Source of the DNA: an uncultured Candidatus Peribacteria bacterium
GTDB lineage: Bacteria > Patescibacteriota > Gracilibacteria > Peribacterales > Peribacteraceae
Direction of reading: 5' to 3'
Length of the DNA stretch: 64,000 bases
Assembly: GCA_964488165.1 (NCBI GenBank)
Contig: CAZATU010000002.1
Coordinates: 137,334-201,333 of the forward strand
Shown here one piece after another: positions 1 to 64,000 of this stretch. Numbering within the stretch: position 1 is the stretch's first letter; each line of letters starts with the position of its first letter. Made by a program: the position numbers and the translations under genes. The notes below the pieces were generated by a model, which saw only the letters and a list, made by a program, of their open reading frames with translations, had not been told where the DNA came from and did no database searches.

Positions 1-1271
1 CGGGCGTCGTCGCGCGCCTGGCTCTTCTTGATCGTCTCGATCACCGCATCGATGTTGTCGAGCGCGGTGCAGAGGCCTTCGAGGATATGCGCGCGCTCCT
101 TGGCGCGGTCGCGGTCGAACGTCACGCGGCGCGTGATCACCACGCGGCGGTGGTCGATGAAGATCTGGAGCAATTCCTGCAGGTTCATCAAGCGCGGCTG
201 CAAGCCGTCGGCGAGCGCGATGCAGTTGTAGCCGAAACTGCTCTGCAGCTCGGTGTGCTTGTAGAGCTGGTTCAGGATCTTCTGGGGATACGCATCCTTC
301 TTCATCTCGATGATGATGCGGATGCCCTCGCGGTCGGATTCGTCGCGGATATCGGAAATGCCAACAATGATCTTCTCGTTCACGAGCTCCGCCATGCGTT
401 CGATCATCGACGACTTGTTCACCTGGTACGGGATCTCCGAAATGCGAATCTGGTAGCGGCCCTTCACCTCCTCGATCTCGGCTTTGCCGCGCATCATCAC
501 GCTGCCGCGGCCGGTGAGGTACGCCTGCTTGATCGCTTCTTTGTCGTACACGATGCCGCCCGTCGGGAAATCCGGGCCCTTCACAAACTTCAGCAGGTCC
601 TCGACGGTCGCCGTCGGCTCCTCCAGCAAATGATGCAACGCCTCGATGAGCTCATTGAGGTTGTGCGGCGGGATGTTGGTCGCCATACCCACGGCGATGC
701 CGACAGTGCCGTTGAGGAGGAGGTTCGGGATCTTGCTCGGCAGGACCGACGGTTCCTTGCGGCTGCCATCGTAGTTGGAGCGGAATTCCACCGTACCCTT
801 GTCGATATCCTGCAGCACCTCGTCGGTGATGCGGGCCATCTTGGCCTCGGTGTAACGCATGGCGGCGGCGTTGTCGCCATCGATGGAACCGAAGTTCCCC
901 TGGCCGTGAATCAGCGGATAGCGCATCGAGAAATTCTGCGCCATGCGCACGAGCGCCTCGTACACGGGAGAGTCGCCGTGGGGGTGGTACTTACCCAGAA
1001 CGTCACCGACGACGAGGGCGGACTTGCGGAATTTCGAGGTGGAGCGCAGGCCCAAGTCGCTCATGGCGAAGAGGATGCGGCGATGCACGGGCTTGAGGCC
1101 GTCGCGGGCGTCCGGGAGGGCGCGGGCGACGATGACGCTCATGGCGTAATCGAGATAGCTCTCCTCCATTTCTGCGACGATGGGCCGCGGTTTGACGCGA
1201 CCAATGCTGGAGAGGGTTTCTCCAAGGGAGGGCTGCTCGACGTTATCTTGCGGAAGAGACGCTTCGGCCAT
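1..1271 (-). CDS. gyrA: DNA gyrase subunit A, N-terminal part (ORF continues off the left edge)
   Basis: Hand translation from ATG at 1271-1269: [13 protein letters not shown]...[32 protein letters not shown]...[41 protein letters not shown]...; canonical GyrA motifs. Absent from the ORF track because it is edge-truncated. Confidence 0.95.
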
Positions 1272-1454
1272 AGAGAAAAGCGGTTTGAAGCCAACAGATC
1301 ATACCGGAAATTCGCCCGTGCGAAAGCCCTTCCAAAGGGCGACGGTGCGCACCGGCCCCGCAGCCGCGCATTGCCCGCAACGCATGGCCGGAGCACACTA
1401 CGCCCCGTGCACAGCGCATCTCAGAACACAGCAAAACCGCTCTGGTGGCGAGCC

Positions 1455-2972
1455 ATGATCATCGGCTGCATCGGCGCGCTCTGGGTCATCGGCATCGCGC
1501 ATCCCATCAACATCTATAGGACGGATATCGGGCGCCATATTCGCAGCGGCGAAGTGATCCTCCAAACGGGCAGCGTTCCCTCCACCAACCTCTTCTCCTA
1601 TTCCGCCCCCAATTTCCCCGTTCCCAACCATCATTGGGGATCGGCGGTCCTCTTCGCGCTGGTCCATCGCGCATGGGGGTTTGTGGGCTTGTCGCTGCTC
1701 TTCATCGCCATGCAAACGGCCACGTTCCTGGTGGCGTTCGCTTCGGCGCGGCGCGTGGGCGGGTTCACGAGCGCAGCGCTGCTTGCCGTCGCCGCCGCGC
1801 CGCTCATGGTCTGCCGCACGGAAGTACGCCCGGAAATGTTCTCACATTTCTTTCTGGCAGCGATGATCGCGCTGTACCTGGCCCATGCCCAGGGTCGCAT
1901 GGGTCCGCGATGGCTGCTCGCCGTGCCGCTCATAGAAGTACTCTGGGTCAACGTCCACATCGTGTTCCCCGTCGGTGCCATGGTCGCCGGCGTGTTTGCC
2001 GTTGCAGCGGCGTGGCGCTGGTACGCGGAGCGGTCGGCATCGGCGAGGCAACATTTCTGCTGGCTGGCGGCCGTTGCCGCGGCGACCGCCCTGGCGATGA
2101 CGGTCAATCCGTTGGGCATCGAAGGCGCACTCTATCCGTTCCTCATCGTCGGCAAGCTCAGCGGCTACCAGCTCTTTGAGATGCAACCGACGTTCCACAT
2201 GTTCACAGCATTCCCGCCTGCAATCGCTTTCACGCTCCTGTGGAGCGTGAGCCTGCTGGGCATCGCTCTCACCTGGCAGCGGCGCTTCGCCGAGCGCCCG
2301 GCGCTCACGCTTGCCTTGGCCGGCCTCTTCGCCATCGGCACGGTCTTCGGCTGGATGGCGCTGCGCAACCTGCCGCTCGCGGCGCTCCTCCTCCTGCCCG
2401 CTGCGGCGGACGGATGGTCGGCGTCCGGGGCACTCGCATGGCTGCGCGGCACGGCGCTCCGCGGCCGCAGCGTGGCCGTCGTCCTTGCGGCGCTGCTCAG
2501 CTTCGGCATCACCCCGCTCTACTGGAAAGGCGCCATGGCAACCATCGGCATCGGGCTCTTCCCCGGGAGCCTCGACGCCATCCACGCCTACCGCGAAAGC
2601 CTCATGCGCGGGCCGATCTTCAACAATTACGACGTCGGCGGGGGCTTGATCTACGGCCTGTACCCCACGGAGCGCGTCTTCGCGGACAACCGCCCAGAAG
2701 CGTATCCGCCCGGATTCCTGGAGCACGTCGTGCTGGGCGCGCAGCGCGACGAACGAACATGGCAAACCGTGCTTGCGAAGGAGCGTTTTCAGAGCATTAT
2801 CTTCGCCTGGCAGGAGCGCACGCCCTGGACCATCCCATTCCTGCGCCGCCGCCTCGCCGACGGCATGTGGAGGCAAGTCTACGGCGATGAGAACGTCATC
2901 CTCCTGCGCCGCATCAAGGCACTCCCGGGCGAACAAGGCTTCACCGTCTACAAGAACGCTCCCCCTCGCTGA
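1455..2972 (+). CDS. polytopic membrane protein, function unknown (large-loop glycosyltransferase-like topology)
   Basis: C-terminal part of listed ORF 87..2972. The region upstream of 1455 is antisense to gyrA. From MIIGCIGALW there are many hydrophobic helices and high GC3. Start chosen at the first ATG after gyrA. Confidence 0.6.
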   Translation: MIIGCIGALWVIGIAHPINIYRTDIGRHIRSGEVILQTGSVPSTNLFSYSAPNFPVPNHHWGSAVLFALVHRAWGFVGLSLLFIAMQTATFLVAFASARRVGGFTSAALLAVAAAPLMVCRTEVRPEMFSHFFLAAMIALYLAHAQGRMGPRWLLAVPLIEVLWVNVHIVFPVGAMVAGVFAVAAAWRWYAERSASARQHFCWLAAVAAATALAMTVNPLGIEGALYPFLIVGKLSGYQLFEMQPTFHMFTAFPPAIAFTLLWSVSLLGIALTWQRRFAERPALTLALAGLFAIGTVFGWMALRNLPLAALLLLPAAADGWSASGALAWLRGTALRGRSVAVVLAALLSFGITPLYWKGAMATIGIGLFPGSLDAIHAYRESLMRGPIFNNYDVGGGLIYGLYPTERVFADNRPEAYPPGFLEHVVLGAQRDERTWQTVLAKERFQSIIFAWQERTPWTIPFLRRRLADGMWRQVYGDENVILLRRIKALPGEQGFTVYKNAPPR

Positions 2973-2974
2973 CC

Positions 2975-3649
2975 ATGCTCTCGGTCGTCGCCACCCCCAT
3001 CGGCAACCTCGGCGATCTGTCGCCGCGCGCGCTCGAAGCGCTGCGCTCCTGCGCGGCGATCGTCTGCGAAGACACGCGTTCGACGGGCCAACTACTCAAG
3101 CACTACAACATCGAGAAGAAACCCTTCCTCAGCTTCCACGGATACAGCGACCTTGCGCGCCTCGACAGCTTCGTTGCCCGGCTGCAGGCAGGTGAGCACC
3201 TCTGCCTCGTCAGCGATGCCGGCACACCGGGCATTTCGGACCCCGGCAACATCCTGGTGAGCCGTGCGGCCGATGCGGGCGTCCGCATCGAAGCGCTTCC
3301 TGGCCCCGCTGCCTTCCTCACGGCGCTCTCGGTCTCCGGCCTCCCCATCCACACGTTCACCTACCTCGGCTTCCTGCCGCTCAAGAAGGGGCGCAAAACT
3401 CTGATCAATTCTTTTGTACAAGAAGAACGCACGATTGTCTTCTACGAGTCGGTGCACCGCATCGAACGCACGCTGCTCGAGCTCGCCACAGCACTGGCAG
3501 CGGAACCCGAACGGCACATCGTGGTAGCGCGCGAGCTCACGAAAATGCATGAAGAAGTCGTTCGCACGACGGTCGCGGAGCTCCCCGAGGCGGCCAAGCG
3601 CATGGTGAAAAAAGGCGAGTTCGTCGTCATCGTCGCAGGCGCGCGCTAG
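2975..3649 (+). CDS. rsmI: 16S rRNA (cytidine1402-2'-O)-methyltransferase
   Basis: MLSVVATPIGNLGDLSPRALEALRSCAAIVCEDTR...DAGTPGISDPG: tetrapyrrole-methylase-fold RsmI signature. Confidence 0.85.
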   Translation: MLSVVATPIGNLGDLSPRALEALRSCAAIVCEDTRSTGQLLKHYNIEKKPFLSFHGYSDLARLDSFVARLQAGEHLCLVSDAGTPGISDPGNILVSRAADAGVRIEALPGPAAFLTALSVSGLPIHTFTYLGFLPLKKGRKTLINSFVQEERTIVFYESVHRIERTLLELATALAAEPERHIVVARELTKMHEEVVRTTVAELPEAAKRMVKKGEFVVIVAGAR

Positions 3650-4929
3650 AGCGACGGCAGCGCGTCGAGCGGATTCACGTTCGCCCCTTGGCGGATCACT
3701 TCGAAGTGCAGGTGGGATGCGGTGGTCATGGGGCCGGCACCAGGCGTCCCCGGGCGGCCGCCCGACAGCCCGATCACTTGGCCCGCGCTCACCTCCTGCC
3801 CCGCCGCAACGCCCACCGCCTGCAAGTGACCGTAGAGCGTAGCAACCCCGCCGCGATGGCCGATGAGCACGTAGGTATAGCCCGTGTCTCCCCCGTCGCG
3901 CACGAGGAACACGATGCCGTCGGCGGCGCTACGGACCTGCGTGCCATCGTTCACCGCGATGTCGATGCCATGGTGCGGCACGCCGAACGTTTCCTGGTAC
4001 GCCACGTCGAGGTATCCGCCGGAAATCCTGCCGTAGGCCGGCCAGCGTAGATCCGGCGCCGATGCAGCCATGCGCGTCGCGGCAACCGCAGAGGGATCGA
4101 TGAGACCCTTGGCCAACAGCTGTCGCTCGGCACGCTCGCGCAGCTGGGCATCGATGCGTTCCATCTGCGCCTGGAGTTGCAATACGTGGTCGTGCACGTC
4201 GCGCATGATTCCTTGGATCGTCCGGGCATTGCCCTCAGCGCGGGCCAGCGCGGCGGCGGACGTGTCGTAGGCATCAGCGGCGGTTGCCGTCTGCGCCAAA
4301 AGGTCGGCATGGCGCGTACGCAGCGCAGCGACATCGTCGTCGGTGACGCGGGCAATGAGCATCAGGTGGCTCTGCCGGGCGGCGAGCTCGCGCGCGATGG
4401 ATCGGTCGAAATCGTCCTGCAATGCGGTGATGGCCGAGCGGCCCTCAAGCGCAGCGGCGAACGCGGCGCCCGGCCCGCGCAGGAGCGGAGGCTCATAGGC
4501 GGCGCTCAGCGCGGTCAGCATCGGCGCCATTGCGGCGTCCGCTTGCGCTTCCGCATCGGTTGCAGGCAACCCCGTCACTGCATGCAACGCCTGGGCGCTG
4601 CGCTGCGCGGCGGCGATGGCCAGGCGCACGTCGCGCTTTTCAGCCATGAGAGCGGCGAGCTCCCGGGCGCTCTGCTGCAGCTCGTGCTTCTCGGTGCGGC
4701 TGCGGGTCAACGCCGCGGCACGGTCGCGGTAGCTCTCGGCCGCACGGTCGAGCGTGACGGTGAATTGCTCGCGCACGGCATCACCGCCGTTCTTGATGAG
4801 CAGCGCGCGGATGCCACCCACATCGAGAGGTGTGTGCATCGTGAGCGCCCCCAGCAATCCCATCGCCAGGACGGCCGCCGCGGGCGACCGACGGCGCAGC
4901 AGCGCAGTGCGGACGGTTTTGGTGTGCAT
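3646..4929 (-). CDS. M23 family peptidoglycan DD-metallopeptidase with coiled-coil N-terminal region
   Basis: C-terminus HHGIDIAV...TLYGHL...ASHLHFEV (M23 metal ligands). Signal/TM at MHTKTVRTALLRRRSPAAAVLAMGLLGAL. Start moved to the ATG at 4929; the listed 5' extension overlaps ruvA. Confidence 0.85.
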   Translation of the reverse strand: MHTKTVRTALLRRRSPAAAVLAMGLLGALTMHTPLDVGGIRALLIKNGGDAVREQFTVTLDRAAESYRDRAAALTRSRTEKHELQQSARELAALMAEKRDVRLAIAAAQRSAQALHAVTGLPATDAEAQADAAMAPMLTALSAAYEPPLLRGPGAAFAAALEGRSAITALQDDFDRSIARELAARQSHLMLIARVTDDDVAALRTRHADLLAQTATAADAYDTSAAALARAEGNARTIQGIMRDVHDHVLQLQAQMERIDAQLRERAERQLLAKGLIDPSAVAATRMAASAPDLRWPAYGRISGGYLDVAYQETFGVPHHGIDIAVNDGTQVRSAADGIVFLVRDGGDTGYTYVLIGHRGGVATLYGHLQAVGVAAGQEVSAGQVIGLSGGRPGTPGAGPMTTASHLHFEVIRQGANVNPLDALPSL

Positions 4930-4989
4930 TTCCGTACAGTATAGCGCAAAACGCTCGCTCGCGGAACGGGGCGTCTGTATACTCCGCCC

Positions 4990-5571
4990 ATGATCAGCCG
5001 CCTCCGAGGAACGGCCCTGCGCGAACGGCCATGCGAGATCACCCTCGATGTCGGAGGCGTCGGCTACCGCGTCCACACGCCGCTCAACGTCTGGGAGGCG
5101 CTGCCCGAAGGAATGGAAACGACGCTCTTCATCGTGAGCTACGTCCGCGAAGACCGGTTCGATCTGTTCGGGTTTTCCGACGTCCGCACCCGCGCGCTCT
5201 TCGAGCACTTAATCGGCATCTCGGGCATCGGCCCGCGCACGGCGCTCGAACTCTGCGGCGTGCCGCGCTCGCTCCTGGCGCAAGCCGTGGTGGAGGAAGA
5301 CGGCAGCTGCCTCACATCCGTCAAAGGCATCGGCAAGAAGAGCGCCGAGAAGCTCATGGTGGAGCTCAAATCCCTCGCCGAAAAAGACCCCGCGCTCTTC
5401 GAGGGCAGCGACGGTACGCCCGCGTCCGGGCTGCGCCGCGACCCCGACGCCATCGCCGCGCTCGCGCAGCTGGGGTACAAAACCGCCGAGATTTTGCGCA
5501 CGCTCGACCTGCTGCCTGGCTCGCTCCGCAGCACCGAAGAGCGCGTCGCCGCCGCCCTCCAACACCTCTAA
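4990..5571 (+). CDS. ruvA: Holliday junction branch migration complex subunit RuvA
   Basis: MISRLRGT...DVGGVGYRV...FGF...LIGISGIGPRTALELC...VKGIGKKSAEKLMVELK (OB fold plus two HhH motifs). Confidence 0.9.
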   Translation: MISRLRGTALRERPCEITLDVGGVGYRVHTPLNVWEALPEGMETTLFIVSYVREDRFDLFGFSDVRTRALFEHLIGISGIGPRTALELCGVPRSLLAQAVVEEDGSCLTSVKGIGKKSAEKLMVELKSLAEKDPALFEGSDGTPASGLRRDPDAIAALAQLGYKTAEILRTLDLLPGSLRSTEERVAAALQHL

Positions 5572-5574
5572 GCC

Positions 5575-6855
5575 ATGCTGCATCTCGATATCGCCGGCAC
5601 GCTTGCCAAGCTCATCACGCCGACCCACGGCATCCCCGACCAGGAGCTTACCGGGCTGCGCACGGCCATGCGCCGCTACGTCGCCGACTGGCTCCAGGAG
5701 CGCCGCGACGGGCAGCACGGCTGGGCAATGTGCCCCTACAACAAGCGCGTGATCGCGGCGTGCGAGAAGGTTGCCGAAACCGCCAAAGCCGAACGCATCC
5801 AAACCGTCGTGTGGATCGGCATCGGCGGCTCGGGCCTCGGCCCGCGCGTCATCCAGGAAGTGCTCGAAAGCCCCAAGACCGTCGAATTCCTCGTGCTCGA
5901 CACGATGGACCCCACGCTGCTGGAACACTACGCCGAGCTGCTCGACTGGAAGAACACGCTCGTCGTGGTGGTGAGCAAATCCGGCAACACGCTCGAAACG
6001 ATGAGCGGCTTCTTCTACTGCTACGAGCTGCTCAAAGCTGCGCGCGGCGCCAAGGCGCATGAGCGGGTGGTGGCCATCTCCGACCCTACCGAGAACCCCC
6101 TGCATGCGCTCGCGCTCAAAGAACAATTCGCCTTCCTGCCGATCCCGCCGGATGTCGGCGGCCGCTACTCCGTGCTCTCCCCCGTGGGGCTCCTGCCCGT
6201 GGCGCTGCTCGGCGGCGACGTGGACGCGTTCGTGCGCGGCGCGCGCGACTTCGATGAGCTCACGCAGCAAACCGTCCTCGAGGAGAACCCCGCGGCCATG
6301 CTCGCCTGCGTGCAATTCCTGCTCGATACCAAGCGCAACTATCCGATCCGCGTGATCATGCCCTACGCCCAGCGCCTCTCCTCGCTCGCGCGCTGGAACC
6401 AGCAGCTCATCGCCGAAAGCCTCGGCAAGAACGAGCTGAGCAACCCGATTCCCATGGCCGCCATCGGCACGCAAGACCAGCACTCGCTCCTGCAGCAGTG
6501 GATGGCGGGGCCGCGCTCGCAGTGGCACCTGTTCATCCGCGAGCTGGAGCGCCCGCGCGTGCAGCTCCCCGAAACGCTCCCCAAGCCCTTCGATCTCTAC
6601 GCCGGCAAAACCTTCGGCCAGCTCATCGACGCGTGCTACGAAGGCACGAGCCGCGCGCTCCTCTCGGTGAAGCGCCCGTCGGTGACGATCTCCATCACCC
6701 GCCTCGACGAGTACCACTTGGGGCAGCTGTTCTTCTGCCTGCTCGCGGAAGTGGTGTTCCTCGGCAAGCTCTATCGCATCGACCCCTACGGCCAGCCCGC
6801 CGTGGAAATCGGCAAGACCATCACCAAGGAGCTCCTGTCACGCGGACGCGCGTAG
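5575..6855 (+). CDS. pgi: glucose-6-phosphate isomerase
   Basis: IGIGGSGLGPRV..., VVVSKSGNTLET, DVGGRYSVLSPVGLLP, GTQDQHSLLQQ: SIS/PGI family motifs. Confidence 0.85.
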   Translation: MLHLDIAGTLAKLITPTHGIPDQELTGLRTAMRRYVADWLQERRDGQHGWAMCPYNKRVIAACEKVAETAKAERIQTVVWIGIGGSGLGPRVIQEVLESPKTVEFLVLDTMDPTLLEHYAELLDWKNTLVVVVSKSGNTLETMSGFFYCYELLKAARGAKAHERVVAISDPTENPLHALALKEQFAFLPIPPDVGGRYSVLSPVGLLPVALLGGDVDAFVRGARDFDELTQQTVLEENPAAMLACVQFLLDTKRNYPIRVIMPYAQRLSSLARWNQQLIAESLGKNELSNPIPMAAIGTQDQHSLLQQWMAGPRSQWHLFIRELERPRVQLPETLPKPFDLYAGKTFGQLIDACYEGTSRALLSVKRPSVTISITRLDEYHLGQLFFCLLAEVVFLGKLYRIDPYGQPAVEIGKTITKELLSRGRA

Positions 6856-6908
6856 CACTCTGCGCTGCGCCGGAGTACACTCGCTCCCGTTCGCTTCCCC
6901 CCGCAATC

Positions 6909-7226
6909 ATGTCCAACGTCACCGACGCCACCTTTGATGCCGAAGTCCTCCAATCCTCGACCCCTGTCTTGGTCGATTTCTGGGCTCCGTGGTGCGGACC
7001 ATGCAAGGCGATGCTCCCCATCGTTGAGGAGCTGGAAAAGGAGTACACGGGCAAGGTGAAAGTGGTGAAGATGAACGTGGATGAAGAGAGCGACGTGGCC
7101 GGCAAATTCAACGTGATGAGCATCCCGACGTTTGCCTTTTTCAAAGGCGGCAAGATCGTCAAAACCATCGTGGGCGGCCGCTCGAAGCAGGACATGAAAA
7201 ACGAGCTCGAAGCACTCCTGGCATGA
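6909..7226 (+). CDS. trxA: thioredoxin
   Basis: VLVDFWAPWCGPCKAM active site; 105 aa typical length. Confidence 0.95.
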   Translation: MSNVTDATFDAEVLQSSTPVLVDFWAPWCGPCKAMLPIVEELEKEYTGKVKVVKMNVDEESDVAGKFNVMSIPTFAFFKGGKIVKTIVGGRSKQDMKNELEALLA

Positions 7227-7483
7227 AGTACATCCTCTGCACCGTCGGCATCGTGGGTTCGTTCTACCTGCTCAAGTACCGCGAGCGCGTGGGCGACATG
7301 GTGGGCGACGCGGAGTGGATGCGCTATGTAGGCGGGGTCTACGGCCTGGTGACGGTCGTCGCGCTCATCATCTTCTTCTGGAGTATCGCGGAGCTCACCA
7401 ACACAACGGAAATCCTCTTCAGCCCGCTGTTGATGATCTTGCCTGCGGGGCGGCAGGTTCCGGCGGATCAGGTGGTGTTCTAG
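7223..7483 (+). CDS. small two-helix membrane protein, unknown function
   Basis: ATGA overlap with the trxA stop; two hydrophobic segments (ILCTVGIVGSFYLL, VYGLVTVVALIIFFWSI). Confidence 0.5.
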   Translation: MKYILCTVGIVGSFYLLKYRERVGDMVGDAEWMRYVGGVYGLVTVVALIIFFWSIAELTNTTEILFSPLLMILPAGRQVPADQVVF

Positions 7484-7511
7484 GAGATGTAAAGAGGGGT
7501 ATATTTGCTCC

Positions 7512-8576
7512 ATGCCTATTCAGAATACTGTTTTTATCTTTGGCGCTGGTGCCTCCTACGATGTCATAGGAAATCACACTTTGCCAAACTATGAATATGG
7601 CAATAAGTGGAAGCCGCCACTAACTAAGGATCTTTTTAAATCCACACAGGAATTTGACGATCTGGTAATTAATTACCCAGAACTATCCATCTTAACAGGC
7701 GACGTGCGGCGAGCAGTACAAGAGAAAAATATGGATTTTGAGAGCTACATGATGAATGTTAAGCAGCTCTCGGAGACTAACCCACTGCGCCATAGGCAGT
7801 TAGTACAAATGCGCTTCTATTTGCGTGAACTTCTCAATGAATGTTCCAACAAATACGTATATACGGCCAACCAATATGGCACGTTAATTGCAAGGCTCTT
7901 AGACATAAAGGGGGCTGCGAAAATCACTTTTGTCAGCTTCAACTATGACACGCTATTGGAGCAGGCAATGATGGCATGTCGCTTATTACCAGAACGCCAT
8001 TCACTCTCTATGGCTTCATACATCCATGCTGATATCCCATTGATCAAGCCACATGGTTCGGTCCAGTGGATATATAAAATCCCCCGTGACCGATACTCTC
8101 CTCAGTTAGGATGGAACAAATGGCTATTTGAAGTGCTAGCAAAAATTGAACCAGATGTATCAAAAATACCGATTGATATCGACGTATACTGGAAAAGTCA
8201 TGGTGAAATGGGAAAATTCGATGAGAACAATTTCTATTATCCAGCAATCGCGATACCGCTAAACAAAAAAACTGAATTCCTGCTGCCAAGAGAACATCTT
8301 GGAACACTTAAGACAGCACTGGTTGAAGCTCAAAATATTGTAACAATTGGATGGCGTGGTGCCGAAGACAAATTCTGCAACCTCATGAAGGAATGCCTCG
8401 CTGACCGAAGGCACAATCTTCATGTTGTGACCGAAAACCTTCAAAGCGCACAAGAAATTTGCGACCGCCTCCAAATAAATTATCTTGAGCAATCTAGCTC
8501 TCTACCTCGTGGTGGAGGCTTTTCTAAATTTTTAACAAACTTTGACAACCAGCAACTAGCTTCGATGCTCTCCTAA
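7512..8576 (+). CDS. stand-alone SIR2_2-type (SIR2-like) domain protein, putative NAD-consuming effector
   Basis: FIFGAGASYD (GAGxS), FVSFNYDTLLEQ (NYD), LIKPHGSVQW (catalytic His), IVTIGWRGAEDKF (GYS.xD-like). The ORF is conspicuously AT-rich compared with both flanks. Confidence 0.8.
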   Translation: MPIQNTVFIFGAGASYDVIGNHTLPNYEYGNKWKPPLTKDLFKSTQEFDDLVINYPELSILTGDVRRAVQEKNMDFESYMMNVKQLSETNPLRHRQLVQMRFYLRELLNECSNKYVYTANQYGTLIARLLDIKGAAKITFVSFNYDTLLEQAMMACRLLPERHSLSMASYIHADIPLIKPHGSVQWIYKIPRDRYSPQLGWNKWLFEVLAKIEPDVSKIPIDIDVYWKSHGEMGKFDENNFYYPAIAIPLNKKTEFLLPREHLGTLKTALVEAQNIVTIGWRGAEDKFCNLMKECLADRRHNLHVVTENLQSAQEICDRLQINYLEQSSSLPRGGGFSKFLTNFDNQQLASMLS

Positions 8577-8648
8577 GCCGCTGCGGGGAAATGTAGGTAG
8601 CAGAGAAACTCCTGCCGCCCCCGCTTCGCTCTGACTTCGCCGGGGAGG

Positions 8649-8888
8649 CTATAGCCTCTTCTTCGCAAATGCCCGTCCTGCATGCGATTTCAAATATCGC
8701 TCAAAGGCAAACGCACGATCTCGGTTGGCAAATGCCACATAGCTCTTGAGTCGCCATTGTCGACCCTCTCTACGGGTATGCGCTGTATGCCCGGCGTTGT
8801 GCTGAAACATGCGGCGGTCGAGGTTATTGGTCAGGCCAACGTACCAATGGAGGCCATCGCAGGATTCCAGAATGTACACGTACTGCAT
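8649..8888 (-). CDS. GIY-YIG nuclease domain protein (UPF0213-like)
   Basis: MQYVYILESCDGLHWYVGLTNNLDRRMFQHN...: GIY-YIG core. Start set at the internal ATG 8888. Confidence 0.85.
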   Translation of the reverse strand: MQYVYILESCDGLHWYVGLTNNLDRRMFQHNAGHTAHTRREGRQWRLKSYVAFANRDRAFAFERYLKSHAGRAFAKKRL

Positions 8889-9014
8889 AGGTACATGATG
8901 AAAAGCCCGGCTCCGCTGCGCTGCGCCGCGGCATCCGGCTTCGTTCGCCCAACCTCGATTTGCACTACGGATCCATCGCGGCATAGTTCCGTTCAGCAAC
9001 GGAACGAAGCCGGA

Positions 9015-9090
9015 TGGTGGAGCTGAGGAGATTCGAACTCCTGACCCTCTGCTTGCAAAGCAGATGCTCTACCAACTGAGCTACAGCCCC
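9015..9090 (-). tRNA. tRNA-Ala (anticodon TGC), CCA encoded
   Basis: Reverse complement GGGGCTGTAGCTCAGTTGGTAGAGCATCTGCTTTGCAAGCAGAGGGTCAGGAGTTCGAATCTCCTCAGCTCCACCA. Cloverleaf folds; G3:U70 identity pair; loop TTTGCAA. Confidence 0.95.
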
Positions 9091-9170
9091 ACAGGGTTAC
9101 AGTGATGATGGGAAAGACTCGGTCCGAGCACGGTATCTTCTGCTAGCGCGCCTCGCAAGCTGCGGCGCGG

Positions 9171-9191
9171 CCAACTGAGCTACAGCCCCAC
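9171..9191 (-). repeat. 21-nt exact duplicate of the tRNA-Ala 5' end (plus 2 nt upstream of it)
   Basis: ccaactgagctacagccccac occurs at 9072-9092 and again at 9171-9191. The second copy is not followed by a foldable tRNA body. Confidence 0.9.
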
Positions 9192-9225
9192 GTACGCGGG
9201 ATAGTACACAAAAACAGCGAAGTCA

Positions 9226-10374
9226 TCACGTCACAATTTCATGCAAACGCTGCTCACGCGCGGCGTCGCGGATTTCCTGCGCAATACGGTCCCCCATCGT
9301 CATCGGGCGGCCATGCAGGTAGCGCGAGTACGGCGTCGCGGCGATGCCCGGGCAGGTGGTGGGGCGGAAGCAGATGCCAAACAGCACGATGTCCTCGCGG
9401 CTGTTCTCCGACACGATGGCGCCCTGCAGCGTAAACGACCCGATCATCCCCTTGCCCGTGGGGTCGATCTCGCGCGGGAGCGACTGCGTGATACTGATGA
9501 AGTCCTCGCCGATATCAAACGCGCGCTCCAGGAGCGACTCGCGCAGCGTGCTCGGGATGTGCCCGATCTCCACCATCTGCAACGGCACGTGGTCGAGGGC
9601 GATCTTCTGCTGCGACGGCGTCATGCGCTGGAAGCCCTCCAGGTTAGTCTGGCGGCGGATATCGATGCCCAGCAACTCCAGCTCGCTGCGCAGCGGCGAG
9701 AAGAAGAAGTGGAAGTTCACCGGCGAACCGATGATGTATTCCTCGATGATGGCGTTTTTGAGGTCTTTCTCCGTGATTTGGCGCAGCTTGATGCGGCGGG
9801 CGGCCTCCTCGTCGAAGCTCTCTTTGTCCCACGCAAGGAAGAACACGCGCTCGTAGCCGCGGAGATCTTCTTTGACCTTCACGATGGAAAGCCGATCGAT
9901 CTGCGACGGGTCATTGAAGCGCTGCGGGATGCGGATGCCCGCTTCGGCAAGCAGGTCGCGGCTGGTGTAGGGCTGGTTGCGGCCTTCGAGGCGCAGCAAT
10001 GAACGCGACCCGAAGATCGGCACGTTGAATTGCTCCTCAATGGACGTGAAGCTCGGGAAGCGCCTCCAGAAATCCTTGCTCTGCACGAAGATCGTGTTGG
10101 CCGTGCGCAGGCGCTGCTGCAGGTCGGGGGCGAGGATGTCGGGGAATTCCTCCACGGCGATCACGTCATCGATGCAGCCCACCATCTCTTCGCCGCTCCT
10201 GCGGGTGCGGTAGTGCTTGGCGTAGAGCGAATCGCGCCCTTCGTGCGCCACGATGAGTGTTTGCATGCCGGCATCCTTGGCGCCGGAAGCGATGTCGAGT
10301 GCGTTGCGCCCGCCAAAGCAGCCCACCGTGAGGCGCGAAACGTCATAGCCGTCGAGGAGCTTCGCGGTATCCAA
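9226..10374 (-). CDS. purP: 5-formaminoimidazole-4-carboxamide ribonucleotide (FAICAR) synthetase, archaeal PurP type (ATP-grasp)
   Basis: VGCFGGRNALDIASGAKDAGMQTLIV..., IEEYIIGSPVNFHFFFSPLRSELELLGIDIRRQTNLEGF..., GSFTLQGAI: matches the PurP (DUF1246/DUF1297) family pattern from memory. Confidence 0.75.
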   Translation of the reverse strand: MDTAKLLDGYDVSRLTVGCFGGRNALDIASGAKDAGMQTLIVAHEGRDSLYAKHYRTRRSGEEMVGCIDDVIAVEEFPDILAPDLQQRLRTANTIFVQSKDFWRRFPSFTSIEEQFNVPIFGSRSLLRLEGRNQPYTSRDLLAEAGIRIPQRFNDPSQIDRLSIVKVKEDLRGYERVFFLAWDKESFDEEAARRIKLRQITEKDLKNAIIEEYIIGSPVNFHFFFSPLRSELELLGIDIRRQTNLEGFQRMTPSQQKIALDHVPLQMVEIGHIPSTLRESLLERAFDIGEDFISITQSLPREIDPTGKGMIGSFTLQGAIVSENSREDIVLFGICFRPTTCPGIAATPYSRYLHGRPMTMGDRIAQEIRDAAREQRLHEIVT

Positions 10375-10429
10375 GACGCGGGCAGTCTAGCGGTCTCGTC
10401 AAAAAAAGAAATGCCCTTTGGAATCATGG

Positions 10430-10504
10430 TGGAGGTGCCGGTGGGAATCGCACCCACGCATGGGGGTTTTGCAGACCCCTGCCTTACTACTTGGCTACGG
10501 CACC
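10430..10504 (-). tRNA. tRNA-Cys (anticodon GCA), CCA encoded
   Basis: Reverse complement GGTGCCGTAGCCAAGTAGTAAGGCAGGGGTCTGCAAAACCCCCATGCGTGGGTGCGATTCCCACCGGCACCTCCA. Loop CTGCAAA; discriminator U73, typical of Cys. Confidence 0.9.
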
Positions 10505-10596
10505 AGAGAGTGGGGGTAGCGTAGGGAATCTGTAGGTGTTTTTCCACCTGGATTTTAGCGACCCTGCGGGTTTCTTTGCTGCACACAGAAAACGCC

Positions 10597-11199
10597 TTTC
10601 CCACTTTTTGTAGAAAAAGAACGATGTTCCACCTTTGCCAACGCGGCAAAGGTGGAGCCAAAACGCTGGCCGTCAAAGCCCCCACTCCGCTTGCGGCACC
10701 ACCCCCGGCGTTGACGGCGGGCCACCCCAGGAGAGCATCGCCGCCTACTACTCTCCTAGGTATACACATCGGGAGGAGGTAGTGCGGGAGGGCCGCCGGG
10801 CTGCTCCATCGCAAAGAACTCCTCGAACATCCGAAGAGGGAGGAAGTTTTCCTGGAACCAGATCTGCTTCCTCAGAGCACCGTGGCGCGGCCCCGCCGCC
10901 ACGGAGGGTGTAGAGGGAGCCCCGCCGTGTCGTGGCGCAGCGAGTCGAGCTGCGCCAACGAGACGAGGAGACGGACGGGAAGCCCTCTACGAGGACTGCG
11001 TCCCAAGCCACTCAGGCTTCGCCATACGGCTCGCCTTCGAGAGCTTGGTCCTGGGAGCCTTGGACCGTCCGACGACGAGGCCCGGGGCGGTGCGGAGTGT
11101 GCACTTGGCGGCGGAGACTTTTCTTTCGCCGGTTTCTTTGCGTGGTTGGCAAAGAAACCGGCATCTCTCGTTACGGCAATTTTCTAAAAAAGTGGGAAA
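10597..11199 (+). repeat. structured non-coding repeat family, copy A (with inverted terminal A/T-rich motif)
   Basis: Shares a ~122-nt near-identical core (from 10627) with copies at 37618 and 41880 (rc), and the full length with copy B. Bounded by TTTCCCACTTTTTGTAGAAAA (10597-10617) and its inverse TTTTCTAAAAAAGTGGGAAA (11180-11199). Confidence 0.85.
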
Positions 11200-11254
11200 C
11201 CGTTTGATGTTTAAAACACCTGAAGCAGCAGAAAATGCGACGAAAGAGGAACCC

Positions 11255-11842
11255 TTACTCCTTCTCTTCCTCAACCCCCGCTGGTTCTTTCATCGAAACC
11301 GACTTCAACAGCAGCTGCACTTCCTCCGCCAACGTGTCCGGCGCGGAGAGCGGTAGCGCCGCGGTGAACACGTACCCCATGCTGCCCTTCACCATCGCGA
11401 GCTGGTAGAACCGCTGCTTGGGCTCATCGGTGAGCGGCTGCGCGCTGAACACATGGAGTTGCAGCGGCGTGCCGTCGATGGTGACATCCTGCACGTCGAT
11501 CTGGGTGTAGTCCTTCCGGCGCGACACCACGTCGATGCTCGCCTTGCTGTAGTCCTCAGAGGTCAGGGGGTCGCGCAGCGTCTCGGTGGTCACCGTCACC
11601 GTCGGGTACTGCCCGGCGATCGCCTGCACGGCCTGGAACGCGAACTGCACTTCGGGCGGCATGCCGCGGGCCTGGACTTCTTCGTGCGAGAGCGCGCTCC
11701 ATCCCGCCGGCAAACACGTACCGATGGTGCCGTCCCAATACGTCGACACACACTTCGCCGTCGGCGTACTGCTGCTGCCGCCGCAGGCCGTCAGGACAAC
11801 CGTGAGCAGCAATGCCGATGGAAGGAATCGTTCAAAACGCAT
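11255..11842 (-). CDS. lipoprotein, unknown function
   Basis: MRFERFLPSALLLTVVLTACGG: signal peptide with lipobox. Start set at the internal ATG 11842. Confidence 0.7.
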   Translation of the reverse strand: MRFERFLPSALLLTVVLTACGGSSSTPTAKCVSTYWDGTIGTCLPAGWSALSHEEVQARGMPPEVQFAFQAVQAIAGQYPTVTVTTETLRDPLTSEDYSKASIDVVSRRKDYTQIDVQDVTIDGTPLQLHVFSAQPLTDEPKQRFYQLAMVKGSMGYVFTAALPLSAPDTLAEEVQLLLKSVSMKEPAGVEEEKE

Positions 11843-11960
11843 GCGGCGATGATACTCCACGGCCCGCCGATGCGATTCTCCCGGCGCCGATGTGCGCTGG
11901 ACAATTCCTTCATTCTCTCGCAAAGAGCTATACCTGAGCATTGAGGGAACGGGCGGAATT

Positions 11961-11969
11961 TGCTATAAT
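11961..11969 (+). promoter_or_regulatory. extended -10 promoter element (TGCTATAAT)
   Basis: tgctataat lies 11 nt upstream of the ATG at 11980; implies a very short leader. Confidence 0.4.
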
Positions 11970-11979
11970 GACGGGATTT

Positions 11980-14415
11980 ATGCGCAATACCTTCGCACGA
12001 TTCCTCATCGCCGCGACGCTCGCACTGTCGCTTCCGATCGGCGCGCTCGGCGCGATCCGCATCGACATTGAAGACACGGTCGCGGGCCTCGGAGCAACGG
12101 CGTTCGCCCCCGATCTTCCGACGGGCGCCGATGCGCAGGCGGTCTTCGGCATTCCCGGCGGCGGCGAGCGCACGGTGCGCGTTGAACGCGGCGCCGACGG
12201 TGCCGCCCGCGCCGACCTCGCTGCATCCGACAGCACCAAGGCTGGCTCGTACACCGTGGAGTTGCGCGCAGGCGCTTCCGTCCTCGGCGCGGCGAGCTTC
12301 ACCGTGGTGCCCGACAGCGTCGACGCCGCCATGTCCGACGTCCGCATCGACCGCAGCGTCATCGACACCGACGGCGCAGACGCCGCCACCGTCACTGTCA
12401 CCCTGCGCGACCGCTACGGCAACGCGCTGACAGGCCGACCCGTCACGCTCGTCGCCAGCCGCAAGAGCGACCAGGTAGAACCCGTCGAACCTCAGACCGA
12501 CGCCAGCGGTTCGCAGCGCTTCTACGTGTACACCGACATGCCCGGCCATCTGTCGCTGCGCGCCATCGACCTCTTAAGCGGCGTCGTGCTCGAGTCCACC
12601 GCCGAGATCGACGCGGGCAACCCGCGCGCCGTCGGCGGCACGTACGACTACTACGCGCCCCAGGCCCCCGTCTACGCCCCGTACCCCTCGCCCTACGCCT
12701 CCTACGCGCCGCCCGCGGACACGCGCACGTTCTACACCGACGGACGCCGCGCGCCGTCGTACGGCAACTTCCTCGGCCAAGTGACGGGCACGTTCGACGT
12801 CGTCGACCACTTCGAGGTGACGGCCCCCGCCGAGCTGCCCATCGACGAAGAGGCGCCCAAGATCACGCTGCGCGCCGTCGACCGCCAGGGTCGCAGCGTC
12901 GAGAACTACCTGGGCACGGCGGTGTTCACCTCCACCGACCCCGACGCCATCCTGCCCAACTTCGGCGAATACACCTTTAAGGAGCGCGACCTGGGGCAGA
13001 AGGAATTCCCCCTCGTGCTGCGCTTCAAGACGCCGGGCGCGCAGACCGTACGCATCGAGGACAAGACCGACCCCAGCATCCGCGGCGAAGCCACAATCAA
13101 CGTCGCCAGCGGCGGCGACTCCGGCGCGGCCGGCACCATCGTCATCACCTCGCATAAGGACGGCGACGTGGTGAGCACGACCGATATCACCATCAAGGGC
13201 ACCGGCCCGGAATACACGAACCTCACCGTCATGGGCGGCACGCGCGACGTGCAGAGCGACACCGACGGCATCGGCAATTTCGAAGCCGTGATCCAGCTCG
13301 CGCCCGACCAGCAGGACTTCACGATCCGCGTACGCGACGACCAGGGCAAATTCGACTCCGGCCCCTTGCACCTGGTGCTCGACAAGAACCCTCCTGAGGT
13401 CGGCGCCATCACCTTCGACCCCTCGGAGCCCGAGGAAGGCGAAAACGTGCTCGTGCGCGTAGAAACGGACCCCGACCTGCCCAAAGTGGTCTTCCTTCTG
13501 GATGACGCGACGGCGGACCGTCCCACGGCGACCCTGACGGCGAACCCCGACGACGCGCGTATCTACCAGGCGTTCTTCCCCGCCCCCGGCCCCGGCGAGC
13601 ACCAAGTGAGCATCATCGCCAGCGACGCCTCCGGCAACCCGCGCGAAGTGCGCGCGGTGCTCGTGGTGAAGACGCGTGGCCTCCCGGTGGTGGCCGGCCT
13701 TACGGCCCAGGCGCGCACCAACGCCGTAGCGCTCCAGTGGGACCCGGTACCCGAGCAAGTGACGGGTTACCGCGTGTACGTCGGTGAACAGGAAGGCACC
13801 TTCGACTACAGCCTCGACACGGGCCGCCCCGTCACCAAGGCCACGGTCGCGGGTCTCCGCCCCGGCACAACCTATTACTTCGCCGTCACCGCGCTGCGCG
13901 ACACGATGGAGAGCATGGAAAAGAGCCAGGTGCTCAACGTGCAAACGCCGGGCCTCACCCTGCGCATCCGCGAGGGCGACACGGCCATGCGCCTCGAATG
14001 GGAATTCCCCGACGACATTGAGCTCAGCGGCTTCCTGCTCCAGTACCACGTCGACGGCGACGAAGACGTGCAGGAAGAGCGCCTGCTCGAAGGCAGCGCC
14101 CGCACCTACACCCTCCGCGACCTCTTCAACGGCTACGCCTACGTCGTGCGCCTTACACCGATCTCCGTGACGGGCGACCGCCTCGACGAGTTGAGTGCCG
14201 AAGTGACGGGCACGCCCAACGGCCCGGCAAACGGCTTCCGCGCCGGACCCTCCGACCCCGCTCCGTTCAACCTGGCCGCAGCCGTGCTCCCCCGCGTCCC
14301 CGAACACTCGCAGGAAGGCCTGCCGTCGATCATCGTGATCGGCGTGATCGGCGCCGCCACGATGGCAGTGCTGTATCGCTCGCGCCGGAAGGTATACTCG
14401 CAGCGTCCTCGCTGA
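11980..14415 (+). CDS. large cell-surface protein with Ig-like (Big) and fibronectin-III-like repeats and a C-terminal TM anchor
   Basis: N-terminal signal MRNTFARFLIAATLALSLPIGALGA. DAATVTVTLRDRYGNALTGRPVTLVAS (Big_1-like). VTGYRVYVGEQEGTFDY...YYFAVTAL (FN3-like). C-terminal IIVIGVIGAATMAVLYRSRRK. Confidence 0.75.
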   Translation: MRNTFARFLIAATLALSLPIGALGAIRIDIEDTVAGLGATAFAPDLPTGADAQAVFGIPGGGERTVRVERGADGAARADLAASDSTKAGSYTVELRAGASVLGAASFTVVPDSVDAAMSDVRIDRSVIDTDGADAATVTVTLRDRYGNALTGRPVTLVASRKSDQVEPVEPQTDASGSQRFYVYTDMPGHLSLRAIDLLSGVVLESTAEIDAGNPRAVGGTYDYYAPQAPVYAPYPSPYASYAPPADTRTFYTDGRRAPSYGNFLGQVTGTFDVVDHFEVTAPAELPIDEEAPKITLRAVDRQGRSVENYLGTAVFTSTDPDAILPNFGEYTFKERDLGQKEFPLVLRFKTPGAQTVRIEDKTDPSIRGEATINVASGGDSGAAGTIVITSHKDGDVVSTTDITIKGTGPEYTNLTVMGGTRDVQSDTDGIGNFEAVIQLAPDQQDFTIRVRDDQGKFDSGPLHLVLDKNPPEVGAITFDPSEPEEGENVLVRVETDPDLPKVVFLLDDATADRPTATLTANPDDARIYQAFFPAPGPGEHQVSIIASDASGNPREVRAVLVVKTRGLPVVAGLTAQARTNAVALQWDPVPEQVTGYRVYVGEQEGTFDYSLDTGRPVTKATVAGLRPGTTYYFAVTALRDTMESMEKSQVLNVQTPGLTLRIREGDTAMRLEWEFPDDIELSGFLLQYHVDGDEDVQEERLLEGSARTYTLRDLFNGYAYVVRLTPISVTGDRLDELSAEVTGTPNGPANGFRAGPSDPAPFNLAAAVLPRVPEHSQEGLPSIIVIGVIGAATMAVLYRSRRKVYSQRPR

Positions 14416-14418
14416 CCC

Positions 14419-15453
14419 ATGACGCCTGCAACGCCCGCCCATCGGCGCCAGGACGGCTCGCGCCGACCCCGGACGTTCTCGATCGGCGGAGCCACGTTTG
14501 ACCTCTTCGTGCACTGCCCCCACAACGTGATGTCGCTGGGCGACGGCACGCGCGCCTTTACCCTGCCCTTGGGCCAAAAAGTCGCTGCCGAACGCATCAT
14601 TGGCGCCTGCGGCGGCGGCGCATCGAACTCCGCGGTGGGGCTCGCGCGGCTCGGCTGCGAAGCTCATTTCAGCGGCGTCGTGGGCGACGACCAATGGGGC
14701 ACGGCGCTGCTCGACAACCTCAAGCGCGAAGGCGTGCACGCCGACACCGTCACGATCGTGGAGGATGAAACGTCGAGCTTCTCCATCATCTTCAACGCCG
14801 ACGGCGGCGAGCGCGTCATCGTCTACCAGACCGGCGCCAACCAGCACATGCACGACGCCACCTTCCCGCGCCACATGCTGCGCGAGGTGGACTGGGTGTA
14901 CTTCAACCGCATCCCCGAGCAAGCCTGCATGATCGAAAACGACATCGTCGACGCGCTCACAGCGGAAGGCGGACCCAAGATGACGTGGAACCCCGGCGGC
15001 TGCCAGATCGACATGGGCATGCGCTTCAAGCACCACATCGAACTGCTCAAGCGCACGGACCTCCTCCTGCTCAACAAAGAAGAAGCCGCCCTCTTCACGA
15101 AGACCTCTACCGTCCGCGACGCGCTCAAGAAGCTCAGCGCCGCGGGCGTCGCGATCGCCTGCATCACCGACGGCAAGAACGGCGCGACGGCAACCGACGG
15201 CAAGAACGTCGTCACCTGCCCCACGACGTCGGCCACGGTGGTGGACACGACGGGTGCCGGGGACGCCTTCGGCATCGGCATGACCTGGGGCCTGATGAGC
15301 GGCCTGGACTTGCCAAGAGCGCTGTGTGCGGGTACCATAAATGCGTCAAGCGTTGTCAGCGTCTTCGGGGCGCAAGCAGGACTTCTCACAGACACCGAGA
15401 TGCACGAACGGCTCGGCCGCCTGGACCTCCCCTTGGAGACAGCGCCCCTCTGA
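14419..15453 (+). CDS. PfkB-family carbohydrate/nucleoside kinase
   Basis: GGGASNSAVGLARLG and VVDTTGAGDAFGIG motifs of the ribokinase/PfkB family. Confidence 0.85.
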   Translation: MTPATPAHRRQDGSRRPRTFSIGGATFDLFVHCPHNVMSLGDGTRAFTLPLGQKVAAERIIGACGGGASNSAVGLARLGCEAHFSGVVGDDQWGTALLDNLKREGVHADTVTIVEDETSSFSIIFNADGGERVIVYQTGANQHMHDATFPRHMLREVDWVYFNRIPEQACMIENDIVDALTAEGGPKMTWNPGGCQIDMGMRFKHHIELLKRTDLLLLNKEEAALFTKTSTVRDALKKLSAAGVAIACITDGKNGATATDGKNVVTCPTTSATVVDTTGAGDAFGIGMTWGLMSGLDLPRALCAGTINASSVVSVFGAQAGLLTDTEMHERLGRLDLPLETAPL

Positions 15454-15486
15454 CGACTTCCGTCTTCCACTTTTCTCTCTCACATC

Positions 15487-16113
15487 ATGTCCGACGATTC
15501 GCTGCTCCACGTTCAAGAACTTTTGGAAAGCGCCCAGTCCTCGCTCAAGACCGCGAGCGCGCTGCTGCGTGAATTGACTGGCGTTTCCGATACGGGCCGC
15601 GAGCGTATGGCCACCCGCGCCAGCCGCATGGCGGGCCCCGTGAGCGGACGCGTCGTCGAAGGCGCCTTCGACGGCCAGAACATGGTCGACTCGGGAGGCC
15701 AGACGTACCCCGTCCCCGCCAACTACGCTTCCAAGAGCAAGCTCGTGGAAGGCGACGGCATGAAGCTCACCATCACCGAGGAAGGCAAATTCATCTACAA
15801 ACAGATCGCCCCCATCGAGCGCCGCATCGTCCGCGGCGTGCTCATCCAGGAGGACGGCCAGTACAAGGTGCTCGCCGAGGGCAAGGCCTTCCGCGTGTTG
15901 CTGGCCTCGGTCACGTTCTACCGCGCCGAAGTCGGCGACCAGGTGACGATCCTGCTGCCCACCGACGGCCCCGCAAACTGGGGCGCCATCGAAGCTGTGA
16001 TCCCCAAGCATCTCCTTCAGGCCACGATGGAAACCGGCCAGGAAACGGACACTGCAACCGACGGAGAACTGTCCCCCGTCGTGACGGAAAAACCGAAGAA
16101 GGGAAAGGCCTGA
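15487..16113 (+). CDS. hypothetical protein
   Basis: High GC3 and balanced composition; no family recognised. Confidence 0.6.
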   Translation: MSDDSLLHVQELLESAQSSLKTASALLRELTGVSDTGRERMATRASRMAGPVSGRVVEGAFDGQNMVDSGGQTYPVPANYASKSKLVEGDGMKLTITEEGKFIYKQIAPIERRIVRGVLIQEDGQYKVLAEGKAFRVLLASVTFYRAEVGDQVTILLPTDGPANWGAIEAVIPKHLLQATMETGQETDTATDGELSPVVTEKPKKGKA

Positions 16114-16125
16114 TGATGTGCTAGC

Positions 16126-17448
16126 ATGCGCGGCACCCACATGCCCCGACTGCCGTCCCGCATCATCGTGCCCATCGCCTTCGCCGTGGTCTGCGCCGTC
16201 GGCATCAGTGGCGTTTTGACGTGGCAGGCAGGCCGCACGCGCGCGCTCCTTGGCAGGCAGCTCGTCGCCATCCGCACGCAGGAGCAGGCCGATGACGTCC
16301 CCCTGGAAACGCTCCCAGCCGAAGATATCAAAGACGCTGCGCTCAACGCGCTGCGCGAGGGCGACCTCGCCGCGCTCGAGGGCGATTGGAAGCGCGCACA
16401 AACGCTCTACCAGCGCTCAGTCGACGCGCGAGGCGGCGTGCCCGCGCTGCGCAAACTCATGCAGGCGCAGCTCCAGCGCCGCGATATCCCCGCCGCCCGC
16501 GAAACGCTCACGCGCCTCAAGCTCGCAGGCGCCCGTCCGGAAGACGTCACGCTGCTGGAAGCGCTCATGCTGCTGCGCACGGGCGAGCTGCAGCAGGCGC
16601 AGCAATTCCTCAACACTGCCGACGAATCGCCGCAGCGTTCCTACGGAGAAGCGCTCCTGAGCATCGTGCAAGGCAGCCACGAAGCGGCGCAGACATCGCT
16701 CCATGCCGTGGAAAACGGTTGGGACCCGATCCTCCGCGCCAACGCGCGGATTTTGATGGGCGCGTACGAGGAGTACAGCCTCTTCCCCGAAAGTCCGAAC
16801 ATCCACCTCATCGCCCTGCTCTCGCGCGCACTCGCCCAGGTGCACGAATGCGAGCTGGCGCTGCCGCTGCTCTCGCAGGTCACCCGGCAGCAGGATGACT
16901 ACCGCGACGCATGGATCGTCCAGGGCTACTGCGAGCTGACCACCGAACGCCTGCCCGAAGCACTGTCATCGTTCGAGCGCGCGTACGCCCTCGACCCGGA
17001 GAAGCCCGAAACGCAGTTCTTCCTCGGGCGCACCTACGCCGCCCAAGGCGACCATGCCAGCGCCCTCACGTTCTTCCAGTACGCACTGAAAAACGGCTTC
17101 CAACCGGAGGCCGATGCGCGCCGCGCCATCGCCAAAGCAGCCTTCGCCTCGGGCAACACCACCGATGCGCTGGAGCAATACGATATCCTCACCGCCGCCC
17201 CCGACGCCGAACCGGCGATCTTCGAGGAATACGCCGACGTCGCGCTCAGCGTCCACCTCATCGAAGAAGCCCTCGCCCGCTCGACCACCGCCACCGAACG
17301 CTGGCCGAACAACGCCCGAGTCTGGTTCCTGCTGGGGCGCACCGCCGTGCTCGCCGACAAGCGCGACAGAGCCCGCTCCGCGCTGGAAAAGGCACTGGAA
17401 ATCGACCCCGACTTCACCGCCGCGCGGGCAGCACTCCAGGCGCTCTAG
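16126..17448 (+). CDS. membrane-anchored TPR-repeat protein
   Basis: N-terminal TM IIVPIAFAVVCAVGISGVL followed by repeated TPR-like A..Y..AL..DP segments. Confidence 0.7.
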   Translation: MRGTHMPRLPSRIIVPIAFAVVCAVGISGVLTWQAGRTRALLGRQLVAIRTQEQADDVPLETLPAEDIKDAALNALREGDLAALEGDWKRAQTLYQRSVDARGGVPALRKLMQAQLQRRDIPAARETLTRLKLAGARPEDVTLLEALMLLRTGELQQAQQFLNTADESPQRSYGEALLSIVQGSHEAAQTSLHAVENGWDPILRANARILMGAYEEYSLFPESPNIHLIALLSRALAQVHECELALPLLSQVTRQQDDYRDAWIVQGYCELTTERLPEALSSFERAYALDPEKPETQFFLGRTYAAQGDHASALTFFQYALKNGFQPEADARRAIAKAAFASGNTTDALEQYDILTAAPDAEPAIFEEYADVALSVHLIEEALARSTTATERWPNNARVWFLLGRTAVLADKRDRARSALEKALEIDPDFTAARAALQAL

Positions 17449-18866
17449 CGCTCCTCCGCAGCAACGGGCAGCGTAATCGTCACCGCCGTGCCGCGCTTCT
17501 TGTCGCTGCGCACGCGGATTGTTCCGCCGTGCGCCTCCACGATGCCCCGCACGATGTAGAGCCCCACGCCGTTGCCCACGGGCTTCGCCGTCGTGGCATC
17601 CGCGCCTCTGCGGAAGGGTGTGAAGAGGTCATCGATCTCCGCGGGCGACATGCCCTTGCCGTGGTCGGCGACTGTGACGGTCGCGCGCTCGCCCGACCGC
17701 GAAAGTACGATCTCGATAGGCGAACCCACTGGCGAATAATCGATCGCGTTCTGCACAATTTCCTGCAACACGCCCATCAAGAGTTCACATTCGATGGCCA
17801 CCGCCACGTCGGCAGCATAATCCGCGCGGACGACATGCTCGCGCCGATCAAGGTCCGCCTGGGCCGAGCGGACGGCAGCCTGGATCGCGGCCTGCGCGGA
17901 GCAGCGGGCGCGCGACGTGGTCGTGACGGCGTGGCGCTGCACGTCGCTCACGCGCATCAGCATTTGCACCAGCTGCTGCAGGCGCTGCAATCCGGCATTC
18001 AATTGTAGGTAGGCCTCCTTGCGGTCGTTCGTCGCGGCGGTATCGCGGTCTTGGAGCAACTCCAGCCACCACGACAGCGTAGCCAAGGGCGCGCCGATCT
18101 GATGCATAGCCAAGTCGATGAAGGCGCTGCGCTCACTGTCGAGCTTCCGCCGGAATTCCGCGCGGCGATGGAGGAGGAACAGCGCGACATACGCCGCGAT
18201 CAAGATCGCCACGACCAGCACGAGCATGAGGACAAACGGCGAGAAGATGCTGGTGGAAAGACGGAAGAACGTTCCCGCATCCACGTCGATCCCCAGGAGC
18301 GCAACCGCCTTGCCGCGACCATCGATGACGGGTGCATACCCCGAAATGAATTGGCCCCACTGGTCCTGCGTCACCTCGCTGTCGACCGAAGGGTGCTCCA
18401 ACCCTTCGCGCATCGAAGGAAAGGGGCCGACATCATAGGTATCGCCGGGGAGCGCCGGAGCTTCGGTGTCCTCCACGACACCATTGCCATTGGCATCCAG
18501 CTTTTCCGGCGGAGCGAACGTGTCGCCGTCGGCGATGAACGTCATGGTGTGCGGATCCTCGCTCGGACGCAGCAAGTAGACGAACTGCGCGTTGGGGAAG
18601 GCCATGCGAATCTTCTCGAGGGTCGCAAGCACCGCGGCAAATGCGGGCGTGTCGATATCGCCCGGGGCGCGGATGGCGTCGATCGCTTCGGTATCGAACT
18701 GAATCGCGCCGATGGTGACGGCGGTCTGCAAATTCTCCCTGAGCTGCTGCTGCATGAACGCCTGCGTGCGCAAGAAGAACGCCACGCCCAAATAGCTCAC
18801 CACCGCAAGCACAACCAACGCGGGAAGCACGGGACGCACCAGCCTGCGGACGGACGCGAGGAACAT
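17445..18866 (-). CDS. sensor histidine kinase (extracytoplasmic Cache-like domain, HisKA, HATPase_c), no adjacent response regulator
   Basis: Two TM helices flank a periplasmic domain. H-box FIDLAMHQIGAPL. N/G boxes EIVQNAIDYSP, DHGKGMS, GNGVGLYIVRGIVEAHGG. Confidence 0.85.
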   Translation of the reverse strand: MFLASVRRLVRPVLPALVVLAVVSYLGVAFFLRTQAFMQQQLRENLQTAVTIGAIQFDTEAIDAIRAPGDIDTPAFAAVLATLEKIRMAFPNAQFVYLLRPSEDPHTMTFIADGDTFAPPEKLDANGNGVVEDTEAPALPGDTYDVGPFPSMREGLEHPSVDSEVTQDQWGQFISGYAPVIDGRGKAVALLGIDVDAGTFFRLSTSIFSPFVLMLVLVVAILIAAYVALFLLHRRAEFRRKLDSERSAFIDLAMHQIGAPLATLSWWLELLQDRDTAATNDRKEAYLQLNAGLQRLQQLVQMLMRVSDVQRHAVTTTSRARCSAQAAIQAAVRSAQADLDRREHVVRADYAADVAVAIECELLMGVLQEIVQNAIDYSPVGSPIEIVLSRSGERATVTVADHGKGMSPAEIDDLFTPFRRGADATTAKPVGNGVGLYIVRGIVEAHGGTIRVRSDKKRGTAVTITLPVAAEER

Positions 18867-18887
18867 GGGTATGGATGTGTATAAGTA

Positions 18888-18916
18888 ATTATACTATATT
18901 TTATATATTTTGTCAC
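18888..18916 (-). promoter_or_regulatory. sigma70-type promoter of the histidine kinase gene
   Basis: Minus strand GTGACA-17 nt-TATAAT in an AT-rich block, ~20 nt upstream of the ATG at 18866. Confidence 0.6.
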
Positions 18917-18942
18917 TCGCTAAGAAACATCTCCGCATAAAC

Positions 18943-19291
18943 AAAAAGACCAGTACGGCTGGCCTTTTTGTGTTTGTTTTGTCGTCCTCCGCGGCTATCA
19001 ACACCATCATACGAAAGCGCTGAGCCACTGTTAGGAGGGGACGGAGGGAAGGAGCCCTCGATTCTCTGCCTTGCTCGGGTCTCTTGTTTCTCCTCGTGAC
19101 CGGACGAGGTCCCCGGACCGGTTCACCGACCCGGCGCGAAGGCTCAGGGGGAACACTGGGGAGAAGGGGGTACGCATCGCCGCACTCCTTTTATCGGCGA
19201 TACGATGCTTGCAGAGCAGAGAGGAGGGAGCGCGCGACCGATGCACGCACTCTCCCCTCTCGGGTCTTGGCGACGTTGTGAACGAACGAAT
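18943..19291 (-). ncRNA. candidate ~350-nt sRNA (orphan promoter-to-terminator unit)
   Basis: Minus strand TTGCGC(19326-19321)-17 nt-TACAAT(19303-19298) promoter. Intrinsic terminator GGCCAG-CCGUA-CUGGUC+U5 at 18964-18943. Hairpins with G-U pairs work only in the minus orientation. Confidence 0.45.
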
Positions 19292-19382
19292 CGGATCATT
19301 GTAGCGCAAGTGCTTTCCGTGCGCAACAGACAAGCGCGCCGACGCCCGAAATGACCGTGCATCCGCCACAGCGCTCCGTACA

Positions 19383-20675
19383 ATGGCCGCCATGGTTCGA
19401 CCCTCCCGCATTGCAACGCGCATCGCCGTCATGGCGGGCGTACTCGCCGTCGCCGGCTGTGCCGTCGGCGCGCCTCCCGCGGCGATCGACCCGTCCGCGC
19501 TGCTGCAAACAGACGACGTCGTAGCCTTCGTGCGCCACCCTTCGCCGCTCCTGCGCGCCTCGCTCGTAAACCTCCTGGAAGCACACGCCTGGCCCGATGC
19601 CGCCGACGCCTACGACGCCGTCGCTGTCGTGCATGACGGCGACACGCTCGGCTGGATCGGCTTCACGCTCCCCACCGACACCCGCGTGTCGCGCCTGCCT
19701 GCAGCCGAGGCCTCCCCCCCGTCGCTGCTCGCCCTGGTCGCCACGGGCGCGACGACGCTGAGCACCGACGCCTTCTTCCGCGGCAGTGCCGCAGCCGCGA
19801 GCGACGTGCGCTCATGGGCCTACGTCACGAAGCTGCGCGCCGATGCACCGCTCTCCGTGCACCCCGTTGCGATCCTTTCGGACACGGGCGCGCTCGCGTT
19901 CCTCTGGATGGATCACCGACCGGCGGCCATCGCCTCGGTGGGCGCCACGGTCCCGGCGCTGCCCGCACGGGGCGCCGTGTGGTTCGCCGACGGCGACGTG
20001 CTACTGAGCATGCGCTCGGCCCTCCATGAACACATCGGCCTTTCGATGGATGCATTGCTCAGCGCAGCCGTGCTGCAGACCTTCGGGGCTTCCACCGCGC
20101 CGCGCGAGCTTGCAGGCTTGCTGCGGGGCCCGGGCACGCTGCTCATCGGCCCGAAGGGTGGCAGCGGCTCTCCCGTGCTCCTCGCGGGCAGCGCGCGCGA
20201 CGACGTCGCGGAACGCATGGCCGACGTCCGGGAACGTTTCATCGCCAGCAGGCCGCGCATGGAAATCGACAAAGAGACATTTGAGCGGGGCTTTACCAAC
20301 AATGTCATCCGCACCTCGCCCAACGCCCCGACTGATGTCACCGACGCAACACTCAACGGCTGGACGCTGCATGCGGTCCGCCAGCCGTTCGACAATGCTG
20401 AGCTGGTGACGGCGGAGCGCGACGACGCGTTCGTTCTTGGCAGTGATCGGGCTACTGTCGATGCATTCCTTGTAGCAGGCACGGGAACGTTGGCTCTGCC
20501 GCGCGTCGTCAGCGGCACGCAGCGCGAGGCAGCCGGCGTCATCGACGCCGACGTCCTCCCCCCCTCCCTCGCCAAAGCCCTATCGCCGCTCTTCGACCCC
20601 CTCGGCGGGCAACGGCTACTCTGGTCGCTCGACCGCACCGGCGGAGCCACCGCGCTGACCCTGCGGGCGGAGTAA
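19383..20675 (+). CDS. secreted/lipoprotein, unknown function
   Basis: RIAVMAGVLAVAGCAVG lipobox-like signal; no C-terminal TM helices (not SecD). Confidence 0.6.
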   Translation: MAAMVRPSRIATRIAVMAGVLAVAGCAVGAPPAAIDPSALLQTDDVVAFVRHPSPLLRASLVNLLEAHAWPDAADAYDAVAVVHDGDTLGWIGFTLPTDTRVSRLPAAEASPPSLLALVATGATTLSTDAFFRGSAAAASDVRSWAYVTKLRADAPLSVHPVAILSDTGALAFLWMDHRPAAIASVGATVPALPARGAVWFADGDVLLSMRSALHEHIGLSMDALLSAAVLQTFGASTAPRELAGLLRGPGTLLIGPKGGSGSPVLLAGSARDDVAERMADVRERFIASRPRMEIDKETFERGFTNNVIRTSPNAPTDVTDATLNGWTLHAVRQPFDNAELVTAERDDAFVLGSDRATVDAFLVAGTGTLALPRVVSGTQREAAGVIDADVLPPSLAKALSPLFDPLGGQRLLWSLDRTGGATALTLRAE

Positions 20676-20723
20676 GCCAGAATGCCTTGGCGCACGGCGC
20701 GCCGCACGGTACCCTCACGTCCC

Positions 20724-21629
20724 ATGCGTTTCATCCGCTTCAGCATCGTCCTGATGATGTTCTCGGCCATCCTGGCCGCGGCATCCCTCGTTGCCATCGT
20801 TTCCCCGGGCCCGCGCCTGAGCATCGAATTCACAGGCGGCACCCTCATGGAGTTCGCCCTACCGGAGAACGCCACGCGCGATGACCTGCTTGTCGCGCTG
20901 CGATCGGCCAATGCCCCGCTTGCCGAAAGCGCCGTGCTCTCCAAGACGACCACCGACACCTACTTCGTCCGCACGAGCTCGCTGAGCAATGAGGAGCACC
21001 AGGCGCTCTTCGCCAGCCTCAGCAAAGACATGGGCGAGGGTCTCAAGGAGCTGCAATTCACGACGATCGGGCCGAGCGTCGGCGCCTCGCTGCGCACGCG
21101 CTCCATCATCGCGCTCATCGCCGCATCCATCGCCATCGTGCTCTACCTCGCGGTCATGTTCCGTTCGATGTCGCGCTCGGTAAGCTCCTGGAGCTTCGGC
21201 TTCGCTGCCATCGTGGCCGTGGTGCATGACGTGCTCATCACCAGCGGCATCTTCGTCGTCCTCAGCTACACGACCTCCTTCCAGCTCGATACGCTCTTCG
21301 TCACCGCGCTGCTGAGCATCATGGGCTACTCGGTCAACGACACGATCGTCATCTTCGACCGCATCCGCGACAACCTGCTGCTCGAGGGCAAGCGCCGCCC
21401 CTTCGCGGACCTCGCCGTCGACAGCTTGAAGCAGTCGCTCCGCCGCACGCTCAACACCGGCGTCGGCGCGCTCATTATGTTGACCGCGCTCTTCCTCTTC
21501 GGCTCCGAGTCGATCCGCTGGTTCACCCTCGCGCTCATCCTCGGCACGGTGATCGGCACGTACTCGTCGTTCTTCATCGCCACGCCGCTCGTGGTACTCT
21601 GGCAGCAGCGGGAAGCCTCCCGCCGCTGA
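20724..21629 (+). CDS. secF: protein translocase subunit SecF
   Basis: IEFTGGTLMEF, GPSVGASLR, AVVHDVLITSGIFVVL, LLSIMGYSVNDTIVIFDRIRDN. Start set at the internal ATG 20724. Confidence 0.9.
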   Translation: MRFIRFSIVLMMFSAILAAASLVAIVSPGPRLSIEFTGGTLMEFALPENATRDDLLVALRSANAPLAESAVLSKTTTDTYFVRTSSLSNEEHQALFASLSKDMGEGLKELQFTTIGPSVGASLRTRSIIALIAASIAIVLYLAVMFRSMSRSVSSWSFGFAAIVAVVHDVLITSGIFVVLSYTTSFQLDTLFVTALLSIMGYSVNDTIVIFDRIRDNLLLEGKRRPFADLAVDSLKQSLRRTLNTGVGALIMLTALFLFGSESIRWFTLALILGTVIGTYSSFFIATPLVVLWQQREASRR

Positions 21630-21635
21630 TCGCCC

Positions 21636-22922
21636 ATGCCTCCGAAGACTTCCGTCCAGCGGCAGAAGAACGGCAAGGTCGTGTGCACGGTGGTCTTTGA
21701 CACCGCCGACGTTGCCCCCGCCGAAGACCGCGCCGTCCGCTCACTCGGCCGCTCGGTGGCGCTCCCCGGCTTTCGCGCTGGCAAAGCCCCGATCGAACGC
21801 ATCCGCGAACGCCTCGACAAGGACCGCCTCTTCGAGGAAACCGTCCGCGAGCTGCTCTCGGGCGTGCTGCCCTCCATCGCCAAAGAACACGACATCAAGC
21901 CCATCGCGCCGCCGCGCATCGGCGCCACGAGCCGCGAACCGGTGACGCTGGAAGTGACGTTCATCGAACGCCCGCCCGTGCGCTGGAAGAAGGGCGTGAA
22001 GCTCGTCGTGGAAAAGAAGGAGCCCGCCGCCGATGAAAAAGACGTTCAACGCGTGATTGATTCCATGCTCAAGCGCGAGGAGAAGGCCGTTTCCGTTGAC
22101 CGTGCGGCCAAAGAAGGAGACCGTCTGGTGCTCGACTTCCGCGGCACGCTCGAAGACGGCACGGCGCCCGAAGGTATGACTGCGAGCGACTACCCGGTGG
22201 AGCTGGGCAGCAAGTCGCTCATCCCCGGCTTCGAAGAGCAGCTCGTCGGTGTGCAGAAGGGCGACACCAAAGATGTGCAGGTCTCCTTCCCCGCCGCCTA
22301 CCACGCCAAAGAATTGCAGGGCAAACCCGCGACGTTCGCCGTCACCGTCCGCGACGTGCAGGCGCTCGAACGCCCCGAGCTCACCGATGCGCTGGCCAAG
22401 GAACGCTTCCAGGCCGAATCAGCCGTTGCCTTCCGCGAGCAGATCAAGTCCTCGCTCGTCGGGCAGGAAGAGGAGTGGGAACGTATGCGCCGCGAACGCG
22501 CGCTCTTGGAGAAGATCGCCGAAGCCGTTGACGTCGACCTTGCCGAGGAGCTCCTCGAAGACGAAACGCGTGCGCTACTGCAAGACCACATCGACCAGCT
22601 TGAGAAGCGCGGCACGACGCTGGCCCAGTGGGTGGAGCAATCGGGTAAGGATCAGAAAGAGCTCCTGGCCGAGCTGCAAACGCAAGCGGGCAGCCGCCTG
22701 CGCACGCGCCTGGGCATCCAGGATCTACTCGAAACCAAAGACATCAAGCTGACCGACGATGAGGCCGAGGCCGCGATCCAGCTCGAAATCGATGCGCTGC
22801 CGTCCTCGCAGGCGGCGATGGCGAAAGAGCTGCGCAACCCCGCGAGCGACACGCGCCAGCAATTCCTGTGGCAGAAGCGCGTCGAAAAGCTCTTGAGCAC
22901 CCTGCTCGACGCAGCCAAATAA
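21636..22922 (+). CDS. tig: trigger factor
   Basis: N-terminal ribosome-binding GFRAGKAP motif; central FKBP-type PPIase (GDRLVLDFRG...IPGFEEQLVG); C-terminal helical arm. Confidence 0.9.
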   Translation: MPPKTSVQRQKNGKVVCTVVFDTADVAPAEDRAVRSLGRSVALPGFRAGKAPIERIRERLDKDRLFEETVRELLSGVLPSIAKEHDIKPIAPPRIGATSREPVTLEVTFIERPPVRWKKGVKLVVEKKEPAADEKDVQRVIDSMLKREEKAVSVDRAAKEGDRLVLDFRGTLEDGTAPEGMTASDYPVELGSKSLIPGFEEQLVGVQKGDTKDVQVSFPAAYHAKELQGKPATFAVTVRDVQALERPELTDALAKERFQAESAVAFREQIKSSLVGQEEEWERMRRERALLEKIAEAVDVDLAEELLEDETRALLQDHIDQLEKRGTTLAQWVEQSGKDQKELLAELQTQAGSRLRTRLGIQDLLETKDIKLTDDEAEAAIQLEIDALPSSQAAMAKELRNPASDTRQQFLWQKRVEKLLSTLLDAAK

Positions 22923-22929
22923 TCGCCTC

Positions 22930-24648
22930 TTACTCCGACCAGAGCACGTGCACGCGGCGCTCCGGGTTTGCCGTGCGCGCATGCTTGCACGAAGCGGTGT
23001 GCACGCGCACCACGCCGCGGCCCACGATGCCCAGCACATCCGCGCCCGGGTGCTTCTCGGGCTTGCAGCACTGCGCGGGTTGCAGCGGCAACTGCACGTC
23101 GATGCCCCGCCCCGCGGAGCGTAAAAAGAGCGGCTTCGCCTCGCGCTTCTTCTTTGCCGGCCGCCGTGCAGGGGCCGCAACGGTCGCTGTCTCTATCTCT
23201 GCGGGTTGCCCCTCACGTTCCTGCAGGTAGCGCCGCAAGCGCGAGCGAGCCGACGCGGTGCGCAACAGCTTCATCCAGCGCGGCGAGGGCTGGGGGTTGC
23301 TCGCCCGCAGCACCTCCACAACGTCGCCATTCTCGAGCGTGTGGTTGAGCGCCACCACGCCGCCGTTCACGCGCGCGGCGCGGTACGCGAGGCCGATATC
23401 GGTATGCACCTGGAACGCAAAATCAAGCGGCGTCGCGCCTTCCGGCAGCTCGATCACATCACCCTTGGGCGTCAGGACGAAAATAGAATCGGTCTCGCGC
23501 CCCGTGCTTTCGCCGAAGAGATCCTCATTCTTGTCCATCTGCTGCATCAGACGGAAACGCTGCAACGCATGCTCGGTGCTGCCGCCCTCTTTGTAATTCC
23601 AGTGGGCGGCGATGCCGAATTCGGCCTCCTCATGCATCGCGTGCGTGCGGATCTGTACTTCGACGAACACCTCCGGCGGCGCCTTGGGCAACCCCGTGAG
23701 CGTGGTATGCAGGCTGCGATAGCCGTTGGGCTTCGGGAACGCGATGTAATCTTTGAACCGATGCGACACCGGGTGCGAGAAGCGGTGGAGCACCCCGAGC
23801 GCCACGTAGCAGTCTTCTTCTTTCGTCACGATCACGCGCAGCGCAAACAGGTCGTACACCGCCGTCAGCTTGAGCACGCCTTTGCGGCTCATCTTGGTGA
23901 ACGCGCTGTAGGGCTGCTTCTCGCGGTACTCCACCGTAGCGGCGACGCCGTGCTCCCGGAGCGAGTGCTCCACGGCCTCCGCCAATTGGGGGAGGAAATT
24001 CTGGAAACGTTCCTGCACGCTCTGCTGCTGCTCCACGATGCGCTCGGCATCCGAAGGGTACGCCAGCGGGAACGCCTTGCCCTCCAGCTGGTGCTTGAGC
24101 AGGTACACACCCAGGCTCGCAGCCATCGGTGCAAGCACTTTGAGCGCCACGCGCGCGGCAATCCTTCGCTCGCTCTCCGAGAGCTTGTCGCTATGGTCCA
24201 GCGCCACGACGCGGTCACACAGAAAGACGATGAGCGCGCGCACGTCGTCGCTCGCGCGCACCATCATGCGGCGCAGGGCATGCAAGGAAATGCGGCGCGG
24301 GCGCGACAGCAATTGGTACAGCAGGTACTCCCCCGCCACGATCGCGCGCACCGAGGAGCCGAAACGCTCTTCAAGCTCCAGGAGTGTCATCTGTTTCGCA
24401 TCGACGGCGTGGTGCAGGATGCAGGCAATGACGGCATCCTCGTCGGGTTTGAGCGGCAGCAGTGTCCGCAGCACGGAGCAGCAATGCTCCAGGACGGGCA
24501 CTCCCGACCAATGCCGTCCGTCGGCGTAGAGCTCCGCCGCGAGCGCAAAGGCCTTCTCCACCCGTTTACCACGCAAGACCGGGATATCCGGATAGGCGCC
24601 GCGCAGGGCGGGGAGAGCGGAAGCCTGCAGGGCACTCATACCGGCCAT
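22930..24648 (-). CDS. RelA/SpoT homolog, (p)ppGpp synthetase with a degenerate HD hydrolase domain
   Basis: Synthetase motifs YREKQPYSAFTKM, DLFALRVIV, FKDYIAFPKPNGYRSLHT, EVQIRTHAMHEEAEFGIAAHWNYKEG. TGS domain IFVLTPKGDVIELPEGATPLDFAF. The HD position reads ILHHAVD. The listed ORF 22930..25902 is over-extended into antisense rplJ/rplL. Confidence 0.85.
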   Translation of the reverse strand: MAGMSALQASALPALRGAYPDIPVLRGKRVEKAFALAAELYADGRHWSGVPVLEHCCSVLRTLLPLKPDEDAVIACILHHAVDAKQMTLLELEERFGSSVRAIVAGEYLLYQLLSRPRRISLHALRRMMVRASDDVRALIVFLCDRVVALDHSDKLSESERRIAARVALKVLAPMAASLGVYLLKHQLEGKAFPLAYPSDAERIVEQQQSVQERFQNFLPQLAEAVEHSLREHGVAATVEYREKQPYSAFTKMSRKGVLKLTAVYDLFALRVIVTKEEDCYVALGVLHRFSHPVSHRFKDYIAFPKPNGYRSLHTTLTGLPKAPPEVFVEVQIRTHAMHEEAEFGIAAHWNYKEGGSTEHALQRFRLMQQMDKNEDLFGESTGRETDSIFVLTPKGDVIELPEGATPLDFAFQVHTDIGLAYRAARVNGGVVALNHTLENGDVVEVLRASNPQPSPRWMKLLRTASARSRLRRYLQEREGQPAEIETATVAAPARRPAKKKREAKPLFLRSAGRGIDVQLPLQPAQCCKPEKHPGADVLGIVGRGVVRVHTASCKHARTANPERRVHVLWSE

Positions 24649-24694
24649 AGTCGGGGAAGCGTACCACTCCGGGCGCCCATCGAAAAGCTTGGCC

Positions 24695-24722
24695 TTGACT
24701 TCCGGCCGACCGCGACTACAAT
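24695..24722 (+). promoter_or_regulatory. sigma70-type promoter of rplJ-rplL
   Basis: TTGACT-16 nt-TACAAT. Confidence 0.65.
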
Positions 24723-24927
24723 GACGCTTACGACCGAAGACCGAGGGCATTAGGCCGCAGGCCGAAGGTAAGCCCCTCCGAGGTATACAGCATCGCCCAC
24801 CCGGCTCCGGCTTGGTGATTCGTGCCGTGTACCTCGCTGGTCTCCCGGTCGTCCCGGAGACCAGTTTTGCTATGTGGTCTCGGGGACGGCTGGGATTGTG
24901 TTTTTGCACTCTCCACCCTTTCTCGTC
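24723..24927 (+). promoter_or_regulatory. rplJ 5' leader with terminator-like hairpin (L10-leader-type autoregulatory element)
   Basis: ~200-nt untranslated leader. 9-bp hairpin CTGGTCTCC...GGAGACCAG (24837-24864) followed by TTTT. The position upstream of rplJ matches known L10(L12)4 feedback leaders. Confidence 0.5.
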
Positions 24928-25452
24928 ATGGCTCTCACCCGCGCATCCAAGGTCACGCAAGTCGCCGACCTCACGCAGAAATTCCAGAAGGCCACCTCCG
25001 TGGTCTTCACCCACTACATGGGTCTTTCCGTTGCGGACGTCAGCGCGCTGCGCCGCTCGCTCAAGGCAAAGAACGCGGAGATGAAAGTCGCCAAGAAGAC
25101 CTTGATCCAGCTGGCCGCGAAGCACGCGGGCATGCCGGACCTCGATGAATCCACCATTCCGGGCGGCATCGCCTGCATCTTCAGCTTCGGAGACCCCGTC
25201 GCGGGAGCCAAGACCGCTTCCCAGTTCGGCAAGGACAACGCCGCGATGAAACTGATTGCCGGATACTTTGACGGCAAATACCTCTCCAACCGCGAAACGC
25301 TGGAGTTTGCGAACTTGCCGGGCCGCGAACAGCTCTTGGCGACGTTCATGAGCATGGTCCGCTCCCCCCTCTCGTCCTTCGCATCCATCTGTTCGTCGCC
25401 GCTGCGCGGCTTCGCGATGGCGGTCCAGGAAATCGCGAAGAAGAAGTCGTAA
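24928..25452 (+). CDS. rplJ: 50S ribosomal protein L10
   Basis: MALTRASKVTQVADLTQKFQKATSVVFTHYMGLSVADVSALRRSLK... Start set at the internal ATG 24928. Confidence 0.95.
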   Translation: MALTRASKVTQVADLTQKFQKATSVVFTHYMGLSVADVSALRRSLKAKNAEMKVAKKTLIQLAAKHAGMPDLDESTIPGGIACIFSFGDPVAGAKTASQFGKDNAAMKLIAGYFDGKYLSNRETLEFANLPGREQLLATFMSMVRSPLSSFASICSSPLRGFAMAVQEIAKKKS

Positions 25453-25485
25453 CCCATTCTTTATCTCCTTTTTTCCCCTCCCCGT

Positions 25486-25887
25486 ATGTCCGATCAAGCT
25501 ACCATTCAGCTCTCGAAGGAAGAGCAGGCCGTCATCGACGCGCTCGAGAAGCTTAACGTTGTGCAGCTCAACAACGTCGTGAAGTTCATGGAACAGGCGT
25601 ATGGCATCTCCGCTGCCCCCGTGGCCGCCGTTGCCGCCGCCGCTCCCGCTGCAGCCGCAGCAGCTGCCGACGAGAAGGCTTCCTACAACATTGAGCTCAC
25701 CGACGGTGGCGCTCAGAAGATCGCCGTCATCAAGGTCGTCCGCGAATTGACCGGCTTGCCTCTCGGCGATGCCAAGGCCGCCGTCGACGGCGCTCCGAAG
25801 GTCATCAAGGAGAACGTCGCCAAGGAAGACGCCGAGGTTATGAAGAAGAAGCTCGAAGAGGCCGGCGCCAAGGTTACGCTCAAGTAA
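25486..25887 (+). CDS. rplL: 50S ribosomal protein L7/L12
   Basis: Ala-rich hinge and C-terminal KIAVIKVVRELTGLPLGDAKAAVDGAPKVIKENVAKEDAE..KKKLEEAGAKVTLK. Confidence 0.97.
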   Translation: MSDQATIQLSKEEQAVIDALEKLNVVQLNNVVKFMEQAYGISAAPVAAVAAAAPAAAAAAADEKASYNIELTDGGAQKIAVIKVVRELTGLPLGDAKAAVDGAPKVIKENVAKEDAEVMKKKLEEAGAKVTLK

Positions 25888-25907
25888 ATCGCCGATTCTC
25901 AACGAAA

Positions 25908-25934
25908 CGACGACCCCTCACGGGGTCGTTTTTT
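25908..25934 (+). terminator. intrinsic terminator after rplL
   Basis: CGACGACCCC-TCAC-GGGGTCGTT followed by TTTTT. Confidence 0.85.
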
Positions 25935-26093
25935 CGTCCCCGCAATACCAGAAAATGTCCAGAATGATTGACGAATGACCAAAACCCTGTACGCTAAAGT
26001 CAGCAGCATTCCTTCGACCAGCCAATCGTCTCGAAAAGCGAGTAACTCGGAGAAGGCTCATCTGCATTCTTATCTTCCTTCTCCCCGTTCGGT

Positions 26094-26372
26094 ATGGCTG
26101 ATCAACAGCTTACCTGCCGCGATTGCGGTCAGACCTTCACGTTCACCGAGGGTGAACAGCAGTTCTATGCGTCCAAGGGCCTTCAGGCCCCCCAGCGCTG
26201 CAAGGATTGCCGCGCCAAGCGCAAGAATGATCGCATGGGCGAGCGCGAACTGTTCGACGCAGTTTGTGCCTCCTGTGGCGCTCAGTGCCAGGTGCCGTTC
26301 AAGCCGCGCCCCGAGTCCGAGGGCGGCAAGCCGGTGCTGTGTCGCGATTGTTTCATGGCCAAGCGCGCGTAA
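26094..26372 (+). CDS. zinc-ribbon protein (paired CxxC motifs, zf-trcl-like)
   Basis: CRDCGQTFTF...CKDCRAKR and CASCGAQCQVPF...CRDCF: duplicated CxxC...CxxC units. Confidence 0.8.
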   Translation: MADQQLTCRDCGQTFTFTEGEQQFYASKGLQAPQRCKDCRAKRKNDRMGERELFDAVCASCGAQCQVPFKPRPESEGGKPVLCRDCFMAKRA

Positions 26373-26398
26373 GCGTTCTTCCCATCGCAGACAGTTCC

Positions 26399-26424
26399 AA
26401 ACGGCGGGCTTCGGCCCGCCGTTT
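26399..26424 (+). terminator. hairpin terminator after the zinc-ribbon gene
   Basis: AAACGGCGGGC-TTCG-GCCCGCCGTTT, a perfect 11-bp stem with a short U tract. Confidence 0.6.
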
Positions 26425-26428
26425 GCGT

Positions 26429-26680
26429 ATGCAAAAGAAAGTCGTACACTGCCTCCGCATGCAGCAATTGCTTGCCCGTCCGTGGCTCACCTTCACGCTT
26501 GCAGCGGTAGGCATCGCTCTCGCCTACACCGCCTTCATCACGCGCACGGGTTCGTTGCAGGCGGCCAACGGGGGCTACTGCCCCGCAAAACAGGTGTGTG
26601 CCGACGGCGCGTGCGACAAAGCCAACTGCGCGAACGGGGACTGCAAGGGTTCCTGCGCACACTGCAACAAGAACGTCTAA
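26429..26680 (+). CDS. small membrane-anchored cysteine-rich protein
   Basis: TM WLTFTLAAVGIALAYTAFI, then CPAKQVCADGACDKANCANGDCKGSCAHC (7 Cys in 29 aa). Start uncertain (26429 or downstream ATG). Confidence 0.5.
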   Translation: MQKKVVHCLRMQQLLARPWLTFTLAAVGIALAYTAFITRTGSLQAANGGYCPAKQVCADGACDKANCANGDCKGSCAHCNKNV

Positions 26681-26692
26681 CCCTCCTTCATC

Positions 26693-27139
26693 ATGGCGTA
26701 CCGCATCCGCCCGCTTCCTCTGCGTTCCCCAATATTTTGGCAATGGGCGGTGGTGGCGATGCTTGCTGGCCTGCTGCTCATCGGCTGGGAGAGCGGCTTC
26801 TTCGCAGCGTGGATTTGGTCTCCGCCGCGCCCGCCCGTCGGGAAGGGTGAGATTGCGTTCTCCATGGTGCTGGTGGCGCTCCTAGGCGTCGTTGCCGGGT
26901 TGATCGGCGCGCGGCTGCGTGAAGGCAGTTGCCCTCGGGGCGTCCGCCGTGCCGCCGGTGTTGCGAGCGCGCTCGGCGCGCTGTCGTTGCTGTGCCCCGT
27001 GTGCCTCGCCTTGCCGCTGTCGCTGTTCGGCGGAGCCGTGACGCTGGCACTGCTCAGCCCCTTCGCCCCGCTCTTCCAGCTGCTCGCAATTCTAGTGCTG
27101 CTGTGGACGGCGTTGCTGCTGCTGCATGAGCAGCGGTAA
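26693..27139 (+). CDS. four-helix membrane protein with intramembrane CPVC motif
   Basis: Hydrophobic helices; GSCPRG and LSLLCPVCLALPLSLFG. Confidence 0.55.
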   Translation: MAYRIRPLPLRSPIFWQWAVVAMLAGLLLIGWESGFFAAWIWSPPRPPVGKGEIAFSMVLVALLGVVAGLIGARLREGSCPRGVRRAAGVASALGALSLLCPVCLALPLSLFGGAVTLALLSPFAPLFQLLAILVLLWTALLLLHEQR

Positions 27140-27890
27140 CACGCCAGCGGCGCGAGATCGCCTGCGCAGCCTCGACATCCTCCGTTCGACGGCGTTGCTA
27201 TCGATGACGGTATTCCACCTGTGCTACGACCTCGACGCGTACTACGGCATGCGCGTGATGGCGTATCTTGGCGCCTTCGCTGACATCTGGGCACGGTCGA
27301 CGGCATGCGTCTTTCTCGTGCTCTGCGGCATCGGCCTGGCACTCTCGCGGGAACGCGCGTTGCTGCGGGGGGAAGAGCGTAACGCATGGATGGCGCGCAT
27401 AGTTCGCCGCGGAATGGGCGTGCTCTGCTGCGGGTGCGCCATCAGCCTTGTCACGTTCCTGATCGACGCATCGACCTACGTGCGCTTCGGCATTCTGCAC
27501 TGCATCGGCTGTGGCCTCATCGTGCTGGCACCCCTTGCCGCGCGTCCGCGCAGAGCGGCATGGGCCGCAGTGGCCGCGACGGGCGCGTGGCTGGCGCTAC
27601 GTGGTACAACGGCGTCGACGCCGCTCCTGCTGCCGCTGGGCATCACGCCGCCGGGCTTTGTGAGCGTCGACTATTTCCCGCTCCTGCCCTGGGCGATCGT
27701 GCTGCTGCTGGGCATCGCCGCGATGCGCCCTTGCCGCGAGGCCACACGGTGGCTCGATGCGCACGTCTTCCCCCCGACGAGGGCCGTCGACTGGGCCGCG
27801 CTCCCGGGGCGCTGGTCGCTCGTTATCTACCTGGTTCATCAGCCGATCCTGCTCGCCGTGCTCACGCTACTGCTTGGCCTTCCGCGCTGA
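27126..27890 (+). CDS. DUF1624-type membrane acyltransferase-like protein
   Basis: RLRSLDILRSTALLSMTVFH... and a C-terminal LVIYLVHQP motif, typical of the heparan-alpha-glucosaminide N-acetyltransferase-like family. Confidence 0.65.
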   Translation: MSSGNTPAARDRLRSLDILRSTALLSMTVFHLCYDLDAYYGMRVMAYLGAFADIWARSTACVFLVLCGIGLALSRERALLRGEERNAWMARIVRRGMGVLCCGCAISLVTFLIDASTYVRFGILHCIGCGLIVLAPLAARPRRAAWAAVAATGAWLALRGTTASTPLLLPLGITPPGFVSVDYFPLLPWAIVLLLGIAAMRPCREATRWLDAHVFPPTRAVDWAALPGRWSLVIYLVHQPILLAVLTLLLGLPR

Positions 27891-28865
27891 CACGCCGGGC
27901 AGGTCGCAGATCACCGTCGGCGGAGCGACGGCATGCTCGGGTATTGCACCTGCCTGCCACTGCCCTATCGACGCAAAGCAGTCATCGAACATGTTCTTCA
28001 TACTCTCCTCGGCGTAGAACGCGATATGCGGCGTGGCGACGACATTGGGATGCGCAATAAGCGCGCGGCTCTCTTCGAAGACCTGCTCATGTTCCAGGAC
28101 GTCCAGCAGTGCATACCGCACGGCCCCCGTCTGGAGCGCCTGCAGGAGCGCGCCGGAATCGATCAAATCGCCGCGGGCGGTATTGACGATGATGACCCCA
28201 TGCTTGGCCTTCGCGAGCGAAGACGCGTTGAGCATGTGGCGCGTTTCGGGCGTGGCGGGAGCGTGCAGCGTGATGATGTCGCTCTGCTCCAGCAATGCCG
28301 GCAGCTCCACATACCGTACGCCGTACGCCTCTTCGAGCTCGACGGTGCGGCACTTGTCGACGGCAAGGATATGCATGCCGAAGCCATGGGCGATGCGCGC
28401 GACGGCGCGGCCAATCCTCCCCGTTCCGACAATGCCGAGTGTTTTTCCTTGGAGCGTGATGCCTCGCAGGCCGTGATAATCGAATTCCCCGCGCTGCACT
28501 TTGGCGCCGCCCTCGGGGATATGGCGCAAACGGCTGAGCAGGAGCGCAAAGACGTGCTCGGCGATCACATGGGAACCGTAATCCGGCACGTTGCATACCG
28601 TGATGCCGCGCTCGCGACACGCAGCAAGATCGATATGGTTCCACCCTACCGAGCGCGTGCACACGAGGCGCAGATCCGGCAGCCGTTGCAGCACCTCGCG
28701 GGTGAACTGTGTGGCAATGAAACACGAGACGACGCGCGCACCCGAGCAGGCCTCCACCAACGCATCTCCAGAGAGCGCGCCCAGATGCACGTCGGCATCG
28801 GGAAAACGCTCAACCACCCTGGAGCGATCTTCGGCATCGACTTCAAGAAAAACAATGGCAGCCAT
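27867..28865 (-). CDS. D-isomer-specific 2-hydroxyacid dehydrogenase
   Basis: LGIVGTGRIGRAVARIAHGFGM NAD-binding fold; catalytic R..E..H pattern (NTARGDLID, ATPHIAFY). Confidence 0.85.
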   Translation of the reverse strand: MAAIVFLEVDAEDRSRVVERFPDADVHLGALSGDALVEACSGARVVSCFIATQFTREVLQRLPDLRLVCTRSVGWNHIDLAACRERGITVCNVPDYGSHVIAEHVFALLLSRLRHIPEGGAKVQRGEFDYHGLRGITLQGKTLGIVGTGRIGRAVARIAHGFGMHILAVDKCRTVELEEAYGVRYVELPALLEQSDIITLHAPATPETRHMLNASSLAKAKHGVIIVNTARGDLIDSGALLQALQTGAVRYALLDVLEHEQVFEESRALIAHPNVVATPHIAFYAEESMKNMFDDCFASIGQWQAGAIPEHAVAPPTVICDLPGVSARKAKQ

Positions 28866-28939
28866 AGCGTGATTCTACCCCCGATACCGTGGCAAATCGA
28901 GGCTATGGAAACACCGCCCCTCTGCTACACTGTGCGCGC

Positions 28940-30466
28940 ATGTCTTTCCGCGTGCGTCGACTCTCCGACGACTCCCCGCGCCGACGCATTCCCTGGGGTT
29001 CACTTCTCCGAGGTGTACTCCTGGTCGCGCGGCCGCTGGCACTCCTCTATGGCGACTGGAAACACCGCCACGAAGAGGAGGAGCGCGCCGAGCGCAAACG
29101 GTTCTGGCTAACGACCGGGGCGACCGTCGTCGTCGCTGCGCTACTCGCATCGTTGCTCTGGATCGGCGTCAGCCGGGCGTGGACGTTGCTGCGCGGCGTA
29201 AGCCTCGGCGCGGCCTTTTCCGTTGCCAGCGCCGACATCCCGCAGGACGCCCACGGCCACACCAATCTCCTCCTCCTCGGCCAGGGCGACGAAGCCGGCG
29301 AGAACCTCACCGATACGCTGATGATCGCCAGCATCGACCCCGCGTCCCACAGCATGGTGCTGCTTTCGCTGCCGCGCGACCTGTACCTGCTCAAGCGCGA
29401 GGGCCTGCGCCCCGGCAAGATCAACAGCACCTACCGCGATTTCCTCGCGCACTTCAAGCGCGAAGGGAAGGAGGGGTCGGAAGCCTCCATGGCGGCGCTC
29501 GACGCACTCAAGAATGAGCTCGGCGAAGCTCTCGCGATGGATCTGCACGGCGTAGTGAAAGTCGGCTTCGACGGCTTCATTGCCGCGGTCGACGCGCTCG
29601 GGGGCGTGGATGTGGTAGTACCCAAGGACATCGTGGATACCGAGTACCCGACGGACAATTACGGATACCAAACATTCTCCATCAGCGCGGGCCCCCAGCA
29701 CCTCGACGGAGCGACCGCCCTCAAGTACGCCCGCAGCCGCCACACCACGAGCGATTTCGACCGCGCTGGCCGCCAGCAGCAACTCCTCGCCGCGATGGCC
29801 GCCGCCGTCCGCGAGCAAGGCATGCTCGGCAAAGCGCAGATGATCGTGGCGATCCAGGACATCCTCCGGCAGCACGTCGAAATGACGCTCTCGCTGCCCC
29901 AGCTCATGAGCCTGGCCAAGCTCGGCGTGCAGATCAACCGCGAACACATCCTCACCATGCAGCTCTCTGACCGCAACGGGCTCTACGGCGACATCGTACT
30001 GCCCGGCGGCTTCCTTTACACGCCGCCCCGCGACCAATTCGACGGGCAATCGGTCTTACTGCCCGTCTCCTTCCCCGAGTTCCCAGTGACCTGGAAGCAG
30101 CTCCAGGCCCTGAAAAACCTTCTGCTCGACACGCGCGAACCGTACCTCTCCCCCGCCACCGTCGCCGTGCTCAACGCGGGCTCCGTCAGCGGCTCGGCCC
30201 GGAAGCTGGCGAATGAAATCATCCGCTACGGCCTGCGCGACGTGGACTTCGTCGCCAATGCCACCATCGACGACCGGGCTGCCTCGGTCATTGCCGCCGA
30301 CGAGGCGGGCAAGCCGCTTGCGACCTTCCTCAGCACGCTCCTGGGCATCCCTCTCGGCGAACTGCCCCCCGAGCTGACGGCAGACGAGCGGCGTTCCATC
30401 ACGATTCTCCTCGGCGAAGACTACCGCTTCGCGCCGTTCCAGGCCGCCCTCACCGCCGCCCCATGA
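28940..30466 (+). CDS. LytR-CpsA-Psr (LCP) family protein with LytR_C domain
   Basis: TNLLLLGQGDEAGENLTDTLMIASIDP...LLSLPRDLYL, ALKYARSRHTTSDFDRAGRQQQ. Start set at the internal ATG 28940. Confidence 0.85.
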   Translation: MSFRVRRLSDDSPRRRIPWGSLLRGVLLVARPLALLYGDWKHRHEEEERAERKRFWLTTGATVVVAALLASLLWIGVSRAWTLLRGVSLGAAFSVASADIPQDAHGHTNLLLLGQGDEAGENLTDTLMIASIDPASHSMVLLSLPRDLYLLKREGLRPGKINSTYRDFLAHFKREGKEGSEASMAALDALKNELGEALAMDLHGVVKVGFDGFIAAVDALGGVDVVVPKDIVDTEYPTDNYGYQTFSISAGPQHLDGATALKYARSRHTTSDFDRAGRQQQLLAAMAAAVREQGMLGKAQMIVAIQDILRQHVEMTLSLPQLMSLAKLGVQINREHILTMQLSDRNGLYGDIVLPGGFLYTPPRDQFDGQSVLLPVSFPEFPVTWKQLQALKNLLLDTREPYLSPATVAVLNAGSVSGSARKLANEIIRYGLRDVDFVANATIDDRAASVIAADEAGKPLATFLSTLLGIPLGELPPELTADERRSITILLGEDYRFAPFQAALTAAP

Positions 30467-31398
30467 CGCCGCGAGAGATCATCGCCGCCGCATGGGCCAT
30501 CACCGGGCGCGAGAAATCGCTGCGCCGCTGGGGTTTCACGTCCTCGCTCTTCGAGACGCTGCTCAACGTCAAACTCGTCGTCTATCAGATTTACTTCTTC
30601 TACGAGCTCGCTTTCCTCGGCAACACCCCGGGGTTCTTCGACGTGGAAATCGCCATGTACCACGCGCTGCCCTTCGCCGTGTTCGCCACCATCGTCATCT
30701 CGTTCTTGCTGCTCGTGGTGATTGAATTCTTCATGCCGCATATCTGCATCGGCGCCATCATCGGGCTTGCCGCAAAGTCGTTCCGGGGCGAGGAAGTCAA
30801 AGGCGGCCTGGTGCTCGGCCTCTACAACTTCTTCCCGATGTTCGCCGTCCGCGAGCTCTTCTTCTTGGCGCGCACCACGACGGTGATTACGGCCATTTCG
30901 CTCATCATCCGCTACATCGACCACCCGCTCAAAATCCCCAGCATCATCACGCTCGTCATCCTCTGGATCTTCTCCAACATCCTGAAATTCTTCTCCAATT
31001 TCGCCGAGGAAGCCATCGTCATCCGCAAGTCGCACGTCTTCACCGGCATCGCCCGCAGCTTCAAATTGCTCATCAGCAACATGAGCCACATCATGTTCCT
31101 GGTGCTGCTGCTCCTGGTGATCTCGGTGCGAGTGCTCATCAATGCGGTCATGGTGCTCCTGATCCCCGCGGCGGCGATCGGCCTCGGCGTGCTCCTTGCG
31201 AACTTCTTCTCCCACGCACTCAGCTACTCCATCGCGGCGTTCGTCGGCCTGGGGCTGGTGGTGGGCGCGAGCTACTTCTTCGCCTACCTGCACGTCTTCA
31301 AGCAGACCGTGTGGACCATCACCTATCTCCAGCTCTCCGAGCAGAAGGACCTGGACCTGATCGTTGCCGACGAAGGCGGCGGCGGGGCCCAGCATTGA
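30463..31398 (+). CDS. polytopic membrane protein, unknown function
   Basis: ATGA-type overlap with the LCP gene; 6 or more hydrophobic helices. Confidence 0.6.
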   Translation: MTPREIIAAAWAITGREKSLRRWGFTSSLFETLLNVKLVVYQIYFFYELAFLGNTPGFFDVEIAMYHALPFAVFATIVISFLLLVVIEFFMPHICIGAIIGLAAKSFRGEEVKGGLVLGLYNFFPMFAVRELFFLARTTTVITAISLIIRYIDHPLKIPSIITLVILWIFSNILKFFSNFAEEAIVIRKSHVFTGIARSFKLLISNMSHIMFLVLLLLVISVRVLINAVMVLLIPAAAIGLGVLLANFFSHALSYSIAAFVGLGLVVGASYFFAYLHVFKQTVWTITYLQLSEQKDLDLIVADEGGGGAQH

Positions 31399-31461
31399 GG
31401 GCGAAGGGATGAGCAGACGAGAGGTCACGCCGGCTGTCGAATGCTTTCGCAGCGAGCCCTG

Positions 31462-31490
31462 TTGACAGTGGACACTCGTCCACCTATCGT
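31462..31490 (+). promoter_or_regulatory. lexA promoter with embedded palindromic operator (candidate SOS box)
   Basis: TTGACA(31462-67)-17 nt-TATCGT(31485-90). The spacer is filled by the perfect palindrome GTGGAC-ACTC-GTCCAC (31468-31483). Confidence 0.6.
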
Positions 31491-31516
31491 GGTGCACGAT
31501 CGTTCCCACCCGCTCC

Positions 31517-32131
31517 ATGCCGCTCACCCCTCACCAGCGCACCGTGCTCAACTACATCGGCGAGTTCCAGCGCAAGCGCGGGTATTCCCCGTCGCTCTCC
31601 GACCTTGCATTGGCTTTCGGCGTGCGTAGCAAGAACGCCATCGCCAAAGTGGTCAATGTCCTCGTGCGCGAGCGCTATTTGGAAAAAGACCCCAAGGGAA
31701 GGATCAAGATCCTCCACCGCGAAGAAGCCGTGGCGGAAGCCGCATTACCCATCGCGCTCACCCTCCCGCTCTTCGGACCGATTGCCGCAGGCTTCGCAGC
31801 GCCGGTGGAAGAACAGGCCGAGGAAATGGTGACGCTGGAGTCGTATCTGGTGAACGACCGTTCCACGACCTTCCTGCTACGGGTCAAAGGCGACAGCATG
31901 CTCAACGCCGGCATCCACGAGGGCGACCTGGTGATCGTGGAACGCAGCCGCCAGCCCAAAGTGGGCGACATCGTCGTCGGCGTGCTCGATAGCGAGTTCA
32001 CCTTGAAGCGCCTCAAGAAAGACAAAGGCAAGTATTACCTGCAAGCGGAAAACCCCGAGTATCCCGACCTCTACGCCCTCGAAGAGCTGCAGGTAGCGGG
32101 CGTCGTGCGAGGCGTCATCCGCAGGTACTGA
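31517..32131 (+). CDS. lexA: LexA repressor
   Basis: wHTH N-terminus (SLSDLALAFGVRSKNAIAKVV), AG cleavage site (IAAGF), S24 peptidase GDSM...KRL. Confidence 0.9.
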   Translation: MPLTPHQRTVLNYIGEFQRKRGYSPSLSDLALAFGVRSKNAIAKVVNVLVRERYLEKDPKGRIKILHREEAVAEAALPIALTLPLFGPIAAGFAAPVEEQAEEMVTLESYLVNDRSTTFLLRVKGDSMLNAGIHEGDLVIVERSRQPKVGDIVVGVLDSEFTLKRLKKDKGKYYLQAENPEYPDLYALEELQVAGVVRGVIRRY

Positions 32132-32168
32132 GGCCGCTCATCATCGCGTTCTTCTCTCTCCCTTCACC

Positions 32169-33446
32169 ATGTTTGCGCATGTCGACGCCGACGCGTTCTT
32201 CGCGTCTGTTCTTCAACGGCAGCACCCGCGGCTTCGCGGCAAGCCCGTGCTCGCGCTGGGCATGGGTGGTGGCTGTGTGATCGCCGCGTCGTACGAAGCC
32301 AAGGCGCACGGCGTGAAGACCGGCATGCGCCTCGGTGAGGCGCTGCGCCTGTGCCCCAGCGCGCTGCGCATGCCATCCGATTTCCGCGAAACGGGCATCG
32401 CCTCCACGCAGATCGAAGAGGTGCTCCAAGGCTTCTCCCCTCGCCTGGAACAAACCTCGGTGGACGAATGGTTTATGGACGTCGCCGCCGTCGTGGGGGG
32501 CATCCCCAGCCACCTCGACGCATGGGCGCAGAGCGTCCGCGTGGCAGTGCTCAAGAGCACGAGCTTGTCGGTATCGGTGGGCGTCGGCCCGAGTAAAACG
32601 CTTGCGAAAATGGCGAGTGAATTTCGCAAGCCCGGCGGCGTCACCGTGGTGCGCTGCCGCCCTTCCCCCCAGCAACACACACCTCCCCGGCGGGGCGGCG
32701 TTCCGGCCGCCCCGCCACTCGGCTCTTCTCCGGAGATACTGGATATCGCAGCATTCCTGCAGCAGCGCCCCGCCGCCGCCATCCCCGGCATCGGCCCGCG
32801 CCGGCAGAAAGCGGCGCTGGAACACGGGTGGACGACCGCCTGGGATATCGCCGCCGCCGACGCCGCGACGATTGTGCGTGTCCTCGGCAAGCCCGGCGAC
32901 GAACTCCGGCGAGAGCTCCTCGGCGCCTGCGTCTACCCTCTAGATACAAGCGACGCTCCGCCTCAATCGGTCTCGCGGGCGCGCAGCTTCCGCGCATCGA
33001 GCGATGAACGAATGCTCTGGGCCCACACCCTGCAACACCTGCAATACCTGGTGCTCAAAATGCGCCGGCACGCGCTGCGTTGCAGGGGGATTTCCTTCTG
33101 GCTGCGCGACAGCACGTACGTCCACCATGGCACCCACGCGAGCATGCAGCAGCCCGCCGATACGGAAGCGGAGCTCACGCCCGTGGTCCGCGCATGTTTC
33201 GATCGGCTCTGGCATCGCGATCGACCGTCCACCCAAGTGGGTTTGGCGCTGTGGGGGCTGCAAGAAGCGAGGGCGCGACAAGCATCGCTGTTCGATGATC
33301 CGCAGGAAACGCGCGCGGAAGAAGAGCTGCAAACGACGCTCGACGCCATCCGCACGCGTTTCGGCCGCGGCGCGATCCATCGTGGAGCGGCGCTCTCCGT
33401 AGGGACGGGCACGAGGAAAGACCTGGGCTTCTCGGTGTACGAATGA
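32169..33446 (+). CDS. dinB: Y-family DNA polymerase IV
   Basis: MFAHVDADAFFASV..., SVDEWFMDV, GVGPSKTLAKMASEFRKPGG. Confidence 0.9.
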   Translation: MFAHVDADAFFASVLQRQHPRLRGKPVLALGMGGGCVIAASYEAKAHGVKTGMRLGEALRLCPSALRMPSDFRETGIASTQIEEVLQGFSPRLEQTSVDEWFMDVAAVVGGIPSHLDAWAQSVRVAVLKSTSLSVSVGVGPSKTLAKMASEFRKPGGVTVVRCRPSPQQHTPPRRGGVPAAPPLGSSPEILDIAAFLQQRPAAAIPGIGPRRQKAALEHGWTTAWDIAAADAATIVRVLGKPGDELRRELLGACVYPLDTSDAPPQSVSRARSFRASSDERMLWAHTLQHLQYLVLKMRRHALRCRGISFWLRDSTYVHHGTHASMQQPADTEAELTPVVRACFDRLWHRDRPSTQVGLALWGLQEARARQASLFDDPQETRAEEELQTTLDAIRTRFGRGAIHRGAALSVGTGTRKDLGFSVYE

Positions 33447-33455
33447 GCGGGCCCG

Positions 33456-36155
33456 TTAGGCGCCGAGCGTCTTGATGCGCTCATCGAGCTTCGCCAGCTT
33501 CGCAGTCGCCTCATCGCGCTTGTCTTCTTCCGCTGAGATCACATGCGCGGGTGCGCGGCCGACAAAGCCCCGATCGGAGAGCTTCCTCTCAATGGACGCG
33601 AGGTACGAGAAGAGCTGATCTCGCTCGGCGGTAAGCTTCACGCGCTCTTTGCCGAGATCGATGATGCCCTCCAGGGGGATATGCACTTCGATGCCGCGCT
33701 CGAGGAATACGCTCACCGCGTTGGCATGCGCCTCTGGGACGGCGTTGAGCGTCCAATCGCCCACCTTGGCCATGCGCTGGATTGACGCGCGCTCCTCCTG
33801 CAGCGCTTCGAGCCAGGGGCTCGGCGCATGCAGGATCACCGGCACCTCCCTGCCCGGCTCGATGCCTGCGTCGGCGCGCAGTCTGCGCACCGCGGTGATC
33901 ACGTCGATCACGGCCTGGAACCGTGCAAACGCGTCGGTGTCCTCGCGCTCGGGCTTCACCGAGGGCGACGGCTGGAGCATGAGCAACCCCGCATCCTTCG
34001 GGCCGCAATGCGCCCACAGCTCTTCGGTGACAAACGGGCAGTAGGGATGCAGCAGCCGTAGGACGCGGCGCAAAACATGAACCAAAACGGCGGTGTTGGC
34101 GGTACCCTTGGACAGCTCCAGATACCAATCGCAGTACAGATCCCACACGAAGGCGTAGAGGCGCTCGCCCGCCTCGCTGAGGCGGTAGGCTTCGAGGGAG
34201 GCGATGACGTCGCGCGTGAGGGCCTCGGACGCATGCAGGATCGCCCGGTCGGGCAGCGACAGCTCCGCAACCGGCGGCAACGCCGTGATGGAACGGGGGT
34301 CGATCTTGGCCTCCTCGCACTTCATGAGCACGAAACGGCTGGCGTTCCAGAGCTTGTTCACAAAGTTGCGATACCCGGCGATTTTCTCCTCGTAGAGCTT
34401 GCCGTCATTGCCCGGGCTCTGGCCCACGATCATCGACAGGCGCAGCGCGTCCGCGCCGTACTTGGCGATCATGTCGAGCGGGTCGATCATCGTCTTCGGG
34501 TCGCTCTTACTCATCTTTTTGCCGTCGCGCGTGCGGATCAGCCCGTGCAGATACACCGTCTTGAACGGGAGCCGCCCCGTGGCGTAGGTGGTCATGAGGA
34601 TCATGCGCGCCACCCAGAAGAAGAGGATGTCGTACCCCGTCTCCATGACGGTCGTGGGGTGGTAGCGCTGGTAATCGGGGCTTTTCGCGAGGATCTCCTG
34701 CAGCGAGAGCGACGGATCGGCCGCGGCCTTGGGATCCACAAGCGTGCTCCAGGTCCACAGCGCGGAGGAGAACCACGTATCGAGCGTATCGGAATCCTGC
34801 TGCCAATCGCCCCCGGCGGGCGCTGCATGACCCGTCACCGTCTCCTCGCCGCGATACCACACCGGCACCCTGTGACCCCACCAGATCTGGCGGCTGATGC
34901 ACCAATCGCGCAGGTTATCGATCCAGTGGAAGTACGTCTTACCGAAGCGTTCGGGGATGATCGCGATATGCCCGTGGTGCACCACCGAATGCAGGATTTC
35001 CTTCAAGCTCATAAGCTGTGCCTGCGGCCCGTCAGCGGCTCCGGCTTGGGAATCCCATCGTACAACTTTTTTATTCACATCGATGAACCATTGCAGCTTG
35101 ATCTGCGGCTCGATAGTACCGCCGCCGCGCTGGCTCACCGCCTTGTTGTGCACGTACCCGTCGTCGACCTTCACGAGCAACCCCTTGCTCCGCAGCTTCT
35201 CTACGATGAGCGGCCGCGCCTCTTCGATCGGCATGCCCGCGAATTCCCCGGCCATCGGCAGGAGCTTGCCGTGGAAATCGATGACCTGCTCCTTCTCGAG
35301 CCCGTGACGCTCGGCGATGTCGAAGTCGATGGCCGTATGCCAGGGGGTAATCGTCATCACGCCGGTACCGAACGCCGGATCGACGGCGATATCTTTGATG
35401 ATCGTGGCACGGATGGGCCCGTTGATCCATTCCAGGTCAATCGTATCGCCGTGCTCGTACTGCGCGTAGCGCTCGTCATCGGGGTGCATCACCACGTACT
35501 TGTCGCCGAATTTCGTCTCCGGGCGCACGGTGCCGATCTGGAACGGACCGTACTGGAACGTGTAGAACGGCACGCTCTCCTCGACGTACACGAGTTCGTC
35601 GTCGCTCACGGTCGTTTGCAGTTTGGGATCCCAGTTCACGATACGGTGCCCGCGATAAATGAGCCCGTCGCGGTACATCGCGGCGAACACGTCGTTCACA
35701 CAGCGGTTCAGCGTGGGCTCAAGCGTATAGCGCTCACGCGTCCAATCGCAGGATGAACCCATTTTGCGCACTTGCCCGCGAATGGTGCCGCGGCTCTGCT
35801 CCACGAATGCGGCGATCTTGGCAATCAGCCCCTCGCGCCCCAGCTCCTTGCGGGGGTCACGCATACCCTCGGCTTTGAGCTGCTTAATCACCACGTTCTC
35901 CGTGGCAATCGCGGCATGATCGGTTCCCGGCACCCAGAGCGCATCCTTGCCCTGCATGCGGGCGAACCGCGTGAAGATATCTTCGAGGGCAAGCATCACC
36001 GCATGGCCCAAATGCAGATTCCCGGTGGCATTGGGGGGCGGCATGCTGATCGTAAACGGCTCGCCGTTGCCCGTGGGCGAAAACGCGCCCGTCTTCTCCC
36101 ACGCAGCGTAGATGCGGTCTTCGGTGGCCTGCGGGTCGTAGGCTTTTTCGAGCAT
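33456..36155 (-). CDS. valS: valine--tRNA ligase
   Basis: PPPNATGNLHLGHA (HIGH), KMSKSDPK (KMSKS), editing domain, C-terminal coiled coil. Confidence 0.97.
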   Translation of the reverse strand: MLEKAYDPQATEDRIYAAWEKTGAFSPTGNGEPFTISMPPPNATGNLHLGHAVMLALEDIFTRFARMQGKDALWVPGTDHAAIATENVVIKQLKAEGMRDPRKELGREGLIAKIAAFVEQSRGTIRGQVRKMGSSCDWTRERYTLEPTLNRCVNDVFAAMYRDGLIYRGHRIVNWDPKLQTTVSDDELVYVEESVPFYTFQYGPFQIGTVRPETKFGDKYVVMHPDDERYAQYEHGDTIDLEWINGPIRATIIKDIAVDPAFGTGVMTITPWHTAIDFDIAERHGLEKEQVIDFHGKLLPMAGEFAGMPIEEARPLIVEKLRSKGLLVKVDDGYVHNKAVSQRGGGTIEPQIKLQWFIDVNKKVVRWDSQAGAADGPQAQLMSLKEILHSVVHHGHIAIIPERFGKTYFHWIDNLRDWCISRQIWWGHRVPVWYRGEETVTGHAAPAGGDWQQDSDTLDTWFSSALWTWSTLVDPKAAADPSLSLQEILAKSPDYQRYHPTTVMETGYDILFFWVARMILMTTYATGRLPFKTVYLHGLIRTRDGKKMSKSDPKTMIDPLDMIAKYGADALRLSMIVGQSPGNDGKLYEEKIAGYRNFVNKLWNASRFVLMKCEEAKIDPRSITALPPVAELSLPDRAILHASEALTRDVIASLEAYRLSEAGERLYAFVWDLYCDWYLELSKGTANTAVLVHVLRRVLRLLHPYCPFVTEELWAHCGPKDAGLLMLQPSPSVKPEREDTDAFARFQAVIDVITAVRRLRADAGIEPGREVPVILHAPSPWLEALQEERASIQRMAKVGDWTLNAVPEAHANAVSVFLERGIEVHIPLEGIIDLGKERVKLTAERDQLFSYLASIERKLSDRGFVGRAPAHVISAEEDKRDEATAKLAKLDERIKTLGA

Positions 36156-36360
36156 GTGGCCAGGGTAGTGGAGCGCTCTCGCAAAAGGAACGGGGTTCTT
36201 GACAGCTTCGGAAAACTGGATATTCTGCGCGCGCCTCGCGAAATCATTGCCTCTGTGGCATTGATAGGTACGAGGTTACGCCTCCACTTTTTTCTTCTCC
36301 CCCACCGGAGAAAAAGAAGCGGAGGCAACTTTGGTGTGTAGCGAAAAAGCCAATAGGCAC

Positions 36361-36388
36361 AAAAAAAAGACCGCCCTTGCGGACGGCC
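36361..36388 (-). terminator. orphan intrinsic terminator in the valS upstream region
   Basis: Minus strand GGCCGUCC-GCAA-GGGCGGUC (two G-U pairs, valid only on the minus strand) followed by U8. Lies ~205 nt upstream of the valS ATG. Confidence 0.6.
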
Positions 36389-36590
36389 TTCTACAACGAA
36401 AAGAGAGAAAGAGCAGACTTCGCATCGTGTATGACGCGGAGCTGGGAAGGTATACCGCAGTGGGTGGACGCAGCGCAAGAGAGTTTTTCGTGATTTCCGA
36501 GGGAATCCCCGGAGGGAAGGCGCATGCGATGTTGCAGAATGTGTCGAGAGTACTAGACAAAATCGGGCGCAAGAGTAGGATTCCCGCGCA

Positions 36591-37028
36591 ATGCACAGCC
36601 AGTTTTCCGCCATCGGCACGCTGCGCGAGCATCGCCCCGTGGCGCTGATGAGGACCATGGGCGAGAATTTGCGGAATCTGGGCAATGAAGTGATCGACCC
36701 CGTGCGCGAAGCCGCAGAAAAGAAAGACGTGATCCAAGCGATCGGCGCCCCCGTTGCGGGAGCCGTGCGCCTTGTCATGAGCGGCCCCGACCACCTGTGG
36801 GCGGGCCTGTTCGATGAAAAGATCGAACCCACCAACGGCAGCCGCACCATGGACAGCATCGGGGAAACAGGCAAGAACCTGCTCACGTTCCACCCGATCC
36901 GTGCGCTCGTCCGCGCCCTCAAGATCCCCGGCGACGTGGTGGTGGATGTCACGGATGCCGCCTTCGCCTACCGCGGCTCCTCGCACTACCGCGCTTCGGC
37001 CGCAGCGGCTACCGATATGGCAGCCTAA
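36591..37028 (+). CDS. hypothetical protein
   Basis: High GC3 and normal composition, whereas the overlapping minus-strand ORFs are Arg/His-rich junk. Confidence 0.6.
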   Translation: MHSQFSAIGTLREHRPVALMRTMGENLRNLGNEVIDPVREAAEKKDVIQAIGAPVAGAVRLVMSGPDHLWAGLFDEKIEPTNGSRTMDSIGETGKNLLTFHPIRALVRALKIPGDVVVDVTDAAFAYRGSSHYRASAAAATDMAA

Positions 37029-37244
37029 TCGTGCATCTCGATGAATCCCCTTTTGCGCTGCTGGAACACACCTGGAACGCCGAGGTTGGTTCAACAACGG
37101 TTGGAGCAGTTGCCGTGAATGGCATCGTGCTTCTGGGCGCTGCGGCGCTGGCATTCGCCGGTATCCGCTGGGCCTTCGGCAAAGCGCTGGGCACGGGCAA
37201 CTGAACATCGCCTCGCAGAGGGTTTTCTGCTAGAATGAGGGGAA

Positions 37245-37553
37245 ATGCCGCTACCCGGAGCACCAACTTCCTTGCCGCTTCCCCCACCCGGCCCCGTGCT
37301 GCCGGGGCAGCCGCCGATGCTGCCGACGGCACCGATGATGCTACAACAGCCGGACATGATCAGTCAGGCCGCGGCAACGCGCGTGCAGTACATGAACGCG
37401 ATGCTACAGCGACCTGGTGTACTGCAAACAATGGCGAGCAGCGGCATCAATATCCTGAAAACTATCGCGCCCGTCGCCGGAATGCTGCTGCTCACCTGGA
37501 TTGGCATCAAGACGATCCTTGGGCAGCCGCCGAAGTTTTTGAGTGGGAAGTAA
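37245..37553 (+). CDS. small Pro-rich protein with C-terminal TM helix
   Basis: MPLPGAPTSLPLPPPGPVLPGQPP... then ILKTIAPVAGMLLLTWIGI. TGCTAGAAT and a GAGGGG Shine-Dalgarno-like sequence just upstream. Confidence 0.5.
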   Translation: MPLPGAPTSLPLPPPGPVLPGQPPMLPTAPMMLQQPDMISQAAATRVQYMNAMLQRPGVLQTMASSGINILKTIAPVAGMLLLTWIGIKTILGQPPKFLSGK

Positions 37554-37578
37554 GCTTTGTGTGCCCTGGCGATATCCA

Positions 37579-38107
37579 AAATCTTCGACCTCTCGTGTCT
37601 CGCTTGAGCAACCGTCAGGGGGCTTATTTCCACCTTTTCCAACGCGGCAAAGGTGGAGCCAAAACGCTGGCCGTCAAAGCCCCCACTCCGCTTGCGGCAC
37701 CACCCCCGGCGTTGACGGCGCACCACCCCAAGAGAGCATCGCCGCCTACCGTTGTCCTAGGTATACAGATCACGAGAAAGTAGAGCGGGAGGGCCGCCGG
37801 GCTGCTCCATCGCGAAGGACTCCTCGAACGTCCGAAGCGGGAGGAGGTTTTCCTGGAACCAGATCTTCTTCCTCAGGGCATCGTGGCGCGGTTCCGCCGC
37901 CACGGGGGGTGTAAGGGGTAGCCCCGCCGTGTCGTGGCACAGCGAGTTGAGCTGCGGCAACGAGACGAGGAGGCAAGCGGGAAGCCTTGGACCGCTTGTC
38001 GACGAGGCCCGGGGCGGTGCGGAGTGTGCACTTGGCGGCGGAGACTTTTCTTTCGCCGGTTTCTTTGTGTGGTGACAAAGAAATCGGCACACTTCGTCTT
38101 TTCTAAA
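37579..38107 (+). repeat. structured non-coding repeat family, copy B
   Basis: Collinear with copy A over its full length except a ~75-nt deletion inside one helix. Shares an extra 5' segment (ctctcgtgtctcgcttgagcaaccgtcaggggg) with copy C. Confidence 0.85.
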
Positions 38108-38183
38108 AAAGTGAGAATTGCTTTCTCTTTGAATAGCAAAGAAACCAGCATTTCATCGCTTATGAAATACAGAGAAAAGAACC

Positions 38184-38208
38184 AAAAAAAGCGCCCCTTG
38201 CGGAGCGC
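38184..38208 (-). terminator. intrinsic terminator of pnp
   Basis: Minus strand GCGCUCC-GCAA-GGGGCGC followed by U7, 22 nt after the pnp stop. Confidence 0.8.
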
Positions 38209-38229
38209 TTTCTTCAACAACACGAGAAT

Positions 38230-40455
38230 TTATCGACGGAAACCGCCTCCACGCGGAGGCCCACGATGTCCGCCGCCAAAGCCGCCGGGGCGCGGTCCGC
38301 GGGGGGCCGGCTCGGGCATGCCTTCGGGGCGCGGCGTCATCTGCTTGAGCGAGAGGCGCGTCTTGCCTTCGGCTGCGTCGTACTCAACACACATGGCATC
38401 GACTTCCTGGCCGAGCTGCACGACGTCCTCCACCTGCTCCGTGCGCTGCCACTGGAGCTCGCTGATGTGGATCATGCCGTCCTTGCCCTTGAGGAATTCG
38501 GCGATGGCGCCCACGCCCGGGATGATACGAACGACTTTGCAGTGGTACACCTTGCCCACTTCGGGCTTGGCGACGATGCCTTCGATCCATTCCTTGGCCT
38601 TCTTCATCGCCTCGCCATTGGCGGTGGTGATGAACACGAGGCCGCTGTCTTCGATATCGATCTCGGCGCCGGTTTCCTTGGTGATCTTCTGGATGGTTTC
38701 GCCACCCTTGCCGATAACCAAGCGAATGTCGTCGGGGTGCACCTGCACCGTTTCGATGCGGGGGGCGTACGGCGACATCGCGTCGCGCGGGCGGTCGATC
38801 ACCGCGAGCATCTTCTGGAGAATCTGCATGCGGCCCTGCTTCGAGCGCTCCAGCGCGTCGGCGAAGACAGAATCGGGCAAGCCCTTGATCTTGATATCCA
38901 TCTGAATAGCCGTGATACCGTTGCGGGTGCCACCGACCTTGAAGTCCATATCGCCGCCGAAGTCCTCCTCATCCTGCAGGTCGCTCAGCACGATGTATTT
39001 GTTCTTCTCTTCATCAGAGACGAGGCCGAGCGCGATGCCCGCGACGGGCTCGAGAATCGGCACACCGGCCGCCATGAGCGCGAGGGTGGAGCCGCAGGTC
39101 GCCGCCATGGACGAGCTGCCGTTGCTCTCGAGGATTTCGGTGACTGTGCGGATCGTGTAGGGGAATTTCTCCTCCTCAGGAAGCACGGGCTCCAGCGCGC
39201 GCTGCGCCAGGTTGCCGTGGCCGATCTCGCGGTTACCCACGAAGAGGCGGTTGCTGGTCTCCCCCACCGAGAACGGCGGGAAGTTGTAGTGATGCATGTA
39301 GCGAAGGTTGTGCTCGCCATCCATGCCTTCGACCAACTGCTTGTCGCCGGGCGAACCGAGCGTGCAGGTCGTAAGTCCCTGGGTTTCGCCGCGCTGGAAG
39401 AGTGCGGAACCGTGGACGCGGTTGGGCAACACGTCGAGCATGACAGAGATGTCGCGGATTTCATCGACCTTGCGACCGCTCATGCGCGTGCCTTCCTCGA
39501 GAATCAGGCGGCGCATTTCTCCTTTGACGACCTTATCGACGAGCTGGCCGCCCTTGGCGTAGAGCGCGGTTGCTTCATCTTCCTTGCCTGCCACAACGGG
39601 GAACTGCTCCTTGAGCTTCGCCTTGGCCTCATCCATCAATTTGGTGAAGATGGCGCGGCGCGTAAGCTTGGGCATCGGCGTCTTGATGGCCTTGGAAATC
39701 TCCGGAAGCGCCCATGCCTTGATGAAGGCGTACGCCTCGTCGTTGCTGAAGGCGGCGGGGGCTTCGAACTTGGGCTTACCGATTTCCTTCTGGATACCAG
39801 CGAAGAACGTGGCGACCTTCTGGGCCCACTTCTTGCCGAATTCGATGGCACGGAGCACTTGTTCCTCGGGCACCTGCTTGGCACCGGCTTCGATCATCAC
39901 GACGCGCTCGAGCGATGCCGTGACGTACATCGTGAGGTCGGACTTCGTGCGCGCTTCGCGGGACGGGTTCAAGACGAGCTCTCCGCCGATGAGACCCACG
40001 CACACCGTGCCCAGAGGGCCGTCGCAGGGGCAATCGGAGAGCGCCACCGAGAGATTAGCGGCGTTGGCGGCAACGACATCGTGCTCATGCTCGAAGTCGT
40101 AGCTTAAGACCGTGGCGAACACCTGGATGTCGTTGTGCAGGTGCTTGGGGAACATCGGGCGCAGGCCGCGGTCGATGACGCGAGCAAGCAGCACGTAGTC
40201 GTCGGATGGGCGACCCTCGCGCTTGCGGAAGCGGCTACCGGCGATCTTGCCTCCGGCGTAGTACTTTTCCTGATACACAACCTGCAGCGGCAGGAAGTCG
40301 ACCGTTTCTCGCGCTTTGGCGCTGACCGTGCAGTTGCCCATGCACACCGTGTCGCCGATCTGAGCGACGACCGACGCGTTGGCCTGGGTAGCCAGCTGAC
40401 CGGTTTTGACAATGAGGCGCTCGCTGCCGAGCTCCAAGGAATATTCCTTCAACAT
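38230..40455 (-). CDS. pnp: polyribonucleotide nucleotidyltransferase (PNPase) with RGG-rich tail
   Basis: Two RNase PH domains, KH (IGKGGETIQKITKETGAEIDI), S1 (GKVYHCKVVRIIPGVGAIAEF), C-terminal PRGPRPGGFGGGHRGPPRGGGFRR. Confidence 0.97.
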   Translation of the reverse strand: MLKEYSLELGSERLIVKTGQLATQANASVVAQIGDTVCMGNCTVSAKARETVDFLPLQVVYQEKYYAGGKIAGSRFRKREGRPSDDYVLLARVIDRGLRPMFPKHLHNDIQVFATVLSYDFEHEHDVVAANAANLSVALSDCPCDGPLGTVCVGLIGGELVLNPSREARTKSDLTMYVTASLERVVMIEAGAKQVPEEQVLRAIEFGKKWAQKVATFFAGIQKEIGKPKFEAPAAFSNDEAYAFIKAWALPEISKAIKTPMPKLTRRAIFTKLMDEAKAKLKEQFPVVAGKEDEATALYAKGGQLVDKVVKGEMRRLILEEGTRMSGRKVDEIRDISVMLDVLPNRVHGSALFQRGETQGLTTCTLGSPGDKQLVEGMDGEHNLRYMHHYNFPPFSVGETSNRLFVGNREIGHGNLAQRALEPVLPEEEKFPYTIRTVTEILESNGSSSMAATCGSTLALMAAGVPILEPVAGIALGLVSDEEKNKYIVLSDLQDEEDFGGDMDFKVGGTRNGITAIQMDIKIKGLPDSVFADALERSKQGRMQILQKMLAVIDRPRDAMSPYAPRIETVQVHPDDIRLVIGKGGETIQKITKETGAEIDIEDSGLVFITTANGEAMKKAKEWIEGIVAKPEVGKVYHCKVVRIIPGVGAIAEFLKGKDGMIHISELQWQRTEQVEDVVQLGQEVDAMCVEYDAAEGKTRLSLKQMTPRPEGMPEPAPRGPRPGGFGGGHRGPPRGGGFRR

Positions 40456-40617
40456 AAGAGAGGGGGTAAGAAAGCGTTTCGCTCACCCTCTCGGAGGATT
40501 CACACGTCAGAGCCGCAAAAGCGGCGCTGGCACGTAAATCCAAGAGGAGTGCGAGAAAAACGAGAAAGAACTGGACAGAGCCTACGCTCCACACGTACAA
40601 AATACCAGAACAGATTC

Positions 40618-40651
40618 TTGACAAAATACAATAAATTCGCTATCTTGTCAA
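40618..40651 (+). promoter_or_regulatory. promoter with overlapping inverted repeat
   Basis: TTGACA-17 nt-TATCTT. TTGACAA (40618-24) and TTGTCAA (40645-51) form an inverted repeat covering the -35 and -10 elements. Confidence 0.5.
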
Positions 40652-40877
40652 AGATACCTGTCTACGCTCTTTGCGCACCATCGGTGCGCGGTGACGGACG
40701 ACACTCAGAAACACGCACGGAACCGATCGTCGTACCGACACTGCGCTACCGCCCTTACCAGCGGTGTGTTCAAACACCGCGCCCTTCCCGTGGATTCTTC
40801 TGCGGTCGGGCGCAGAGGACACACCACGCCGTGAGGGCGGGCTACAACATCACTCATTCTGACGAAAGAGGTGCTCT

Positions 40878-41348
40878 ATGGGTGGCGGTCTCAACCCCAT
40901 CCCCCGCTGGTTCGCGGCCGCGCTGCTGCCGATGATGCTGCTCGCAGTGTTCATCGGTCTGACGCTCGACCCCAAGGCCAGCAACGTCCGCGCTCAGGAG
41001 AGCAAGGACAAGAAGGACGTCCCGGCCGAAAAGAAGGAAACCCCGAAGAAGCTGGAGATCGACCCGCTGAAGATCGTGATTCTGCAGCAGAAGGGCAACG
41101 ACGTGCGCATCATGATTCCGAAGGGTCTCGCGTACGAGGCCAAGGAGTCGCAGTGGATCAAGGTCAAACCGAAACTCGAAGACGGTGGTGAGGGTTGGAC
41201 CCTCATCCGTCTCGACAACGGCAAGACCCCACTGAAGGCGTGCGTCACCTACGAGGGCGGCACGAAGATGACGCTCACCCTCGCAGGTGTCCGAGAGAAG
41301 TACCTCATGATCGGCCTGCCGGAAGGCTACTTCTCGACGTACAAGTGA
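40878..41348 (+). CDS. membrane-anchored/secreted hypothetical protein
   Basis: N-terminal TM WFAAALLPMMLLAVFIGL, a Lys/Glu-rich linker, then a beta-rich domain. Confidence 0.65.
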   Translation: MGGGLNPIPRWFAAALLPMMLLAVFIGLTLDPKASNVRAQESKDKKDVPAEKKETPKKLEIDPLKIVILQQKGNDVRIMIPKGLAYEAKESQWIKVKPKLEDGGEGWTLIRLDNGKTPLKACVTYEGGTKMTLTLAGVREKYLMIGLPEGYFSTYK

Positions 41349-41376
41349 GTGACTAGTCGCTAGCACCCACGGCATT

Positions 41377-41406
41377 CCAGCCCTATCCCCCGACGGATAG
41401 GGCTGG
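41377..41406 (+). terminator. intrinsic terminator
   Basis: CCAGCCCTATCC-CCCGAC-GGATAGGGCTGG, a perfect 12-bp stem followed by a T-rich tract. Confidence 0.75.
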
Positions 41407-41439
41407 TTGCTGATATTCTATTTTTGAGAAGCAAAGACG

Positions 41440-41925
41440 TTTCCCACTTTTTTAGAAAAAGTGGGAGGAAAAAGCGTCGCTGAAGAAGACCTTCTGCGGT
41501 GTTCTCCGTGTGCTCGCTACGCAGGCAGGCTCCTCGCTTTCTCTGGAAAGCTCGTCAAACAGGTGCCTGCGCTTCACGCTGCGCTCACGGACACCGCAAC
41601 GAACGTCTTCTAGGCGACACGAGGGAACGACGGTTTGAGGAGGCAGGCCGTGTTGCAGCAACACTTCCTCCCGCTTCGAATGTTCGAGGAGTTCTTCGTG
41701 ATGGAGCAGCCCGGCGGCTCTCCCGCTCTGTTTCCTTCCGATGTGTATACCTAGGAGAGCAGTAGGCGGCGATGCTCTCCTGGGGTGGCCCGCCGTCAAC
41801 GCCGGGGGTGGTGCCGCAAGCGGAGTGGGGGCTTTGACGGCCAGCGTTTTGGCTCCACCTTTGCCGCGCTGGAAAAGGTGGAAAAGCCTAAGCCCCCTGA
41901 CGGTTGCTCAAGCGAGACACGAGAG
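41440..41925 (-). repeat. structured non-coding repeat family, copy C (inverted orientation)
   Basis: The reverse complement shares the 5' segment and ~225 nt with copies A/B. The 3' half is different sequence but ends in the same TTTTCTAAAAAAGTGGGAAA motif, here part of the hairpin CCCACTTTTT-CT-AAAAAGTGGG. Confidence 0.85.
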
Positions 41926-42042
41926 ATCAGAGGGGGTTGACGTGACCACAAGGAAATCAGCATGTCTCGCCATGAAAAATCCATTTGCATACAATCACTC
42001 CAATGTACTATCGTACCAGTACATTAGTACATTCCCCCCACT

Positions 42043-42411
42043 ATGGAACACATCAACGCCGGTGAAACCGATATCGAAACTCCCCAGGAACCCACAGCAG
42101 TCGCAACCCAGCTCCACACCACCGCAACCCAAGCCCGAACACTGCTCAGCAGCACCCAAATCGACGCTGCCCAAGGCTACGGCGCCAGTTACCACCCGCT
42201 CACGGGCGACATGCTGGTGGGGCTGCGCTTCGATCCGGCGACTGGCCGCTTCCTCAAAACCACGACAGCCGTGGGATTCGGCGAAAGCAGCGTGAAAACG
42301 AAGCAGCTCGACCGCATCGGCGACGGCGCAAGCCACGCGCTCGACGAACTGCCCCTCGCGCACTGGCTTTTCGACCCTCGCACGGGCGCAGCGCTCAAGC
42401 GCGCTTCTTGA
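42043..42411 (+). CDS. hypothetical protein
   Basis: Plausible codon usage; no family recognised. Confidence 0.5.
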   Translation: MEHINAGETDIETPQEPTAVATQLHTTATQARTLLSSTQIDAAQGYGASYHPLTGDMLVGLRFDPATGRFLKTTTAVGFGESSVKTKQLDRIGDGASHALDELPLAHWLFDPRTGAALKRAS

Positions 42412-42718
42412 GCCGCTTCTTCAGGAACGCCGCGAATCCCCCGCTGCCGTGCTGCAGCATGCGCGAGCCCCGCGTGACGGTGGCGATGCTCACGCCGAGC
42501 CGCTTGGCGATCTCGCGCTGAGGCATGCCGGAAGCCAGCATCTGCACCAGCTGCCAGCGCTCGGTGAAATGGTCGAGTTCCTGCGGCGTCAGTAAATCCT
42601 CCAGGAGCTGCCGGGCCTCTTTGGGCGAGTCGACAGACGCGATGAGATCGTAGAGGGCAGTGCGCTGGCGGGGCGTTGAGGGCATACGCCCCATCGTAGC
42701 AGCCCGGCGCCGAAACAA
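42395..42718 (-). CDS. TrpR-like YerC/YecD family DNA-binding protein
   Basis: LLTPQELDHFTERWQLVQMLASGMPQREIAKRLGVSIATVTRGSRML. The true start may be an internal Met (42694 or 42685). Confidence 0.8.
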   Translation of the reverse strand: MFRRRAATMGRMPSTPRQRTALYDLIASVDSPKEARQLLEDLLTPQELDHFTERWQLVQMLASGMPQREIAKRLGVSIATVTRGSRMLQHGSGGFAAFLKKRLKKRA

Positions 42719-42767
42719 AACGGACCCCGCTTGCGCAGGGCCCGGATCATCGTCGAGAAGACGGCGC

Positions 42768-43037
42768 TTACTTCTTCAGTTCGTGCGCCTCAAGCACCAC
42801 CTGGTACTCGGCGGGCTTGTTCATGCGCAGGTAGTTGAGCAGCTTGCGGCGGCTGGCGACCATGCCGAGAAGGCCGCGGCGTGCGGAGTGATCCTTCTTG
42901 TGGTCCTGGAGATGCTTGGTGAGCTCGGCGATCTGGATCGTGAGCAACGCGATCTGCACCTGGGGCGACCCGGTGTCTTTGCCGTGCGTCTGGTGCTTCT
43001 GGATGAGCTTCTTCTTCTTGGTGCGCTTGATGGACAT
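42768..43037 (-). CDS. rpsO: 30S ribosomal protein S15
   Basis: MSIKRTKKKKLIQKHQTHGKDTGSPQVQIALLTIQIAELTKHLQDHKKDHSARRGLLGMVASRRKLLNYL. Start set at the internal ATG 43037. Confidence 0.95.
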   Translation of the reverse strand: MSIKRTKKKKLIQKHQTHGKDTGSPQVQIALLTIQIAELTKHLQDHKKDHSARRGLLGMVASRRKLLNYLRMNKPAEYQVVLEAHELKK

Positions 43038-43194
43038 GAAAATGTGGGGGAACGCAGGAAGAGAGGCGCCGGGCGATGGGAGCGAATTCGCTTCCCGCAG
43101 CACGGACGCAACAGCCACAGTGTATGAATCGGGGTAAAAAAGGCAAGTCCTACGGAGTTTTCGGGGCTTTGGGAAGGCAAAAAAAGAACGCCGA

Positions 43195-43210
43195 GTAGAC
43201 GTTCGTCCAC
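43195..43210 (+). promoter_or_regulatory. second candidate SOS box upstream of rmuC-pcrA
   Basis: GTAGAC-GTTC-GTCCAC: 11 of 12 arm positions identical to the lexA-promoter palindrome. Overlaps a TAGACG-17 nt-TAGGAT promoter-like arrangement 45 nt before the rmuC ATG. Confidence 0.5.
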
Positions 43211-43254
43211 CATGGCGCTAGGATCGCATCGGCCACTGCTCTACCATCGCATCC

Positions 43255-44475
43255 ATGACGCCGCTGTACCTCCTCGCCGCCGCCGGTCTCTGCCTTCTCG
43301 GGTTCATCGCCTGGAAGGTTTCGACCGCAAAGAGCACCGGCGCGGACTCCCCCGAGCTCCAGCAGCGCATCGCCAAGCTCGAAGCGGCGCTCGACCAGAA
43401 AACGGGCGAGTGCGGCGAGCTCAAGAAGGCCGTGGAGACCGAGCGTGCCGAGAAGATCGAGCAGCAAGGCAAGGGCAAACAGCTCTTCGCGCAGCTCACG
43501 GAGGTGAAAGCCGAGCACGATCACCTGAAGAAAGAGCGCGACGCCCTGCAGAAATCCGTGAACAAGTACGAAGAGGCCGAAGCGCGCCAGCACAAAGAAT
43601 CCCAGGAGCGCATCACCAAGCTTGATGCGGCGCTGCGCGGCTTCGAGGATGAAAAGGCACGCGTGCGCCGCGAGGACGAGGCGAAGCTCCAGCGCGAAGA
43701 AGAAGAACGTGATCGCCTGTGGGCGGAGCACGAGACGAATGTCATCGCCACATTGAGCGAGCTCTGCAAAGTGCCGGAATACGCATTCTCGTCGTTTACG
43801 AATACGAACCTCCCCGACGGCTTCGAGGGCAGCCTCAAGCCGGACTTCATGATAGAATTCCTGGGGCAGTACGTCATTTTCGACGCCAAGGTTTCGAAGG
43901 CCGAGAGTTTGCAGACGTACATCAACGACGCCGTGAAGAAGACTGCCGAAAAAGTGAAGAAGAACGACAAAATCTTCCCGACGATCTTCCTCGTCGTGCC
44001 GTCTGCCGCGCTCGGCGAACTGAAGAAAACGTACTACCCCAAAGACGGCTTCACGTTCTTCGCCATCGGGCCGGAGGCGCTCGCGCCGATCCTCTACTGC
44101 TTCAAGCGCATCACGGCCTACGAGAAGATGGAAGCCATGGACCCCCAGCAGCGCGAAGGCATCGTGAACTTCATCGCCGACCTCGACGTGCACGTCAGCA
44201 TGCGCAACAGCATCGACGTGCTGATGACCAAGCAGGGCGTGGAGCTGCTCGATAAAACGACCAAGATCGACCCGGCGCTCGGCGAGGAGGTGGCCCGCAA
44301 GAAGCAGGAGAAGATCAAAAACCTGCCAACAATCATGAACAACGTGTTCAAGAAGCTGGTGGCAAGCACCGAAGAACAAGGCGAAGAAATCGAGAAGCTT
44401 GTTGCGCCGAAGGCTTCCGTGCAGCAGAAAGACCTGAACATGGCTCGTGAAACAGTGGTGCGAAAAATCCTCTGA
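43255..44475 (+). CDS. rmuC: DNA recombination protein RmuC-like (coiled coil plus PD-(D/E)xK-like nuclease)
   Basis: N-terminal TM, long Glu/Lys coiled coil, then LKPDFMIEFLGQYVIFDAKVSKAESLQTY, matching the RmuC PD..I...V.IDAK..L..Y pattern. Confidence 0.7.
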   Translation: MTPLYLLAAAGLCLLGFIAWKVSTAKSTGADSPELQQRIAKLEAALDQKTGECGELKKAVETERAEKIEQQGKGKQLFAQLTEVKAEHDHLKKERDALQKSVNKYEEAEARQHKESQERITKLDAALRGFEDEKARVRREDEAKLQREEEERDRLWAEHETNVIATLSELCKVPEYAFSSFTNTNLPDGFEGSLKPDFMIEFLGQYVIFDAKVSKAESLQTYINDAVKKTAEKVKKNDKIFPTIFLVVPSAALGELKKTYYPKDGFTFFAIGPEALAPILYCFKRITAYEKMEAMDPQQREGIVNFIADLDVHVSMRNSIDVLMTKQGVELLDKTTKIDPALGEEVARKKQEKIKNLPTIMNNVFKKLVASTEEQGEEIEKLVAPKASVQQKDLNMARETVVRKIL

Positions 44476-44508
44476 AATCCTTCTCGTTTCCGTCTACACT
44501 CTCGTCCC

Positions 44509-46752
44509 GTGGAGAGAACGAGCGACGACACAATTTTGGCCCCTCTGAATCCGCCCCAGCGCGAAGCTGCGACGAAAACCAGCGGACCTTTGCTGATCCT
44601 TGCGGGTGCCGGCTCGGGCAAGACACGCGCGCTTACCCATCGCATCGCGCATTTGCTCTCGCAGGGCGTGCAGCCGTGGCAGATCCTCGCGGTCACCTTT
44701 ACGAACAAGGCGGCAACGGAGATGAAAGAGCGTGTGCGCCACCTGCTGCAGATCTTGGACCCGGCCGATCAGGATTTGGAATTCGCCAGTCGTTCGTCAC
44801 GCTTGCCGGTCATGGGCACGTTCCACTCGATTTGCGTGCGCATCCTGCGGCGCGACGTGGAGAAGATCGGCCGCGAACGATCGTTTGTCATCTACGACAG
44901 CGACGACCAAGAGCGGCTCATCAAAAGCATGCTCAAGGAGCTGCATATCGACGAATCGGTGGTCAAAGCCCGCCCGGCGCTCAGCGCCATCAGCCGGTTC
45001 AAGTCCGAAGCGCTCAGCCCGCAGGAAGCCATGAAGCAAGCGACGAGCGACCGCATGCAGGCCATTGCCCGCGCCTATGCGTCCTACGACCGCGAGCTGA
45101 AGCGCGCCAATGCCATGGATTTTGATGATCTCATTCTCGAAACCGTGCATCTCTTCCACGAATGTCCGGACGTGCTCGATCGCTACCAGGAAACCTGGCG
45201 CTACCTGCACGTCGATGAGTATCAGGATACCAACCACACGCAGTATCTCTTCATCACCATGCTCGCGCAGAAGTATCGCAACCTCTGTGTGATCGGCGAC
45301 CCCGACCAATCGATCTACGGGTTCCGCGGCGCGGACATCCGCAACATCCTGGAATTCGAGAAGGAATACAAAGACGCCGGGCATATCAAGCTCGAGCAGA
45401 ATTACCGCTCCACGCAACCGATCCTCACGGCTGCCGACGTCGTGATCTCCGCGAACCCCAACCGCCCGGAGAAGCAGATGTGGACGGACCGCAAGGACGG
45501 CGCGAAGGTACTCGTGCACGAAGTGGCCGACGAGCGCGCCGAAGCCGACGAGATCGTACGCTCTGTGGAGCGCCACCGCTCCGAAGGCATGCCACTCAGC
45601 AGCCAGGTGGTGCTCTACCGCACGCACGCGCAATCGCGCACCATCGAGGAATCCTGCATGCGCCGCGGCGTCCCCTACCGCATCCTCGGCGGCACCAAGT
45701 TCTACGGCCGTCGCGAAGTGAAAGACGTCCTCGCCTACCTCCACGCATTGCTCAACGTCGACGACACGGTATCGCTCCTGCGCATCATCAACGTACCGGC
45801 GCGCAAGATCGGCGATAAGACGCTCGAACGCCTCCAGGGCTTCGCCGCCATGAACGGGCTCACCGTCTGGGGGGCGCTCCAGCGGGTCAACGAAGTCCCC
45901 GAGCTCGACAGCGGCACCATCGGCCGCATCACGAAATTCGTCGGCATCATCGAACGCGCCCAGGAGCTCGCCAAGGTGCAGCCAGTGAGCGATGTTGCGG
46001 CGCACGTCATCGAGGCCGCGGGCATCGAGGCGTGGCTGCGCGACGGCACCGAAGAGGGCGAGGAACGCTGGCAGAACGTGCTCGAACTGCAATCGGTGAC
46101 GCGGAAGTACGACCGCCTGGAGCCCTTCCTGTCGCTCGTGAGCTTCCTCGAAGAAGTGAGCCTCGTGGCCGAAACCGACAAGCTCGGCAACGGCACGGGC
46201 GACGCCCTCACGCTCATGACCGTGCACCTCTGTAAGGGCCTCGAATACGAGCACGTTGCGGTGTCGGGCTGCGAGGAAGGTATCTTCCCCCACGCCAACA
46301 GCCTCTACGACCGCGAGCAGCTCGAAGAAGAGCGGCGCCTCATGTACGTGGCGATGACCCGCGCCAAATCGCACCTAACGCTCCTGCTGACGCGCAACCG
46401 CATGCTGTGGGGCGAGCGGCGCCAGAACAGCCCAAGCCGTTTCCTCGAAAATCTACCCGAAGCGGTCACCGAGCGACGCAGCGATGACGTGCTCAGCGCC
46501 TTTGCATGGGCGAGCAAACGCGGCGCGGAGAAGATCGGCCCTGCCGCCACTCGCTGGAACGAGTTCGACCAAACACCTTCCCACGAAGCGGAAGGCAGCC
46601 AGATCGACGTGGACGAAGGCGCGCGCGTCGAGCATCCGTCCTTCGGCGCGGGCACGGTGCTCTCGCGGCGTGGCGACGTGGTGGACATCCGCTTCGACGC
46701 GGGTCAGAAGAAGACCTTCGCCCTCTCCATCGCCCCGCTCAAAGCGCTCTAA
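44509..46752 (+). CDS. pcrA: ATP-dependent DNA helicase PcrA/UvrD (SF1)
   Basis: LNPPQREAA, AGAGSGKTRALTHRIAHLL, VDEYQDTN, GDPDQSIYGFRGA, LEQNYRS, VLYRTHAQSR, MTVHLCKGLEYEHV, LMYVAMTRAK. GTG start. Confidence 0.92.
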   Translation: MERTSDDTILAPLNPPQREAATKTSGPLLILAGAGSGKTRALTHRIAHLLSQGVQPWQILAVTFTNKAATEMKERVRHLLQILDPADQDLEFASRSSRLPVMGTFHSICVRILRRDVEKIGRERSFVIYDSDDQERLIKSMLKELHIDESVVKARPALSAISRFKSEALSPQEAMKQATSDRMQAIARAYASYDRELKRANAMDFDDLILETVHLFHECPDVLDRYQETWRYLHVDEYQDTNHTQYLFITMLAQKYRNLCVIGDPDQSIYGFRGADIRNILEFEKEYKDAGHIKLEQNYRSTQPILTAADVVISANPNRPEKQMWTDRKDGAKVLVHEVADERAEADEIVRSVERHRSEGMPLSSQVVLYRTHAQSRTIEESCMRRGVPYRILGGTKFYGRREVKDVLAYLHALLNVDDTVSLLRIINVPARKIGDKTLERLQGFAAMNGLTVWGALQRVNEVPELDSGTIGRITKFVGIIERAQELAKVQPVSDVAAHVIEAAGIEAWLRDGTEEGEERWQNVLELQSVTRKYDRLEPFLSLVSFLEEVSLVAETDKLGNGTGDALTLMTVHLCKGLEYEHVAVSGCEEGIFPHANSLYDREQLEEERRLMYVAMTRAKSHLTLLLTRNRMLWGERRQNSPSRFLENLPEAVTERRSDDVLSAFAWASKRGAEKIGPAATRWNEFDQTPSHEAEGSQIDVDEGARVEHPSFGAGTVLSRRGDVVDIRFDAGQKKTFALSIAPLKAL

Positions 46753-47936
46753 CGCTTGAGCGACGTGCCGCGCACGACGGGCTGATCGAACGGCACCCAG
46801 GTGAAATCGTACTCGCCATCGGTCCAGCCAACTGCCCCGGCATCGAGCGGCGTACCGGGATCATTGATGGTGAAGCGCAGGAAAGCGTCTCCCGCTCCGG
46901 ACACAGCGACGTCGCCATAGAGGCGCAACGTCATGGGAGCCGTGCCAAGCGAACCGACGAAATCGGGAATCGAAGAGCATACGACTTCCCCGGAAACCAC
47001 ATCGCACGGCGTGCCGTCGGGTGTGCCTTCGGGGCGAAGCTCCACGTTGCTCACAGTCACTCCTCCGGAGGATTCGATCTGGAAGCGCAGATCGGTGAGG
47101 CGCACGCGCGCGCCGGCATCCGAACGCTCCGCAGCGAAGCGGAATTGCGCTAGTTGCTGCCCGGTATTCGCCACGAGTACGCCTTGATTATCACCGACGT
47201 TCGTCACGGACGCGATACGTCCGCGAGCAGTTTGGAAGGCGGGGAAGATTTCACTGGAAGCCTTGGTATACGAGCTGTTGCTCCACGCACCATCACCCTC
47301 AACGAGGATGGAATCCACCCGGACGAGCTCCCCGCTGACTCCGCCAGCATCGTGCTGCTTGAGGCGAAGGCGTGCATAGAGCGATATTTCCTTACGATAT
47401 GGCAATTGGAGCGCGCTCGTCGCAAGCGGCAGACGATAACTGCGATGCGCGGCATCGGTGCCGTCGAGCGTTGCGGCGCCGAGATAGCGCGCGTTCTCAT
47501 CGTAGAGAAGTACCTGGCTCACGCTCGCCATGGCGGCATCGAACATCACCACAACAGCGGTGGCATCAATCGGCTCCTGGTTGGAGAAGATACGCACGCC
47601 GGCAATGGATGATGAAACGCTGCCAAGCAACGCAAGATTTGACCGTACGGCCGTGTCGGACAGGGCATCGTACGTGGGATGCTCGACGCGCGTCGCAGGC
47701 GTCGTGACGGGGCCTGGGCGAGGTTCGACCTGCGGGCTGGGACGTGTGCTCTTGGTCGTGCGCTCCTTGAGGCGACGGGCACGCGCCTGCTCCTGCAATG
47801 CGCGACGCGAAATGCGCGACGCGGAAATCCTGCGCTGCGTCGTCACCGATGATTTTGCCGAAGCGGCAAGCGCTGGAGGGAGCGACGATGTACAAACGAT
47901 ACCGAGCGTGCCGATGGCGAGGAGAGTGGTGCGCAT
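46749..47936 (-). CDS. secreted hypothetical protein
   Basis: Signal peptide MRTTLLAIGTLGIVCTSSLPPALA. Start set at the internal ATG 47936. Confidence 0.6.
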   Translation of the reverse strand: MRTTLLAIGTLGIVCTSSLPPALAASAKSSVTTQRRISASRISRRALQEQARARRLKERTTKSTRPSPQVEPRPGPVTTPATRVEHPTYDALSDTAVRSNLALLGSVSSSIAGVRIFSNQEPIDATAVVVMFDAAMASVSQVLLYDENARYLGAATLDGTDAAHRSYRLPLATSALQLPYRKEISLYARLRLKQHDAGGVSGELVRVDSILVEGDGAWSNSSYTKASSEIFPAFQTARGRIASVTNVGDNQGVLVANTGQQLAQFRFAAERSDAGARVRLTDLRFQIESSGGVTVSNVELRPEGTPDGTPCDVVSGEVVCSSIPDFVGSLGTAPMTLRLYGDVAVSGAGDAFLRFTINDPGTPLDAGAVGWTDGEYDFTWVPFDQPVVRGTSLKR

Positions 47937-48001
47937 GAGTGGCGAGTATACCGGGCGCGAAGTGGGCCCGCAGCAGCGATGACGGAAAATCGCCGACATT
48001 C

Positions 48002-48721
48002 TTACACGCCGCCGAGCACGCTGTGCTTCGCGCACTCCTGCGCCAGGACTTCCATGGAATCGACGACCGGCAAGGCAATCCGCATATGTGCGGCTTCCAG
48101 CATGCCGGAGATGTCGGTGCAGCAGAGCGCAATGGTTTCAGCACCTTGCGCCGTCACGCTGTGCACTGCGGCTTCGCACGCCTCGCGGTCGTCATCGGTC
48201 ATCACGCCGGAACGCACGTAGCGAGCGATGGCGCTGTTGAGCGTTTCTTGCAGGGGGGCAGCGGGCTGTACGACGGCGATGCCGGCGGCGGCGAACCGTT
48301 CTTGATAGAACCCGGCCTTGACCGTCATGCCCGATGCCAGGAAGCCGACGGTAGAAACACCCGTCGTCGCCAGGCGCTGCGCCGTGACGTCGGCGATATG
48401 CAACAGCCTCACGCCGGCGGGCACGGCGAATTCGTCCGCAAGCGTATGGACGCTGTTACAGGGAAAGGCCAGCCACCGCACGCCCAGTGCACCCAAACGC
48501 CGCATGCCTTCATTGGCCAGCACGACGAGCCTGCGGGTGGCGCCGATATCCCCGGCGATACAGAGCGCCGCGTCGCTCATGGAAATGGGCATGCTTTCCA
48601 TGGCAAACGACGGCGCATGCTCCGTATCGCGCTGCTGCGCATGCTCGACGAGCTTGCGACAGAACACGGCGCTGGTGAGGGGGCCGTACCCGCCGATGAT
48701 GCCGACGCGTGGAGTGCTCAT
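48002..48721 (-). CDS. Asp/Glu/hydantoin racemase family protein
   Basis: VGIIGGYGPLTS..., two catalytic Cys contexts (AFPCNSVH, IALCCTDIS). Confidence 0.8.
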   Translation of the reverse strand: MSTPRVGIIGGYGPLTSAVFCRKLVEHAQQRDTEHAPSFAMESMPISMSDAALCIAGDIGATRRLVVLANEGMRRLGALGVRWLAFPCNSVHTLADEFAVPAGVRLLHIADVTAQRLATTGVSTVGFLASGMTVKAGFYQERFAAAGIAVVQPAAPLQETLNSAIARYVRSGVMTDDDREACEAAVHSVTAQGAETIALCCTDISGMLEAAHMRIALPVVDSMEVLAQECAKHSVLGGV

Positions 48722-49593
48722 TCGCAGAGTTTGGTAAGGGCGGCGCGCAGCAGCTCTTTGGCTTCATCGAGCGTTGCTGCGTCGTCGACGGCCTCAAGCA
48801 ATTCCGGAGGCAGCGGATCGGCGGCCAAGCGGCCTTCGTGCAGGACGCCGGGGTCCTGGCGCCCGAGAATTACGAGCGCGGTTTCCTTCCAAGTCTCCAG
48901 CGTGATACGGCGGACACCGGGTTGGATCTTTGCCAATTCTGCATCGATGCCGTTTTTCCGCAATGGAATGCAGATGCGTGATTTTGGCTTCTGCGTGTGG
49001 AGCAAATATGGAACGGCCCACTCGCCGTCGACGTCGCGATCGGCGGGCCCGTACAAGCAATCGATCGCCCACTCCTGGGGCAAGACGGCGTCGAATTGGT
49101 GTTCGCCCATGCGCTCACCCTCGTGCGTGGCCTGCCAGCCGTATTTCAAGCGACGACTGTACCCGTTGCGCAACAGCGTCGTACCCACGACCTCGGTCTG
49201 CCACAGCTTGTACTGGCCGTGCTGCTCGAACGACAGCAGATCCGCAAGTCCTGCAGACACGATGTCCTCCTGCACGCGTTCGCGGACGTCCTCGGGCAAA
49301 TCCTGCTCGGTCCACACCTGCATGCCGGGGATGAGCCTTGCGGCCAACTCTTTCATGCGGCTGATCCGGCGATTGATCACCGCGGGAGCCGTCCGCTCGC
49401 GCTGGTTGCCGATGAAGAACACGCCTTCGGCGCCATGCGCACGGCGCACGTGATCGGTGGCCAGCATGTACCTGGCGGTACCGAACGGGATCTTCTCGGC
49501 ATCATGGACGCCGTCTTTGCCTGTGGACGTGCCGGCCATCATGCCAACGGCGGGATGTTCTTCGGTGATGGATGCTTCTTCGATGGAACGCAT
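48718..49593 (-). CDS. hypothetical protein, first gene of the attenuator-controlled operon
   Basis: 291 aa with normal composition. Its stop overlaps the racemase start as ATGA (48721-48718). No family recognised. Confidence 0.65.
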   Translation of the reverse strand: MRSIEEASITEEHPAVGMMAGTSTGKDGVHDAEKIPFGTARYMLATDHVRRAHGAEGVFFIGNQRERTAPAVINRRISRMKELAARLIPGMQVWTEQDLPEDVRERVQEDIVSAGLADLLSFEQHGQYKLWQTEVVGTTLLRNGYSRRLKYGWQATHEGERMGEHQFDAVLPQEWAIDCLYGPADRDVDGEWAVPYLLHTQKPKSRICIPLRKNGIDAELAKIQPGVRRITLETWKETALVILGRQDPGVLHEGRLAADPLPPELLEAVDDAATLDEAKELLRAALTKLCE

Positions 49594-49613
49594 GGATAGG
49601 GGGAGTAGGAAAC

Positions 49614-49646
49614 AAAAAAAGAACCTTCCTCGTTGCGGGGGGAAGG
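49614..49646 (-). terminator. attenuator terminator (segments 3:4)
   Basis: Minus strand CCUUCC-CCCCGCAACGA-GGAAGG-UUC-U7, ending 20 nt before the ATG at 49593. Confidence 0.65.
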
Positions 49647-49674
49647 CGTCGTACGTGCGGTCTCTAGAAGATGA

Positions 49675-49752
49675 TCAAGCGCGCGCGGACTCCTTCCCCT
49701 CCATAAAGGAGAAGTAGAAGAAGCCGCTAAAGAATGCTGCGCTGCGCGTCAT
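49675..49752 (-). CDS. Phe-rich leader peptide (25 aa)
   Basis: ATG ACG CGC AGC GCA GCA TTC TTT AGC GGC TTC TTC TAC TTC TCC TTT ATG GAG GGG AAG GAG TCC GCG CGC GCT TGA = MTRSAAFFSGFFYFSFMEGKESARA. Six Phe and one Tyr within 10 residues. Confidence 0.65.
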   Translation of the reverse strand: MTRSAAFFSGFFYFSFMEGKESARA

Positions 49753-49762
49753 GAACGCCGGG

Positions 49763-49790
49763 ATTCTACTGACGGCGGCAACGGTGTCAA
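49763..49790 (-). promoter_or_regulatory. near-consensus promoter of the leader peptide/attenuator
   Basis: Minus strand TTGACA(49790-85)-16 nt-TAGAAT(49768-63). The ATG lies 10 nt after the -10 element (near-leaderless). Confidence 0.7.
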
Positions 49791-49838
49791 GCGCGGGCAA
49801 CCTTCCCCAAACGCCGCTTCCATGCAACCCTGCGCGCG

Positions 49839-50642
49839 ATGACACTGCGCGAAACCGTCACCGGCTTCTGCAAGAAGCACCGCATCGGCATGGATACCAA
49901 CGCCGGGCAGCACTTCCTGATCGACGAGGACGTCCTGCGCGACATCATTGCGGCATCAGGCCTGCGGCCAGACGACCATGTGCTCGAAGTGGGCGCGGGC
50001 CTCGGCATCCTCACCAAAGAGCTCGTGGCCCACGCCGGGCGCGTGACGACGATCGAGCAGGACCGCCGCTGGCTCGACCCGCTCAATGCGTATCTCAACA
50101 CGCCCGCGATTCCCAAGGGCAAGCTCGCGATTCTCAACGCGAACGCGCTCGACGTGCCGCCGCCGAGCGAGCCGTACATCGTGATCGCCAACATCCCCTA
50201 CCACATTACCGCGCCGCTCTTGCGGCAGCTCTTCTTGGAAAGCACGAGCCGACCGCGTTCTGCCACGCTGCTGGTGCAAAAAGAAGTGGCCGAGAAGCTC
50301 GCCGAAACGCCGCCGTCGACATTCCTCGGCGTCCTCGTCGCACTTGCAGGAACAACGCGGATCGTCCGCATCGTGCCTCCCGCAAGCTTCCTGCCGCCGC
50401 CCAAAGTGGAATCGGCGGTGATCCGCATCGACGCTCACGAGCCCGCGCTCGTCACGACCAGCGAAGCCAAAGCGATCCTGGGCTTCGCGTCGGCGGCATT
50501 CGCGGGCAAACGCAAGATGCTGCGCGGGACGATCGGCAAGCTCCAGGGCGGTATGGAACGCCTGGAAGCCGCAGGCATCGACCCGGAACGTCGTCCGCAA
50601 ACACTCACCATTGCCGAGTGGATTGCCCTGGTACGAGCCTGA
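49839..50642 (+). CDS. rsmA: 16S rRNA (adenine1518/1519-N6)-dimethyltransferase
   Basis: GQHFLID, VLEVGAGLGILT, IVIANIPYHITAP. Confidence 0.9.
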   Translation: MTLRETVTGFCKKHRIGMDTNAGQHFLIDEDVLRDIIAASGLRPDDHVLEVGAGLGILTKELVAHAGRVTTIEQDRRWLDPLNAYLNTPAIPKGKLAILNANALDVPPPSEPYIVIANIPYHITAPLLRQLFLESTSRPRSATLLVQKEVAEKLAETPPSTFLGVLVALAGTTRIVRIVPPASFLPPPKVESAVIRIDAHEPALVTTSEAKAILGFASAAFAGKRKMLRGTIGKLQGGMERLEAAGIDPERRPQTLTIAEWIALVRA

Positions 50643-50657
50643 AACGACGCTGAGGAC

Positions 50658-52160
50658 ATGCACGCCTACCGCTGGGGCATCGCGTTTTGTGCTGCCTGCA
50701 TCGCCACCATCGCGCTCGTCACCGTGATGCATTGGGAAGCAACGCATGCCGCGATCGCGGCGGCGGGGGCCGCCGGCGTCATCGCAGTGACGCGGCGCAC
50801 GCGGTGGACGCTCATCCTCGGGGCATGTTGCGGCGCGTGCGCGGCGATCGCGGCGTTGCACCTGGAACGCTGGCCCGCCTCCTCCCCGCTGCTGCCTCCG
50901 TTCGGCACCGTGCAGGTGCTCGGCGTCATTACGGAGCCTTCCGTTCCGCGAGGCTGGTACCGCAGCTACGTCATCGCAGCGGACACGCTGATCGACCGCG
51001 GCGTGAGCGTGCCCTGGCACGGCGTTGTTGCGCTACGCGAACAGTCGCTCCAACCCGCGATCGCCCAAGGGTCGCGGGTGGCCGTCCGTCTCCACGCCCT
51101 GCCGCCGCAATGCTGGATGGGGTCGCCGGGGGACCCCGCGTCCGCCGACGGCGAGATCATCAATGCCGCGAAAGGCGCAGGATTTGCAGCAGTGCTGGGA
51201 AGAGCACGTTTGGCCGTAGAGAGCCGCATTCAACGACTGCTACCCGAACCGCACGCGGGGTTGCTCACGGGGCTGCTTACCGGCGGGCAAGGGCGGTTGC
51301 CGGAGGCAACGCGTCTTGATTTTTCCAGCACGGGGCTTTCGCACATCACGGCGGTCTCGGGAACCAACATCACACTCCTGCTTATTCTGATCCAGCAGAT
51401 CCTCTGGTGGGCACCTCGCGGTGTACGCCTGGCGCTCGCGCTCGGCGCCGTGCTGTGTTTCAGCGTGTTCGTCGGTGGCTCGGCGTCGGTGGTGCGCGCG
51501 ACCATCATGGGGTGCATCGGCCTGCTCGCGCTGCACAGCGGGCGAATGGTGCACGCGCGTGCGGCACTGCTGTGGACGCTGACACTGATGATCCTCTGGG
51601 ACCCGTCAGCCCTGCGCGACGACCTGGGATTGCAGCTCTCCTTCCTGGCAACCCTCGGCCTCATGGAATCGGGGCCGATGCTCTCCCCACTTACCAAGAA
51701 GCTCCCCGAAGCCCTCGGCATCCAAGAAGCGGTCCACGCGACGCTCGCGGCGCAGCTCTGGGCCTCGCCCTGGTCGGCAAACGTGTTCGGCATGCTGCCA
51801 GCCATCGGAACACTCGCCAACATCCTCGTGGCTCCGCTGGTGCCGCTCGCCATGCTCTTCGGGGCGCTCAGCGTGCCAATCAGCCTCGTCAACATGACCG
51901 CGGGGCGCATCGCCGCCTACGTCGCATGGCTGCCGCTGGAAGGCATTCTGCAAAGCGCGTCGCAGCTCGCCAATGCGCCGGGGGCAACACTCGCCTGGCA
52001 GCCGGAAGTGACACTGCTGCTCCTGTGGTACGCGCTGCTCGCCGCCCTTTCCCTGCGACGGACGGTCACCAGCGATAGAGCAGCACCGTCTTCTGGCGCT
52101 TGCCCGGCACCTTCCACTCCCGCTCCGGCTTGCGCCCGGGGAACCGGAACGCATGGCTGA
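50658..52160 (+). CDS. comEC: ComEC/Rec2 competence channel protein (no C-terminal beta-lactamase domain)
   Basis: FSSTGLSHITAVSGTNITLLL, GGSASVVRATIMG. The C-terminal ~30 aa overlap the convergent gene and may be read-through. Confidence 0.8.
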   Translation: MHAYRWGIAFCAACIATIALVTVMHWEATHAAIAAAGAAGVIAVTRRTRWTLILGACCGACAAIAALHLERWPASSPLLPPFGTVQVLGVITEPSVPRGWYRSYVIAADTLIDRGVSVPWHGVVALREQSLQPAIAQGSRVAVRLHALPPQCWMGSPGDPASADGEIINAAKGAGFAAVLGRARLAVESRIQRLLPEPHAGLLTGLLTGGQGRLPEATRLDFSSTGLSHITAVSGTNITLLLILIQQILWWAPRGVRLALALGAVLCFSVFVGGSASVVRATIMGCIGLLALHSGRMVHARAALLWTLTLMILWDPSALRDDLGLQLSFLATLGLMESGPMLSPLTKKLPEALGIQEAVHATLAAQLWASPWSANVFGMLPAIGTLANILVAPLVPLAMLFGALSVPISLVNMTAGRIAAYVAWLPLEGILQSASQLANAPGATLAWQPEVTLLLLWYALLAALSLRRTVTSDRAAPSSGACPAPSTPAPACARGTGTHG

Positions 52161-52596
52161 CGACGCGGGTTCCGGGGCGCAGCTCGCGATCCATCTTCTC
52201 TTCCAGCGGCCTCATGACCAACGGCATCATGTAGAGAAACACGACATCCGCATCGCGCAGATCCTCGCTGCGCAGGTTCTTGCAGCGCAGATCGGCCCGC
52301 TTGCCCGCCCACCACAGCCGAAACTTCCCCAGGAGCCAGATGGTCGGGATGCACTCGCTCCCCTTCGCGCGCACCTGCGGACACGCATCAAGCGCGGCGA
52401 TGAGCAAACGCGCGTCACCCGCGCCCAGGTCGTACACGGTTTCCCCGGGCCGGAGTTCGGCGGCGGCGATCATCGCCTGCACGACGGGGTACGGCGTGGG
52501 AATGTAGGGAACCACGATGAACAAATGGGCGATGATCGTGATGGCCAACACGAGCGTCAGCACCATCAGGGCCAAAATCACAAGATCGATCCACAC
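52066..52596 (-). CDS. membrane-anchored class I SAM-dependent methyltransferase
   Basis: N-terminal TM, then VYDLGAGDARLLIAA (motif I) and ADVVFLYM. Confidence 0.7.
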   Translation of the reverse strand: MWIDLVILALMVLTLVLAITIIAHLFIVVPYIPTPYPVVQAMIAAAELRPGETVYDLGAGDARLLIAALDACPQVRAKGSECIPTIWLLGKFRLWWAGKRADLRCKNLRSEDLRDADVVFLYMMPLVMRPLEEKMDRELRPGTRVVSHAFRFPGRKPEREWKVPGKRQKTVLLYRW

Positions 52597-52651
52597 GCGC
52601 GTATCGTAGCGGCCTCTCGCGCCGACGGAAACAATTGCCTAGACTCCCATC

Positions 52652-53572
52652 GTGGACACATTCGAGCGAACATTGCGGCACTACGCGTATCGCATGCAGG
52701 CGCCGTTGCTCACCAGCCCGACGCAAGAACTGTTCCCGCCTGCGCGCCTGACGCACATCGGCGGCGGCGTCTTCCAGCGCGTCTATCGGCTGCGCGATAC
52801 GCCGTGGGTCATCAAGGAGGCCCGCTGGGACCCCGCGCTCCCCGTGGGAACGATGGAAGTGCCGCTCCCGGGAGAGTCGCTCCACCAGCTGCTCTCGGTG
52901 TTTTCGACGGGGTTTTTGCCAACGCAAGAAGAAACGTTGCGGCAGTACGGGGAATACCTCGAATTCTCCCGGTACTTCGGCTGGAACGCCGAGACGGAAG
53001 AGCCGGACACCGCTCCGGATTTCGCCGCCATCCGCAGCGATCAGATCGCCATCCGGGAACGGCTGCTGACGCGCTTTGCGGACCTCGAACGCGAGTACGG
53101 TGCGCGGTTGCCCGCAAGTCTGCAAACCATCCTGGAGGGAGAGAGCGCGGCGCACAATTTCCTGCCGCGAGAATACCTGCTGTGGGGCGCGGCGATCGCG
53201 CCGGAAAACGGCGGCAAAGAAACCGCGTTTATCGTGCAGGAATTCGCGGAGGGAAAAACCCTGCACGACATGAAAGAGCACGAACTGTTCCAGTCGCCGT
53301 GGCGCGAACAAATGACGCTCTTGTGCTACCTCATTCTCCTGATGCAATTCGAGAAAGGCGTCTTGCCGGACACGCGCCCCCGGCAGCCCCTCTGGCAAAG
53401 CTACGACTGGCTCCTCAAAACCGACAACATCATCGCGGGCGGCCGCGGCATCACGTTCATCGACACGCGCTGGCTGTGGCGGCGGGGCGCCAACCCCGTA
53501 CTGCGGGGGTTCGTCATCCCGGAGCTCATGACGCAATCCTGCCTCAGCACCATCGGCACGCTCTGCGATTAA
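52652..53572 (+). CDS. hypothetical protein with protein-kinase-like features
   Basis: GTG start. IGGGVFQRVYRL...WVIKE (Gly-loop plus Lys), IVQEFAEGKTL (hinge-like), TFIDT (DFG-position-like). Weak, motif-level only. Confidence 0.55.
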   Translation: MDTFERTLRHYAYRMQAPLLTSPTQELFPPARLTHIGGGVFQRVYRLRDTPWVIKEARWDPALPVGTMEVPLPGESLHQLLSVFSTGFLPTQEETLRQYGEYLEFSRYFGWNAETEEPDTAPDFAAIRSDQIAIRERLLTRFADLEREYGARLPASLQTILEGESAAHNFLPREYLLWGAAIAPENGGKETAFIVQEFAEGKTLHDMKEHELFQSPWREQMTLLCYLILLMQFEKGVLPDTRPRQPLWQSYDWLLKTDNIIAGGRGITFIDTRWLWRRGANPVLRGFVIPELMTQSCLSTIGTLCD

Positions 53573-54066
53573 CGCATGAGAAGCGTCAGCAGCGCCAAGC
53601 CCGCGGCGGCGCACCCTCCGGCATAGATGTCATCAAGAAAGACCGATCCCGGCGTGCCGCGGCGGTCGACGGCGCGGATGCCGAACGGTTTGAAAATGTC
53701 GAAGAGGCGGAAGAGTACGAACGCGATCGTCAGGTGAACGAACGTCCCCGATGCCCAGAGCCCTCCGGGCGCGGCCGCGACGAGCATCCCTGCCACTTCA
53801 TCGAGCACGATGGATGGATGATCGACGTGCAACCCCGGGCGCGTGACGCGGCGCAAGATCACCGTGCCCGCCAACGCGATGAGCCCCGCAACGCCCCACA
53901 GCAACAACAGTCGCGTGAGCAAGGCATCGGGCAAATGCGCCTGCAGCACAAACACCGCGAGAGCAGCGCACGCACTCCCCCAGGTGCCGGGCGCGGGCAG
54001 CGCCGTACCGACCGGACCGAGCGTGAGAACGTTCCAAATCAGCCGACGGTAGAGGGGGTTGCGCAT
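53569..54066 (-). CDS. pgpA: phosphatidylglycerophosphatase A
   Basis: LGPVGTALPAPGTWGS..., IVLDEVAGM, FRLFDIFKPFGIRAVDR, VFLDDIYAG. Start set at the internal ATG 54066. Confidence 0.8.
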   Translation of the reverse strand: MRNPLYRRLIWNVLTLGPVGTALPAPGTWGSACAALAVFVLQAHLPDALLTRLLLLWGVAGLIALAGTVILRRVTRPGLHVDHPSIVLDEVAGMLVAAAPGGLWASGTFVHLTIAFVLFRLFDIFKPFGIRAVDRRGTPGSVFLDDIYAGGCAAAGLALLTLLMR

Positions 54067-54068
54067 GA

Positions 54069-54611
54069 TCAGTACCAGACCTTCTTCCAGCCGATCATAT
54101 ACGAAAGCCCGTTGGCGATACGGCTGAGAACGGGCCCCAGGATCAACAGGAAGACCGCGCCCAGCGGATGGGGGAAATACAGCGGCCAGAGGCAAAGCAG
54201 CGCGCCGATCATGTAATCGACGGCGTCCCAGGGTATCCATGGCGTCCCCGGGGGTCTGCCCAACGCGCGTTTCACGAAGCTCTTGGCAAGATCGCCGAGC
54301 AGGGCCCCCGTGCCGAGCAGGAAGCCAATCAAGACGCTCTGCGTGAACGTATCGTGCAGGAGGGTCACGGTGGAAAACGGCTCCGTCGCACGCAGCGCAT
54401 GCTGCGCCATCGACACGACCACGGCGGCAACGATACCCGTCACGAGCCCTCTCCATGTTTTGTGCGTACCGAAATGCCGTTCATCGATCGGCGCGCTCCA
54501 GCGCCGGAGGCCCGGGAGCTTGGCGGCGATGATCGGCATCGCGTTCGCGACGAACGCCGGTGTGAAGAGATACGCCAACCGCAATCCGAACAGCATCATC
54601 AGTAAAAGCAT
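54069..54611 (-). CDS. CDP-archaeol synthase-like protein (CarS/DUF46 family CTP-transferase)
   Basis: PIDERHFGTHKTWRGLVTGI, GALLGDLAKSFVKRALGRPPG...PWDAVDYMIG, and C-terminal ...YMIGWKKVWY parallel the A. fulgidus CarS layout recalled from memory. Confidence 0.7.
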   Translation of the reverse strand: MLLLMMLFGLRLAYLFTPAFVANAMPIIAAKLPGLRRWSAPIDERHFGTHKTWRGLVTGIVAAVVVSMAQHALRATEPFSTVTLLHDTFTQSVLIGFLLGTGALLGDLAKSFVKRALGRPPGTPWIPWDAVDYMIGALLCLWPLYFPHPLGAVFLLILGPVLSRIANGLSYMIGWKKVWY

Positions 54612-54657
54612 ACGACACTCGCTCGTCGGGTCCAGTGAGAAGCGGTACTATCTACGC

Positions 54658-55338
54658 ATGCGCATCGACGGAGCCGTATGTGTCATCACCGGCGCAAGCC
54701 GTGGCATCGGCCTGGCGCTTGCAACATCGCTCTTGGAGCAAGGCGCGGTTGTGCACGGATTCAACAGGGAAACCGGCCCCCTTTCGCACCCGCGGTACAC
54801 CCACCACAGCGTCGACGTGACCCGTTCTAAGGACATTCGCGAAGCACTCGCAGACTTCGACGAGCCGATTGACGTGCTGATCAACAATGCGGGTGTGATG
54901 CACCGCGGCAACATCCTCGCGCTTGACGAGGATGCGTTCGACGACCTCTTCAACGTCAACGTGAAAGGCTCCTGGCTCATGCTCAAGTATGGCCTCCCAC
55001 GCATGCAACGCGGCGGCATCGTCGTGCAAGTCAGCTCGCGCCACGCCGTGCGCCTGCCCGAGAACCCCGCCGCGTACGGGCTCACGAAGCTTTGGGTACT
55101 GCATATGGCCGATCTCGTCGCTCGCCTGGCACCGCACATCACGGTCAAAACGCTGTGCCTCGGCCCGGTCGATACCGAGCTGTCGCGCAAGGACGTCTCG
55201 CCCGAAGCCCTCGCGGAAAAGCGTAAAATTATGTGTGCGCCGGAGCAGATCGCCACGGAAATCACCGCGATGCTGCAGAACGAACGCGGCTCAATGCTCG
55301 TCTTCAATCCCCGCACGCATCGCCACGACATTCGCTGA
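54658..55338 (+). CDS. short-chain dehydrogenase/reductase
   Basis: VITGASRGIG, NNAGV, S...YGLTK catalytic triad context. Confidence 0.9.
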   Translation: MRIDGAVCVITGASRGIGLALATSLLEQGAVVHGFNRETGPLSHPRYTHHSVDVTRSKDIREALADFDEPIDVLINNAGVMHRGNILALDEDAFDDLFNVNVKGSWLMLKYGLPRMQRGGIVVQVSSRHAVRLPENPAAYGLTKLWVLHMADLVARLAPHITVKTLCLGPVDTELSRKDVSPEALAEKRKIMCAPEQIATEITAMLQNERGSMLVFNPRTHRHDIR

Positions 55339-55912
55339 TGCGACTATCGACGAGCAGGCTCGAGGGACGCGCGCGCCGCAAATCATCGAACACCGACAAC
55401 CCCACGCAGAATGCCATGAGGAACAGTGCTGCCGACGAGGAGATGCACCAGCCGATCGTTTGGATCGAGATCGCGAACTCTCCGATCATGCCGCCCGCGC
55501 CGATCACCCCGAGCGGAATGGCAACGGATTGCATGACGGTTTTGAGCTTGCCTGGCCAGCGGGCGGGGATCACGACGCCGCGCGCATAGGCGTAGCTGCG
55601 ATACCCGTCCACAAGCAGTTCGCGCCCCACGGTGAGCGCCACGATCCACGCGGGAATCACCTCCTGATACTGCAAGCCGATGGCATAGCCGAGCACGAGC
55701 AGTTTGTCCGCTAGCGGATCGAGGAACGCGCCCCAGTCGCTCTGGAGGCGATGCTTGCGAGCGATGTAGCCGTCGAGCGCATCCGTGATCGCCGCCACGA
55801 TGAAGACGCCAAGCGCAATCGCCATCGCATGCGGCACAGGGAAGAGCAGCGCCGCCACACCCACCGGGGTGAGCAGCATACGCAATGCCGTGAGGTGGTT
55901 GGGTGCTACCAT
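55304..55912 (-). CDS. pgsA: CDP-alcohol phosphatidyltransferase (PgsA-like)
   Basis: DALDGYIARKHRLQSDWGAFLDPLADK = D-G-x2-A-R-x8-G-x3-D-x3-D motif. Start set at the internal ATG 55912. Confidence 0.88.
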   Translation of the reverse strand: MVAPNHLTALRMLLTPVGVAALLFPVPHAMAIALGVFIVAAITDALDGYIARKHRLQSDWGAFLDPLADKLLVLGYAIGLQYQEVIPAWIVALTVGRELLVDGYRSYAYARGVVIPARWPGKLKTVMQSVAIPLGVIGAGGMIGEFAISIQTIGWCISSSAALFLMAFCVGLSVFDDLRRARPSSLLVDSRISECRGDACGD

Positions 55913-55999
55913 ACGCCGGCCATGGTACCGCCCCAGCGCCCGCACCGCACGGAAAACCGAGTTGGCCTCTACGCCTGGGCGGGGCCGGACACCATCCGC

Positions 56000-57259
56000 A
56001 TGACGCGCCTGAAGTACGGCGACGGCAGCCGCATCGACGAGCGCAGCTTCCTGGAGCTCTACGATGCGCCCGCGCTCCACCACCTGCGGGCAACGCTTGG
56101 CGTCACGGATATGTGGGTCACCTTCTCCTGGGGTTTCGGCGACGCCGTCGAACGGGAGCAGCGCACGTTCCTGCGGGATGCCCTGCCGCGCTTCCGGGAT
56201 GCCGGCATCGCGACGCACGCCTACGTGCAAGGATTCAACGTGGTCACAAACGACTTTGCCGAGTGTGATTTCTTCTGCAAAGACGCGTTGGGCCGGATGC
56301 AACCCTACGCGCGCGGGCGCAGCTTGATCTGCCCCAATGCGCCGGCCACGCAAACGCTACTCAAAGAGCGGGTCGCCGCGGCGTGCGCCGAAGACGTCGA
56401 CGGCATCTTCATCGACAACATGCTTTTCGGCATGCCTCCCGTGGCGGCCTACAGCGATTTTCTTCCCCCGTTCGGCTGCGCGTGCGCATGGTGTGACGCG
56501 GCGTTTATGCGGCGTCACGGCGCACCTCTGGCCCGAAACGGCTTCCGGGGCGAGCGCGCCGTTGCCGATATCCTGCGCTTCCGGACGGACTCCATCGCAT
56601 CGGTCATCGCAGAGTGCTCGCACATCGCCAGAAACGGCGGCAAGCAATTCGGCGTGAATCTCTACGACCCACTGCATCACACGCCCGAGCTCTACTTTGG
56701 CTACGGCCTCGCGGCCATGGAACCGCATCTCGATTATCGGCTGATCGAAAATCATGCGCTGCGCCCCGACGGCACGATGGAAAACGCGCACCTCGCCCCC
56801 CTCATCGACGGAAAAAAACCGACGTTCGTGGTGTCGTACCGCAATGGCATCGGCCGAGACGGAGCCTATGGGCAAAGCGATATCGACGCGATCTTCGCGG
56901 ATGCGAAACGCCACGGATATGCGCCATGCCTCAAAGCGAGCGAATATGTGACTCGCGGAGTGTGGCACGCGCTGCGCTGGAAGCAGATCGACACGCCGAA
57001 ACCCCTGCAAGACGGGCTGCACCCCTGCGCTGCGCCGCCGCCGTTGCATGCAAAGCCCAGCACCGCCTTCGGCCGCGCCCTCACGACGTGGCTCGGCCTG
57101 CGCATGGCGCGCCTGAGCGCATGGTCGTTCGCCTGCGGCCCCATGCGCACGATCGTCGCGCGCAGCCCTCTGTATACGGCGCTCGTGCGCAAATTCCGCC
57201 TCATTGATCCAGGCGTCTGGGGCCTTGGGGAAGACGCAGACACGACACGCGAAGGATGA
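56000..57259 (+). CDS. hypothetical protein (possible TIM-barrel glycosidase-like)
   Basis: Start chosen at the ATG at 56000, downstream of pgsA. The fold guess rests only on alternating beta/alpha composition. Confidence 0.55.
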   Translation: MTRLKYGDGSRIDERSFLELYDAPALHHLRATLGVTDMWVTFSWGFGDAVEREQRTFLRDALPRFRDAGIATHAYVQGFNVVTNDFAECDFFCKDALGRMQPYARGRSLICPNAPATQTLLKERVAAACAEDVDGIFIDNMLFGMPPVAAYSDFLPPFGCACAWCDAAFMRRHGAPLARNGFRGERAVADILRFRTDSIASVIAECSHIARNGGKQFGVNLYDPLHHTPELYFGYGLAAMEPHLDYRLIENHALRPDGTMENAHLAPLIDGKKPTFVVSYRNGIGRDGAYGQSDIDAIFADAKRHGYAPCLKASEYVTRGVWHALRWKQIDTPKPLQDGLHPCAAPPPLHAKPSTAFGRALTTWLGLRMARLSAWSFACGPMRTIVARSPLYTALVRKFRLIDPGVWGLGEDADTTREG

Positions 57260-57277
57260 TCTGCTAGGCTGTCTGGC

Positions 57278-57889
57278 ATGCGCCGAAACGTTCTGATCGG
57301 CATTGCCGCCGTCATTGTTCTTTGCGGAAGCTGGTGGCTGCTGAGCCCCCTCTTCTTCGACAAGACGATCAATGAGGCGTCGCCGGGGCAGGAACTCACG
57401 GACGCCGAACGCGATCTCCTCCAGCGCATCGAACAGCTCACGCCGCAGCAGATGGAACGCATGCCAGCAAAGCAGCGCGAGGAGACCGTGCGTACCTTCG
57501 CCACATTGCAGGAAAAAATGCCTGCCGTGCGCACGAATGACCCGGCGCCGAAGCAGGAGACAGCTATCCTTGCGCACGGCGCCCTGCGCGACGGCGACGC
57601 CCTGCACAAAGGCGCGGGAGAAGCTGCGATCCTGCGCTTGCGCGACGGCGCGCTCGTGCTGCGGCTCAGCGACCTTCTGCTCACCAACGGACCGGCGCTG
57701 CACGTCTACCTCACCGTGGATGAAAATGGCGGCACCGACAGGGGCTTCGTCGACCTCGGCCCCCTCAAAGGCAACCGCGGCAACCAGAACTACGACATCC
57801 CGGAAGAGGTCGAAATCTCCCAATACAAAGGGTTGGCAATTTGGTGCGTGCCGTTCGGCGTGCTCTTCGCCTCGGCGCGATTGTTGTAA
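57278..57889 (+). CDS. DM13 domain protein with N-terminal TM anchor
   Basis: HKGAGEAAILRLRDGALVLRLSDLLLTNGPALHVYL...LKGNRGNQNY...AIWCVPFGVLF matches the DM13 pattern. Confidence 0.7.
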   Translation: MRRNVLIGIAAVIVLCGSWWLLSPLFFDKTINEASPGQELTDAERDLLQRIEQLTPQQMERMPAKQREETVRTFATLQEKMPAVRTNDPAPKQETAILAHGALRDGDALHKGAGEAAILRLRDGALVLRLSDLLLTNGPALHVYLTVDENGGTDRGFVDLGPLKGNRGNQNYDIPEEVEISQYKGLAIWCVPFGVLFASARLL

Positions 57890-57989
57890 AGCCCGAGAAA
57901 TTGTGTTTCTAAGACAATAAACAATCCGATGTTAAATCCTCTTGCGCCTACGAGGCAGCAGGAATAGAACGGTCCGGCCTCTCACGGCT

Positions 57990-59312
57990 ATGGATACTGG
58001 GAACCTCATCCAGTATTGGCTGCCGATCGTGGTCTTCGGCTTCGTCTTCGCCGGAGTCCTGCTCGAACTCACGGAAAAATCGCTCATCACGGCGATCGGC
58101 GCGTTCGTGCTGATTCTCCTGCACAGTATCGATCAACATGACGCGTTGGCTATGATCGATTTTGATACGCTGACGCTCCTCTTCGGCATGATGATCGTGG
58201 TCGAAGTAGCTGCCAAAGCTCGTCTTTTCGAATGGCTGAGCATTGTCATCCTCCAGCTGACAAAAGGCAGGCCGCTACTCATCTTTGTGCTCTTCATGGC
58301 CAATACGCTGGTGCTGTCGTCGTTCCTCAATAACGTCACGACGATTCTCATCATGCTGCCACTGACGATCGAAATCGCGAAGGGCATCGGCCTCAACATG
58401 CGCCCGTTCGTCATCGGTGAAATCATTGCAGCGAATATCGGTGGCCTGCTCACGCTCATCGGCGACCCCGTCAATACCATTGTGGGCTCCGCGGCGGATC
58501 TTGGCATGACATCTTTTACGATCAATCTGGGCATCCCCGTCGTCATCATCGCCTGTGCTACCACGTTCTTCCTCTGGGCGACGGACAAAACATCGTTCGC
58601 GGATATTCGAACCGATTTCGTCAAAGTGCTCCATAACCTGCTTGTCCTGAAAAACGTGGAAAACCGCTTCAAGAGCCTGCCATTCGACGTCACGTTGCTG
58701 CGCATCGCCATCGCCTGCCTCGCGCTCACCATCGGCGCATTTATCGCCGCGGAGCCTCTCGGCCTTTCCCCCGGGCTCATTGCGATGATCGGTGCGACGG
58801 GCGCGATGATCGCCACACATCACCGCGTGCCCTTCAGCACGATCATTGGCGGCATCGAATGGCAAACGCTGCTCTTTTTCGGCGGGCTGTTTGTCGTTGT
58901 GGGGGCAGTGGAACAAACCGGCGTACTGGAGCAAATGGCCAACGGCATCGTCGCAATAACCGCGCATCCGGCTTCGTTGCTGGCGATTATTTTGGTCAGC
59001 ACCGCCGTGATTTCGGCAATCGTCGACAACGTGCCGTTTGTCACGCTGATGATCCCCATCATCCGCTCGATCCAAGAGCAAAGCATCTTCCCCGACGGAT
59101 CAGTGCTGTGGTGGGCGCTGTGCCTCGGCGCTGTCATCGGCGGCCTGGCATCGCCGTACGGCTCTTCGGCGAATATCGTTGCGGTCGGCACGGCGCGCAA
59201 AGCGGGATACAAGCTCAGTAATGGAACCTACATGCTCTACAGCGTGCCGATTTCCATCGGCGGCATCCTCGTAAGTTACGCCTACCTTGCCATCGCCTAC
59301 CTCCGCCCATGA
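57990..59312 (+). CDS. ArsB/NhaD-superfamily anion permease
   Basis: 10 or more TM helices; LSSFLNNVTTILIMLP and GGLLTLIGDPVN repeats typical of the CitMHS/ArsB fold. Visibly lower GC than the surroundings. Confidence 0.75.
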   Translation: MDTGNLIQYWLPIVVFGFVFAGVLLELTEKSLITAIGAFVLILLHSIDQHDALAMIDFDTLTLLFGMMIVVEVAAKARLFEWLSIVILQLTKGRPLLIFVLFMANTLVLSSFLNNVTTILIMLPLTIEIAKGIGLNMRPFVIGEIIAANIGGLLTLIGDPVNTIVGSAADLGMTSFTINLGIPVVIIACATTFFLWATDKTSFADIRTDFVKVLHNLLVLKNVENRFKSLPFDVTLLRIAIACLALTIGAFIAAEPLGLSPGLIAMIGATGAMIATHHRVPFSTIIGGIEWQTLLFFGGLFVVVGAVEQTGVLEQMANGIVAITAHPASLLAIILVSTAVISAIVDNVPFVTLMIPIIRSIQEQSIFPDGSVLWWALCLGAVIGGLASPYGSSANIVAVGTARKAGYKLSNGTYMLYSVPISIGGILVSYAYLAIAYLRP

Positions 59313-60280
59313 ACGCGCAGCTCGCCAATGCACGGACACACTTCAATGCCCTGCTTATCCGGCTGGAGCAGGAACGCGGCACGCGCGAAACATGCTCTCA
59401 AATGCTGTCCTGCCTTCGCGAGGCGCTCGCATTCACCAAATTTCGCTCCGCGGAGGACATGTGCCGGCAATTCGACGCATTTTACGACATGTTCATGCAT
59501 ATGAAGCCGCGCATGGCCATCATTCAAAATTACCTCGACCAACTTGTCGAATCGCACCTGTGCCACTCAAAGGGAACGCTCGAAAGCCTGCAAAGCATAC
59601 TTCTGAAAGATATTGATGCGGCCGAGCGCGACATTGCCGAGCGAGGCAAGGCACTCGCCAAGAATATGGCGGCGGCACTCCCAAACCACTCGCATATTCT
59701 CATCCACAGCAACAGTCGCAGCGTGCGAGACGCGCTGGAGGCCGCTTCGCATACGCACAAGAAATTCGACGTCATCATCGCTGAGCAGGAAGCCAGCCGC
59801 ACGCTGGAAATCGCCAAGGATCTTACCCGCCGCAAAATTCCCTTTGTCGTAGTGCCCGAATACATGCTCGGCTGCATCGAAATGGATATCACCTGCATGT
59901 TCATCGGTGGCGTCACGCTCAAGAAAGACATGCACGTCATTGTCGACCCGGGTACCAAAGCTGTCGTCTCGGAAATGAACGTCGCTAATATTCCCGTCTA
60001 TCTCCTGATCACGACGAACAAATTCAGCTATTGGGACACGCGCATCGCTCACCAGACCCTCAAGAGCGTACGGACGGTGGCGGACCCCGAAAAAACAATC
60101 TCCTTTGAGCGCATCAAATTTTCGCATGACCGCCTTCCCCTCCAGCAGGTGACGCACGTTGTCACCGAGGAAGGGATCTTCTCGCCGGCGTCGCTCGAAC
60201 AATGCTACAAACAGAAGCTCGAAGAATACCGTCGCTTGCATCAAGCGATCACCAAGCGCCTCGACCATCGCAAGCTCTGA
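59309..60280 (+). CDS. eIF-2B alpha/beta/delta-family protein (sugar-phosphate isomerase-like), divergent
   Basis: ILIHSNSRSVRDALEAA...FDVIIAEQEASRT...IPFVVVPEYMLG...MFIGGVTL...VANIPVYLLITTNKF follows the family layout with substitutions at usually conserved positions. Confidence 0.6.
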   Translation: MNAQLANARTHFNALLIRLEQERGTRETCSQMLSCLREALAFTKFRSAEDMCRQFDAFYDMFMHMKPRMAIIQNYLDQLVESHLCHSKGTLESLQSILLKDIDAAERDIAERGKALAKNMAAALPNHSHILIHSNSRSVRDALEAASHTHKKFDVIIAEQEASRTLEIAKDLTRRKIPFVVVPEYMLGCIEMDITCMFIGGVTLKKDMHVIVDPGTKAVVSEMNVANIPVYLLITTNKFSYWDTRIAHQTLKSVRTVADPEKTISFERIKFSHDRLPLQQVTHVVTEEGIFSPASLEQCYKQKLEEYRRLHQAITKRLDHRKL

Positions 60281-61483
60281 TCAGAGCACCATGAGCGCCG
60301 CCGGGCGCAGGAGCAGCAAAAGCCCCAGGCCAATCATCAGGATGCCTCCGAGCACGTTGGAAGCGCGGGCGTATTTGTGGGTGGCGTGGATCTTCTCGGC
60401 GCTCCAAATGGCGAGTCCGAACACGATGAAATCGTCGAGCATGTACCCGGCGATGTAAATCGCCATCAGCGCTTGGCGCAGCAGGAACGACGGTCCGTTG
60501 ATGTCGAGGATTTTGGTGAATGCCTGGGGAATGCCAATGGAGCAGGCGAACTCAATGATGTTCACGGAAAGCGCCAGGCCGATAACGCCCATCGCCGTCA
60601 GGAGGGTGAACGGCCGAGCCGCGATATCGCGGATCTTCTGATGCGTTTTGCGGCGCTGTTCCAGGTTGGTGACTTTGCAGGTACCGTCAGAATAGATCCC
60701 TTCCCAGAGGAAAAAGCCGCCGCCGCCGATGGCGAGGAGCCCCACAAGCGGCGTCACGATGCCGTCGAGGCCGATGAAATCCCATGTCGTAAACCACACG
60801 TTCAAGATCAGGTAGTACATCACCGCTTCGGCGATGACGAACAGGCCTGCGATCTGCCATACGCGTCGGCGGTTCGGCAGCTGCAGCAGCACGATGAGGA
60901 AGGTGACGAGCACCCACATGGCGCAGGGGTTGAAGCCGTCGATGGTACCGAGAATGGCCGCAAGAATGGGCAGGGAATAGCGGCGCGCGTCGATGGTGCC
61001 GACGAACGGCACGGGGATCAGAAACGACGACGCGTCGACCGTGCACGGGCTTTCTCCGCTTTCATCGCAGGCGCTCGCGGTACCGAAGAGCGATGCCGGG
61101 GCTTTGCCGGACAGCACGTCGTCCAACGTCGGGGCGTCGTCCGCTGCCGAAGCAAGCATCGATTCAATCTGCACGCCCGTGGATTCCGGCGTGGCAAAAC
61201 CCTGCAGCACGCGTCCGCCAACGACGGTGAGCGGCGTGGATTTCGAAAGCTGCAAAAGCTCCACGACGCGGTCGAACTTGGCACGTTCGGCAGCGTCGGC
61301 GATATCGTGCAATGCCACGACCGTATCGGGCTTGCGGGCTTGGAGATCGGTCAGGAACGCTTTTTCATCACGACAATGGCCGCAGCCCTCGCGGACAAAC
61401 ACGTGCACCGGCACCGCGGCGGCGGCGAAGGACGGAGCGGCAAAACCCGCAAAGAAAAGAAGGGTGAGGAAGGCGCGTCGCAT
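60281..61483 (-). CDS. thioredoxin/glutaredoxin-fold domain fused to a DsbD/CcdA-like membrane domain
   Basis: Signal peptide, VFVREGCGHC (CxxC), then membrane domain with GFNPCAMWVL and EFACSIG. Start set at the internal ATG 61483. Confidence 0.7.
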   Translation of the reverse strand: MRRAFLTLLFFAGFAAPSFAAAAVPVHVFVREGCGHCRDEKAFLTDLQARKPDTVVALHDIADAAERAKFDRVVELLQLSKSTPLTVVGGRVLQGFATPESTGVQIESMLASAADDAPTLDDVLSGKAPASLFGTASACDESGESPCTVDASSFLIPVPFVGTIDARRYSLPILAAILGTIDGFNPCAMWVLVTFLIVLLQLPNRRRVWQIAGLFVIAEAVMYYLILNVWFTTWDFIGLDGIVTPLVGLLAIGGGGFFLWEGIYSDGTCKVTNLEQRRKTHQKIRDIAARPFTLLTAMGVIGLALSVNIIEFACSIGIPQAFTKILDINGPSFLLRQALMAIYIAGYMLDDFIVFGLAIWSAEKIHATHKYARASNVLGGILMIGLGLLLLLRPAALMVL

Positions 61484-61522
61484 GCGCCGACAGGCTATCC
61501 CTACCGTCGCCAAACACAAGCG

Positions 61523-62398
61523 TTACGGGCGCTTCGCCTGCCGCAGCGCGACGCCTGGCATGAGACGCGCGATTTTGGCGCGCAATTGGTCGGCCTTGGC
61601 TTGCGACAATGTCACGGAAACAGTAAACGGCGCGGGGATATCAAGGATGTTCTCAAACACCGCAGCGTCCCAATCGCGCGCCGTGCGCACGCTGCGAAAC
61701 AGCAGCACGAGGTGATCGGCGATGGCCTTCGGGAAGACGCATTCCACGACGTACGCGCCGAAGACGTTGAGGTTGTAGCCCTCTTTGGGGAACGGCGAAT
61801 GATCGGTGAGCGCGATGGCGAAGATTTTTTTGAAACGCTCCATGGCTCGGCGGTCGAGAAACGTGTCGTTGCCGATGAGCCAGGAACAGGCAACCCCGCG
61901 CGCCGCGATGCGCTCGTAAAAGGAAGCGTCCCCGCCCTTGTCCTGCAACAGCCACCACGCGTGGGCGTAGTACTTGTGCAGTTCCCGACGCTCGGCGGCC
62001 GGAACGATGCGGTTGAGCTGAATGAGTAAGTTGTGCCACACGGCCTGCATCTCGCGCATCGACCGGGCGGAAAACGTGACACGCTTGCCCTCTTCGAGCG
62101 AAGACAGCGCATGCACGTCAGCGCCTTCGAGCAATTGTTGTTTGGCGCTCTGGGCGAAAAGTTCGATGTGAGAAAGCCAGAGTAGGTTGAGCGACAACTG
62201 GCGTTTGCGCTTGATCAGAATCTGCGCCTCAACGAGGCGCGTCACCGTGCGGTACACATGCTGCAGCGACACATCGATGCCCGCGTGCTGCTTGAGTCGC
62301 TTGCGGACGTCCGCGATGGAAATGCCGGGATGCTCGGCAACGATTTCGACCGTGGCGTTGAAAAGCGGCGTCAGTGGATCTAAGCAGAACATATTCAC
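61523..62398 (-). CDS. hypothetical protein with N-terminal winged-helix-like segment
   Basis: ISIADVRKRLKQHAGIDVSLQHVYRTVTRLVEAQILIK resembles a wHTH; the rest is unknown. Confidence 0.55.
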   Translation of the reverse strand: MNMFCLDPLTPLFNATVEIVAEHPGISIADVRKRLKQHAGIDVSLQHVYRTVTRLVEAQILIKRKRQLSLNLLWLSHIELFAQSAKQQLLEGADVHALSSLEEGKRVTFSARSMREMQAVWHNLLIQLNRIVPAAERRELHKYYAHAWWLLQDKGGDASFYERIAARGVACSWLIGNDTFLDRRAMERFKKIFAIALTDHSPFPKEGYNLNVFGAYVVECVFPKAIADHLVLLFRSVRTARDWDAAVFENILDIPAPFTVSVTLSQAKADQLRAKIARLMPGVALRQAKRP

Positions 62399-62416
62399 AT
62401 TATAGGTGAATTCCTA

Positions 62417-62433
62417 TTCCACTGGAAGTGGAA
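62417..62433. promoter_or_regulatory. palindrome in the divergent intergenic region (possible operator)
   Basis: TTCCAC-TGGAA-GTGGAA lies between the divergently transcribed 61523..62398 (-) and 62515.. (+). Confidence 0.35.
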
Positions 62434-62514
62434 ATATTTTGCTGCAAAGAGCCACCTTTTCGACATCAACAGAACATAGCATGAAATCGGTTTCTATTTC
62501 TTAACAACATTTGT

Positions 62515-64000
62515 ATGGAACCGATTGATCGCTCCACCACCGGCATGAACGCTCTGGAAATACTGGCGGATTCCATGGCATCGCTCGAGCAGCGAGAAAC
62601 CCCGCTGAATCAACGGCGATTGGCTGTAGCGATCCATGTGCGAACGGCCCTGGAGACGCTCTCTTCGGATGACAGAAACGTCCTGGAAACGCTGCTGGAA
62701 GCACGAGGTGTCGCCGGTGTCGCCATTGATCGCATCTTGTCGCTCCCCCCGCCAAAGGCCATGAACACGCCTTCATTGCCGTTTGCGCACAGCGAACGCT
62801 ACCAAGTGCTCGCCGCGTCCATGACGCCCCGCGAGGGCTTTTCGCCCGAGCGCCCGAACTACCCCCAGGGCGTCGCTCCGCACCTTGATTCACATCATGA
62901 CCAGCTGACGCAGCTGATCAATGCCGGCAGCATTCCTGCGGAATTCGCCTCAACATTGCGCCTCTTCATTGAGTTGCATGATCGCGGCTACGCAGGGCGA
63001 ACCGATGTCTTACAGGCAGACGAGTTCGCAGCAGCAGCCGACGAGTACACGGCGACATATGTGACGATGGGCGCCTCCAAGGATCAAGCCGATCGGATGG
63101 CGGAGTACGTGCTTGCCGGCCTGCGCGCCACCGACAATCCCGTGAAGCAACACCTCGTCGGACGGGTCATCGGTCATGGCGTGAACAGCGTTCGTTTCGG
63201 CCGTGCCGTGCTCGCCGACGAAGGCGGCATGAGCCCCGAGCGGGCAGATGCACTAGCCACGCTTTTCGCTACGCATCATTTGGGCTACCCCCTGACGCCC
63301 TTGGTCGACGGCTTCGCAAAGGCCATGGGAGGTGAGATACCCCCAGACTTACGCTCCACGTTCTTGGTTGGTGGGGCTCCGGCTGATGCAACGCTCCCAG
63401 GGGCAAAGCGTGAGGAAATCAGCCAGGACCGCGCCGATGCCATCCGAGCCGAAATCGCCGACCGCGTGGCTCCGACGCTCGGCATCAGCACTGCCGATGC
63501 GCGCGCCATTGCCGTGCTCGCCTACGCACTCGACCGTACCTCACCCGCTCGGCGCATGCGTACATTCTCGCTCGCAGAAGATGACTCCATAACATGGGCG
63601 GGCGGTGAAACACAAAAGAAATATCCGCTCATCGTGGGCGATATCAATGCTGCTTACGGCAACGCCGCCATCCGGCAGAAACCCGAAAAGCATGTAAAAA
63701 CTGTCTATAACATCGCTTCGGTGCAATACGGCAAGGAGCGTGACGCCGCCATCCGCACGGCGCGCAACCTGGGCGTCACGGGCCTGGAAGAAGTGATCCG
63801 CGAGCATGCCGCCCGCGAAATAGCCGCCACTATCGATGTGCAACGCCGTGCCATTGGCATTGCCGACCGGATGGGCGCGGGCTCATTCGCCACGATCGAC
63901 GCCGACATCGCGCGCATCACGGAAGAATACCGTCGCGCATCGCAAAACCCCGAAGATACGGACGATATTGATGCCCTCGGCTACTTGCTCGGCACGCTCC
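62515..64000 (+). CDS. large hypothetical protein, N-terminal 495 codons (runs off the right edge)
   Basis: Hand translation from ATG 62515 (MEPIDRSTTGMNALEILADSMASLEQRETPLNQRRLAVAIH...) shows no stop up to 64000. Absent from the ORF track because it is edge-truncated. Confidence 0.7.
   Translation, partial: MEPIDRSTTGMNALEILADSMASLEQRETPLNQRRLAVAIHVRTALETLSSDDRNVLETLLEARGVAGVAIDRILSLPPPKAMNTPSLPFAHSERYQVLAASMTPREGFSPERPNYPQGVAPHLDSHHDQLTQLINAGSIPAEFASTLRLFIELHDRGYAGRTDVLQADEFAAAADEYTATYVTMGASKDQADRMAEYVLAGLRATDNPVKQHLVGRVIGHGVNSVRFGRAVLADEGGMSPERADALATLFATHHLGYPLTPLVDGFAKAMGGEIPPDLRSTFLVGGAPADATLPGAKREEISQDRADAIRAEIADRVAPTLGISTADARAIAVLAYALDRTSPARRMRTFSLAEDDSITWAGGETQKKYPLIVGDINAAYGNAAIRQKPEKHVKTVYNIASVQYGKERDAAIRTARNLGVTGLEEVIREHAAREIAATIDVQRRAIGIADRMGAGSFATIDADIARITEEYRRASQNPEDTDDIDALGYLLGTL

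Follow-up and report, generated by a model that had tools for sequence, protein, structure and literature searches.

A stand-alone, horizontally acquired SIR2-like gene beside tRNA-Ala(UGC) in a Candidatus Peribacteria contig, and its possible role in defence

The locus and its composition

The window analysed here is a 64-kb stretch of DNA from a Candidatus Peribacteria bacterium, and all positions refer to it. An intact open reading frame (ORF) on the forward strand (7512-8576) begins with ATG and encodes a stand-alone protein of 354 amino acids (aa) that belongs to the SIR2 superfamily, as judged from the ORF call, GC content, homologs, a structural model, Foldseek matches and a family profile compared with the Protein Data Bank (PDB). 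It is preceded by a 28-nt spacer (7484-7511, forward strand), in which a purine-rich GAGGGG resembling a Shine-Dalgarno site stands ~12 nt ahead of the ATG; a promoter scan found no sigma-70-like promoter upstream of the ORF. On the left lies a core-flank gene for a small hydrophobic protein of 86 aa, probably a membrane protein (7223-7483, forward strand), the start of which overlaps the stop of trx. On the right, a GC-rich spacer of 72 nt (8577-8648) separates the SIR2-like gene from a convergent ORF of the GIY-YIG nuclease family (8649-8999, reverse strand; Pfam PF01541, E=1.6e-14; GC at third codon positions, GC3, 0.59). Since the GIY-YIG domain begins at Met38, the likely gene is 8649-8888 (~79 aa). 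The predicted folding of the 72-nt spacer, considered as a terminator or structured RNA, is no better than that of shuffled sequences (z -0.15 and +0.40), and two tRNAs are the sole Rfam matches, with no other structured RNA.

One of these tRNAs is tRNA-Ala(UGC) (9015-9090, reverse strand; ARAGORN; Rfam 75.7 bits), with its 3' end at 9015 facing the GIY-YIG/SIR2 segment. The neighbours are thus those named in the first-pass annotation. A partial copy of the 5' half of the tRNA (9157-9191, reverse strand; 21 nt exact, 83% over 35 nt) lies 99 nt upstream of the intact gene and may be the scar of a rearrangement. Beyond it, the core flank resumes with a PurP-type formate-dependent FAICAR synthetase (DUF1246/DUF1297; 9226-10374, reverse strand), 70% identical to the copy in a Peregrinibacteria metagenome-assembled genome (MAG). 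The SIR2-like gene therefore sits on the 3' side of tRNA-Ala(UGC), between the trx and small-membrane-protein genes and purP. The rest of the window consists of housekeeping genes.

The ORF had first drawn attention as an AT-rich stretch with a compositional shift at its borders, and the measurements bear this out. Its GC content is 0.421 (0.436 for 7484-8648), while that of the whole window is 0.627. In sliding windows of 1065 bp, GC averages 0.627 (sd 0.040) and reaches its minimum of 0.420, about 5 sd under the mean, in the one that begins at 7501; the ORF is the lowest-GC stretch of the 64 kb, all other 500-bp windows being at least 0.51. In 50-bp steps, GC drops on the left from 0.58 (7451-7500) to 0.38 (7501-7550) and rises on the right from 0.38 (8501-8550) through 0.54 to 0.68 (8601-8650), so that the steps at 7501 and 8550-8650 coincide with the borders of the ORF. 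By codon position, its GC is 0.50/0.34/0.43, and the GC3 of 0.43 compares with 0.7-0.9 in native genes (trx 0.77, the small ORF 0.90, purP 0.86).

An abrupt GC change of 20 points exactly at gene borders, in a contig derived from a metagenome, is also what an assembly chimera or a contaminant inside a high-GC contig would produce. A chimera is unlikely, because an independent Logan contig (L084; 2,555 bp, 2 samples) is 100% identical to window positions 6490-9044 and crosses both composition junctions. Low-GC copies of the SIR2-like family are also present in other Peribacteria MAGs (L004 and L053), and relatives show the insertion site to be a variable hotspot; on this evidence, an artefact of this kind appears extremely improbable.

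A perfect 11-nt inverted repeat (7447-7457 and 8611-8621) brackets the SIR2-like ORF; its empirical frequency is ~0.01 among equally spaced pairs of 100-nt segments in the window. Considered as the terminal repeats of a cassette, it is probably due to chance, because inverted or direct repeats are no commoner in the flanks of 62 homologous genes than in shifted controls.

A variable slot at tRNA-Ala(UGC)

Two relatives help to delimit the variable segment. Locus L085 keeps the order RuvA-PGI-Trx-small ORF on one side and purP-tRNA-Cys-M23 on the other, and its slot holds ~5 kb of DNA of GC 0.39-0.51 that encodes an Mrr-type nuclease and repeats 17 nt of the tRNA-Ala 3' end. Locus L087 has only purP, tRNA-Cys and tRNA-Ala in common with the window, its far flank lying off the contig end; here a large serine recombinase abuts tRNA-Ala within a low-GC island. 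In both relatives, the 3' end of tRNA-Ala(UGC), downstream of purP, therefore borders on a low-GC island, a different one in each case, and the tRNA is likely the anchor of a variable hotspot. The Mrr-type nuclease is the sole known defence content found in these two islands. The last ~10 codons of the 86-aa ORF (~7440-7483) progressively lose homology to L085, so that the variable segment has its left edge here. The foreign composition and tRNA-side location claimed at first reading are thus borne out by the low GC and by the changing content of the slot, whereas the notion of a single-gene island is not: the variable segment comprises two genes, SIR2-like and GIY-YIG.

The GIY-YIG gene is absent from syntenic L085. 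It was considered as a functional partner or mobility module of the SIR2-like gene and set aside on account of its convergent orientation and because tblastn of the fetched loci recovered it solely from L084, itself window DNA; no homolog lies near other family members. It would thus be an independent passenger of the hotspot and not a component of any system. An islet bounded by att sites was likewise rejected, as the best att-type repeat of the tRNA-Ala 3' end within 7201-8700 measures 9 nt; no recombinase is found within 7484-9014.

The slot also bears on the possibility that the SIR2-like gene is an orphaned or decaying remnant, the last cargo of a larger tRNA-Ala element, which would now be inert or dependent on a lost or distant partner. 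The window without integrase or att repeat, the larger islands of relatives with a recombinase or att-like repeat, and the scar-like partial tRNA copy are all in keeping with such a history. They are countered by the ORF itself, which is full length and keeps every residue invariant in the family, by the housekeeping nature of the rest of the window and by the very low GC, which implies recent arrival rather than long decay. The SIR2-like ORF is an intact, horizontally acquired and recently imported member of its family.

SIR2 fold and active site

The AlphaFold model of the 354-aa protein (pLDDT 91.4, pTM 0.92) shows a single SIR2 domain of Rossmann type, into which a helical segment is inserted (residues ~46-132) and which has a variable loop region at ~190-240. 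Foldseek returned 129 PDB matches at E<=1e-3, the best 50 of which are all SIR2-family chains. The best matches are SIR2 subunits of SIR2-HerA complexes from E. coli and others (E=4e-8, TM ~0.5), followed by sirtuins, the SIR2-STAND protein EfAvs5 and BcThsA; the comparison with ThsA proposed at the outset thus yields a SIR2 fold with BcThsA among the matches. PDB searches with the single sequence gave nothing meaningful. A profile of the family matches PsSIR2 (8w9l, E=1e-8) across FNYDxLxE...KxHGSxxW, and its positions 140-182 align to residues 107-156 of ThsA (6lhx, E=0.09). From these coordinates, N144 and H181 are equivalent to N112 and H152 of ThsA.

The protein carries the motifs G11AGAS15, N144YD146, K179PHGS183 and IGWRG at 279-283 (G280WRGAED286). 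Residues G11-S15, N144, Y145, D146, K179, H181, G182, S183 and W186 do not vary among 43 homologs of 25-48% identity. The first-pass annotation had named poor conservation of the catalytic Asn and His equivalents as a reason to abandon its proposal; both are among these invariant positions. In ThsA, NAD depletion and defence are both lost with the N112A mutation, and mutation of the catalytic Asn and His of DSR2 (N133 and H171) has the same effect. Judged by alignment, the GAGAS NAD loop and the Asn/Asp/His triad are kept and match the residues essential in ThsA and DSR2. The 354-aa protein is a genuine SIR2-fold enzyme, and it would be expected to consume NAD.

The SIR2_2 signature reported earlier holds in part, being supported by motifs, profile and fold rather than by a Pfam match above threshold. 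All four motifs are present, and the formal match to Pfam SIR2_2 (PF13289) falls below the gathering score (22.2 bits, E=1.6e-4, against 24.5), covering profile positions 3-67 of 141. About 40% of the homologs among the matches listed carry a precomputed PF13289 match, which, together with the sub-threshold score, places the family at the edge of the SIR2_2 model. Neither PADLOC nor NCBIfam recognises the protein, PADLOC SIR2 models reaching only E ~1e-3, and there is no match to Pfam SIR2 (PF02146) at E<=0.01.

These data also concern the main non-immune reading, in which the protein would be an NAD-dependent ADP-ribosyltransferase (of proteins or small molecules) or a deacylase, acting on a host target in regulation or stress and encoded by an ordinary accessory gene. 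The catalytic triad is common to ADP-ribosyltransferases and deacylating sirtuins, and is therefore not in itself proof of NADase chemistry; SIRT2/3 and CobB are among the structural matches, and PADLOC fails to recognise the protein. Against such an enzyme, the five Cys residues (111, 156, 289, 295 and 317) form no CxxC pairs and no Zn-binding Cys4 module, the PF02146 match is missing, and the nearest relatives by both profile and fold are defence-type SIR2_2 NADases rather than sirtuins.

A large family without a name or conserved partners

A word search yielded 360 homologs, and 2,113 representative clusters (50% identity) are recovered at E<=1e-30. The family consists of single-domain proteins of ~345 aa; the best 150 of the 2,113 representatives are all full-length, at 314-484 aa. 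Sources name them only as 'hypothetical' or 'SIR2-like'; Pfam, NCBIfam and PADLOC offer no model dedicated to the family, for which no structure has been solved. Its hosts are scattered over Acidobacteriota, CPR bacteria, Actinomycetota, Bacteroidota and Bathyarchaeia, and include the cultured Nocardioides marmorisolisilvae KIS18-7 and Aeromicrobium sp. MLTX1. The motifs PPL, PAIAIP and IGWRG are specific to the family, and residues ~17-34 and ~190-240 correspond to hypervariable insertions. Bacteroidota homologs have N-terminal extensions of ~100 aa. N-terminal extensions were considered as sensor domains and rejected, as they contain no Pfam domain and, in P0291, P0302 and P0318, appear to reflect ORFs extended too far.

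Family genes have a lower GC than their locus in 44 of 47 cases (94%), and at 49% of the loci they rank among the lowest 5% of windows. The three Peribacteria copies are only 27-35% identical to one another, and each is strongly low in GC. A consistent link to housekeeping genes at native GC, which would have spoken against the first-pass proposal, is thus not what is seen.

Across 62 homolog loci, neighbour clustering, together with Pfam and PADLOC searches of 107 genes in the flanks, revealed no conserved neighbour; no HerA, TIR, pAgo, SLOG or STAND neighbour and no conserved small ORF of toxin-antitoxin type was found. Fusions to APAZ, STAND or any other domain are absent from the model and from the best 150 of the 2,113 representatives. 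The stand-alone character proposed for the window gene is therefore upheld and extends to the family. Adjacency to a tRNA was discarded as a family trait, one being present within 2 kb at only a few of 58 loci.

This partner-less state weighs on the remnant reading. A P-loop ATPase lies immediately upstream of the homologs in L002 and L030, and the Peribacteria copy in L004 has no canonical start codon, both of which could be taken as signs of lost partners or decay. Since the whole family is without a partner in 62 loci, nothing need have been lost, and the orphaned effector suggested earlier is unlikely; with the intactness and recent arrival of the gene also considered, we judge a decayed or orphaned remnant distinctly improbable.

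Most neighbours of the homologs are housekeeping genes, such as lepA, GAPDH, HSP70/GrpE and epimerases. In four Bryobacterales genomes only, lepA lies directly upstream of the family gene, and this conserved synteny suggests stable vertical inheritance. Immediate neighbours of defence type occur in ~4 of the 62 loci (raw counts: two AAA_21 ATPases, one type I S subunit and one mad5). Three further contexts were noted individually. P0034 lies inside a type I restriction-modification (R-M) operon with overlapping gene boundaries (hsdM-KilA-N-hsdS-[gene]-hsdR). P0046 belongs to the cargo of an island with an integrase: tRNA-Arg, the integrase gene and one for a 947-aa AAA_21 ATPase precede it, and toxin-antitoxin and T4SS genes are close by. 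P0007 adjoins DUF4357 and TaqI_C genes. A search of 2.9 million viral contigs gave one weak family match, PHROG gave none, tblastn of phage and plasmid collections gave none, and viral structures matched only generic sirtuins. A phage or plasmid origin was rejected because the family is essentially absent from these collections.

The non-immune enzyme draws further support from the mostly housekeeping flanks, from the lepA synteny and from the near absence of the family from phage, plasmid and viral collections. It is opposed by the embedding of P0034 in an R-M operon and by the patchy distribution, the low GC seen at 94% of loci and independent gains inside a single order, which point to a fast-turnover accessory or conflict gene. 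Taken together, these observations make a regulatory or stress-related ADP-ribosyltransferase or deacylase rather unlikely.

Comparison with known SIR2 systems

The known SIR2 immune systems pair the NADase with a sensor or activator, namely SLOG and TIR, HerA, pAgo, STAND or a large C-terminal domain. SIR2-HerA (Nezha; 8sub, 8suw, 8uae, 8wld and 8w9l) is the best match by both profile and fold, with 8j4u (E=3e-4) as a further profile match beside 8w9l and the fold agreement extending over the whole chain. Like the window protein, its SIR2 subunit has ~350-400 aa, one SIR2_2-type domain, no Zn module and the GAGxS, NYD and HGS motifs. The two nevertheless differ: identity is only 12-15% with an rmsd of ~8 A, the PPL, PAIAIP and IGWRG motifs fall outside the aligned SIR2-HerA core, and HerA is encoded beside neither the window gene nor its 62 homologs.

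Thoeris ThsA shares the SIR2 core and the catalytic Asn and His. The 354-aa protein differs from it in lacking SLOG, its only domain being SIR2, and in the very weak similarity noted above; no TIR (ThsB) gene lies near the window ORF, and neither the protein nor its flanks gave a SLOG or TIR match in Pfam or PADLOC. DSR1 and DSR2 are likewise encoded by single genes, with a SIR2 NADase at the N-terminus. DSR proteins have ~1,000 aa and a large C-terminal sensor region, and DSR2 binds the phage tail tube; the 354-aa protein has no extra domain and no PADLOC DSR match, and no DSR chain is among the PDB sequence or fold matches listed. SPARSA/SIR2-APAZ-pAgo and the SIR2-STAND protein Avs5 are set apart by their fusions or partners, as the window gene has no fusion and no pAgo or STAND neighbour.

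Classical sirtuins such as CobB and SIRT2/3 have the Rossmann SIR2 fold in common with the protein (Foldseek E ~1e-5 to 1e-6). Unlike them, it has no Zn-ribbon Cys4 and no PF02146 match, a helical insertion replaces the small domain, and the family to which it belongs is accessory, low in GC and patchy. We know of no stand-alone SIR2 defence system, in agreement with the negative PADLOC, NCBIfam and Pfam results.

A possible self-contained effector and its significance

We favour the view that this horizontally acquired, stand-alone SIR2-like gene most likely encodes a self-contained, NAD+-consuming effector of conflict or defence, a conclusion that we hold with even confidence. The protein would consume NAD+ as an NADase or an ADP-ribosyltransferase. 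Such an effector would stay silent until a trigger, either a phage protein or a change induced by infection, acted directly on the SIR2 domain, for which the hypervariable insertions at ~17-34 and ~190-240 are candidate surfaces; alternatively, a change of oligomeric state might activate it. Once active, it would deplete NAD+ and the infection would be aborted. An anti-phage role is plausible on the circumstantial basis of a few homologs in defence or mobile contexts (P0034, P0046 and P0007). A NADase without a sensor poses a problem of regulation, which was counted against defence, as were the weak PADLOC scores, the small share of loci with an adjacent defence-type gene among mostly housekeeping neighbours, and the lepA synteny.

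A bolder proposal is that this family of ~345-aa proteins, free of sensors and partners, constitutes a new minimal single-gene anti-phage system in which one SIR2 domain both senses the trigger and depletes NAD+, through its hypervariable insertions or through oligomerisation, and which is favoured in CPR bacteria with reduced genomes and in soil Acidobacteriota. We offer this as a tentative idea, possible though doubtful.

Should the family prove to be ADP-ribosyltransferases or deacylases of a housekeeping kind, it would still represent a large unannotated branch of the SIR2 superfamily. If it is defensive, it would provide the smallest defence architecture based on SIR2, a lone SIR2 domain, and the question would arise of how a bare NADase stays silent and then switches on. 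The small genomes of CPR bacteria and Peregrinibacteria have few recognisable defence systems, and a defensive role would add a compact immune gene to them.

A low-GC gene in a high-GC window

The SIR2-like ORF (7512-8576, + strand) begins with ATG and runs unbroken for 354 codons at a GC content of 0.421, against 0.627 across the 64-kb window. Sliding windows of ORF length have a mean GC of 0.627 (sd 0.040), the lowest of all beginning at 7501, and 500-bp windows fall below 0.51 nowhere except in this stretch. Measured in 50-bp steps, GC drops from 0.58 (7451-7500) to 0.38 (7501-7550) on the left and is back up to 0.68 by 8601-8650 on the right, which bears out the first-pass annotation of one AT-rich ORF with the shift at its borders. 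GC3 is 0.43 in the ORF, 0.77-0.90 in its native neighbours and ~0.6-0.9 in the remaining ORFs of the window. Elsewhere GC strays from the window mean only in two much milder dips, at 57801-58400 and 62101-62800 (0.52-0.53 in 500-bp windows). Such a stretch could be an artefact, but a separately assembled Logan contig of 2,555 bp, identical to window 6490-9044, spans both composition breaks; an assembly chimera is therefore unlikely, and we consider an artefact very improbable.

A perfect 11-nt inverted repeat (7447-7457 and 8611-8621; GGGGCGGCAGG / CCTGCCGCCCC) flanks the ORF, its left arm coinciding with the point where homology to L085, the closest relative with a usable contig, stops. The empirical frequency of this repeat within the window is ~0.01; since no repeats of this kind occur in the flanks of 62 homolog genes, it is probably due to chance.

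Active site and fold

The motifs previously quoted as a SIR2_2 signature are all present in the translation (GAGAS 11-15, NYD 144-146, KPHGS 179-183, GWRGAED 280-286). In an alignment of 43 sequences, 25-48% identical to the query, the invariant positions comprise G11-A-G-A-S15, P36, N144-Y-D146, K179, H181-G-S183, W186, the PAIAIP strand (P244, P249) and G280; W281 of IGWRG is almost so. Assignment to SIR2_2 thus stands on motifs, profile and fold but not on the Pfam score, which at 22.2 bits lies below the cut-off of 24.5: the protein is a SIR2 superfamily member by fold and active site and borderline for Pfam SIR2_2. The best PADLOC SIR2 model reaches E ~1e-3, NCBIfam and PHROGs give no match, and a single-sequence search of PDB sequences returned noise only.

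The family profile matches the SIR2 proteins of SIR2-HerA, with E=1e-8 for PsSIR2 (8w9l), over FNYDxLxE...KxHGSxxW, and E=3e-4 for E. coli 8j4u; KomC and ThsA score weakly. Residues 107-156 of the ThsA chain align with profile positions 140-182, so that N112 and H152 of ThsA correspond to the conserved Asn and His of the family. The N112A substitution in ThsA abolishes both NAD depletion and defence, mutations of N133 and H171 in DSR2 lead to loss of defence, and DSR2 with a mutated SIR2 active site no longer depletes NAD. An AlphaFold model built from the alignment (pLDDT 91.4, pTM 0.92) consists of a single continuous SIR2 Rossmann domain (strands 5-10, 137-142, 182-191, 240-246, 273-279, 302-306 and 329-333) with a helical insertion at 46-132, and loops at ~21-30 and 190-240 that are rich in indels and modelled with lower confidence. 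SIR2 subunits of SIR2-HerA complexes rank first in a Foldseek comparison with the PDB (E=4e-8, TM ~0.5), followed by SIRT2/3, CobB, the EfAvs5 SIR2-STAND protein and BcThsA. The Cys4 zinc module is absent. Homology, profile and structural model together indicate a bona fide, if divergent, enzyme of the SIR2 superfamily whose active-site signature is intact and whose nearest branch, on sequence and predicted fold, is defence-type SIR2_2; the earlier structural reading was right.

A large and patchily distributed family

Homology searching recovered 360 relatives, nearly all of 330-380 aa and unnamed, with a top identity of 48%. When 1.84 billion representatives were searched exhaustively with the profile, 8,505 matched at E<=1e-3 and 2,113 at E<=1e-30; each of the top 150 matches over its full length (314-484 aa), and the names of cluster members go no further than 'hypothetical protein' or 'SIR2-like'. 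Taking one genome per species yielded 80 loci from Acidobacteriota/Bryobacterales, CPR (Peribacteria, Paceibacterota, Kaiser-, Taylor- and Adlerbacteria, Saccharibacteria), Actinomycetota, Chloroflexota, Bacteroidota, Bathyarchaeia and others, including the cultured actinomycetes Nocardioides marmorisolisilvae KIS18-7 and Aeromicrobium sp. MLTX1. The distribution is patchy, and the family is essentially missing from viral contigs, phage genomes and plasmids.

Among the 47 loci spanning 12 kb or more, 44 have a family gene richer in AT than its surroundings, and in 49% of the 47 the gene falls within the bottom 5% of same-length GC windows. The three Peribacteria copies (window, L004 and L053) are only 27-35% identical to one another and each lies 17-21 GC points under its host, a combination that implies independent acquisition. 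The L004 homolog (~7990-9149; 35% identical, GC 0.40 vs 0.57) sits in a low-GC patch beside a trypsin-like/SLH protein and tRNA-Phe. Its frame, beginning ...ICIKNIVFIFGAGAS, is open back to GAGAS but has no ATG, GTG or TTG before codon ~100; translation may begin at a non-canonical codon, or the copy may have been inactivated recently.

Genomic neighbourhoods

All ORFs within 5 kb on each side of the family gene were clustered for 62 loci. No neighbour family recurs except lepA, which lies directly upstream in four species-level Bryobacterales/Terriglobia genomes (L006, L018, L021, L046), the family gene starting a few nt from the lepA stop; the two are possibly co-transcribed, with synteny kept. 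This arrangement contrasts with the scattered contexts of the family elsewhere. No conserved small ORF (25-130 aa) occurs within 700 bp of the family gene, and none of the other loci retrieved encodes a homolog of the window's GIY-YIG protein. The family therefore does stand alone: the lack of an adjacent partner, already remarked upon from the sequence, holds throughout, and 'orphaned effector' is the wrong description.

The 107 immediate neighbours include two AAA_21/AriA-GajA-like ATPases, one type I specificity subunit and one MADS mad5; the remainder are ordinary (GAPDH, HSP70/GrpE, aldehyde dehydrogenase, epimerase, transposases). The strongest defence context observed is that of the 353-aa homolog P0034, which lies within a type I R-M operon (hsdM, KilA-N, hsdS, P0034, hsdR) with abutting or overlapping gene borders in two assemblies (L095 3433-11157 and L096 244-7968). 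Homolog P0046 comes after a tRNA-Arg, an integrase gene and the gene for a 947-aa AAA_21 ATPase, with toxin-antitoxin and T4SS genes adjoining, and homolog P0007 adjoins DUF4357 and TaqI_C genes.

Some lineages show local variants. Bacteroidota homologs (L024, L052, L057, L063) measure 450-464 aa and carry at the N-terminus an extra ~100 aa unmatched in Pfam; L024 and L063 also have a P-loop ATPase (~390-400 aa) immediately 5' of the gene and may represent a two-gene subtype. In L089, a DUF5677 gene (1372-2211) overlaps by 4 nt the stop of the gene for P0003, among the closest homologs (47% identical). The pair looks operonic and was seen at no other locus.

A variable hotspot beside tRNA-Ala

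The PurP homologs mark the host as a CPR bacterium of Peregrinibacteria/Peribacteria type. L085, whose PurP is 70% identical to the window's, shares the window's core gene order, with RuvA, PGI, thioredoxin and an 86-aa small membrane protein on one side and PurP, tRNA-Cys, M23 peptidase and TP-methylase on the other. Between these blocks it carries ~5 kb of GC 0.39-0.51 encoding an Mrr-type nuclease (Mrr_cat), a short-chain dehydrogenase and unknown proteins, and also tRNA-Ala(UGC) (16275-16350). The 3' end of this tRNA recurs as a 17-nt direct repeat 2.25 kb off inside the island (14005-14021), which resembles an att-type boundary and suggests island accretion in tandem. L087, a further Peregrinibacteria relative (PurP 60% identical), shares this integration hotspot: its low-GC island of ~6 kb lies downstream of purP, and a 519-aa large serine recombinase (8795-10400; Resolvase/Recombinase/Zn_ribbon_recom) ends in or against tRNA-Ala(UGC) at the island edge.

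In the window, homology to L085 fades at ~7440-7483, over the final codons of the small-membrane-protein gene, which delimits a variable segment of ~7484-9014. The segment holds two unrelated genes, SIR2-like and GIY-YIG (GC3 0.43 and 0.59), so that the 'single-gene island' first described is correct for the AT-rich stretch and not for the segment as a whole. The GIY-YIG ORF (8649-8999, - strand) is listed as 116 aa, with the domain starting at Met38 (MQYVYILES...); its product is probably ~79 aa (8649-8888). Its GC3, between those of host and SIR2-like gene, suggests a separate, older acquisition. The tRNA-Ala, inverted relative to that of L085, has its 3' end (9015) facing both genes. A partial copy of its 5' half (9157-9191, - strand; GTGGGGCTGTAGCTCAGTTGG, exact over 21 nt and 83% over 35 nt) stands 99 nt upstream of the complete gene, right after the purP stop; it is not recognised as a tRNA by ARAGORN or Rfam and may be a rearrangement scar. 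The inverted tRNA, its partial copy, the two-gene content and the lack of any integrase or att repeat in the variable segment together suggest that rearrangement has taken place at a recombination hotspot.

Beyond lie the gene for archaeal-type PurP (formate-dependent FAICAR synthetase, DUF1246/DUF1297; 9226-10374, - strand), conserved in many Peregrinibacteria/Peribacteria MAGs at 50-70% identity, and the adjoining tRNA-Cys (10430-10504, - strand). The rest of the window encodes core metabolism and translation (RelA/SpoT, ValRS, PNPase). All strong PADLOC matches in the window (GajB and RTasHel models) are accounted for by a UvrD/PcrA-type helicase (44509-46752, + strand), rejected as a defence system because it is a housekeeping helicase.

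Relation to known systems and possible function

The SIR2 of SIR2-HerA is the closest likeness, but membership fails because HerA is absent. The locus likewise lacks the SLOG or TIR of Thoeris, and the protein has neither the sensor region of DSR1/2, nor the fusion or partner of SPARSA and Avs5, nor the Zn module and PF02146 match of classical sirtuins. To our knowledge, and with negative database searches, no SIR2-only system of this type has been described.

A defence role is plausible but unproven. In its favour count the anti-phage NADases as nearest relatives in sequence and fold, the retained catalytic residues, the accessory, low-GC and patchy character of the family, the variable hotspot in the window and the contexts of P0034, P0046 and P0007. 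Against it, most homolog neighbourhoods are housekeeping, lepA synteny is stable in one lineage and the catalytic triad is common to deacylases; a non-immune NAD-dependent modifier is conceivable, though we think it rather unlikely. Control of a NADase devoid of a sensor would also be left unexplained. An inert or partner-dependent remnant is less probable still, the active site being conserved and the family partner-less throughout. The family is large and unnamed and has the simplest SIR2 architecture; we give even chances to its window member being an infection-triggered effector that would deplete NAD+, with sensing by its own variable insertions or by its oligomeric state.

Follow-up and report, generated by a model that had tools for sequence, protein, structure and literature searches.

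Non-coding, palindrome-rich mosaic repeats with long inverted ends, possibly of mobile origin, in a Candidatus Peribacteria genome

The window, that is, the whole 64-kb stretch of DNA that was analysed, is ordinary core genome that encodes SecF, trigger factor, RelA/SpoT, ValS, LexA, DinB, PNPase, S15, and UvrD. Its GC skew is smooth throughout. For the PNPase (38230-40455), the closest proteins apart from the window's own carry the names Candidatus Peregrinibacteria or Peribacteraceae and share 73-80% identity. Neither a transposase nor an integrase or reverse transcriptase occurs among the ~55 window genes, as an earlier note on this DNA had said of the surroundings, and there is no Y1_Tnp match and no recombinase gene among them either. 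Three non-coding intergenic copies of one repeat, referred to here as A, B, and C, lie in this window (Table 1). The repeat unit is 520-666 nt long across copies, has a GC content of 58-60%, and is built of nested hairpins and long inverted ends. The same note had located the three copies at these intergenic sites, and alignment and a repeat finder recovered all of them. The boundaries it gave were too narrow, however, because homology continues ~33 nt past the terminal 19-mer (see below) at several ends, so that A spans 10565-11230 and B reaches 38150.

Table 1. Coordinates of the repeat copies and their component parts in the window.
Feature	Position	Strand	Description
Copy A	10565..11230	+	666 nt; sole copy with both end modules
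Left end module of A	10565..10617	+	tip TGCGGG; M2 GCAAAGAAACCCGC inverted at 10566-10579; M1 AAAAAGTGGGAA inverted at 10598-10609
Hairpin 1	A 10629..10655, B 37630-37656, C 41855-41881	+ (A)	CCACCTTTGCC-AACGC-GGCAAAGGTGG; perfect in A, one mismatch each in B and C
Left arm (core)	10640..10719	+	identical in A, B, and C
Core helix	10669-76 / 10711-18	+	GCCGTCAA/TTGACGGC; G(CUUG)C tetraloop
Variable centre	10726..11059	+	9-12% divergence among A, B, and D; holds H3 and the A-only insertion
Helix H3	A 10970-78 with 11065-73; B 37972-37980 with 37992-38000		in B, GGCAAGCGG with CCGCTTGTC
Right arm	11075..11135	+	invariant
Hairpin 2	A 11128..11162, B 38055-38088	+ (A)	14 bp; two inverted M2 boxes
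Right end module of A	11180..11230	+	19-mer TTTTCTAAAAAAGTGGGAA at 11180-11198, then degenerate outer part ending ...AGCAGCA
Copy B	37587..38150	+	leader, core, centre, right arm, hairpin 2; M1 38099-38117, M2 tip 38136-38150
Leader of B	37587-37626	+	40 nt; occupies the place of the left end module
Copy C	41408..41928	-	leader 41889-41928, core 41627-41883, tip 41408
3' half of C	~41468-41626	-	unlike A/B, self-complementary; comes after the core
M1 palindrome of C	41441-41467	-	CCCACTTTTTCTAAAAAAGTGGG

In both the alignment and the repeat finder output, the three copies share 87-91% identity over the core (10627-10883). Its first 122 nt differ at 2-4 positions per copy pair, just as had been described for the 5' core. 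When aligned, copies A and B are alike over their full length except for a 75-nt insertion in A (at ~10981-11059, with the edges GGGAAGCC/GGGAGCC). The copies, together with a fourth one (D) from another metagenome, are mosaics: B and C have another left end, a common 40-nt leader being found where A has its left end module, C has another 3' half, and D carries an internal deletion. B and C are mutually inverted and flank a 3.3-kb segment with pnp and a gene for 156 amino acids, and A and C, likewise inverted, flank 30 kb. Four copies are known in total, three of them within 31 kb. Their flanks are unrelated at all four loci, and at each of these the right tip lies 8-80 nt beyond the stop codon of a convergent gene. 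An adjoining tRNA gene, which had been noted as a feature of the copies, is found at A (tRNA-Cys, 10430-10504) but not at B or C. This tRNA gene has the left end module of A immediately upstream, where the tRNA promoter must be. In independent Logan assemblies of several samples, contigs enter the element ends from unique flanks and then stop (at copy B, the breaks fall at 37612-37615 and at 38061). Thus, the repeats are not an assembly artefact. The Logan contigs also include strain variants; the element ends are present in all of them, and no empty site, that is, no element-free locus, was seen among these variants.

The two ends of the element are inverted duplicates of each other. nhmmer detects homology between the left ~170 nt (A 10565-10731) and the reverse-complemented right ~170 nt, at E-values of 5e-7 for B and 1e-4 for A itself. 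This inverted duplication is imperfect, with one near-perfect stretch of 28 nt that includes the box M1, and both inverted ends are complete in copy A alone. From the outside to the inside, each end consists of a two-box end module, a perfect hairpin composed of M2-like half-sites, and an arm. The boxes of the end module are M1 (AAAAAGTGGGAA) and, 17-18 nt farther out, M2 (GCAAAGAAACCNGC), which ends in ...CA. M1 occurs five times where 0.1 occurrences are expected, and M2 nine times where 0.74 are expected, six of the nine being within element ends. The tip follows M1 at a fixed distance of 32-33 nt in each of the five end modules, and the tips read TG.../...CA. In addition, the 19-mer TTTTCTAAAAAAGTGRGAA terminates all three copies in the window (three matches, none expected), which bears out the common end motif reported before. 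The core of this 19-mer is also found just upstream of itself in C and, inverted, at the left end of A (10598-10609). The inverted motif had been taken for a terminal inverted repeat of copy A. The motif itself stands, but the real repeat is the imperfect ~170-nt inverted duplication, which reaches well beyond the 19-mer. The repeat finder paired the left end module of A with the right end of B (38106-38150) at 78% complementarity. C and D have a complete M1 palindrome (TTCCCAC-N13-GTGGGAA) at their right ends and B a partial one, and in A the two halves are 580 nt apart. Conservation is lower in the outermost 33 nt (57-64% identity) than in the internal arms (~100%). Target-site duplications, to which the earlier note had drawn attention, are absent around A (GACCC| ... 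|GAAAA) and D (...GACAAG / CCTCTC...).

Inside the end modules, hairpins and arms form a regular pattern. Hairpin 1, with its perfect stem in A and the single stem mismatch in B and C, and the second helix of the core were found as previously described. Hairpin 1 is homologous to hairpin 2: the two have a common centre (CTTTGCCAAC...GCAAAG), and their outer stems differ while still being complementary. The centre between the ends measures 260-330 nt and is 88-91% identical between copies. A, B, and D agree at each of 68 aligned columns of the right arm, which begin right after H3 (~11074) and extend into the 5' arm of hairpin 2. At a divergence of 10%, 68 unchanged positions have a chance of ~8e-4 per pair. 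The two arms can pair with each other in an interrupted duplex of 42 bp (10666-10725 with 11060-11115). The two blocks without variation between copies are the very arms that can pair in this way. For this duplex, energies of -64 and -67 kcal/mol were obtained on the two strands, compared with a window-wide background of -40.5 +/- 9.1. The value of -64 kcal/mol ranks 22nd among 3876 windows, and at least eight of the better windows are the copies' own reverse strands. The pairing of H3 is kept through three adjacent double changes, with B and D having a loop of 10-11 nt and A one of 86 nt. Hairpin 2 of copy B has a C-G to T-A swap at the closing pair and one G-T pair. These exchanges in H3 and hairpin 2, which had been cited as covariation, are real, but the positions reported for B were about 10 too low. 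An 8-bp hairpin at 10933-10957 behaves differently, its arms GGCGCAGC/GCTGCGCC in A being replaced by GGCACAGC/GCTGCGGC in B, where the pairing is broken twice.

Copy D was found through a HMMER search with a spurious open reading frame of the window (37543-37914), which matched a 180-aa open reading frame, P0122. A HMMER follow-up for further homologs of P0122 returned P0122 alone. The copy is located on contig L026 of another metagenome with unrelated flanks, where its neighbours are a redoxin gene on one side and a convergent metallophosphoesterase-like gene on the other. D has neither hairpin 1 nor a left arm but still carries the right arm and hairpin 2, together with the 3' part of the centre, the M1 palindrome, and the M2 tip. 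At its left junction, D has an inverted copy of the right-end sequence. By its sequence, copy D is a truncated deletion derivative. As D keeps the right arm unchanged without having a left arm, a long-range RNA helix cannot be the sole constraint on this arm.

In relatives, the genes around copies B and C are arranged in the order UvrD-rpsO-[variable]-pnp-[variable]-valS-lexA-dinB. The two variable spots that flank pnp are filled by B and C here and by other insertions in the relatives. One relative has at these spots a RAYT-type Y1 transposase with REP-like palindromes, which are unrelated in sequence to the repeat described here. In one relative, a hairpin is repeated on both sides of pnp. 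The repeat itself is absent from the pnp loci of the relatives, whether searched with blastn or with a covariance model of the core. None of the small genes next to the copies has an ortholog in the relatives, and hence the exact empty site is not reconstructable.

Several observations address whether the repeat encodes a protein. No reading frame shows an excess of synonymous over non-synonymous differences among the copies, the GC3 of open reading frames inside the copies is 0.64-0.70 compared with 0.75-0.90 in real genes of this genome, and a concatenated six-frame query of copy A found no protein relatives among 5.8 billion sequences. The substitution pattern, GC3, and the six-frame search thus confirm the earlier observation that no frame is conserved, and on these measures the repeat family is non-coding. 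Searches at the nucleotide level retrieved no known family. At Rfam gathering thresholds, the whole window contains two tRNAs only, and for copies A and B, E-values up to 10 merely yielded chance-level microRNA and sRNA matches far below threshold, in agreement with the previous failure to recognise a known RNA family. Group I and II introns, T-boxes, RNase P, and 6S RNA were rejected on the ground that none reaches the Rfam gathering threshold. Y RNA and integron attC readings were rejected as well, and so was a retron or diversity-generating retroelement, because there is no reverse transcriptase and the differences are not confined to adenine positions. An exact-pattern scan of genome contigs with a 22-mer of the core gave chance matches only (a Bacillus spore-protein gene), a scan of metagenome contigs with a 20-mer gave three chance or uncertain loci, and pattern scans of viral contigs gave nothing or AT-rich chance matches. 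Plasmids and phages contained no blastn match. The covariance model of the 124-nt core, when run on the window and 13 loci, detected the three copies only.

The RNA fold of copy A has a z-score of -9.0 on the plus strand and -7.5 on the minus strand. Compared with column-shuffled alignments, the consensus folding z-score is -4.1 for A and B and -4.8 for A, B, and D. The alignments contain 4-5 compensatory pairs versus 1-1.6 in the column shuffles, and 0-2 of 100-150 shuffles reach the observed count. These pairs go back to two events, the triple change in H3 and the closing pair of hairpin 2, with D adding none, and only four sequences are available. The three-copy core contains three compensatory pairs where 2.5 are expected and thus no excess. 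Folding z-scores and compensatory counts are about equal on both strands, which fits DNA palindromes, and a strand could be assigned neither from G-U pairs nor from energies. No sigma-70-like promoter was found on the copies' own strand before any of them, although promoters of this phylum may differ, and a canonical terminator was not found after any copy. The single promoter-like match (41967-41995, plus strand) points away from copy C. Taken together, the pattern shows what appears to be maintenance of the palindromes, and the evidence does not distinguish whether they would act as RNA, as single-stranded DNA, or as protein-binding sites. The earlier conclusion that constraint on pairing points to a functional RNA is therefore weak, given the two events, the core without excess, the strand symmetry, the substitutions that break some hairpins, and the lack of promoter and terminator.

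We interpret the copies, with a probability of about one half, as a lineage-specific family of non-coding, palindrome-rich mosaic repeats that represents a MITE/BIME-like or foldback-like non-autonomous element or the decayed remains of one. The long inverted ends with their boxes, the mosaics, the deletion derivative, and the placement past gene ends would fit a mobile element better than an RNA. The four loci with unrelated flanks, the absence from relatives with the same gene order, the invariant arms around a divergent centre, and the strand-symmetric folding also speak for this reading. The earlier note had left the choice between a non-coding RNA and a structured non-autonomous mobile element. 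Its description as non-coding, repeated, self-complementary, and not represented in Rfam holds, and it is the newly recognised anatomy that fits the mobile element better. The M1 and M2 boxes and the invariant arms would be candidate cis sites for a transposase or recombinase encoded elsewhere, and this protein may have moved or copied the element into regions behind gene ends. Either gene conversion or selection for the activity of such a protein could keep the ends constant while the centres drift. One may further speculate that the inserted hairpins act on neighbouring transcripts as 3'-end barriers, as REP/BIME may do. However, some observations argue against a mobile element. A and D have no target-site duplication, the window contains no partner transposase, and the copies are few. 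Target-site duplications can fade with age (PMC10969869). The tips are less conserved than the inner arms, which is the reverse of a usual transposase end, two end modules exist in A alone, and the strain variants offered no empty site. Size, GC content, and the ~170-nt inverted ends are outside the usual range of prokaryotic MITEs, which are <500 bp long and AT-rich and have terminal inverted repeats of 4-30 bp (PMC10969869). Finally, the two compensatory hairpin events would fit an RNA too. The mobile repeat and the structured RNA are not mutually exclusive, however, because the transcripts of MITEs are frequently folded and have in some cases become small RNAs (PMC10969869).

As the main alternative, the copies could be paralogous genes for a structured non-coding RNA of ~0.5 kb, whose 5' core and 3' arm would close the molecule by the interrupted 42-bp helix. 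Hairpins 1 and 2 and H3 with its variable-length cap would then be structural domains, and transcription would proceed in the orientation assumed in the earlier note. The exact match between pairable arms and invariant blocks and the high rank of their duplex would be expected of such a molecule, and the preserved pairing in H3 and at the closing pair of hairpin 2, the compensatory counts, and the consensus z-scores point in the same direction. Moreover, the core contains a G(CUUG)C tetraloop, and several one-sided changes yield G-U pairs on the assumed strand. We nevertheless regard an RNA gene family as rather unlikely. Beyond the small number of compensatory events and the core without excess covariation, many substitutions break predicted pairs, among them those in the 8-bp hairpin of B, and every statistic is alike on the opposite strand. 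The copies have no sigma-70-like promoter before them on their own strand and no canonical terminator at their end. The 5' ends differ between A and B/C. C is without the 3' arm and D without the 5' arm, yet the remaining arm is intact in each, and no homolog was found in the relatives' loci searched or in Rfam. A more specific variant, a gene or mobile cassette for a new large RNA of ~0.5 kb that is restricted to a Peribacteria lineage and has the closing helix and a variable H3 expansion, appears doubtful. Such a large-RNA cassette could work with a protein encoded elsewhere, in the manner of the guide or bridge RNAs known from IS605 and IS110 elements.

It is improbable that the copies are plain local segmental duplications, for example of the region upstream of tRNA-Cys, without function and partly homogenised by gene conversion. 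The location of three of the four known copies within 31 kb would be in line with this scenario, blocks of zero divergence beside blocks of 10% resemble the patchy pattern of gene conversion, and the left end module of A occupies the presumed site of the tRNA-Cys promoter. However, D is placed in unrelated flanks in another sample, the right tips keep a fixed distance from M1 and are sharply delimited from each of five different flanks, and both the inverted duplication within the element and its arrays of boxes speak for an organised element. Likewise improbable, in our view, are DNA sites that act in cis for a site-specific recombinase or a DNA-binding regulator, with the M1 palindrome as the core site, where the inverted pairs B/C or A/C could allow inversion or excision. 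The state of the M1 palindrome (intact at the right ends of C and D, partial at B) and its widely separated halves in A, which are attL/attR-like, could be read in this way, as could the inversion of B and C around pnp and the hairpin repeated on both sides of pnp in a relative. For Peribacter riflensis genomes, one direct repeat pair around ~3 kb has been reported (PMC4736985), which would also be compatible with recombinase sites. Against them, there is no recombinase gene in the window and the GC skew is smooth, 500 nt of common sequence and the invariant arms would be left unexplained, and pnp is a core gene in a conserved gene order. A decayed protein-coding gene such as a transposase pseudogene of an insertion sequence, to which a GC content near the genome average and long open stretches in several frames might be ascribed, was rejected as hardly credible, because no frame has a synonymous excess, there is no GC3 periodicity, and the six-frame search gave no protein relative, the sole notable HMMER match being the spurious open reading frame over D.

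Repeats and mobile DNA have been little described in bacteria of the Candidate Phyla Radiation, whose genomes are small (~1.2 Mb) and streamlined. A selfish or regulatory repeat of 0.5 kb that is kept at several sites in such a genome would thus be worth recording. This applies in particular to copies B and C, because the surroundings of pnp, which they flank, are an insertion hot spot in this clade. The repeat would add to the picture of genome plasticity and would explain assembly breaks. If the invariant arms did act as RNA, the family would constitute a new class of large RNAs in an uncultivated phylum.

Prokaryotic MITEs include the Correia/NEMIS elements of Neisseria and QMITE2 of Coxiella. 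The repeat resembles MITEs in being non-coding, intergenic, and multi-copy, in having terminal inverted repeats and no transposase of its own, in transcripts or single strands that fold into very stable stem-loops, and in its deletion and mosaic derivatives. It differs in its length of 520-666 nt (MITEs are typically <500), in imperfect ends of ~170 nt instead of 4-30 bp, in a GC content of 58-60% instead of AT-richness, in tips that are less conserved than the inner arms, and in that neither target-site duplications nor a parent insertion sequence are known for it. Mosaic palindromic repeats are represented by BIME/REP of enterobacteria and by BOX (boxA-B-C), RUP, and SPRITE of pneumococcus. 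Like these, the repeat consists of modular units in varying order that cluster and insert into one another, and its hairpins are placed just downstream of genes, often convergent ones, where they may act on mRNA 3' ends. However, it is several times larger than REP (20-40 nt) and BIME or BOX (~100-300 nt) and has long invariant arms, and the window contains no RAYT gene as a counterpart of the REP/BIME-RAYT system, although one relative has such a gene at the same spot. Subterminal hairpins, the absence of target-site duplications, and a structured, conserved right end are features in common with the IS200/IS605-derived non-autonomous PATEs and their TnpB guide-RNA (omega RNA) ends. PATEs have no terminal inverted repeats, though, and their hairpins are read on one strand, whereas the hairpins here have inverted flanks. 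Unlike at IS200/IS605 elements, no tnpA or tnpB gene or remnant is present, and the repeat has no match in the Rfam library, which we take to include the IS605-orfB and HEARO motifs. With ROOL, GOLLD, and OLE, the repeat has in common a size of ~0.5 kb, one copy adjoining a tRNA, the lack of coding capacity, and strong folding. In contrast to these RNAs, it has no model match at E-values up to 10, no broad phylogenetic distribution, and no strand-specific covariation, and its copies are rearranged and truncated. The family is real, well delimited, and absent from the databases searched; its kind is familiar, and its size and architecture are unusual.

Three copies of the palindrome-rich non-coding repeat family lie in the window. 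Helix H3 of copy A contains within its loop a 75-nt segment that the other copies lack. Two direct repeats, GGGAAGCC and GGGAGCC, border this segment, and fold prediction indicates that it forms a stem-loop of its own. It represents either a nested insertion in copy A or a slippage deletion in the lineage of copy B and the truncated fourth member, copy D. Two low-GC metagenome contigs, L005 and L006, contain TTCCACCTTTGGCAAAGGTGGAGCCAAAAC, which comprises the stem of hairpin 1 and the 9-nt 3' flank of this hairpin and is palindromic there too. With a covariance model of the element core, these loci reached an E-value of only 0.09, and the occurrence of TTCCACCTTTGGCAAAGGTGGAGCCAAAAC is either coincidental or due to a protein or RNA motif that is shared.

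Close to tRNA-Ala, a stretch of 35 nt located 67 nt upstream of the tRNA gene is 83% identical to its 5' half. This partial copy falls within the likely leader of tRNA-Ala; an insertion or a duplication may have left it there as a scar. The 354-aa ORF adjoining tRNA-Ala has a GC3 of 0.43, compared with 0.75-0.90 for other genes, and was probably acquired horizontally. Its match to SIR2_2 is weak and under the Pfam cut-off; a defence-related role is possible.

Coordinates of features in the window and in contigs from other sources
Feature	Source	Position	Strand	Location
354-aa ORF	window	7512-8576	+	adjoining tRNA-Ala
tRNA-Ala	window	9015-9090	-	
Partial tRNA-Ala copy	window	9157-9191		
75-nt segment of copy A	window	~10981-11059		
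422-nt spacer	window	40456-40877		
32-nt palindrome	window	42002-42033		between copy C and ORF 42043-42411
TrpR-like repressor gene	window	42395-42718	-	between rpsO and pnp
TTCCACCTTTGGCAAAGGTGGAGCCAAAAC	L005	68-105		
TTCCACCTTTGGCAAAGGTGGAGCCAAAAC	L006	34-71		
RAYT-like Y1 transposase gene and its palindromes	L013	9060-9530 and 9128-9736		
~55-nt hairpin, two copies	L013	9901-9945 and 12317-12361		

The PNPase gene, pnp, and a divergently oriented gene for a 156-aa product are separated by a spacer that had no match in Rfam. This spacer is a candidate for a structured, autoregulatory leader of pnp. Next to copy C, the palindrome AATGTACTA-N14-TAGTACATT adjoins the TrpR-like repressor gene and resembles an operator. 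In L013, the pnp locus of a Peribacteria relative, a RAYT-like Y1 transposase gene (Pfam Y1_Tnp, E-value 5.6e-8) is situated between rpsO and pnp. The 30-nt palindrome CGTAGGGGTTCCGCATGCGGAACCCCTACG occurs upstream of this gene and a second time within it. The same locus contains two 98% identical copies of a hairpin with a 15-bp stem, one directly before the start of pnp and the other after its end. In the window, copies B and C lie on the two sides of pnp, and for Peribacter riflensis 'one direct repeat around ~3 kb' has been reported (PMC4736985). Taken together, the hairpin pair of the relative, copies B and C, and the P. riflensis repeat suggest that pnp has repeatedly been bracketed by repeats in the Peribacteria clade.

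Follow-up and report, generated by a model that had tools for sequence, protein, structure and literature searches.

A predicted Phe-codon leader-peptide attenuator upstream of a synthetase-fold protein and a racemase in Candidatus Peribacteria

The small genome of an uncultured Candidatus Peribacteria bacterium contains what is very probably a ribosome-mediated transcription attenuator, in which translation of a leader peptide gauges how much charged tRNA-Phe is available. It lies on the minus strand of a 64,000-nucleotide stretch of contig CAZATU010000002.1 (assembly GCA_964488165.1), referred to here as the window, in which the encoded ValRS is 65 to 70% identical to Peribacteria/Peregrinibacteria sequences. 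A promoter, a Phe-rich open reading frame (ORF), and four RNA segments precede two genes, one for an uncharacterized protein that we call X and one for a member of the Asp/Glu racemase family (Table 1). Low levels of charged tRNA-Phe would most likely switch both genes on. A preliminary description of the locus had proposed that an attenuator with alternative 1:2, 2:3, and 3:4 pairings senses charged tRNA-Phe, and this reading is supported by conservation, by RNA folds, and by the gene neighborhoods of relatives.

Table 1. Features of the predicted attenuator and of the genes downstream, in window coordinates
Feature	Position	Strand	Remarks
-35 hexamer TTGACA	49785..49790	-	TTGAC[AT] at the same position in 11/11 leaders, with diverged spacers
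-10 hexamer TAGAAT	49763..49768	-	16-nt spacer to the -35 hexamer; 10 nt before the leader ATG
Leader ORF	49675..49752	-	25 codons plus stop, MTRSAAFFSGFFYFSFMEGKESARA*; ATG at 49752, UGA at 49677-49675
Regulatory codon run FFSGFFYFSF	49705..49734	-	6 Phe (4 TTC, 2 TTT) and 1 Tyr
Segment 1	49708..49727	-	5' arm of 1:2 in the MFE fold and RNAalifold; spans GGC (Gly) and Phe codons 3 to 6 of the run
Segment 2, GGAGGGGAAGGAGUCCGC	49685..49702	-	Core GGGGAAGG at 49699-49692; partner is segment 1 or 3
Segment 3, GACGCCUUCCCCCC	49637..49650	-	Core CCUUCCCC at 49646-49639; common to antiterminator and terminator
Segment 4 and U-tract	49614..49631	-	GGAAGG at 49629-49624, UUC, U7 at 49620-49614; terminator 3' arm and tail
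X, first regulated gene	48718..49593	-	291 aa; uncharacterized, TrpRS/TyrRS-like (class Ic) predicted fold
Racemase, second regulated gene	48002..48721	-	239 aa; Asp/Glu-racemase family; 4-nt overlap with X

The 25-codon ORF, with its six Phe codons and one Tyr codon in ten residues, was verified as previously described. All six Phe codons fall in the frame of the ORF (6/0/0 across the three frames). A six-frame scan of the window, comprising 127,944 windows of ten codons, reached six Phe codons at only two loci. The other locus (43935-43964) lies antisense to a real gene and was rejected as an artifact, as was a further Phe-codon-rich spot (38161-38193) that proved to be the U-tract of the pnp terminator. 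Phe accounts for 3.4% of the residues encoded by the 41 confident genes of the window. These figures bear out the earlier judgment that such a run is improbable by chance, and the leader displays the clustered cognate codons that characterize leader-peptide attenuators.

The promoter (49790-49763) agrees with the consensus at 11 of 12 positions and is the sole promoter-like site between positions 48500 and 50500, where 0.3 were expected from shuffled sequences. The near-consensus arrangement TTGACA-16-TAGAAT noted earlier is therefore correct in both coordinates and sequence. Its location implies a predicted transcription start that would give the leader a 5' untranslated region of about 0 to 4 nt. 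Because the start codon follows the -10 hexamer by 10 nt and is not preceded by a Shine-Dalgarno sequence, the leader ORF is predicted to be leaderless or nearly so. A Shine-Dalgarno core was found for 4 of the 41 genes of the window, and most genes of this organism apparently initiate without one.

Each of the alternative RNA structures can fold. The antiterminator formed by segments 2 and 3 (49702-49637) reaches -31.2 kcal/mol (z = -3.5), a high stability that none of 200 shuffled sequences matched. The pair GGGGAAGG-N30-60-CCTTCCCC occurs once in the 64-kb window, against 0.00 expected. The 1:2 hairpin has a folding energy of -14.2 kcal/mol (z = -1.55). It had been drawn as a pairing of CUUCUCC with GGGGAAG; pairing of segments 1 and 2 is indeed predicted, but the helix is longer, running from 49727 to 49685 (GCGGCUUCUUCU..UCUCC with GGAGGGGAAGGAG.UCCGC). 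Segments 2, 3, and 4 and the U7 tract, which ends 20 nt before the ATG of X at 49593, were confirmed in position and sequence. The claim of a 3:4 terminator held in part: a hairpin (49650-49621) is present and is followed directly by U7, but in the window it is weak (-10.2 kcal/mol, z = -0.41, 6 to 8 pairs with a loop of 8 to 11 nt), no stabler than shuffled sequences, and was missed by a simple terminator scan. The corresponding hairpin is stronger, at about -17.8 kcal/mol, in two of the related leaders described below (L131 minus strand and L132). The hairpin and U-tract are not the terminator of an upstream gene, since ksgA/rsmA (49839..50642) is divergent, and they lie where an intrinsic terminator is expected, downstream of the leader ORF and ahead of X.

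The proposed mechanism begins with RNA polymerase, which would start at or within a few nucleotides of the leader AUG, so that a ribosome would load straight onto the 5' terminus of the RNA. With ample Phe-tRNA, this ribosome would pass all six Phe codons, reach the UGA codon, and cover segment 2 along with the inner antiterminator arm; segments 3 and 4 would then pair, and the hairpin and U7 would end transcription ahead of X. If no ribosome were present, 1:2 and 3:4 would both form, and termination would also result. When Phe-tRNA is scarce, the ribosome would stall in the Phe run, which coincides with segment 1, and leave segment 2 free. Free segment 2 would form the very stable 2:3 structure, the terminator would not form, and the operon of X and racemase would be transcribed.

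Eleven diverged versions of the leader, including that of the window, were identified, and five were retrieved by protein homology alone. Loci L128 to L135 were retrieved via protein X and are thus independent of the RNA pattern. For five loci, L004 to L008, the search pattern demanded segments 2, 3, and 4 and the U-run, so that those features are circular there. A search of genome and metagenome contigs with a four-sequence alignment of X returned no loci, the peptide patterns derived from it being too narrow. A DNA pattern that omitted the U-run returned at least 119 loci in genome contigs. Once these had been filtered for a U-run and an aromatic ORF, all of those listed were rejected as repeats or as GGGGAAGG/CCTTCCCC hairpins of no relation to the leader; true members in the genome contigs were possibly missed. 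The locus of the most distant X homolog, L138, has no clear attenuator.

In-frame aromatic codons are present in 11 of 11 leaders. The predicted leader peptides are MTRSAAFFSGFFYFSFMEGKESARA in the window, ..FFSGFFHFSF.. in L001, SQHTFFFGAYYFSFTGGRRCV in L004/5, IKQNWFSGFFFTPYLVGKESQCLS in L006, MAQRQSYFYGFFFTPYLAGKE.. in L007/8, MASRAFNGFFFYPFSEGKELTCA in L128, SPARTFFGFFYASFTEGKELTRA in L130, MLHRASFDGFTFNFFFTEGR on the minus strand and ..SFGFWWSL.. on the plus strand of L131, ..FSYGYWWYSL.. in L132, and MSTIRFSVAFTFFFFTKGSALRI in L135. Phe is dominant in nine of them. The specificity of the family as a whole is best described as aromatic, because the other two leaders carry Trp and Tyr instead of being chiefly Phe. 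Locus L001, whose protein X is 81% identical to that of the window, shares 94.9% DNA identity with the window in the leader ORF, compared to 75.7% in the X coding sequence and 65% upstream of the -35 hexamer. All six Phe codons are kept in L001, and the Tyr codon is replaced by His. The other diverged leaders keep the promoter, the aromatic run, segments 2 and 3, and the U-tailed hairpin; a hairpin with a run of at least five U residues occurs at the equivalent position in every homologous leader. The preliminary description had staked its reading on conservation of the Phe run and of the alternative pairings, and both are conserved in relatives.

The relationship between promoter and ORF is likewise maintained. 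The start codon follows the -10 hexamer by 7 to 12 nt in all 11 leaders, and the aromatic run is always in the frame set by the start codon found at that distance past the TTGAC[AT]/-10 pair (Phe codons per frame, 5/0/0 in L130 and 6/0/0 in L135). This pattern bears on the idea that the switch is worked in trans, by an RNA-binding protein, uncharged tRNA, or a small ligand, and that the ORF is incidental. Such a model would fit the fact that the terminator/antiterminator pair is the best-supported structural part of the locus, and it would accommodate an ORF whose translation is predicted from a start codon without a Shine-Dalgarno sequence. Yet the frame, the start after the -10 hexamer, the aromatic run, and a stop codon in or near the 2:3 arm are kept in 11 of 11 leaders, and a single TTC/TTT exchange within the Phe run distinguishes L007 from L008. 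Initiation without a Shine-Dalgarno sequence is apparently usual here, and an Rfam cmscan of positions 48500 to 50500 at E values of up to 10 gave just two irrelevant weak matches and no leader, T-box, or riboswitch. We therefore regard control by a trans-acting factor as highly improbable.

Ribosome-mediated attenuation was modeled by masking the RNA that a ribosome would cover. A masked ribosome in the middle of the Phe run gave 2:3 and no terminator, while one at the stop codon gave the terminator, in 8 of 11 leaders (the window, L001, L004/5, L006, L007/8, L128, L130, and L135). This equilibrium model gave no swap of structures in the other three (both L131 leaders and L132). RNAalifold, unprompted, returned a consensus of 1:2 plus 3:4. 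In L135, a three-way compensatory change has replaced GGGGAAGG, CCUUCCCC, and GGAAGG with GGGGAG, CCCUCCCCC, and GGAGGG, respectively, and a double change from U-A to G-C is found in the 1:2 helix of L004/L005. Covariation is thin, as the core segments are nearly invariant, with 78.7% of cells paired and double changes in 4 of 27 pairs; in the MAFFT alignment, segment 3 is off by one column in some rows. The inner 2:3 helix taken in single sequences is marginally above shuffled sequences, a difference that is not significant (z = +0.6 to -1.8). Folds, masking, the RNAalifold consensus, and the compensatory variants agree on mutually exclusive 2:3 and 3:4 structures with 1:2 over the regulatory codons, and the switch is thermodynamically feasible.

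The leader peptides themselves have recurrent features. A Gly residue is invariant in the aromatic run, Gly-Lys-Glu frequently follows it, and KELT[CR]A tails recur across leaders; in addition, Phe, Tyr, and Trp interchange, as expected under physico-chemical constraint. These features could reflect an effect of the nascent peptide or of its translation rather than of tRNA-Phe charging, either through a ligand-sensing arrest peptide of the TnaC or Erm type or through an upstream ORF that governs how X is translated or whether Rho gains access; the aromatic residues would then count as amino acids, not as codons. We consider this improbable, given the RNA context of the same codons. The Gly codon, GGC, has its pairing partner, G[UC][CU], immediately 3' of segment 2, and segment 2 itself consists of the Gly-Lys-Glu codons. 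Because these codons are paired positions in 1:2 and 2:3, a functional peptide was rejected as the main explanation for their conservation. The N- and C-terminal residues vary freely, the stop codon stands at the distance from segment 2 that a classical attenuator calls for, and the intrinsic terminator and the exclusive 2:3 structure are conserved, neither of which is needed by arrest-peptide systems of the Erm type.

Rfam searches at the gathering threshold found only tRNAs in the window and 10 related loci, and the leader does not match the Phe_leader covariance model (RF01859). The resemblance to enterobacterial pheA and pheST leaders asserted in the preliminary description applies to architecture, which is mirrored here, but not to sequence or structure homology, as judged by the lack of an Rfam match at E values of up to 10. 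The E. coli pheL and pheM leader peptides are similar in flavor to FFSGFFYFSF or GFFFTPY. Common to E. coli pheL-pheA and pheM-pheST and to the locus described here are a short Phe-dense ORF, the 1:2/2:3/3:4 scheme, and an intrinsic terminator before the structural gene. Attenuation of this type is established in E. coli, at pheL-pheA and pheST, where low Phe-tRNA leads to derepression, and at aroR-aroF of Corynebacterium glutamicum (PMC11802643). As in pheST, where the target is an aminoacyl-tRNA synthetase (aaRS) operon, the first gene here is aaRS-like. In contrast to E. coli pheA and pheST, the ORF of the window lacks a Shine-Dalgarno sequence and is predicted to start at or very near the 5' end of its mRNA, the host belongs to the Candidate Phyla Radiation (CPR), and the targets are a TrpRS-fold protein and a racemase instead of CM-PDT or PheRS.

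Two other systems offer partial parallels. In the Corynebacterium glutamicum aroR-aroF system, as the work of Neshat et al. (2014) is presented in PMC11802643, a Phe-Tyr-Phe leader upstream of DAHP synthase responds to Phe limitation. The leader of L004/L005 is likewise located directly before DAHP synthase. Measured against that presentation of aroR-aroF, the leaders described here belong to another phylum, are unrelated in sequence, and have a longer run (5 to 6 Phe), and the target in the window is not DAHP synthase. For mycobacteria, attenuators built on leaderless, polycysteine short ORFs are established (bioRxiv 10.1101/834739). The window shares with them a regulatory ORF that coincides with or abuts the transcript's 5' end (here a predicted position), the lack of a Shine-Dalgarno sequence, a row of codons for the amino acid that is sensed, and control, likewise predicted here, of a downstream operon; in contrast, the amino acid sensed is predicted to be Phe rather than Cys, and a U-tailed hairpin is conserved. 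The mycobacterial system reportedly relies mainly on ribosome-stalling-dependent downstream control and not on a canonical intrinsic terminator switch. The mechanism proposed here follows the textbook, and the novelty lies in the lineage and in the genes that are targeted.

Protein X belongs to a rare family, with 16 clusters among 1.84 billion representative proteins. None of 19 family members matched a Pfam or NCBIfam family, tRNA-synt_1b included, even at E values of up to 10, and sequence searches of the PDB with both X alignments gave nothing meaningful. An AlphaFold2 model based on the 19-sequence alignment had a pLDDT of 93.2 and a pTM of 0.90, compared to a pLDDT of 46.6 with 4 sequences only. 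The best 18 Foldseek matches of this predicted structure in the PDB were all TrpRS or TyrRS, with E values down to 1.2e-5, about 10% identity, and TM scores normalized to the query of 0.41 to 0.56 over about 300 columns; among the 50 matches listed, the only other type of entry was a designed esterase at rank 19. The predicted structure of X thus has the Rossmann-fold architecture of TrpRS and TyrRS. X resembles class Ic TrpRS/TyrRS in this predicted fold and differs from them in its low identity, its rarity, its pairing with a racemase, and the absence of recognizable canonical HIGH and KMSKS motifs. It is not a member of the tRNA-synt_1b family defined by those motifs, of which a lone conserved His and a loop containing Lys/Arg remain. 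By eye only, an N-terminal G-x-S-x-G-x-x-G-x-H motif and a GGE..FD motif in the middle of X recall the HIGH and GxDQ regions, respectively. The possibility that X is the only PheRS of the cell was rejected, as L137 has a canonical pheS-pheT directly upstream of tyrA, X, and the racemase gene.

The racemase is a recognizable member of the Asp/Glu racemase superfamily. It matches PF01177 (E = 4.7e-26) and TIGR00035 (107.8 bits against a cutoff of 93.1), and neither of its two catalytic Cys motifs (PCNS.H and CCTD) varies among four orthologs. X and this racemase occur as a pair in the window, L001 to L003, L130, L133/L137, and the P0006 contig. X is always paired with a racemase or epimerase: in L128, the Asp/Glu-type enzyme is replaced by a nonhomologous enolase-superfamily protein of the OSBS/N-succinylamino-acid-racemase type.

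Gene neighborhoods in relatives were examined for the leader and for X. The leader is directly before DAHP synthase in L004/L005 and before a gene for a 105-aa protein in L007/8; in L007 it closely follows a canonical prephenate dehydratase (PDT). The operon in L003 has the order X, racemase, chorismate mutase, aminotransferase. In L137, the gene order is pheS, pheT, tyrA, X, racemase, and these genes adjoin DAHPS, DHQS, and EPSPS/SK. No PDT was called in the L003 or L137 locus. The slot between ksgA and an SLH-type secreted protein is occupied by X and racemase or, in L007, by the canonical PDT. These associations, of the leader with DAHP synthase and of the X-racemase pair with chorismate mutase, aminotransferase, tyrA, and pheST, hint that the regulated genes of the window may serve the metabolism or charging of Phe.

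The same neighborhoods speak to a different reading of the ORF, in which it encodes a functional small peptide, such as a RiPP precursor or a membrane peptide, a leaky terminator sets the ratio of peptide to enzyme, and X and the racemase modify the peptide. A conserved ORF, a hairpin, an aaRS-like enzyme, and a racemase/epimerase do resemble some peptide-modification clusters, and the peptide is strongly conserved between the window and L001. However, the genes that follow the leader are nonhomologous (DAHP synthase in L004/5, the 105-aa protein in L007/8, and X elsewhere), and the neighbors are genes for aromatic biosynthesis, not for peptide export or maturation. Moreover, segment 2 is complementary to the 5' arm of the terminator in every lineage, L135 included, which would be needless for a leaky terminator. 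A functional peptide of this kind is accordingly very unlikely, and attenuation by charged tRNA-Phe remains the preferred reading.

The regulated genes are not recognized Phe genes, and we infer their role in Phe or aromatic supply from the regulatory logic and the neighborhoods. Most of the amino acids that CPR organisms use are probably imported (PMC4736985). We tentatively propose that the attenuator may mark an unrecognized module for Phe or aromatic supply, consisting of the aaRS-derived protein X and a racemase/epimerase, in CPR bacteria, which are mostly auxotrophic for amino acids. One version of this module would salvage D- or derivatized aromatic amino acids to L-Phe and is supported by the replacement of the racemase in L128. 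In another, suggested by the shared slot and the neighboring genes, X and the racemase would be a nonorthologous substitute for prephenate dehydratase.

A literature search combining CPR, leader peptide, and transcription attenuation found no report. The locus very probably brings leader-peptide attenuation of the classical type into the Candidate Phyla Radiation and, if the supply-module reading is true, would belong to the first regulon of amino-acid-sensing attenuators to be reported from the CPR, as far as the literature was searched. At least 11 related aromatic-codon leaders lie outside any Rfam model and could seed a new RNA family. Expression at low Phe-tRNA, as the regulatory logic predicts, together with the gene neighborhoods, assigns a testable role to the rare X family and its racemase partner. 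The attenuator is valuable mainly because it points to a putative new Phe-supply module, in which, if that reading is true, the class I synthetase fold would serve a new enzymatic purpose.

The preliminary description had placed a Phe-rich leader-peptide transcription attenuator at 49614-49790, and a promoter, a 25-codon Phe-rich ORF, the pairing segments, and a U7 tract are all present on the minus strand there, ahead of the genes for a 291-aa protein, here called X, and a racemase. The RNA segments can pair as an anti-antiterminator (1:2), an antiterminator (2:3), or a terminator hairpin (3:4). The promoter, matched at 11 of 12 positions, is the sole sigma-70-like site in 48500-50500, where shuffles predict 0.3. 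Because the upstream gene, ksgA/rsmA, is divergent, the hairpin and U-tract cannot be an ordinary end-of-gene terminator. An extra GGGGAAGG copy lies directly upstream of the leader -35 hexamer (49799-49807, minus strand; GGGGAAG in the related locus L001). On the plus strand it reads CCTTCCCC, ∼30 nt ahead of the ksgA start, and it could be a piece of the C/U-rich 5' region of ksgA or a coincidence.

Coordinates of the leader, its neighboring genes, and a repeated element in the window
Feature	Position	Strand	Remarks
-35 hexamer TTGACA	49790-49785	-	16 nt from -10
-10 hexamer TAGAAT	49768-49763	-	10 nt before leader ATG
Leader ORF	ATG 49752, end 49675	-	25 codons, MTRSAAFFSGFFYFSFMEGKESARA
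Segment 2 core GGGGAAGG	49699-49692	-	
Segment 3 core CCUUCCCC	49646-49639	-	
Segment 4 GGAAGG	49629-49624	-	followed by UUC
U7 tract	49620-49614	-	
Gene X	48718..49593	-	ATG at 49593, 20 nt from U-run
Racemase gene	48002..48721	-	overlaps X by 4 nt
ksgA/rsmA	49839..50642	+	divergent; TIGR00755, 188.7 bits
Repeat copy	10627-11146		
Repeat copy	37628-38073		
Repeat copy	41627-41884		inverted

The claim that such a Phe codon cluster is improbable by chance was borne out. Phe accounts for 3.4% of residues in the 41 confident genes of the window, and six Phe codons in ten are reached at only 2 loci (127,944 ten-codon windows, six frames), the second of which, at 43935-43964, was discounted as antisense of a real gene. 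All six leader Phe codons fall in the ORF frame; the other frames contain no Phe codon here. A search of the 64 kb window for the inverted pair GGGGAAGG-N30-60-CCTTCCCC gave a single occurrence versus 0.00 expected. Folding of the proposed alternatives gave a divided result: the 2:3 region is strongly stable (-31.2 kcal/mol, z = -3.5, with 0 of 200 shuffles as good), the 1:2 region reaches -14.2 kcal/mol (z = -1.55), and the 3:4 hairpin is weak at -10.2 kcal/mol (z = -0.41). Weakness of the terminator is the chief shortcoming of the attenuator anatomy. The hairpin was also absent from the list of a simple terminator scan, its predicted loop of 8 to 11 nt being at or past the limit of that scan. 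A strong intrinsic terminator (GCGCUCC-GCAA-GGGGCGC plus U8; 38180-38210, minus strand) lies just past pnp (38230..40455); an apparent Phe codon cluster there is false, produced by the U-tract.

Protein X is extremely rare, with 4 matches in a word-indexed search of 5.8 billion clusters and 16 when an HMMER profile was run exhaustively against 1.84 billion representatives. Contigs with X homologues were retrieved via protein identity, independent of any RNA pattern, and the same kind of leader, with its aromatic run and pairing segments, is kept on L001, L128/L129, L130, L131 (two), L132, and L135. A DNA pattern of segments 2, 3, and 4 plus the U-run yielded five further metagenome loci (L004 to L008), in which those features are circular evidence; all five also have a promoter, an in-frame Phe/Tyr-rich ORF, and segment 1, none of which the pattern required. 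In every leader, a TTGAC[AT]/-10 pair ends 7 to 12 nt ahead of the start codon, and no Shine-Dalgarno (SD) sequence precedes the ORF in any of them.

Leader peptides of related loci, each read to its stop codon except as marked by dots
Locus	Leader peptide	X identity to window
L001	MTRSAVFFSGFFHFSFMEGKESVRA	81%
L128/L129	MASRAFNGFFFYPFSEGKELTCA	48%
L130	SPARTFFGFFYASFTEGKELTRA	30%
L131 (one per divergent X paralogue)	MLHRASFDGFTFNFFFTEGR and MSTQYISFGFWWSLTQGTKLTCTRI	
L132	MHSMLFSYGYWWYSLGDGKGLYCLRC	
L135	MSTIRFSVAFTFFFFTKGSALRI	
L004/5	SQHTFFFGAYYFSFTGGRRCV	
L006	IKQNWFSGFFFTPYLVGKESQCLS	
L007/8	MAQRQSYFYGFFFTPYLAGKE..	

Two of these contigs carry a further leader or leader-like ORF. On L131 (770-1190, both strands), divergent X paralogues, whose identity with X of the window is 54% and 33%, share one 390-nt intergenic region with a separate promoter, leader, and hairpin for each; one leader is Phe rich (FDGFTFNFFF) and the other has F-G-F-W-W, which hints that the paralogues may respond to different aromatic amino acids. 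On L132 (120-270), the main Tyr/Trp-rich leader has directly upstream of it another leader-like ORF, VISLLRFGWRRYRFRSAEGYVRA, which is degenerate and has a separate CCCUUCC/GAAGGG hairpin and U-run; the two may be tandem attenuators.

DNA comparison of the window with L001 gives an identity of 94.9% in the leader ORF, 83.6% from stop codon to U-run, 75.7% in the X coding sequence, 65% upstream of the -35 hexamer, and 64% from U-run to X ATG. All six Phe codons are kept, Tyr to His being the only change at an aromatic position, and a TTC/TTT difference within the Phe run separates L007 from L008. The ORF might instead encode a functional peptide, since a central Gly and a G-K-E past the run are non-aromatic positions conserved at the peptide level. 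However, both conserved sites are paired RNA positions: segment 2 consists of the G-K-E codons, and immediately 3' of it lies the G[UC][CU] to which the central Gly codon, GGC, pairs. The functional-peptide reading thereby loses most of its support.

The attenuator interpretation is supported by the conserved leaders, the structure consensus, and ribosome-masking folds. RNAalifold, given ten leaders and no hint, returned 1:2 plus 3:4 as the consensus. On the same alignment, 78.7% of cells are paired, above all slid controls, 4 pairs show double changes, and the covariation score was attained by 6 of 500 shuffles. Covariation gives real but slim support, as the core hardly varies. The clearest evidence of compensation is a U-A to G-C change in helix 1:2 of L004/5 together with a three-way change in L135, where segments 2, 3, and 4 read GGGGAG, CCCUCCCCC, and GGAGGG versus GGGGAAGG, CCUUCCCC, and GGAAGG. 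Taken one by one, the sequences show no significant structure in the inner part of the 2:3 helix (z = +0.6 to -1.8). When a ribosome footprint (A-site codon plus 11 nt) was masked and the RNA refolded, a ribosome stalled midway through the Phe run gave the 2:3 antiterminator with the terminator gone, and a ribosome at the stop codon let the terminator form; unmasked RNA folded as 1:2 plus 3:4 in the window, L007/8, and L128. The swap under masking occurred in the window, L001, L004/5, L006, L007/8, L128, L130, and L135. Both L131 leaders and L132 showed no swap at equilibrium; they have either a far stronger terminator or one without overlap with the antiterminator. We consider it very likely that the window element is a ribosome-mediated, Phe-responsive transcription attenuator.

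The mechanism itself is already known: leader-peptide attenuation operates at E. coli pheL-pheA and pheST and at C. glutamicum aroR-aroF (PMC11802643), and we propose the same for the window. The likeness drawn earlier to enterobacterial pheA/pheST holds for mechanism but not for Rfam membership, as neither Phe_leader nor any other family matches the locus at E ≤ 10 or, at gathering score, the window plus 10 related loci. The presumably leaderless setup resembles mycobacterial polycysteine short-ORF attenuators (bioRxiv 10.1101/834739).

X has no Pfam or NCBIfam match, nor does any of the 19 family members even at E ≤ 10, and sequence searches found no relative in PDB. Its AlphaFold2 model (19-sequence alignment; pLDDT 93.2, pTM 0.90) matched tryptophanyl- or tyrosyl-tRNA synthetases in all top Foldseek hits (∼300 aligned columns, E down to 1.2e-5, TM about 0.5, ∼10% identity). 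The second gene encodes an Asp/Glu-racemase-family amino acid racemase (PF01177, 4.7e-26; TIGR00035 above cutoff) with both catalytic Cys motifs invariant, and such a racemase adjoins X in the window, L001, L002, L003, L130, L133/L137, and the P0006 contig. On L128 (1228-3777), a 466-aa protein without family match and an enolase-superfamily protein (OSBS model TIGR01928, 227 bits versus a cutoff of 200.65) come after X, replacing the Asp/Glu-type racemase. The OSBS subgroup takes in N-succinylamino-acid racemases. The L128 arrangement exchanges one racemase partner for a non-homologous one. Past the racemase, ORF 46749-48035 (minus strand) encodes a secreted-looking protein without family match; translation probably begins with MRTTLL… near 47936, for a length of 395 aa, the same as in L001. 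Because its SLH-domain homologues in L007/L008 are not beside X, the gene probably stands outside the regulated operon as a conserved neighbor.

Gene neighborhoods of the relatives tie the leader family to aromatic amino acid supply, and X-racemase is part of the same set of genes. In L004/L005, a class I DAHP synthase (PF00793) comes directly after the same leader; in L007/L008, the leader has a canonical, ACT-domain prephenate dehydratase upstream and a 105-aa unknown protein downstream, in synteny otherwise as in the window (ComEC, KsgA, locus, SLH-type secreted protein). The L003 operon comprises X, racemase, chorismate mutase, and a class I/II aminotransferase, and L135/L136 have a divergent aminotransferase. 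L137 has the order pheS, pheT, tyrA, X, racemase, with DAHPS, a second DAHPS, DHQS, and EPSPS/SK a few kilobases on. X as the cell's PheRS was rejected, as pheST coexist with X in L137. In this lower-GC relative, a leader-like ORF ending ...AFWYGFGFYFS (Phe, Tyr, Trp; 12003-12165) precedes the second DAHPS and heads the DAHP synthase, DHQ synthase, EPSP synthase/shikimate kinase operon. By tblastn, the 64 kb window has no prephenate dehydratase, DAHPS, or chorismate mutase homologue. From the regulatory logic, the TrpRS-fold protein X and the racemase are predicted to raise the supply of L-Phe or charged tRNA-Phe, by a route that could be either salvage of D- or derivatized aromatic amino acids or a replacement of prephenate dehydratase.

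The window (62.7% G+C) encodes a ValRS 65 to 70% identical to sequences labeled Candidatus Peribacteria, Peribacterales, or Peregrinibacteria, and one X homologue is annotated Candidatus Uhrbacteria (MBI5794548.1), which places the window in the Candidate Phyla Radiation (CPR). Ca. Peribacter riflensis has a 1.25-Mb genome of 58.5% G+C with few amino acid biosynthesis genes and is inferred to take amino acids from external proteins (PMC4736985). A crude count puts SD cores ahead of just 4 of the 41 long ORFs, so a leader ORF and X without SD are normal for this genome. The start codons of X and its homologues follow C/U-rich tracts (…CUCCCCCUAUCC-AUG; 49594-49613 in the window). Both traits suggest that SD-independent initiation is usual in this lineage. 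The window also holds a repeated element of ∼260 to 520 nt in three copies at 87 to 94% identity, two direct and one inverted, one of them starting ∼120 nt from a tRNA gene (10433-10504). It yields look-alike spurious ORFs (…VGGDALLGW.AVNAGGGAASGVGALTASVLAPP…), and candidates are a MITE, an IS remnant, or a repeated intergenic module.

Within the literature searched, no paper combined CPR, leader peptides, and transcription attenuation. What goes beyond the routine is the CPR symbiont-type genome, the presumably leaderless setup, and a previously undescribed, coherent family of aromatic-codon leaders. The chief interest lies in the genes under control, those for the TrpRS-fold protein X and its racemase.
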